Shown here: piece by piece, positions 1 through 19,532 of the stretch
Numbering within the stretch: the stretch's first letter is position 1
How the letters are laid out: each line of letters begins with the position of its first letter
Source: Candidatus Hermodarchaeota archaeon
GTDB taxonomy: Archaea; Asgardarchaeota; Thorarchaeia; Thorarchaeales; Thorarchaeaceae
Length of the DNA: 19,532 bases
Reading direction: 5' to 3'
NCBI GenBank assembly: GCA_048885865.1
Contig: JBHLLF010000047.1
Span: forward strand, 1 to 19,532
The notes under the pieces: model-generated
Databases searched by the model: none
What the model was told of the DNA's origin: nothing
What the model saw: the letters and a program-made list of their open reading frames with translations, nothing else
Translations under genes and position numbers: made by a program

Positions 1-1558
1 ACCCTCCTCCGCCTGGTGTTTCAATACGGATGATGGCTCCTTTCGGAGCAGTCACTGTGGTCTTGGCTTGCAGCTCATGTACGTGACCGTCGTACTCTAC
101 GCTGTTTTTCCCCGAAACACCAGCCTTCCCACCATTGAGACCCCAAGGTCTGCTCTCCCGTCTCTCAGATTGGATTGACACCGTGCAATCATCTGAGAGG
201 AGTTCAATTTCCCTAACAATTCCATTTCCACCATGATACTTGCCCGCTCCACCAGTTTTTCGCCTGATCTTATATTGCCAGATTCGGAGCGGGTATGAGT
301 CTTCCAATGACTCAATAGGAGTGTTCAAGGTATTAGTCATGTGAGTATGAATCCCGTTCTCTCCATGTATCCCCGGCATTGCACCCACTCCACCCCCTAT
401 GGTCTCATAGAATGAAAATGGAGTATTTGATTGCTTGTCAATGCCGCCGATTGCTACATTGTTCATTGTTCCTTGGCTGGCCGCAGGAGTTTCTTCTGGA
501 GCAATTGATGCCATCGCACCAAGTATGACATCAACGATCCTTTGCGTGGTTTCAACATTTCCAGCTGATACCGCCGCAGGATATTTGGGATTGAGAAGTG
601 AGCCCTCTGGGACATTAACATTCAAAATGCTCCAACAGCCCTCGTTTGTAGGAATGTCACTACCGAATAGCACCACAAAGACGTAGTAGACAGAAGAGAG
701 AGTTGATGCGAGTGGACAGTTGATGTTCCCTCTGACTTGGTCAGCCGTCCCTTCAAAATCGATTGTGGCTTTTCGTTCTTTGATTGCTATGCTTGCGGAA
801 ATTGGTACCTCCCAAGTCCCAGCTCCATCGCTGTCCATGAAGTCAGTGAACTCGGATTGCAGCTCAATATAATTGGCAAGCCTCTCCGCCATCATCTCTC
901 TTGAATAGTCAATGAGCTCCCTGAAGGATTGAGTCAGAGTGCTCCATCCGTGTTCACTCGCAACAGAATGAAGTCTAGCTATCCCTACATGATTAGCGGC
1001 AATCTGTGCACTCAAATCCCCTAACCTTTCATCAGGAGTCCGAGTTGCCTTAAGCAAATCTGATATTGCATCAGTTTCCAACTTGCCCTTGTGAACAACA
1101 ATTCTTGGCTTTATTATCACCCCTTCTTCTTGAATTGAAACAGATAGCCCAGGCATAGAACCAGGACTCTCCCCGCCAACATCGGCATGATGTGCTCGGT
1201 TGGCAACAAAACCTCCTAACTTATCGCCATCAAAGACTGGTGCTACCAGTGTCAGGTCAGGCAAATGAGACCCTCCCGAAAATGGGTCATTGTGTAACAC
1301 CATTGTCCCCTCAACAATGGCATCACCTATTTCATCTATGCATGCTCTAACGGAGAGAGGCATAGCACCCAGATGAACCGGGATGTCTTTAGATTGCGCG
1401 ACCAATCTGCCATCAGTATCAAATACAGCACAGCTGCAATCACGTCGTTCTTTGATATTGGGGCTAAATGCAGTCTTTCTCAGAGCCAAACTCATTTCTC
1501 TGGACACTGATACGAGGGCATTCTTGATTACTTCGAAAGCAATGGGATCTTCTATCAT
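1..1558 (-). CDS. hyuB: Hydantoinase B / 5-oxoprolinase (ATP-dependent) subunit B; 3' end just outside the window
   Basis: Not in the ORF track because there is no stop in the window. Manual translation from ATG 1558 gives MIEDPIAFEVIKNALVSVSREMSLALRKTAFSPNIKERRDCSCAVFD...IPVHLGAMP...HNDPFSGGSHLPD...ANRAHHADVGG..PGSMP, ending IIRIETPGGGG at position 1. These are hallmark Hydantoinase_B motifs. The start overlaps the subunit A stop (ATGA, 1555-1558). Confidence 0.93.
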   Translation of the reverse strand, partial: MIEDPIAFEVIKNALVSVSREMSLALRKTAFSPNIKERRDCSCAVFDTDGRLVAQSKDIPVHLGAMPLSVRACIDEIGDAIVEGTMVLHNDPFSGGSHLPDLTLVAPVFDGDKLGGFVANRAHHADVGGESPGSMPGLSVSIQEEGVIIKPRIVVHKGKLETDAISDLLKATRTPDERLGDLSAQIAANHVGIARLHSVASEHGWSTLTQSFRELIDYSREMMAERLANYIELQSEFTDFMDSDGAGTWEVPISASIAIKERKATIDFEGTADQVRGNINCPLASTLSSVYYVFVVLFGSDIPTNEGCWSILNVNVPEGSLLNPKYPAAVSAGNVETTQRIVDVILGAMASIAPEETPAASQGTMNNVAIGGIDKQSNTPFSFYETIGGGVGAMPGIHGENGIHTHMTNTLNTPIESLEDSYPLRIWQYKIRRKTGGAGKYHGGNGIVREIELLSDDCTVSIQSERRESRPWGLNGGKAGVSGKNSVEYDGHVHELQAKTTVTAPKGAIIRIETPGGGG

Positions 1559-3603
1559 TGTGTTGCCCTCCTCAACCATAGAGAACCGTTTCTCTTCTGC
1601 TGTCCTTCCCATTCCGGCGCAATGTATATTGTAGTATCTAGTTGCTCAACTATTGCAGGACCCAAAACTTTCTGGTGAAGAGCAAGCTTCCCGCGCCGAA
1701 ATATGTCGGTTTCAACTCTTTTGGATACTCCAACAACCACTTCCCTGGAGTCAACCGGCTTGCCATCGCCATCAATCGATGGCTTTGAAAACTTCCATTT
1801 TGACTGCGGAGATCTTGCTGTGACTCTTGCCGTGACCCACTGAATCTCTCGATCCTTCATTCTGTAGCCATAGCTTCTTTCATGCGCGCTTTCAAAGCCC
1901 TTTGCTGAGGTTCCGGTGATGTCCTTGGCATCAAGCGGCACTGTAACATTGATTTCATGGGATTGGCCTTTGTATCGCATATCGACTGACCATTGAAGAG
2001 CAATGTCTTCTTGAATAGCTCCCTGCTCGAGAAGATGAGCTTGGGCCTCCTCAGACAGTTCCTCTAGAATCTCCCTGATTCTCTTCGAAGACGCATCATT
2101 GCCAGTTATCATCCCTGTCCTCATCACGTCAACACGAAGGTCTGCACAAATGAGACCCAAGGCTGAGGTGATACCAGGATTCGGGGGAACAAGGATCGTA
2201 TCAATCCCTAAAGCAGATGCGATATCGACAGCCTGAGTGGGTCCAGCTCCTCCGAACGGCACAAGGACAAAGTCACGAGGATCTCTCCCTCTCTCAACAG
2301 TGACTTCTCGAATCGCTTGAACCATGTTGTTGGTTGAGATTCTTATGATTCCCAGAGCAGTTTCATCCAATGACATATCAAGGCTGTTGGCGATTCTCCT
2401 CAGAGCCTCTGAAGCATTCTCTTTGCTAAGGCTGATTTTCCCTCCTACAAAGAAATCTGGATTCAGTCGACCCAATATTAAATTGGCATCAGTTATAGTC
2501 GCGTCTGTACCTCCCTGTGAATAGGATGCAGGTCCCGGGTCCGCTCCCGCACTTTGTGGGCCGACATGTAGCACCCCCGCGCGGTCAATCCATGCGATGC
2601 TCCCTCCCCCAGCTCCAATTGTCTTTACATCTACTGATGGCATTCTAACAGGAAGTCCCCCAACTTCATTATCTGGTCTTACTATCACATGATTCATGAT
2701 GGCGCTAATATCGCAAGATGTGCCCCCCATGTCTAGAGTGATCGCTTGATTGACTCCTCCCTGTTTTGCGATCTCCCAACCTCCTATCACACCTCCAGCA
2801 AGCCCCGAAATTGCCAGCCCTATAGCTCCTCCATGGGTCTGTGAACAGAGAACAGTGCCTCCATTGGATTGCATTACTGTAAGCTTTGTCTTGGGGCAAA
2901 CTGCTCTGATTGAGGTGTCCAAACGGCTAAGATAATCCAGAACTAACGGACCCAAATATGCCTCAAGCACTGTAGTGGATGTCCGTTCATACTCACGAAA
3001 CTCAGGAAGGACCTTTGATGAAGCAACTATGTAGGTGTTTTGGACTCCCCGAAGCGCCTCCAATAATGCTACTTCGTGCTTGGAGTTCAAGTATGAGAAA
3101 AGAAGAGATATCGCTACTGAGTCAGGCTTTCTATCATTTACTAGTGACTTTACCCTCTGAATTTCTGCGTCTGCAAGGTCAATAATTGGGGTGCCTTCAC
3201 TATCAAGACGCTCTGCCACACCAATACGATCGTCACGGTCAACAAGCGGCTTGGGCCTTGCCGCAGTGAAGTCATAAATCTCCACTCTATTCTGTCTTCC
3301 AATCTCTAGAACATCTTCCAGTCCACTTGTAGTTAACAGAAGAACATCAGCGCCTTTCCTTTGCAACATGGCATTTGTTGCCACGGTTGTCCCGTGCACC
3401 ACAAGAGTCACATCTTCAGAGTCGATCCCATGATCAGACAGAATCTCCTCTATCCCTGCTAGGACAGCCAAATCCTGAGAGCCCGGAGTAGATGGTATTT
3501 TGTGAACATAGCTGTGGCCTATGGCTGTGTTGGAAACTATGATATCAGTGAATGTGCCGCCCACATCGACACCTATTACTATCATCTTACTGCTTCTGGT
3601 CAT
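1555..3603 (-). CDS. hyuA: Hydantoinase A / 5-oxoprolinase family subunit A, 682 aa
   Basis: Motifs GVDVGGTFTD, HGTTVATNA, EFREYERTSTT, MQSNGG, DMGGTSCD, IGAGGGSIAW, GPQSAGADPGPA, TDANLILG, FGGAGP and DMRYKGQSHE. Translationally coupled to subunit B. Confidence 0.95.
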   Translation of the reverse strand: MTRSSKMIVIGVDVGGTFTDIIVSNTAIGHSYVHKIPSTPGSQDLAVLAGIEEILSDHGIDSEDVTLVVHGTTVATNAMLQRKGADVLLLTTSGLEDVLEIGRQNRVEIYDFTAARPKPLVDRDDRIGVAERLDSEGTPIIDLADAEIQRVKSLVNDRKPDSVAISLLFSYLNSKHEVALLEALRGVQNTYIVASSKVLPEFREYERTSTTVLEAYLGPLVLDYLSRLDTSIRAVCPKTKLTVMQSNGGTVLCSQTHGGAIGLAISGLAGGVIGGWEIAKQGGVNQAITLDMGGTSCDISAIMNHVIVRPDNEVGGLPVRMPSVDVKTIGAGGGSIAWIDRAGVLHVGPQSAGADPGPASYSQGGTDATITDANLILGRLNPDFFVGGKISLSKENASEALRRIANSLDMSLDETALGIIRISTNNMVQAIREVTVERGRDPRDFVLVPFGGAGPTQAVDIASALGIDTILVPPNPGITSALGLICADLRVDVMRTGMITGNDASSKRIREILEELSEEAQAHLLEQGAIQEDIALQWSVDMRYKGQSHEINVTVPLDAKDITGTSAKGFESAHERSYGYRMKDREIQWVTARVTARSPQSKWKFSKPSIDGDGKPVDSREVVVGVSKRVETDIFRRGKLALHQKVLGPAIVEQLDTTIYIAPEWEGQQKRNGSLWLRRATQ

Positions 3604-3634
3604 TCATGAGATAAGAACGCTTGGGACTCTTTGG

Positions 3635-4621
3635 TCATTTGGCATTCCAGTAGTAGTAAACAGAATTGTGGATGGATTGGAATCCAAATTGCTTGTAGAG
3701 ATTCATAGCCGGGGTGTTCAAGATATCCATCTCCAAGGCGACTTTCTTGAACCCTTGTAGTCTTATGGAAGCCATGCTCCTTGCAAGAAGATTGCGGGCA
3801 ATGCCCTTGCCTCTATGCTTCGGAAGGACTCCAATTGGCCCCACATGCGCTTTCCCTTCCTCCTCTCTCACTACAATGAATCCAGTCACTCTATCATTAT
3901 CTATCACGCACAGTGTGGCGTCGTCAACAAACTGTCTTGTTCTACTGAACCAATAATTGAAGGAGTCTATTTGCTGGTCTTTTGTCAGAGAAAGAAAAAG
4001 ACCATCTTTGCTATCCAAGAATGAGTCGAAGAACGGTTCGAAGAGGTCTTCATTGCTGACCTCGGAAATTGGTTTGATTGTAAGGCCATCCAATTCATTA
4101 AACTTAGGCATTTTGTCAGTGATTGCGGCTTCCATGTAGGTTTCTTCCGTTGCATATCGAAATCGTTCTTCCCTATACCAACCCTCATATCTTTGGAGAA
4201 GTGGTCTGATCCTACTTGTTACTTTGTTGAACTGAACCTCCAGTCTCTCCTTTCCCATTCTCCTTGTTGCCTTCTTTGCCTCCCGAATCAGCTTCCTCGC
4301 CACAACTCCGTAGCTATCACTTGGCAAGACCTCAGGATGCCACTCTCCAATGAAGACCATCCTCGCAAATCCTGTGTAAAGGCTGAGCCAACCCAACAAA
4401 TCGTCTGACCTATCGGACATGCAGAGAAGCACCTTCAGATTGTTATCGTCTGTGGCTGCGTCAAGTGCTTCTTTGAATCTCGCAACCGAAAGATCAGGGC
4501 TCCCTCTCTCTGAAGCCTGTCTTGCTTGGTATGCCACTTTTGCCAATGCTGCGGTATCAGCATCTCTCATTGAAGCGACCTTTATGCGCAATGATTTCGC
4601 CCCGCCTGCTTTTCTTGACAT
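3635..4621 (-). CDS. Tandem (double-domain) GNAT N-acetyltransferase, MshD-like architecture
   Basis: The C-terminal half has the acetyl-CoA motif A (IGVLPKHRGKGIARNLL) and motif B (LEMDILNTPAMNLYKQFGF). The N-terminal half is a degenerate GNAT fold (EVLPSDSYGVVARKLIREA...WYREERF). 328 aa. Confidence 0.85.
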   Translation of the reverse strand: MSRKAGGAKSLRIKVASMRDADTAALAKVAYQARQASERGSPDLSVARFKEALDAATDDNNLKVLLCMSDRSDDLLGWLSLYTGFARMVFIGEWHPEVLPSDSYGVVARKLIREAKKATRRMGKERLEVQFNKVTSRIRPLLQRYEGWYREERFRYATEETYMEAAITDKMPKFNELDGLTIKPISEVSNEDLFEPFFDSFLDSKDGLFLSLTKDQQIDSFNYWFSRTRQFVDDATLCVIDNDRVTGFIVVREEEGKAHVGPIGVLPKHRGKGIARNLLARSMASIRLQGFKKVALEMDILNTPAMNLYKQFGFQSIHNSVYYYWNAK

Positions 4622-4721
4622 ATTGCATCAAGCTGATAAGGTTGTCCCCTATTTCACTTCCCCTTGGAAATGATTTATTCGTGAACATCAAGTCAAATTG
4701 TCTGTCCCGAGGATCCTTGAT

Positions 4722-5906
4722 ATGAGTCCAGATTACTCCGAAGTTCTTGTCAGATATGGCGAAATTGGAATTAAATCCAAACAGACGAGAAAGCGCATGG
4801 AAGATCTGCTAATCAGGCACATCAAGGCGGCACTGCTGGAGGCTGGTGTTGAGTTTACCAAAATCCGTAGGGAGTACGGGCGCATTTTTATTGTAACTGA
4901 AAGGACGCAAGAAGCGAGCATAATTGCTGCAAACATATTTGGAATTGTGTCCGTTTCTCCTGTAGTTGTGATTCAATCCAACCTAGATACTATTCTTGAG
5001 ACTGGTCTTGAGATGGCTGGGAAAACCTTCGCCAAAAGCAAATCTTTTGCAGTCGGTTCTAGAAGAGTTGGAACACATGATTACTCTAGTCAGGATATCA
5101 GGGAGAAGCTTGGTGCTGCAATCCTTACAGGTCTTCCAGAGTTAGAGCTCGCGGTTGACCTCACATCCCCAGAGCAGTCAATCTATGTTGAGGTGAGAAA
5201 TCAGAGGGCCTACCTCTTTACAGACACAATCGAAGGAGTAGGGGGAATGCCAACTGGGTCTCAGGGAAAGGTGGTTTGTACTCTATCAAGCGGTCTGGAT
5301 TCTCCTATCGCCGCCTTCAAGGTGATGAAGCGGGGATGCCTTCCCGTGTTTGTCAACTTTGACAACACGCCTTACGCCAATAATGACTGCAGCGCCACAG
5401 TAACAGAGCAGGCGCAGCTACTGGCAAACTACATCCACAACTTCGAGGTCAAGTTGTACATTGTCCCCCATGGGGAAGATCTCAGCCAGGCTGAAACCCA
5501 TGGCCCTCCGAAAATGACCTGTATATTCTGCAAGAGGAATATGCTGAGAATGGCGAGAGAGATCGCTATCATAGAGGATGCAGATGCAATCGTCACTGGC
5601 GAAATTATCGGAGAGCAGGCCTCCCAGACTACAACGAATCTCAGAGCAATCAATACTGCAGTCTGCGACTTTCCTATACTCCGGCCATGCGCTGGGGATG
5701 ACAAATCAGACATTGAAGCTTTGGCTCGGAAGATTGGGACTTACAGGTTTGCAGAGGAAGGTCTATCTTGCTGCACACTTGCACCGAAATATCCAGTGAC
5801 TCGAGGAAAATCTGACGAGGTCGAAAAAGCGGAAGAGAATATGACCTTGGATGTTTTGAAGAAGCAAGTTGATCAAGCACGCATAATCACACTGAGAACG
5901 GGATAG
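4722..5906 (+). CDS. thiI: tRNA 4-thiouridine(8) synthase ThiI (THUMP + PP-loop, no rhodanese domain)
   Basis: N-terminal VLVRYGEIGIKS, THUMP region (FAVGSRRVGTH...VDLTSPE), GVGGMPTGSQGK, PP-loop LSSGLDS, CIFCKR, VTGEIIGEQASQT, PILRP, IGTY. ATG 4722 preferred; the in-frame TTG at 4698 is an alternative start. Confidence 0.93.
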   Translation: MSPDYSEVLVRYGEIGIKSKQTRKRMEDLLIRHIKAALLEAGVEFTKIRREYGRIFIVTERTQEASIIAANIFGIVSVSPVVVIQSNLDTILETGLEMAGKTFAKSKSFAVGSRRVGTHDYSSQDIREKLGAAILTGLPELELAVDLTSPEQSIYVEVRNQRAYLFTDTIEGVGGMPTGSQGKVVCTLSSGLDSPIAAFKVMKRGCLPVFVNFDNTPYANNDCSATVTEQAQLLANYIHNFEVKLYIVPHGEDLSQAETHGPPKMTCIFCKRNMLRMAREIAIIEDADAIVTGEIIGEQASQTTTNLRAINTAVCDFPILRPCAGDDKSDIEALARKIGTYRFAEEGLSCCTLAPKYPVTRGKSDEVEKAEENMTLDVLKKQVDQARIITLRTG

Positions 5907-5990
5907 GCGCGCTTCACTTTGCTCTTACTAGAAACCTCAAGAGCCTCAGGGGGGCCCTCTTAGGCCTCTAAAGCTATCATACGGAGATGT

Positions 5991-6005
5991 GAGAGGCTTT
6001 AAATA
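5991..6005 (+). promoter_or_regulatory. Putative archaeal BRE/TATA promoter of the histone gene
   Basis: Purine-rich GAGAGG followed by TTTAAATA (5998-6005), about 25 nt upstream of position 6030, inside the thiI-histone intergenic gap. Confidence 0.6.
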
Positions 6006-6058
6006 TCGTCCAGCTACGAACAGCCCCAGTGTATGCGAAATACGCGGAGAGAGAAGCG

Positions 6059-6295
6059 TTGCCAAGGTCAAGAAAAGACAGGATTATACCAGTAGCACCC
6101 GTAGACAGACTAATCAGAAAAGCAGGTGCCGGACGAGTCAGTGACAAGGGTGCAGAGCGACTAGCACAGATTCTTGAAGAGATTGGTGAGAATCTGGCCA
6201 AGCGGGCATATGAGCTCACGGACCATGCTGGACGCAAGACTATAACTGAAAAGGACATGGACCTTGCGTACAAGCAATGGACACGTGGGACCTAG
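6059..6295 (+). CDS. Archaeal histone (HMfA/B-type single histone fold)
   Basis: IPVAPVDRLIRKAGAGRVSD...LAQILEE...ELTDHAGRKTITEKDMDLA aligns by eye with HMfB (LPIAPIGRIIKDAGAERVS...HAGRKTIKAEDIELA). Start is either TTG 6059 (GGAG 6046-6049 upstream) or GTG 6029. Confidence 0.95.
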   Translation: MPRSRKDRIIPVAPVDRLIRKAGAGRVSDKGAERLAQILEEIGENLAKRAYELTDHAGRKTITEKDMDLAYKQWTRGT

Positions 6296-6374
6296 TTGGA
6301 CCTAGACGAGAGATGAGTTCAGAGAAGAGTGGTGTTCATCTAGCTACAGAGTGCCACTATAAGGGGGGGGCTGA

Positions 6375-7064
6375 GTGAGCAAGGGACCGCGCTATGTTGA
6401 GGATGGAATAGCCATTCTTTCTCTACATGATGTGAGCCCTGCCTTTGAGGATGATGTTGTCGCGACATACGACATGTTGATTGACCTCGGAATTTCAGAT
6501 TTCACTCTGCTCGTGACTCCCATGTACGCACTCAAGAAGTCCAATAGTCTTGAGAACAGTCCTCTCTTCTGCGAGTTTCTCGCATCTTTAGATTTGGAAA
6601 TATCCCTTCATGGATATAGCCATTTCACAAAATCTGGCTCGATGGATGAGTTCCAGAAAATGGATAGAGACCGTGTCCTTCCCAGGATGAAATCTGGAAA
6701 GGCATTGATTTCTGACCATATCGGGAAGAACCCGGTAGGATTTGTGCCCCCATTATGGAAAGCACCCCAGCGGGTTGCTGGCGCGGCGCAAGATGCAAGG
6801 ATGAGCTATTGTGCAATAGGCAACAGCATTCATCGTTTTTCTGACTCTTCGGTCTTGACCACGGCTGACTTGCTTGTCAGTCAAGGTATGAAATCGACAT
6901 CGTTCACCAATCAATTGCTGGAGATAGAATTGGGTGGCTCGGTTCAAGTAGGTGTTCACCCTCGTGATCATCACGAGAATAGCGTTTTTGATATGCTTGC
7001 CGACATGAAGGATCGGCTGGACTATCAATTTGTGGGATACCACTCCTATCTCTTCAAGGCTTAG
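6375..7064 (+). CDS. DUF2334 / polysaccharide deacetylase (CE4, NodB-homology) family protein
   Basis: LSLHDVSP (motif 1), EISLHGYSH (metal-binding H-x-x-x-H), GFVPPLW (motif 3) and C-terminal VGVHPRD. No signal peptide. 229 aa. Confidence 0.8.
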   Translation: MSKGPRYVEDGIAILSLHDVSPAFEDDVVATYDMLIDLGISDFTLLVTPMYALKKSNSLENSPLFCEFLASLDLEISLHGYSHFTKSGSMDEFQKMDRDRVLPRMKSGKALISDHIGKNPVGFVPPLWKAPQRVAGAAQDARMSYCAIGNSIHRFSDSSVLTTADLLVSQGMKSTSFTNQLLEIELGGSVQVGVHPRDHHENSVFDMLADMKDRLDYQFVGYHSYLFKA

Positions 7065-7273
7065 GGGCACATCTAGTAAAACCATCCGCGAATCTCTTTG
7101 TAGTAAACTCATTAGCATTATTCGAGTTGTCGAAAAAGCGTCAAGGGCGATTGTCTGAAGAACCATATTGGCACGCCATTGTTTATTATGTACGAGTGTA
7201 ATCCATCAACCTGCTCAGCACCACCGGCTGCACGCTAGTGACCATGTCGGAGTCATGAGAGAGGATTGGCAAT

Positions 7274-7279
7274 GGAGGT
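7274..7279 (+). promoter_or_regulatory. Shine-Dalgarno GGAGGT of the giant membrane-protein gene
   Basis: GGAGGT lies 8 nt before in-frame TTG 7288 and 2 nt before in-frame ATG 7282. A TATA-like TTTATTAT lies at 7182-7189. Confidence 0.5.
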
Positions 7280-7281
7280 CT

Positions 7282-10200
7282 ATGCCTTTGAGGAAAGGTA
7301 GTTTCTTAGCTATATTCTTAGTCTTGCTGTTTGTAGCACCCGCAAATAATGGACATTCACCGTTGGTCAATCCTGCATCAACCTACAGTCCATATGAGAA
7401 CGATGGGGACACGCCGTTTAGCTACTTGGCTGGAGATAGCATGAGCGGCTCTGGAGATCCTCTATCTACCTATGTATCTGGGATTCTTGAGAATAGCACC
7501 GCTGCACAAATTGACTCATCAACATCAGCTACAAGTTCTTTGTCAGTTCCGAACGGCTATACAGGCACCAGTTTGGATGTTGATGTCGATTCGTTATCAA
7601 TGACGGTGACGGATAATCTTCGCAATCCCTCCTTCACCACTTGGCATGATGAACGATGGCATGTAGGAAATAGTATCAACTTCTACGATGATATTATTGA
7701 TGTGCCTGATTCCTGGACTTTGGTGAAGTCCGTCAATTACGATGATGCCCATCCTCTGCATGGTGATTGGGAACTCAACGACTATTCCGGTGGTTATGGT
7801 GGAAGTCGCGCATGGCGATTTGAGGCAACAATTGGTAGTAGCGATCCACTCACCCCTGATGATGCAATTTACTTGAGTCAGTTTCTGCACGCTCCATGGC
7901 GCGACCTCTATGAGATTCGAATCAGTTTCTATTACTACGTTCTTTCCACCTCTGATATGTACGACCAAGTTCATCTATTCTTCAAGCTAGGTGATTTAGC
8001 CGAAGAGAAATTCAATGTCTTCGAGTTTGGTGACACAACCGACACATGGATTCGCGAAACTGTGACATACACATCAGCTGACCTCTCATCCGTGACGGTC
8101 CCTGATTCTTTGCTTTTCAATATTGGACTTGCTACCGATGTTTCTGGCCCGTTGGGTACATACCGAGAAGCCTTCGTATACATAGATGAAGTTGAGATAG
8201 AAATGGATGTGCGCCCATATCCTGAGCAAATAGGTCTAAGTGCTAACAATACAGCTGTGGTTGGGTCCATTGCTGGAAACTTCTCTACATTCGTTCCTGA
8301 TAACGACGGGCGTGACTGCTGGGACTACTCTACGCAAGGTATCGATTTGGATGGGTACAATAATGACGGTCGACCTGAGTTTGGTCTTTGGGGGACCTTC
8401 TGGAATACCTCAAGTCCATACGAGCTCGGGCTGCAGTTCCCCTTGGATATTCCCAAGGGTGCTGTTATCGAGAATGCATATGTCGAGATTCAATCTGCAG
8501 GTGGATCGGGAGTTGTTCAGGGAAGAGTCCACCTATCTAGTGAAATGGCCGGGGGTGGAGCTATCGAGTCATTTACTTACTATGACCTAATTGGAGGATA
8601 CCATCTGGAGGACACCTATACATGGTTGGCTGCCAGTTACGATTGGCAATTGTCTGCATGGACTAATGGAGTCCGATACGCTACTCCTGATATCGCGCCA
8701 CTGCTACAGAATGTGGTTTCTTCAGCTGATTGGTCAAGTGGCCAATATGTCGCTTTCATGGTCAGCTACATGTGGTCAACTTACTATCAATATTATAACA
8801 ACATCAGAGGATCTATCTATGATACCAACGACGCAGATGACAATGCTCGGCTTTATGTGTCATATCGAGTACCTTTGGCAGAAGATGTTGTATTAGTGGA
8901 CCGAGAGGAAGCTCGTCGGACTCTTAAGTACAAGAAGGACATAACTGTTGACTACACGAAGGTTGCTGCTGACCTCACTGATTTTCCTCTATTGATTGAT
9001 ATCATCGATACAGACCTTCATACTGATGTCTTTCCGGGTGGAGATGACATTGCTTTCATGGTAGATGGTCAATTTGTGGAGCATGAGATAGAGTTCTTTG
9101 ACCAGAATTATAGTCCAACAGAGGCACATCTCGTAGCGTGGGTAAAAGTTCCATTCCTATCAAGTTCAACAGACACAATCATCACTATGTTGTACGGAGG
9201 ATCTGATGCTCGGAGTCTAGAAACAAAAGGTGTCTTTGCTGATTACGAGATAGTCCATCACATGAATGAAGCGCCAAATGGAACGCTAGTTGATAGCTCG
9301 GGGAATTTGCATTATGGTTATTCAATTGGAGGCATGACTGATACACAAAGCGTAGCAGGAGCTATAGGAAGTTCAATCAACTTCGACGGATCAGATGATG
9401 CAATCACGGTTGGTCAAATCGACACCGATGAGTGGCCTTCTTTCACCGTTACTGGATGGGTAAGCCAAGACGTGGTTGGGGATGATCGTATCTTTTCCAA
9501 AGCGCCAAACACAGACGGAACTCAAGCTATAATTCATTTTGCAATTAATGGCGCCACCGCGTTCAGAGTTCGTATGAACACTGATGGCACGGGAGGTGGT
9601 GCCTCAGGTTCAGTGGACGCAACTACATTGACGACTCCAGGCAACTGGGTCTATTTGGCGTGGTCTTGGAGTGCAGCAACTGCGTCAATGCGTCTTTATG
9701 TAAACGGAACATTTGACAGGTCTGTGGCCAGGGATGGAGATACGGTATTGGATTCAATCCTTCCATTCGTGATCGGTAACTGGCAGACAGGTCCATACGA
9801 CAACCGTTTCTTCGACGGGAAGATAGACGAGATTCGGATGACACAGATGGTGTTGTCTGATGGCTGGATCGAAACGGAGTTCAATAACCAACTTGATCCA
9901 TCCACCTTCTATTCTGTGGGCTCTGAACAATCCAACGCGGCAACTCCTGATGTGACTTATGCTTCAGTTCAATTCACAACAGGCTCTTCAATCCCAGTAA
10001 ATCTCGGATTTACACTCGCCCTAGACTTCGAGGGTTTTGGAAAATCTCTTGATGAGAACTTCAATGAGGGAACTACCTTCCATGCTGTTAATGGTAGTAG
10101 CACTGTTTCATGGATAGCCAAGGTTTTGGTGTCCCCCCTCCCCAATGTAGCCAAGATGGAGGTCCAAATAAGCTATCCAATGACCGAGTGGCGGCCCACA

Positions 10201-13200
10201 TCTGTCACCAATCCCATAGGCGTATCAAAGAGCTATCCAGCTGATTGGACCTACACAGGAGGAGTACTGACTCTTCTGCCTGCCGCAGTGGATGTATATG
10301 GAGTCTGGACCTTGGAGTTTGAGGGGCTCAACTATCTGAGTGATTTACAGCTTGGAGTATTTGGCGGATCACTATCTTCGACCGCAGAATTCCAGACAAA
10401 CCATACAATGCAATTTGAAGGAACTTCCCTATGGCATGCCGGGTCGGCAACCCAGCTCTATCTAACGGATCCAACGGGATCTGCCTGGAGTACACCCATC
10501 ACTCATCCCACGGCTGGAAGTGACACCCATGAGATTCCGTCATTTCAATACAGTAAAGCAATCACCATTGATAATACGAAAGTATACGACGATGTTGTCA
10601 ACTTCCCATTCCTTCTAGATTTCACAGATGCTAATGTGGATGATAGGGCTCAAGCTGATGGTGACGACATTCTATTTGTTCAGAATGGGGTTGTCATTCC
10701 CCACGATCTTGTGGAATATACCGTAGCAGCAGGGTCTGCTCACATTGTAGCTTGGGTTCGAGGCAACTTGTCCAATTTCGTGGACACAGACATCACCATG
10801 TACTACGGTAACTCAATTGTTGGACCACAGGAGCAGCCATCAGCCGTGTGGGGTGAAGAGTATGTTGGTGTCTACCATCTGGAGGAATCTCCCACTGGTG
10901 CAAAAGGAGAGATACTTGACTCTACCACCTACGGAAACGATGGAACAACAGAAGGATCCATGAACTCAGCAGACCTAGTTGATGCAATGTTTGGCAAGGG
11001 CCTTGATTTCGACGAGATCGATGACTTGATACGATTAAAGGACGACGCGAGTCTGGACACTGTCGCAACTGCAGGAACTATCCAACTGTGGATTTGGTGG
11101 GCCAATGCAGCTGATGGTGAATGGCAGAATATCATGGATACGAGCAATCGATTCAATGGCAATCCGAATGATGGATTCGAATGGGCGCAACAAAATGACG
11201 GTGATCACTTCTTCTACCCGTGGGCCGGAGTTGGTTCAGATTATAATCTGGGAACGAATCCCTTCACTAATCAGCAATGGCACCATCTAGCAGTTACCCT
11301 CAATTACGCGACAAAGGAAGTGAAGATGTACGTAGATGGGAGTGCCATCACTCTTACAATTCAGCAGGCTCCAGTATTCTGGACTCAAATCGCAAATCCT
11401 GGAGATTGGTTATGGGGTGGTGACCCAGACCAGCCACTGCGATATTTCGACGGAATGTTTGATGAAATCAGAATTGCTAATGTGGAACGCTCAGCAGGTT
11501 GGCTATTCACTGAGTTTGTTAATCAGGACAATCCAACAGCCTTCTACAACAATATCGGGTCAGAGCAACCGCGTCAGATATACAACTCTACATTCGTGAA
11601 GGCTCTCGATAACACAGCTGCCGCAGGAGTGTGGACCGCAACTGCCTTCTTCAACGATTCTGGAAGCGCAGTCGATTATAGCGTTGGAATCTACGAACGA
11701 GAGTTCATTGTTAAGCATGATACATCATTGACATTGCAGGAACCAAGTGATGCAGTTGGAGATCGCCTTACTGTTACCACAGCAGGCGAGTGGATTTATG
11801 TCGAATATGAGCTGACTGACGATATCACGGCAGCAGGTGTGCCTGATGCGACAGTTACCTTGAATTGGACCGTGTCTGGTGCTCCGACTCAGATCACATT
11901 GGATGATTTTGGTACTGGCACCTATGGCAAGATGTTGAACACAAACAACCTAAGGACAGCTCAGCGATGGCGTGTCAATCTTCAATCCACCCATCAGTTC
12001 TACAATGATGCAACCGAGTACTTCAATGTGGATCTATACCATCAAACGAATCTCAATTACGGCGATGTGACAACAACTCCAGCTGATGTTGACTTCACCG
12101 CAACACTGACGTTTACAGACATATATGATGGTTCTCCAATTGTTGGTGCGGAAATAACATTGGATGGTAGTCCTGTGACCCACATTGACTTGGGTCAAGG
12201 GAAGTATAGCGTGTCCATTCCTACTGGGGCTCTCAGTCTAGGTCAACATTGGTACATCTTCAATGCGACGCTGTCGGGGAGCTATCTTGAGATGGCCAGT
12301 GTCAACATCACCTTCACCCTAAGGCAGCACTTCACCTCTGTCAATATCCAAGGCGACTTGGTTCAGCCATATGGTTTCAATACACAGTTCGATGTGATAC
12401 TCCTTGACCTTGACACAGGAGGTACTGTCCCACTTAGTGCTGTGAGTCAATTCTCATTTGACCCTGCATCCTATGGCATCCAAACTAGACCGGGGACTAG
12501 CTATAGCATCACTTTGACGACAAACACTTGGGATGTAGGTACAGAATCCGTGACTCTCACAATTACTATGGCTAACATAAAGTACGCAACTCCTCAGGCC
12601 TATTCCTTTGATATTACAATAAGACTACGCCATACTTCAGTTTCAGTCTCCGGATCATTTGTTCAGCCTTATGGCAATCTGACGCCATTGAGTGTGTACC
12701 TCTGGGACCATGATGCATTGGAAGTTGTTCCGATAGGCGAAGTTAGTACATTGATGTTCATGTGGCCGCCTAGTGATTCTGAAACTTTCAATAGTCCAAG
12801 CAGCTATGACGTTGTTCTTGACTCCTCTAACTGGGATGTTGGAAAAACCACTGTGACTCTTGTGGTCAATGTAGTGACAAGCGGTAAATATCTCAATCCT
12901 ACTAATTTTGTGTTTAACATTGAGATACGTAGCAGGTCTACAGTACTCTATCACGATCCATCTGACTTGGTGTTTGCCGAAGGAAGTGACTTCTGGATTG
13001 ATCTCCGTGTGAATGTAAGTGAGCCTGGGACTAGCTTCGGATCGCCTGTCACTGGACTCACTCAAGGAGAGTTTTCAATTACTGGTGGATATCTATTCAC
13101 TATTGATACAACAGAGAATGGAATTGGACGATACAGACTGACTATTCCATACTCTGAATTAGGACCAGGGATCTTCACAATAACTATCTACCTGTTTCCA

Positions 13201-16200
13201 TCGGATGCTAGTCATGGTGATGCACAAGTCACTGTTCGTTTCTTCTATGCAGAGGTCCAGACATCTCTTACATCACCCACTCATCCTCAGGTGACAACTC
13301 CTTTTGCCACTGATGTTCAGATAACTCTAAACTATACCGATATCGAGAGCGGACTCGGCATACCGGGTGCAACAATCACCAATACTAGTATCAACATCTA
13401 CGGGCTTGTTGACCAGGGCACAGGTATCTACACGCTATGGCTTGATGTTACTGGTCTTGCGGAAGGCACTCATGCATTCAGCCTAGGGGCTGTTAAAAAT
13501 GGATATGAGGCGCGCTCTCTCTCGTTCACAGTCCGAATTCGAATTGCATATACTTATGCGATTCCTTCTATTGGCGCTCTTGACATACCGATTGGCAACT
13601 CGCCTGTCTTCTACGTCGATTATTGGGATATTGACCACGATGTGCCGGTTGACAACTCCTCTGCACCATACACGCGAGTTTTGTCTACCTGGCACAACTT
13701 CTCTGTTGTCTACATCCCTGCTCAGGAGAGATATCAAATAACCTTCAAGACTTCAGATTCAGACTCTCTTCAAAGCAATACTGTATGCACCTTCAACTTC
13801 TCTAGAGGATCCAACTACCAATTTGGCATATTCACAATCACTTTTTCAATAAGAACTCACAACACTGATTTCCGATTAACAAGCGCAATTCAGCCAACAA
13901 GTAATGTGGGGACAATTAACATCTCTGTCTACTATGGGGATTTAGACAATAACTTCGGCGTTGATTCAGTTAATATTGCATTCAGTGTGGAAAATGTCAG
14001 CGGCACAGTAGTTTCAAGCAGCCTATCCTTGGGGGGAGGCTTCTACGTAATTCAGGTCGCAGCTGATCAATTCGGCCTAGGCGTTCAGACATTCACTGTC
14101 TATGCAGATTGGATGGGACCCTTTGCGAAGTACCAGAACAAGAACTTTGCCACAACTGCAAGTATAGTGGGACTAGAATCTGCTTATACGCTATATGAAG
14201 CATCAGCGCCCACTCCATATCTAGAAATCATGAGCTACAAGTTCTTCTATAGTGAGCTCAGTGGAATAGGAATAGACAATTTAACCGGAAATGTGTTCGT
14301 CTATGTTTCTTTCCAAGGCGAATCTGTAGACCTCAGTCAGGTGGCCATTTTCGATTATTCTCTAACTCAACCTGGCAACTACTCCATCCAGTTCAACACC
14401 TCAATCTTCGATAGAACTGGCATCATTAACATGAACGTCTTTGTCAATTGGTCAAAAGGTGTTGCACCATTCTATCAGAACCGAACTGACATTGTCACTC
14501 TGCGTGTTCTACCCCGTGATACATTGGTATCAGTCGTGCCTCCATCTCCGACGAGCTACCTGGAGATGGCCTCCTTTGCCTTTAACTACGAGGACATTGC
14601 AGGAGTAACTAGCAGTCTGATCTATGATTCCCCGTCACTCACAATATCGTCTAATGTGACATTCTCAGTATCAGAAACCGATGGGACATTTACTTTCGAG
14701 TTCAACACATCACAGTTTGGAGCCCTCGGAAAAAGGGCCCTGCTATTGGATGTGATTTGGGCTGGCTCGCCATTCTATTTGAACAGAACCGGTATCATAG
14801 TATACATCACTGTTGTTGAGCGACAGACATTTCTTGAGTATCTTGCTCCTGCACCAACTCAATATAATGACAATGTTCAGTTCAATGTCACATGGACTGA
14901 CATTACAGGTGGAGCGTCTGATGGCATTATTGGAGCGACGCTTGCGCTATTTCAGGGTGCGACTCCAATAAATCCCATTTACTACAGTTGGTTGGATATT
15001 GGCGGAGGCATCTATTCTGTTGACCTAAGCGCTTCGTATAATCCTCCAGGCCAATACAGTCTAAGGGTCGAGATGTCAATAGGACTCTTCTACATTTCAG
15101 ACTCAACTGTCAATCGTCAATTCACAATACGGGAACGCATCACTCTACTATCTGCAGAACCAGTCAGAGACGTGCCCTATAGCTCAGATGTCGAAATCAT
15201 CCTATATTACCAAGACCTATTTACAACTAGCTCAATATCCAATGTTACCGGCGCTGTCACCTTTGAGATTCTTAATCCTGGCATTTGGAATTTCGTGATT
15301 AGCTATAACTCTGTAAATCAATACTATCAGCTAAGTGTCACTACGTCCGACCATCCTGAGTTGCTCATTGGAGTAACATACACATTCAATCTTAGAATGA
15401 CCTACGACTCCATCGCACCGTACTATGCCAGTGATGGACTTTTCGTAGACTACGAGATACGCATAAGGGAATCTACCATTGAGCTGGACACAGCTCCAAC
15501 TTCCACTGCTTATGATAATGACGCAAGCTTTGCTGTATACTATGAGGATGCAGATGCACTAAGCGGAATAGCAGGCGCAGACATATCGGTATATCTCAAT
15601 GGTACTCAGCTAATTGAGAATACTGAGTACACCATGAGTGAGGGCTCCGCAGGGCTCTATCTGTTCGATGTGGACACAGGCGCATTGGCAGGTCTTGGCC
15701 TTAATACTCTGGTAGTTTATGCGAATTGGCTGGGCACTCCTTATCATGAGAATCTGACAATCAGTGTTGGGATAGTTGTACGTGAGCGATCCACAATAAT
15801 TGAGTTTACTCAACCACCAGCCAGAACCGAATACCTTGATGATGTGACCTTCAAATTTGTCTACAAGGACCTAGACACTGGCACTGCAGGCGGTACTCCT
15901 GTTCTTGGTCTCACAAAGACCGAAGTCCGACTCTATTATGAGAACGGGACAGAGATACCCTCTCCATATTTCTCATTGACCCCTGATGGCTCTGCGTATG
16001 AGATAGTCGTCAGTTCAGCAATTCTCAGTGCAGTTCTTGATAATGCCTACTCTCTGAGAGTGGATGTCGATTGGGACATCGGAACTGCACCATACTATGA
16101 GGATGATTCCACAACGCTCAGAGTCACAGTAGTGGGCCGGTCGATGTTTGTCGATCCTGCAACAATCGAAACCACTCCAATCACAGGTCCAGGCGATACA

Positions 16201-19200
16201 GAAACCATGTTTGTGAACTTCACAGTCAGTGATGCCAGCAATGGCAATCCCATTTCAGGAGCCATCATAGTTTTCACTTGCGTAGAACAGCCCATCTTCA
16301 TATATGCTCTAGACGAGCCCCAAGCGGGACAGTACTCAATTGAAGTCGATACTGCAAGTCTGACTGTTGTATATGGTCCCAACACATATCATTTTGAACT
16401 ACGGGTTCAATGGAATCCATCAATTTCTCCATACTACAGCAATCGGTCCGCAATTGTATTGACAGGAATCGTCGACCGTGTGCTGACGAATCTCCAAGCG
16501 GGAGCCCCGAATCCCGCAGCACCGTACTTTGGTCAAAATGTGTCGTTAATTGTCACCTACACTGATGAGGATCATTCCTCCATAGGTATTAACTTTGCAA
16601 CCATAAGTGTGGTCTATGATAAAACTGGCATTCCAGTGCTAGGTCTAGATGTAGTTGGCATTGGCTCTGGAGAATATAACATAACTTTCAACACTGGAGA
16701 TGTTTCCAGTCCTGGTTCCTATGTTCTTAGAATAACTGCTATGAAGACGGGTTATACATCTCTTGTGGTCCGACCTACTATAACAGTGCAGGAAATTCCT
16801 ACAAGGCTTGATTTGCATGAAATTTCATATCCAGTCTATTGGAGGAATACGACCAAAATTGGGGTTAACTTCACTGATACCTTCAACAATCTCCCCATAT
16901 TTGGTGCAAACGTGTATTGGAGCTATAAGAACTTCACAAACCAGCCATTTACAGACATGGGAACAGGCGAATACTATGCTGATATTGATGCAAACATTGA
17001 TAATATCGGTACATGGGTTCTGACAATCCGAGCTACCCAGTCTACCTATCAAATAGCGACTGCAACAATAACTCTCGTTGTTCTACCTCTGCCTAGTGAC
17101 CTGCAAATCAGAGAACCAACTGAAGCTGTTAAGGATGTACCACGTGGTGATCCTGTAAACATTACGGTCTACTTACATGATGTATTCAACAATCTGGCAA
17201 TAGAGAAAGAATATGTGGACAGGGTCTACATCTTATTCCAAGGCTCCCAGTACGAAATGTATGAACATAGTAATGGCTCTGCAGGCTATTACCAAGGGTT
17301 TATTCCTGGAGCGATAACAGGAGTGCTTACCCCTCGTGCATATGATGTGCGAGTGACAGCTCAATTCAGAAACTATGAGCTCGCAGTCAGTCAGTTTGGC
17401 ATTTACATTCAACAGACAACAACTGTGGTTCAGATTTGGGATCACGATTTGTCGGAATTCACAGATGGGACCATCTTTATTGAAGCTGTGTATCTTGAGG
17501 AAGTGAATTTCACGCTACAGGTGACAGCTCCCTCGCTAGCTTTCAGAATAAATGAGTCATTTGTGAACTGGTTTGAATCCAGATGGAGCATAAACTATAC
17601 TTTCACCTTCAAAGGCAATGGCATCTTCGAATTGATGTTCAACACCTCAGAGGCATCATATGGTACTTGGGGTCTTACATTTACCTCAATTCCAGATGAC
17701 AAATTCTTTGCTGAAGATGCTCTTCTTGTGACATTAGTTATCAAGAAGATACCTACTGAGGTCCTCCCACCCATCATGACAGAACGGATTTGGGGGTGGA
17801 AGGGTAATCTTAGTTTCTACTACAACGACACTCACTACAATCGAGGAATTAGGAATGCAACGGTCACCTATGATTACTATACAATACAAGGCCTCCAAGG
17901 AATAGACCTTGGCAATGGATCTTATCTGATATATATCGACACTACGATTCTTATCCCAAGTCCGAATCTGAGATATCCTATTCTAATCGTATTTGATCAT
18001 GAAGGCGACTATGAAAGTAGAACAATTGGAGTGCAACTTACTGTGCTAGAGGTCCCGACTGAGATACTAACATCCATTACTGGAGCGACAGGTGGCTTTA
18101 TTCAGGAGGTTCGCGGCGTTAGATATTATGAACTCCAAGTGGCATTCGGTGGAGATATTGACTTCGAGTTCTTCTATAATGATACCGATAATTCAGATGG
18201 ATATGTTGGTGGTCTAGCTGGCTCAAGCACAAACCTGACTGAACTCTATGGGGACAATATGGATGCTGTGGTACCATTCTTGACAGATATCGGAGATGGG
18301 AGATATACTTACGCTTTCAGCACCATGAGTATATGGCTGTTCAATCGGATTGGTGGAATTCCTGGAGCGAGTCCAGACAATCCTTACACCTTCCGAATCT
18401 CGCTTTGGATTGCCAACAGAACATATAGGACAGTGGAGATTAAGATAAGGATTATTGAAGTACCTACTTCCATTGATGTCGTGGACTTCAATTTTGACAT
18501 TGGATATGGTTCCGAGGGCCATATTACTCTTCAATATTGGGATGAATGGAATAATCTACCCATAACAGGCGCAAACTTGACTGCTAACACGCTTAATCGC
18601 TTTGTCGAGATTACAGCAACTGCGGAAGATTCTACGCCTGGACAATATACAATTCGTTTCATTGGTAGCGCAGGATTGCTGGACATATTCAGGCAGGAGC
18701 AAGAAGCAACCATTGTCTTTGATATATACAAGGATAACCATCAACTCCGAAGCGAAATTGACTTGGATATTAGCCTTATAGCCCACGTTTCACTCACGCC
18801 AATGGAAGCAGCGATTAGTACCTATGGATTCTACCTCATACCCTTGAGTATAGTAATGATGATGCTTCTTGGAGCCTACGTGAGGGTGTGGAGTGTACCA
18901 AAGAGAATCCGGCAGATAAATGGCCAGATTAAAGCAATACGCAAGGGCAAGATACCCAAGCCAATTTCTGATGTTCTGAGCAGGCAGGAGCTAATTGCCG
19001 GCCTCTTCAATGACACCTACCTCGAGCTGAAATTGAAAAGAACTCCTTCACAAATGCCTGAGGAGTCTATCGATATAGCTGTGCCCGAGATGGGTGAGCT
19101 GCTAATTCAGTTGGCAATCCTCACCAACCTAAGTGCTGAAGAGCTGGAGGAATTCCAGGCTGACATTTCCAAGATGCGGATGAGTGAACAGGCCGCCTTT

Positions 19201-19532
19201 GTCAGAGAAGTCATCATGCAAGAGGCAGTTCGCGCCGCTCGAAGAGAAGGCAAGACACCCGAAGAGATCATTGAGCAGGTAAGAATGGAAGCTCTCCGCA
19301 GGGTTGGTGGCGAAGAAGGTGTTATCGATGCGGGTCTGGCTGTCAAAGAAATGGAGGAAGAGTCCGTGCGAATAGTGGCTGAAGAGAAGCCTAAGAAGGA
19401 GGTCGGACCTGATGTTGCTCCCCCAGAGGAGGAACCGTCTGCTCCTGGCGACAAGCTCAGTCAATTTGAGCTAGAGGAACTTCGAAAGGAGCTAGAATCT
19501 CGAGGCGTGCCTCCACATGAGATCGACACCAT
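7282..19532 (+). CDS. Giant (>=4,080 aa) single-pass cell-surface protein with 2x DUF2341+LamG, about 22 Ig-like repeats, a TM helix and a cytoplasmic domain; 3'-truncated by the window
   Basis: Frame +1 is open from the stop at 7156-7158 to the window end: I saw no stop in the parts I translated, and the track lists no terminated frame-1 ORF there. Signal peptide MPLRKGSFLAIFLVLLFVAPA; DUF2341 and LamG motifs; Ig-like repeats; TM YGFYLIPLSIVMMMLLGAYV followed by basic RVWSVPKRIRQ. Start may be ATG 7282 or TTG 7288 (ATG 7255 is also in frame). Confidence 0.92.
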   Translation, partial: MPLRKGSFLAIFLVLLFVAPANNGHSPLVNPASTYSPYENDGDTPFSYLAGDSMSGSGDPLSTYVSGILENSTAAQIDSSTSATSSLSVPNGYTGTSLDVDVDSLSMTVTDNLRNPSFTTWHDERWHVGNSINFYDDIIDVPDSWTLVKSVNYDDAHPLHGDWELNDYSGGYGGSRAWRFEATIGSSDPLTPDDAIYLSQFLHAPWRDLYEIRISFYYYVLSTSDMYDQVHLFFKLGDLAEEKFNVFEFGDTTDTWIRETVTYTSADLSSVTVPDSLLFNIGLATDVSGPLGTYREAFVYIDEVEIEMDVRPYPEQIGLSANNTAVVGSIAGNFSTFVPDNDGRDCWDYSTQGIDLDGYNNDGRPEFGLWGTFWNTSSPYELGLQFPLDIPKGAVIENAYVEIQSAGGSGVVQGRVHLSSEMAGGGAIESFTYYDLIGGYHLEDTYTWLAASYDWQLSAWTNGVRYATPDIAPLLQNVVSSADWSSGQYVAFMVSYMWSTYYQYYNNIRGSIYDTNDADDNARLYVSYRVPLAEDVVLVDREEARRTLKYKKDITVDYTKVAADLTDFPLLIDIIDTDLHTDVFPGGDDIAFMVDGQFVEHEIEFFDQNYSPTEAHLVAWVKVPFLSSSTDTIITMLYGGSDARSLETKGVFADYEIVHHMNEAPNGTLVDSSGNLHYGYSIGGMTDTQSVAGAIGSSINFDGSDDAITVGQIDTDEWPSFTVTGWVSQDVVGDDRIFSKAPNTDGTQAIIHFAINGATAFRVRMNTDGTGGGASGSVDATTLTTPGNWVYLAWSWSAATASMRLYVNGTFDRSVARDGDTVLDSILPFVIGNWQTGPYDNRFFDGKIDEIRMTQMVLSDGWIETEFNNQLDPSTFYSVGSEQSNAATPDVTYASVQFTTGSSIPVNLGFTLALDFEGFGKSLDENFNEGTTFHAVNGSSTVSWIAKVLVSPLPNVAKMEVQISYPMTEWRPTSVTNPIGVSKSYPADWTYTGGVLTLLPAAVDVYGVWTLEFEGLNYLSDLQLGVFGGSLSSTAEFQTNHTMQFEGTSLWHAGSATQLYLTDPTGSAWSTPITHPTAGSDTHEIPSFQYSKAITIDNTKVYDDVVNFPFLLDFTDANVDDRAQADGDDILFVQNGVVIPHDLVEYTVAAGSAHIVAWVRGNLSNFVDTDITMYYGNSIVGPQEQPSAVWGEEYVGVYHLEESPTGAKGEILDSTTYGNDGTTEGSMNSADLVDAMFGKGLDFDEIDDLIRLKDDASLDTVATAGTIQLWIWWANAADGEWQNIMDTSNRFNGNPNDGFEWAQQNDGDHFFYPWAGVGSDYNLGTNPFTNQQWHHLAVTLNYATKEVKMYVDGSAITLTIQQAPVFWTQIANPGDWLWGGDPDQPLRYFDGMFDEIRIANVERSAGWLFTEFVNQDNPTAFYNNIGSEQPRQIYNSTFVKALDNTAAAGVWTATAFFNDSGSAVDYSVGIYEREFIVKHDTSLTLQEPSDAVGDRLTVTTAGEWIYVEYELTDDITAAGVPDATVTLNWTVSGAPTQITLDDFGTGTYGKMLNTNNLRTAQRWRVNLQSTHQFYNDATEYFNVDLYHQTNLNYGDVTTTPADVDFTATLTFTDIYDGSPIVGAEITLDGSPVTHIDLGQGKYSVSIPTGALSLGQHWYIFNATLSGSYLEMASVNITFTLRQHFTSVNIQGDLVQPYGFNTQFDVILLDLDTGGTVPLSAVSQFSFDPASYGIQTRPGTSYSITLTTNTWDVGTESVTLTITMANIKYATPQAYSFDITIRLRHTSVSVSGSFVQPYGNLTPLSVYLWDHDALEVVPIGEVSTLMFMWPPSDSETFNSPSSYDVVLDSSNWDVGKTTVTLVVNVVTSGKYLNPTNFVFNIEIRSRSTVLYHDPSDLVFAEGSDFWIDLRVNVSEPGTSFGSPVTGLTQGEFSITGGYLFTIDTTENGIGRYRLTIPYSELGPGIFTITIYLFPSDASHGDAQVTVRFFYAEVQTSLTSPTHPQVTTPFATDVQITLNYTDIESGLGIPGATITNTSINIYGLVDQGTGIYTLWLDVTGLAEGTHAFSLGAVKNGYEARSLSFTVRIRIAYTYAIPSIGALDIPIGNSPVFYVDYWDIDHDVPVDNSSAPYTRVLSTWHNFSVVYIPAQERYQITFKTSDSDSLQSNTVCTFNFSRGSNYQFGIFTITFSIRTHNTDFRLTSAIQPTSNVGTINISVYYGDLDNNFGVDSVNIAFSVENVSGTVVSSSLSLGGGFYVIQVAADQFGLGVQTFTVYADWMGPFAKYQNKNFATTASIVGLESAYTLYEASAPTPYLEIMSYKFFYSELSGIGIDNLTGNVFVYVSFQGESVDLSQVAIFDYSLTQPGNYSIQFNTSIFDRTGIINMNVFVNWSKGVAPFYQNRTDIVTLRVLPRDTLVSVVPPSPTSYLEMASFAFNYEDIAGVTSSLIYDSPSLTISSNVTFSVSETDGTFTFEFNTSQFGALGKRALLLDVIWAGSPFYLNRTGIIVYITVVERQTFLEYLAPAPTQYNDNVQFNVTWTDITGGASDGIIGATLALFQGATPINPIYYSWLDIGGGIYSVDLSASYNPPGQYSLRVEMSIGLFYISDSTVNRQFTIRERITLLSAEPVRDVPYSSDVEIILYYQDLFTTSSISNVTGAVTFEILNPGIWNFVISYNSVNQYYQLSVTTSDHPELLIGVTYTFNLRMTYDSIAPYYASDGLFVDYEIRIRESTIELDTAPTSTAYDNDASFAVYYEDADALSGIAGADISVYLNGTQLIENTEYTMSEGSAGLYLFDVDTGALAGLGLNTLVVYANWLGTPYHENLTISVGIVVRERSTIIEFTQPPARTEYLDDVTFKFVYKDLDTGTAGGTPVLGLTKTEVRLYYENGTEIPSPYFSLTPDGSAYEIVVSSAILSAVLDNAYSLRVDVDWDIGTAPYYEDDSTTLRVTVVGRSMFVDPATIETTPITGPGDTETMFVNFTVSDASNGNPISGAIIVFTCVEQPIFIYALDEPQAGQYSIEVDTASLTVVYGPNTYHFELRVQWNPSISPYYSNRSAIVLTGIVDRVLTNLQAGAPNPAAPYFGQNVSLIVTYTDEDHSSIGINFATISVVYDKTGIPVLGLDVVGIGSGEYNITFNTGDVSSPGSYVLRITAMKTGYTSLVVRPTITVQEIPTRLDLHEISYPVYWRNTTKIGVNFTDTFNNLPIFGANVYWSYKNFTNQPFTDMGTGEYYADIDANIDNIGTWVLTIRATQSTYQIATATITLVVLPLPSDLQIREPTEAVKDVPRGDPVNITVYLHDVFNNLAIEKEYVDRVYILFQGSQYEMYEHSNGSAGYYQGFIPGAITGVLTPRAYDVRVTAQFRNYELAVSQFGIYIQQTTTVVQIWDHDLSEFTDGTIFIEAVYLEEVNFTLQVTAPSLAFRINESFVNWFESRWSINYTFTFKGNGIFELMFNTSEASYGTWGLTFTSIPDDKFFAEDALLVTLVIKKIPTEVLPPIMTERIWGWKGNLSFYYNDTHYNRGIRNATVTYDYYTIQGLQGIDLGNGSYLIYIDTTILIPSPNLRYPILIVFDHEGDYESRTIGVQLTVLEVPTEILTSITGATGGFIQEVRGVRYYELQVAFGGDIDFEFFYNDTDNSDGYVGGLAGSSTNLTELYGDNMDAVVPFLTDIGDGRYTYAFSTMSIWLFNRIGGIPGASPDNPYTFRISLWIANRTYRTVEIKIRIIEVPTSIDVVDFNFDIGYGSEGHITLQYWDEWNNLPITGANLTANTLNRFVEITATAEDSTPGQYTIRFIGSAGLLDIFRQEQEATIVFDIYKDNHQLRSEIDLDISLIAHVSLTPMEAAISTYGFYLIPLSIVMMMLLGAYVRVWSVPKRIRQINGQIKAIRKGKIPKPISDVLSRQELIAGLFNDTYLELKLKRTPSQMPEESIDIAVPEMGELLIQLAILTNLSAEELEEFQADISKMRMSEQAAFVREVIMQEAVRAARREGKTPEEIIEQVRMEALRRVGGEEGVIDAGLAVKEMEEESVRIVAEEKPKKEVGPDVAPPEEEPSAPGDKLSQFELEELRKELESRGVPPHEIDT
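8926..9930 (+). other. DUF2341 + LamG (concanavalin A-like) cassette 1 within the giant CDS
   Basis: KYKKDITVDYTKV..DLTDFPLLID...GDDIAF...HEIEFF...AWVKVPFLSS..DTIITMLYG (DUF2341), then HHMNE..DSSGN..INFDGSDD..FTVTGWV..WVYLAWSW..LYVNG..FDGKIDEIR..WIETEFNNQ (LamG). Confidence 0.85.
10546..11565 (+). other. DUF2341 + LamG cassette 2 within the giant CDS
   Basis: FQYSKAITIDNTKV..NFPFLLD...DGDDILF...AWVR..DITMYYGN, then GVYHLEE..LDFD..TIQLWI..WHHLAVT..MYVDG..FDGMFDEIRIANVERSAGWLFTEFVNQ. Confidence 0.85.
11713..18795 (+). repeat. About 22 tandem, diverged Ig-like beta-sandwich repeats (about 95-135 aa each) within the giant CDS
   Basis: Recurring protein pattern R/P-x-T-x-L...PY...F-x-V-x-Y-x-D-x-D...I-x-GA...G-x-G-x-Y...T..L..G. 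Repeat starts counted by eye near 11713, 12040, 12322, 12622, 12928, 13252, 13540, 13852, 14170, 14515, 14821, 15136, 15466, 15787, 16138, 16477, 16795, 17089, 17413, 17749, 18052 and 18460. Confidence 0.75.
18823..18882 (+). other. Transmembrane helix of the giant protein
   Basis: 20 uncharged residues (YGFYLIPLSIVMMMLLGAYV) followed by R/K-rich sequence, consistent with the positive-inside rule. Confidence 0.85.

Follow-up and report, generated by a model that had tools for sequence, protein, structure and literature searches.

The end of the contig analysed here raises two questions: does its very long open frame encode one intact surface protein, and what would the large part of that protein left inside the cell be for? 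We know of no protein that connects Asgard surface structures to the cytoplasm. Asgard cells in culture lack an S-layer but show numerous surface densities that await explanation, and models of eukaryote origin give contact between cells a central place (PMC9834061). Earlier work has already reported giant membrane proteins of adhesin-like type in Asgard archaea (PMC8813620; 10.1101/2025.07.22.663070; PMC11573180). A giant adhesin is itself expected for Asgard archaea, and the new part is a conserved tail together with its candidate adaptor. With a probability of about 55%, we favour a stalked surface adhesin that would bind glycans and whose tail would dock a cytoplasmic adaptor.

The window, by which we mean the whole 19,532-nt stretch of DNA analysed (contig C47), contains a stop-free plus-strand frame from position 7159 to the contig end, with 4,083 codons from the ATG at 7282 (7282-19530) and zero N; the chance probability of a stop-free run this long is ~1e-96. 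The contig terminates at 19532, ~25 residues ahead of the stop, and this open 3' end is the sole reason why the gene is missing from the standard ORF list. A complete, colinear ortholog in Thorarchaeota TM1S.110 (G015, L022:803-13288) is 83% identical and ends 25 residues beyond, which puts the giant's tail at ~240 aa. The gene is covered by contigs from four sediment runs, all of one study that may be the source; they show neither indels nor joints, no single contig spans the whole gene, and the 40 substitutions listed from them comprise 26 synonymous changes, 14 missense changes and 0 stops. No RNA dataset was listed as containing the stretch. The complete colinear orthologs and the lack of indels and joints rule out an assembly artefact or a fusion; the gene is real and almost complete. 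Its true start may be the TTG at 7288 rather than the ATG at 7282, given that this codon lies 9 nt after GGAGG and agrees with the N-termini of homologs. No direct 3' continuation of C47 was found among the contigs of the same genome, in which contig C2 continues it by synteny and starts with the counterpart of a 3,181-aa paralog of G015. A sequence-only reading of the window had claimed a single stop-free frame of probable Asgard origin: the frame is confirmed, and all named relatives are Thorarchaeota or labelled Promethearchaeota. The same reading called the gene hidden, which is right in that the ORF list lacks it but not in the sense of a singleton, given that nine proteins of this genome bear the tail and the giant is one of these nine paralogs of a family-wide chassis.

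The features of the gene are collected in Table 1. Hydropathy exceeds 1.8 in just two segments of the protein, aa 3-21 (1.82, after the basic n-region and retained in homologs) and aa 3849-3867, and the latter is flanked by 0 K/R before and 9 after. By hydropathy and the positive-inside rule, the giant is anchored N-out by one TM helix. The head folds were taken from an AlphaFold model of aa 46-700 (pLDDT 83). The first matches the hyaluronan-binding module 4d0q (VIA Z 13.5, rmsd 2.8, 148 aligned) and CBM4-2 4bj0 (Z 12.1), and the second the chondroitin-sulfate CBM 8wab (VIA Z 14.9, rmsd 3.4, 168 aligned) and the alginate CBM 7vbo (Z 12.4), with weak NF033679 matches in 2 of 58 homologs. A CBM fold by itself does not prove sugar binding by the predicted heads. 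Pfam detects two Laminin_G_3 domains plus DUF2341. Cassette 2 is an insertion, with query 1064 to 1441 aligning with subject 1071 to 1096 of the paralog C8:25093, and the spacer has a weak MG2 match in one paralog. The stalk repeats are Ig-like by their language-model features, which match Big_3_5/MG4/MG2 clusters at 0.90-0.91. The whole visible protein holds 3 Cys.

Table 1 Coordinates of the giant gene and of the features predicted along its product
Feature	Window position (aa)	Strand	Basis or remark
Giant type I membrane protein	7282..19532	+	4,083 aa visible, ~4,108 aa complete; 3' end lost at contig end
Predicted N-terminal signal peptide	7282..7347	+	Basic n-region, hydrophobic h-region; start ATG 7282 or TTG 7288
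Head domain 1, galactose-binding-like CBM jelly-roll	7597..8214 (aa 106-311)	+	AF2 model, VIA
Head domain 2, DNRLRE/CBM96-like sandwich	8269..8868 (aa 330-529)	+	AF2 model, VIA; weak NF033679
Cassette 1, DUF2341 + Laminin_G_3	8926..9921	+	Pfam
Conserved spacer domain (first part)	10096..10494	+	Common to all chassis members
Cassette 2, DUF2341 + Laminin_G_3	10546..11550	+	Pfam; insertion relative to paralog C8:25093
Stalk, 22 Ig-like beta-sandwich repeats of ~100 aa	11776..18786 (aa 1499-3835)	+	Iterated profile
Predicted single transmembrane helix	18817..18888 (aa 3849-3867 by hydropathy)	+	Hydropathy, tail model
Juxtamembrane module J	18889..19047	+	Invariant Pro, basic amphipathic helix, Gly, connector, second helix
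Cytoplasmic module A	19075..19305	+	Three-helix unit plus extra helix, pLDDT >90, no catalytic motif
Acidic, disordered, poorly conserved linker	19306..19446	+	Tail model
Cytoplasmic module B, terminal three-helix unit	19447..19532	+	First 28 of ~50 aa visible

N-x-S/T sequons in the stalk are 2.0-fold over expectation (2.3-fold family-wide), an enrichment of limited value as a topology argument, given that the tail scores high too, from two conserved positions. Fourfold-site divergence between the giant and the G015 ortholog ranges from 0.08 to 0.70 along the gene, and this unevenness points to segment exchange; judged by divergence, the distal stalk is a putative recombination mosaic. At window positions 16880-18800 (aa 3201-3840), distal stalk identity to the G015 ortholog is 61%, against 86-98% in the flanks, and fourfold-site divergence is high.

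The giant shares its chassis with a family: head, 0-9 DUF2341-LamG cassettes, spacer, 4-49 Ig repeats, TM and tail. Heads and stalk length vary through cassette gain and recombination, and the tail is constant. It was found in 23 of 24 sampled genomes of the Thorarchaeota family by a single-sequence query and in 26 of 26 by a profile, and it is present in all 19 genomes of a Hermodarchaeia-like family (f12). Four giant paralogs (3,991-6,560 aa) with 1-9 DUF2341-LamG cassettes form two tandem pairs in this genome (G000 C8:25093-87479), with an LRR gene and a Ras/Roc-like gene between them. The spacer and Ig stalk also occur with other cytoplasmic ends (G000 C7:105748, C93:915, C6:21897, C91:221, C6:28189 and C13:51658), these being a longin-like-looking tail, a seven-TM segment or another helical tail; searches by sequence (Pfam, PDB) detected no longin identity for the C7 paralog's tail.

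Across genera of Thorarchaeia the locus keeps the order ThiI-like, histone, DUF2334, giant(s), RadA-like, GcvH-like, Cdc6-like, and no tRNA was found in the window or in 16 related loci; synteny across genera and the lack of tRNA mark a core locus, not a mobile one. Upstream, the window holds ordinary genes at 2-5906 (hydantoinase/oxoprolinase A and B, a GNAT acetyltransferase and the ThiI-like gene) and, at 6029-7064, an archaeal histone and a DUF2334 deacetylase, which lie directly upstream of the giant in most Thorarchaeia. In G015, G010 and G020 the giant is followed by a paralog of 3,140-3,190 aa (3,181 aa in G015). Wu et al. 2022 reported tandem genes for 3,000-6,000 aa in Thorarchaeota and the Aloposon proteins Otus and Ephialtes (PMC8813620). 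Their tandem giants have the same layout and are probably this family, for which that paper gives neither topology nor tail (PMC8813620). Tandem genes of 3,000-6,000 aa, as in Aloposons, occur at the giant's locus too. From gene context we rejected an Aloposon identity: the locus has no downstream tRNA, its upstream genes are ThiI-like, histone and DUF2334 with no MinD/ParA block, and it is syntenic across genera.

The heads and the deacetylase might together suggest a mast for nutrient capture, which would hold particles of polysaccharide or glycoprotein close to hydrolases and transporters at the cell surface while the tail organises that machinery. The nearest folds of the heads are indeed CBMs of polysaccharide lyases and hydrolases, and most genomes have the DUF2334 gene upstream, on the giant's own strand. 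However, the giant contains no catalytic domain and no transporter or hydrolase cluster surrounds it; the deacetylase best matches the GlcNAc-phosphatidylglycerol (glycolipid) deacetylase family, weakly and below cut-off, and in L040 the shared orientation is lost, the giant being inverted relative to histone/DUF2334. We regard such a mast as quite improbable. For a glycan-binding adhesin we counted the same head folds, which match CBMs of hyaluronan, chondroitin sulfate and alginate.

The tail was modelled (TM, J, A, linker, B) as a helical structure with a pLDDT of 84.5. By sequence identity, J+A is the best-conserved part of the giant, on par with core enzymes: compared with G020, from another genus, J+A is 77% identical, the ectodomain 30-60% and the neighbouring housekeeping genes 47-86%. 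The connector of J has 13 residues, including a near-invariant Arg. Module B occurs in 1 or 4 copies among paralogs and is probably a diverged repeat of A, the two being clear repeats of one unit in Hermodarchaeia-type members and B more diverged in Thorarchaeia. The tail shows no catalytic motif, and searches of Pfam, NCBIfam and PDB gave it no match at cut-off; NPxY and PDZ-binding motifs are absent from it, the ortholog terminating in basic residues. Fold searches returned no clear match (best E of 0.77 in Foldseek, best Z of 5.9 in VIA, TM no higher than 0.36 in the Atlas), which does not show that the fold is new. When modules A and B were considered as death, SAM or UBA/CUE interaction domains, the best VIA matches were generic three-helix bundles (Z 5.9), with the FAS death domain at Z 5.6 and a CUE-like match at Z 4.4. 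RecX, Pex14_N, PYRIN, MobC and MHJ_0274 were rejected as identities of the tail, every match being below cut-off. The giant protein has no NCBIfam match and ends in the ~240-aa folded tail, not in a sorting signal or a very short tail.

The architecture proposed by the sequence-only reading is reproduced here. Pfam, folds and profile return its domain order (signal peptide, CBM-like, DNRLRE/CBM96-like, two DUF2341-LamG, Ig repeats), and the repeats that it put at about 22 number exactly 22. Its single membrane pass agrees with the one internal hydrophobic segment and the charges around it, and its folded cytoplasmic tail with the helical model and the strong conservation of J+A.

A search of 1.84 billion proteins with the tail profile gave 203 clusters, and among the matches listed nearly all are C-terminal in long proteins; the named members among the clusters looked up are Asgard. 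The TM+J motif occurs in 103 of 151 Asgard genomes, on many unrelated surface proteins, and is absent from families f5 (0/13 genomes), f22 (0/7) and f14 (0/4). The tail was not found in f5, f14, f22 or f16, which are perhaps Heimdall-type, and a stalk query in five genomes of tail-negative families, a search run without a positive control, gave no match. Complete copies of modules A and B are confined to Thor- and Hermod-type genomes, so their partner may be something other than the adaptor.

The best candidate partner of the tail is a ~370-aa longin-like/winged-helix family. It is present in 16 of 16 Asgard families with the TM+J motif; 8 families have neither, 3 the adaptor only and 0 the tail alone. 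Given that these families are related, the co-occurrence is not independent evidence and may come from one shared loss in related lineages. The stronger point is gene adjacency: in five non-Thor families (f3, f21, f9, f4 and f13) the adaptor gene directly follows a J-tail gene on the same strand, an arrangement absent at the giant's own locus. In the Odinarchaeia-like G026 a 371-aa cytosolic gene comes after the tail gene, and the adjacent Odinarchaeia pair is at L083. This genome encodes three adaptor paralogs, at G000 C20:34055, C90:3224 and C52:7973, of which the C90 copy is one gene removed from a 724-aa protein whose J motif is weak, and none of its 8 full-length giant paralogs has an adaptor next door. 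The paralog nearest to the giant adjoins a longin-type small GTPase gene and lies 13.9 kb upstream on the opposite strand, outside any operon with it (measured via a 77-nt C52-C47 overlap), a distance that is similar in five relatives. A longin-like/winged-helix paralog, a small GTPase and coiled-coil proteins are clustered at G000 C52:6439-11894, which joins window position 1. The C-terminal winged helix matches HTH_20 in 15 and HTH_5 in 11 of 30 members, with E values reaching 3e-8, and is the one part confirmed by sequence search, which gave no longin match in the adaptor family. The gene that partners the tail in other Asgard archaea suggests a connection between surface and interior.

Such a partner, and the position of J, also bear on a signalling receptor, in which ligand or tension would shift the J helices and release or activate the partner as a regulator of transcription or of small GTPases. 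A helix-connector-helix lies directly under the TM in HAMP-like geometry (TM, Pro, helix, Gly, connector, helix), the ESM Atlas gives a faint HAMP-like feature score of 0.82, and 3 of 115 members give HAMP matches, all at E 0.06 or worse; the partner's winged helix is ArsR/TrmB-like (E 3e-8), and one partner paralog neighbours a small GTPase gene. HAMP homology of J is nevertheless not supported: the family search of the genome (PF00672) misses the tail, and a profile comparison of J with 9 HAMP domains gives 3% probability, out of register. At cut-off, Pfam, NCBIfam and PDB reveal no output domain of the kinase, MCP or cyclase type in the giant, and a flexible stalk of 22 repeats would be a poor conformational wire. 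We consider a signalling receptor unlikely, and to the earlier notion of a contact-sensing receptor the tail lends neither an enzymatic output nor HAMP homology.

A structural role is rather unlikely as well. The giants would then form a non-crystalline outer layer or glycocalyx that replaces the S-layer, with the tail as a module for membrane insertion, sorting or self-association and not as a dock for an adaptor. This would fit the dense sequons, the core, syntenic and multi-copy genes, the occurrence of TM+J on many unrelated surface proteins in the manner of a sorting signal, and the irregular surface densities without S-layer in cultured Asgard cells (PMC9834061; 10.1101/2025.07.22.663070). 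However, the variable lectin-fold cassettes at the tip suggest ligand choice, a folded 240-aa tail with amplifiable modules exceeds the needs of an anchor, and a coat leaves the gene adjacency to one cytosolic family unexplained.

For the favoured adhesin with a docked adaptor, the following picture can be drawn. The giant would be exported by Sec and anchored through its one TM helix with the N-terminus outside, and its 22 Ig-like repeats, at ~4-4.6 nm each, would place four lectin-fold domains ~90-100 nm off the membrane on a stalk that is probably glycosylated. Judging from their folds, the most likely ligands of these domains would be anionic polysaccharides or glycoproteins, whether on particles, in the matrix or on adjacent cells. 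Inside, the basic helix J may rest on the membrane and, with A and B, bind a common partner that would anchor, cluster or traffic the adhesins. The constancy of the tail under ectodomains of 0-9 LamG cassettes and 4-49 Ig repeats was counted for this adaptor dock. Actin is encoded in this genome, so a cytoskeletal link to the tail is possible. Neurexins, Ig-CAMs, integrins and cadherins are eukaryotic single-pass adhesion receptors whose tails bind adaptors, and tail and adaptor would here work together in the manner of integrin or cadherin tails and their adaptors, though not homologous to them. The likeness covers a lectin/LamG head, a repeat stalk, one TM and a non-catalytic conserved tail; in contrast, we found no sequence homology, and the giant has no disulfide Ig or EGF, no NPxY and no PDZ-type C-terminus. 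The likeness to neurexins and Ig-CAMs is thus architectural only, as the sequence-only reading had held.

More tentatively, at less than even odds, most non-Heimdall-type Asgard archaea may possess an ancient lectin-stalk adhesion system in which the J motif recruits a longin/winged-helix adaptor linked to a small GTPase, a functional counterpart of integrin- or cadherin-adaptor coupling to which Thorarchaeia and Hermodarchaeia added amplifiable three-helix modules. Through this family, some Asgard longin proteins and small GTPases that are now orphans would gain an anchor in the membrane. For eukaryogenesis, a caveat is that the tail is missing from the searches of several Asgard families (the four named above), and we found no eukaryotic homolog of it. 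The tail (~170-240 aa) is a small, soluble, expressible candidate link that comes with a candidate partner, so a connection between surface and cytoplasm can be tested in vitro without a Thorarchaeota culture.

Comparable giants are known from other systems. The cultured Lokiarchaeon Nerearchaeum marumarumayae has giant single-pass adhesin-like proteins, such as the 5,416-aa LOKIASV2_19760 (10.1101/2025.07.22.663070). Compared by description, in the available text of that source, they share with the giant an Asgard host, a signal sequence, a long beta-sandwich array, one membrane span and, in some, globular heads; the giant likewise shows the features listed by Nobs et al. 2025, a signal sequence (by hydropathy), an Ig/fibronectin-like repeat array and one membrane span. 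They differ in their Lokiarchaeia host, fibronectin-like repeats and WD40 heads, and the same text mentions neither a cytoplasmic domain nor a partner. Among the huge proteins of archaea no domain is commoner than Laminin_G_3, whose function is not understood (PMC11573180); the DUF2341 proteins encoded at archaeal type IV pilus loci have been proposed as adhesins (PMC4858521). The giant resembles both in being a very large secreted protein with Laminin_G_3 and DUF2341 close to its N-terminus; unlike them, it has a single-pass anchor, a conserved 240-aa cytoplasmic tail and no pilus genes nearby. In the literature searched, we found no description of the tail or its partner.

Parts of the tail also turn up outside the giants. 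On one contig only (L087:44-1069, P0109), a soluble protein without TM carries J+A on a helical domain. Module A alone occurs in a soluble protein on another single contig (L088:792-1349, P0149), which is 1.6 kb long, consists of short ORFs and may be a mobile element, with the lone module as a possible mimic. Minimal TM+J proteins with hardly any ectodomain are encoded at G000 C52:1953-2492 (180 aa) and L147:1501-1761 (87 aa), and these small proteins are possible decoys or regulators of the tail's partner.

Follow-up and report, generated by a model that had tools for sequence, protein, structure and literature searches.

Overall architecture of the giant protein

The stretch of DNA analysed here (19,532 nucleotides, hereafter the window) ends within the coding sequence of a giant protein. 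The open reading frame covers positions 7168..19530, with an alternative start at 7282, and is open at its 3' end, where it runs off the contig. The features discussed below are as follows:

7282..19530, + strand: giant surface protein of type I, whose coding sequence continues past the contig end, with the signal-peptide-like N-terminus MPLRKGSFLAIFLVLLFVA...
18823..18882, + strand: single C-terminal transmembrane (TM) helix YGFYLIPLSIVMMMLLGAYV, a hydrophobic 20-mer read from the translation
18883-19530, + strand: cytoplasmic tail, the last 216 codons of the window
18883..19047, + strand: juxtamembrane (JM) motif of ~55 aa, directly after the TM helix
19048..19311, + strand: helical core of ~90 aa
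19129..19155, + strand: LSAEELEEF, at the start of core helix 85-95
from 19249, + strand: GKTPEEI, in the core
19312..19449, + strand: flexible linker rich in Pro and acidic residues (tail residues 144-189)
19381-19440, + strand: acidic/Pro linker stretch quoted in the original prediction, in frame with the giant ORF
19450..19530, + strand: incomplete end module, with helix 1 (LSQFELEELRKELESRG) plus the first part of helix 2 (VPPHEIDT)
19456-19482, + strand: LSQFELEEL, in the end module
ending at 19530, + strand: GVPPHEIDT, in the end module

Including an estimate for the missing C-terminal end, the protein comprises ~4,100 residues (~4,146 aa). A same-genus ortholog has 4162 aa and shares 84% identity in the ectodomain. 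A Pfam search assigned Laminin_G_3 to two stretches (3e-28) and gave one match to DUF2341 (4e-6); in total, 3,800 residues of repeated modules make up the ectodomain attached to the tail-bearing TM helix. The long ectodomain contains 58 N-x-S/T sequons versus 2 inside. The 30 residues directly after the TM helix carry a net charge of +8, in agreement with the positive-inside rule. The host protein is a giant of the cell surface of a Thorarchaeota archaeon that crosses the membrane once and is probably glycosylated.

The survey 'The neglected giants' (PMC11573180) describes an N-terminal Laminin_G_3 domain in at least one copy as the commonest architecture of huge archaeal proteins, with a function that is not understood. 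The ectodomain in the window fits this architecture. Neither a TM anchor nor a cytoplasmic tail is described in the passages of the survey on archaea, Asgard archaea included, and on Laminin_G_3. Its cut-off is 5,000 aa, so that the window giant lies below it and the two C8 paralogs (5,505 and 6,560 aa) lie above it.

Structure of the cytoplasmic tail

The tail consists of four parts in a fixed order: the basic JM motif, the helical core, the disordered acidic/Pro linker and a three-helix end module of ~47 aa. Judged from the same-genus ortholog, in which ~241 residues follow the TM helix, it is ~25 residues short at the contig end. An AlphaFold2 model of the window tail was built from a 9-row alignment. 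Over tail residues 1-140 most block-mean pLDDT values are 83-93; the blocks 1-10 (72) and 61-70 (66) are lower. From residue 144 to residue 189 pLDDT is below 50, and helices start again at residue 194. The whole-tail pTM is 0.41, so the relative placement of the modules is not defined by the model. Hydrophobic moments of the tail helices are unremarkable (0.12-0.42). All strings quoted in the original prediction were found at their positions in the reading frame of the giant protein. The model bears out the helical segment described there and shows that it is folded. The second helical module of that prediction is present but incomplete, since the contig end leaves only the first helix and the start of the second of three.

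The JM motif (RVxSVPKxhRxh..Mh K.h.KGKhPK....V..R..hh..hFN) forms two helices in the model (residues 7-20 and 34-45; block-mean pLDDT 72-89 over residues 1-60). The segment in the window matches the JM profile with an E-value of 3e-23 and follows the pattern of a TM helix succeeded by R-h-x-S-h-P-K-x-h-R ... G-K-x-P-K ... R-x-x-h-h. Three of its positions, P6, P25 and R34, vary little or not at all in the 16-row alignment A3, which spans several families of Asgard archaea. The profile matches 177 of the 301 genomes of the phylum and 16 of its 30 families; the matches with names include Thor-, Hod- and Odinarchaeota records. Among the families with the motif are f1, f3, f7, f9, f12 and f21, and the sampled genomes of f5, f14 and f22 gave no match. 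As judged by these profile matches, the JM motif is common to surface proteins of many Asgard families and reaches far wider than the rest of the tail. It is also present on a mini-protein of 175-180 aa that lacks an ectodomain.

A motif that adjoins the TM helix, is common to unrelated surface proteins across the phylum and also occurs on this mini-protein fits a generic membrane-proximal signal. The tail might then be recognised by the machinery that secretes, inserts, glycosylates or turns over very long type-I proteins, and would serve in retention, quality control or membrane-domain targeting, with no role in the mature protein. We consider this reading rather unlikely. Such signals rarely need a folded core of ~90 aa and a three-helix module that are 63-78% conserved, and the family-specific modules would be left unexplained.

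The helical core is built up from four helices (tail residues 70-81, 85-95, 100-122 and 126-142) with block-mean pLDDT values of 87-93 over residues 71-140. The family core HMM matches the window with 209 bits (E 4e-62, positions 1-145), and the window conforms to the core motif VPEhxxLLxQLxILTxL(S/T)xxELxxFxxDhxKM(K/R)xSEQxxFxxEVIxQEA. Its best-conserved stretch is SKM[KR]xSEQAAFxxEVIxQEA, and positions L77, M98, S101, F106, E109-I111, Q113 and A119 are invariant across the nine paralogs described below. Strong occurrence of the folded four-helix core is confined to its own family and the order of that family; a second family shows weak JM-plus-core matches.

The linker contains 26% Glu and 13% Pro and has a net charge of -9. 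It shares only 30-35% identity with the linkers of the C2 paralog and of two orthologs from other genera. Across the family, the distance between the HMM envelopes of core and end module varies from an overlap (short tails of the C22 type) up to 59 aa.

An HMM of complete end modules matches the window tail over module positions 1-25 only. The ~25 missing residues end in ...LPRELVEELVKSLGDRKK in the ortholog, whose tail is complete (genome G230, L029) and has one full end module followed by GDRKK and a stop codon. We modeled a complete end module of a paralog (L002:2050-2208), which yielded a pLDDT of 89.5 and three helices (residues 6-18, 23-35 and 38-52). In members with a complete core the end module occurs once or four times (twice in two partial clusters) and ends 0-7 aa from the C-terminus.

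A recurrent helix start in core and end module

The original prediction pointed to an internal LSxxELEE repeat formed by LSAEELEEF and LSQFELEEL. LSAEELEEF is the first copy of an L[ST]xxE helix-start motif. When the ORFs of 150 aa or longer in the whole 3.58 Mb genome were scanned, the pattern L[ST]xxELEE occurred only twice, a count that agrees with the two copies in the tail. An HHalign comparison of a 132-copy end-module profile with a 73-sequence core profile paired module positions 1-21 with LSAEELEEFQADISKMRMSEQ, so that the start of the end module aligns with LSAEELEEF. The score of 25.8 (probability 54%) exceeds that of every one of 150 column shuffles (11.5 +/- 2.4, maximum 22.2), and the alignment extends over one helix (21 columns). 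The repeat is thus above chance and conserved in the family; what is shared is a helix start of 12-21 residues and not a duplicated domain. The further resemblance between GKTPEEI and GVPPHEI, proposed as a second repeat element, was not recovered in the profile alignment and was dropped.

In tails of another family (f12), two to three copies of a unit hxxLSxxEKxxhhxxhKxhSxxERxxhh are visible. The end module aligns weakly with the C-terminal unit of these tails over 45 columns (P 0.0013, probability 18%). The recurrent L-[S/T]-x-x-E-h helix starts may represent the N-terminal signature of a helix unit that serves as the building block of the tail, and the f12 tails would then be distant relatives with two or three obvious copies of it. 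From the profile comparisons, an origin of the repeat by duplication of such a unit is plausible but not proven; the short signal could also reflect a convergent capping-box or hydrophobic-staple helix start.

Searches for related domains and partners

Searched against Pfam and NCBIfam, the tail in the window and eight full-length tails of paralogs gave only sub-threshold noise (SAP at 0.0033, RecX_HTH1, Bap31_C and B12-binding_2). The SAP domain (PF02037) was rejected: it scored 17.5 bits (E 0.0033) at a gathering threshold of 23.9 bits and covered profile positions 2-20 only. When 34 end modules were scanned singly, no family appeared consistently. The top family was Bap31_Bap29_C (7 of 34, best E 5e-4), SAP matched two of the 34 (best E 0.001), and neither a UBA nor a CUE family was among the 25 most frequent family matches listed. 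The end-module model has three helices, whereas SAP consists of a helix, an extended loop and a helix. When the end-module alignment was used as a profile against PDB sequences, no match was significant, the best being a de novo designed protein (E 0.011).

The structure comparisons gave a similar picture. For the whole tail, Foldseek returned no match and the best VIA-align hit (Z 6.9) was generic. A search of the ESM Atlas gave a top score of 0.80 and was uninformative. For the end module alone, Foldseek E-values were 1.3 or higher and VIA-align scores remained at the level of generic helical bundles. The bundles compared include the X-domain of hPIV3 P (8kdb_B; VIA Z 5.9, rmsd 2.3, 51 aligned residues), the B domain of staphylococcal protein A (VIA Z 5.3) and the CUE/UBA-like domain of N4BP1 (8t48; VIA Z 4.6, Foldseek E 4.3, level with unrelated bundles). 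These scores are expected for any helical bundle; identities across the listed rows are 4-22%, and no diagnostic motifs are shared. By these comparisons the tail family matches no described family, and we found no description of the tail in the literature. This is in line with the original prediction of an unrecognised, non-catalytic segment without a housekeeping domain.

The gene neighbourhoods of the window, C2, C8 and C22 loci have no partner in common. They contain hydantoinase A/B, GNAT, ThiI, DUF2334, a Rad51-like protein, GcvH, an AAA ATPase, an aminotransferase, a DUF4332/HHH protein, an LPG synthase and unknowns. Because these neighbours are heterogeneous and mostly housekeeping genes, gene context yields no partner candidate. 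A Pfam NPR2 search of the same genome gave no match, with equally silent controls, and is uninformative. In an outside-in signalling receptor, the lectin-like head would bind a ligand and act through the TM helix, with the tail recruiting a longin-type adaptor and a small GTPase. The receptor-like topology and the phylum-wide JM motif are consistent with such a role. A single TM helix under a modular ectodomain of this length, however, would be a poor conformational transmitter, and the paralog loci inspected have neither an adaptor nor a GTPase gene next to them. We regard signalling as improbable.

Distribution and conservation

The same genome encodes nine tails of this layout, the window tail and eight paralogs, on ORFs of 2,561-6,560 aa with the exception of one 201-aa fragment at a contig end. 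HMM searches of this genome for further carriers of the core or the end module found none beyond the nine giants; a 694-aa ORF on C12 was rejected (E 0.27). Of 76 genomes sampled from the same family (f1), 72 have this layout. Matches to the whole-tail profile are strong in f1 and in the single sampled genome of a second family (f2, 1/1), and other families show only weak JM or JM-plus-core matches. A search of 1.84 billion (1.84e9) protein representatives yielded 137 matching clusters, in which the long matches have 2,000-5,500 aa and bear the tail at their C-terminal end. Three sequences with an end module and unrelated N-termini (P0113, P0124 and P0129) were treated as probable chimeras because their contigs have only 705-1,975 bp.

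In the window protein, the eight paralogs and all long library matches, the tail directly follows a single C-terminal TM helix, and all family members combine it with variable giant ectodomains. Relatives with names are Candidatus Thorarchaeota or Promethearchaeota MAGs. The tail is lineage-specific, as anticipated, and similar tails do occur on Thorarchaeia giants, in agreement with the original prediction. In two cross-genus orthologs the JM motif and core are 71-78% and the end module 63-67% identical, compared with 30-33% for the linker and 44-45% for the ectodomain. Greater conservation of the tail than of the ectodomain had also been predicted. None of the outcomes that would have spoken against the prediction was observed: the tail is not unconserved, not predicted to be disordered and not a known housekeeping domain. 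Conservation of the tail could equally be explained by a role in biogenesis or sorting.

The gene in the window is paired in tandem with that of the C2 giant: at least nine of the sampled genomes (G230, G170, G103, G087, G140, G266, G260, G254 and G046) have two tail matches on a single contig, separated by ~9.6 kb. Together with the presence of the same core in all nine paralogs, this pairing is consistent with lateral self-assembly, in which the tails would bind each other, homo- or heterotypically, under the membrane and thereby order the rods formed by the ectodomains as a canopy or S-layer-like array. The common partner of a tail might then be another tail, for example within the tandem pair of 4.1k and 3.1k. 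Oligomerisation is frequent in helical bundles, and the predicted three-helix bundles and helical cores are compatible with self-association as well as with lipid binding.

A possible precedent is PySLP, a colossal S-layer protein of 292 kDa from Pyrobaculum arsenaticum with homologs in Thermoproteota, which is a hexameric, TM-anchored Ig rod (bioRxiv 10.64898/2026.08.21.746120). Like the window giant, it is an archaeal surface protein of very large size in which an N-terminal signal peptide, a long stalk and one C-terminal TM helix are followed by a basic cytoplasmic stretch. Its membrane-facing parts are more conserved than its outer surface. The likeness is one of architecture. Beyond its TM helix PySLP has a short basic peptide with lysine as the last residue, whereas the window giant has at least 216 residues after the TM helix (~241 in the ortholog) with two folded modules and a leash, and a Laminin_G_3/DUF2341 head. 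Moreover, lattices of the PySLP type form via the ectodomains, and a short basic tail suffices (bioRxiv 10.64898/2026.08.21.746120). A leash with a single or fourfold terminal plug also resembles a recruitment device more than a lattice contact. We consider self-assembly through the tails unlikely, although it deserves to be kept in mind.

Proposed role of the tail

On balance we lean towards the tail being a non-enzymatic, modular docking tail of the surface giant. Archaeal surface proteins usually have only a few residues beyond the anchor. The paralog giants keep a tail of ~240 residues with two folded domains that are better conserved than the exposed part, which implies a dedicated intracellular partner. 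Since nine paralogs with very different ectodomains carry the same, better conserved tail, the most likely role of this tail is to bind a single partner, cytoplasmic or membrane-proximal, that all of them share. In the proposed arrangement the JM motif and the core would be placed at the membrane, the acidic linker would act as a flexible leash, and the end module would be a plug that reaches out on it. In paralogs with four end modules the avidity would be raised. Together, the modules could anchor, sort or position the surface giants.

Integrin beta and the classical cadherins are type-I adhesion receptors with adaptor-binding tails. By analogy, not homology, they share with the window giant a large modular ectodomain, one TM helix and a conserved, non-enzymatic tail that occurs on paralogs with different ectodomains. 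There is no sequence or fold similarity; their tails consist of short linear motifs, whereas the window tail consists of folded helical modules. Extending the analogy, the tail would be a prokaryotic counterpart of adhesion-receptor tails, in which the phylum-wide JM motif would recruit a eukaryote-like adaptor and a small-GTPase switch, and the Thorarchaeota-specific core and the plug would tie the rods to a cytoskeletal or membrane-remodelling partner. We put this forward as a speculative and rather unlikely extension.

The present analysis separates a phylum-wide motif from family-specific modules, quantifies their conservation and tests the LSxxE repeat. Because the tail is small, soluble and modular, the JM peptide, the core and the end module could each be expressed as bait. 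An Asgard link between surface and cytoplasm bears on how the cell surface communicates with the eukaryote-like cytoplasmic machinery. If the proposed counterpart of adhesion-receptor tails were true, there would be a physical link from surface to cytoplasm in the closest archaeal relatives of eukaryotes.

Topology of the giant protein

The window is the entire contig C47 of its genome, and most of it is taken up by the gene of one giant protein, with the following features:

7168 to the last base, + strand: single open frame of 4,121 codons, open at its 3' end
7282, + strand: signal-peptide-like start of the giant protein
18823-18882, + strand: hydrophobic 20-mer, one in the giant protein

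The protein matches Laminin_G_3 in two stretches and DUF2341 once, and its ectodomain contains 58 N-x-S/T sequons. A survey of huge proteins gives N-terminal Laminin_G_3 as the commonest architecture among archaeal giants, with function unknown (PMC11573180). Beyond the hydrophobic 20-mer the contig encodes 216 residues, the first 30 of which carry a net charge of +8. Together, the signal-peptide-like start, the sequons, the single hydrophobic 20-mer and the positively charged first 30 residues indicate an N-out/C-in topology, which places the tail in the cytoplasm. Translation of the window returned every string quoted in the original prediction at its position, and the feature is real.

Immediately upstream on the same strand lies a DUF2334/polysaccharide-deacetylase-like gene (6375-7064, +), possibly a glycan-processing neighbour. 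Two antisense ORFs of 111-115 residues overlap the tail (19107-19454, -, and 19129-19464, -). Nothing backs either of them, and the Glu-rich (GAR) coding strand probably gives rise to them incidentally.

Architecture and fold of the tail

The layout was derived from an alignment of the nine tails of the genome together with 73 complete library examples. The tail comprises four parts in fixed order:

Juxtamembrane (JM) motif: about 55 residues, pattern RVxSVPKxhRxh...KGKhPK...R..hh..hFN
Helical core: about 90 residues, with invariant residues within SKM[KR]xSEQAAFxxEVIxQEA
Acidic/Pro linker: the gap between the HMM envelopes of core and end module, from overlapping (short tails of the C22 type) to 59 residues
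End module: about 47 residues, in one or four copies (two in two partial clusters), the final copy ending 0-7 residues from the C-terminus

An AlphaFold2 model of the window tail has block-mean pLDDT values mostly of 83-93 for residues 1-140, falling to 72 and 66 in places, and contains helices at residues 7-20, 34-45, 70-81, 85-95, 100-122 and 126-142. Linker residues 144-189 fall below 50; the tail as a whole is not predicted to be disordered. Modeled alone from a 34-row alignment, the end module of the closest paralog, which is complete, forms a three-helix bundle (pLDDT 89.5).

Searches of Pfam, NCBIfam and PDB sequences yielded nothing significant for any tail, for 34 end modules, or for the f12 and other distant tails, and hence no known housekeeping domain. 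The best named match, SAP, scored 17.5 bits against a threshold of 23.9 bits, covered half the profile only and was rejected. Foldseek found no match for the window-tail or end-module models, and the ESM Atlas gave nothing informative. The best VIA-align hits, a designed bundle for the core (Z 6.9, 55 aligned) and a paramyxovirus P X-domain for the end module (Z 5.9), lie within the tool's stated helical-bundle background. Full-text searches of the literature found no description of the tail. In PySLP-type colossal S-layer proteins the tail after the TM is short and basic and has lysine as its last residue (bioRxiv 10.64898/2026.08.21.746120).

The contig end and a tandem pair of giants

The ortholog in a genome of the same genus (G230) has 4,162 residues and is 84% identical in the ectodomain and 89% in the tail. 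Its tail runs 25 residues beyond the point where the window stops, completes the three-helix module and ends in ...LPRELVEELVKSLGDRKK. By this comparison the contig ends within the giant gene (19450-19532), with 25 codons missing. A second giant follows in G230: its open frame starts 55 nt after the stop of the ortholog, and its N-terminus (..RLSAMRKGAIISLSL..) is identical, over the printed residues, to what contig C2 of the window's own genome encodes at its beginning. The end of C47 and the start of C2 (G000:C2:1-9423) therefore abut, making the window's protein the first of a tandem pair of about 4.1k and 3.1k residues. In at least nine sampled genomes a single contig carries two tail matches separated by about 9.6 kb. 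A 277-residue Rad51-family protein (G000:C2:9446-10276, -; L012:47-877) lies at the end of the C2 giant in convergent orientation.

Eight further tails were found in the same genome by tblastn and HMM searches: C8 has four in succession, C22 two, C2 one and C69 a fragment, all C-terminal, on ORFs of 2,561-6,560 residues. The genome yielded no cytosolic protein with an end module. The C8 giants (C8:25093-87479, -) lie head to tail, with 3,996, 6,560, 3,991 and 5,505 residues, all bearing the tail; the C22 pair (C22:27401-42837, -; 2,561 and 2,592 residues) has the tail common to the C8 giants. Both C8 giants of about 3,990 residues carry four end modules in place of one. Such tails might assemble laterally with one another, a reading that we consider unlikely. 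The gene neighbours of the window, C2, C8 and C22 loci are heterogeneous, and gene context gives no help on the mechanism.

Conservation and distribution

When the tail profile was run with HMMER against all 1.84 billion cluster representatives, 137 clusters matched. The long proteins among them are giants matching at their C-terminal end, and the short ones are mostly contig fragments. Named records belong to Candidatus Thorarchaeota/Promethearchaeota MAGs. Among 300 sampled genomes of the phylum, the whole-tail profile was strong in families f1 (72/76 genomes) and f2 (1/1), with weak partial matches only elsewhere. Identities between the window protein and two cross-genus orthologs are as follows:

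JM motif plus core: 71-78%
End module: 63-67%
Linker: 30-33%
Ectodomain: 44-45%

These values show that the tail is conserved among orthologs. As expected under the original prediction, it is lineage-specific (137 clusters; strong matches in f1 and f2 of the genome sample) and, at 71-78% against 44-45%, more conserved than the variable ectodomains to which it is fused. A biogenesis or sorting signal would be another reading, though one that we regard as quite doubtful.

In three library proteins (P0113, P0124 and P0129) the end module is joined to UPP-synthase-like, OPT-like membrane and MoaB-like N-termini. All three lie on contigs of 705-1,975 bp and are therefore probably chimeric assemblies, not true fusions.

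Outside f1 and f2 the weak whole-tail matches span positions 1-114/141 of the profile in f12 but just 1-50/61 in f3, f9 and f21. A JM-only profile, built from an alignment across several Asgard families, matched 177/301 genomes in 16/30 families, including Hod- and Odinarchaeota-named records such as Candidatus Odinarchaeum yellowstonii; no match was found in the genomes of f5 (0/28), f22 (0/21) or f14 (0/11). Given this wide spread against the narrow one of the whole tail, the JM motif is an older, phylum-wide unit, whereas the helical block and second module are specific to this Thorarchaeota family.

The motif also occurs on a mini-protein (C52:1953-2492, +; L046:1953-2492) with an open frame of 180 codons, deposited as 175 residues. 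A short stub at the N-terminus precedes its TM, after which come the JM motif and a short helical C-terminus (..LAERGIANDIASAISAGL..). The protein belongs to a conserved family of 161-180 residues in Thorarchaeota MAGs, has housekeeping genes as neighbours, and might act on the giants' putative partner as a 'tail-only' competitor or regulator.

Proposed internal repeat and helix unit

The ORFs of 150 residues or more in the genome contain the exact pattern L[ST]xxELEE twice in all, a number equal to the copies in the window tail. HHalign of the family profiles aligned end-module positions 1-21 to core LSAEELEEFQADISKMRMSEQ with a score of 25.8 and a probability of 54%. None of 150 column-shuffled profiles reached this score (mean 11.5, sd 2.4, maximum 22.2), and a reversed profile gave 13. 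The proposed internal LSxxELEE repeat thus holds as a resemblance above all shuffles, but the match is only one helix long, and the suggested likeness of GKTPEEI and GVPPHEI falls outside it. Tail helices tend to begin h-[S/T/P]-x-x-E, which we take to be a capping box with hydrophobic staple, and convergence may account for the similar helix starts of core and end module.

A second tail family was observed in another Asgard family, f12, in genomes G096 and G073 (loci L036, L037, L041 and L044; proteins P0133, P0135, P0137 and P0138). It comprises the same JM motif (RhFSIPWhVRKMRKM..), two or three clear 'LSxxEK...SxxER' helix-hairpin units and a lysine-rich C-terminus; no Pfam match was significant, BET (E 9e-4) falling below threshold. 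The unit, approximately hxxLSxxEKxxhhxxhKxhSxxERxxhh, is visible two or three times, and the end module aligns weakly with the last one (45 columns, P 0.0013, probability 18%). Repetition of a short helix or helix-hairpin unit probably gave rise to the tail; in the window protein probably only the helix-start signature of that unit survives.

Three further library proteins (P0132, P0136 and P0139) gave weak end-module matches (E 8e-6 to 7e-4). They are small, with 2-4 tandem units ..L..xG(h)xxxE(I/V)xxhhxxhK..., and P0136 has an N-terminal zinc-ribbon-like CxxC..CxxC. Judged from these matches, the helix unit may exist outside giants.

Proposed role of the tail

The tail is folded, non-enzymatic and modular, and is common to paralogs with divergent ectodomains. 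We infer that it docks a common partner; the original interpretation as an interaction module is plausible but unproven. True outside-in signalling via an adaptor and GTPase seems very improbable to us. We favour, with some reserve, docking or anchoring: the JM motif and core would be positioned at the membrane, and the acidic linker would serve as a leash for the end module, a plug that some paralogs carry in four copies. The window copy is truncated. Its tail is new and undescribed, and the protein that bears it is of a known kind.
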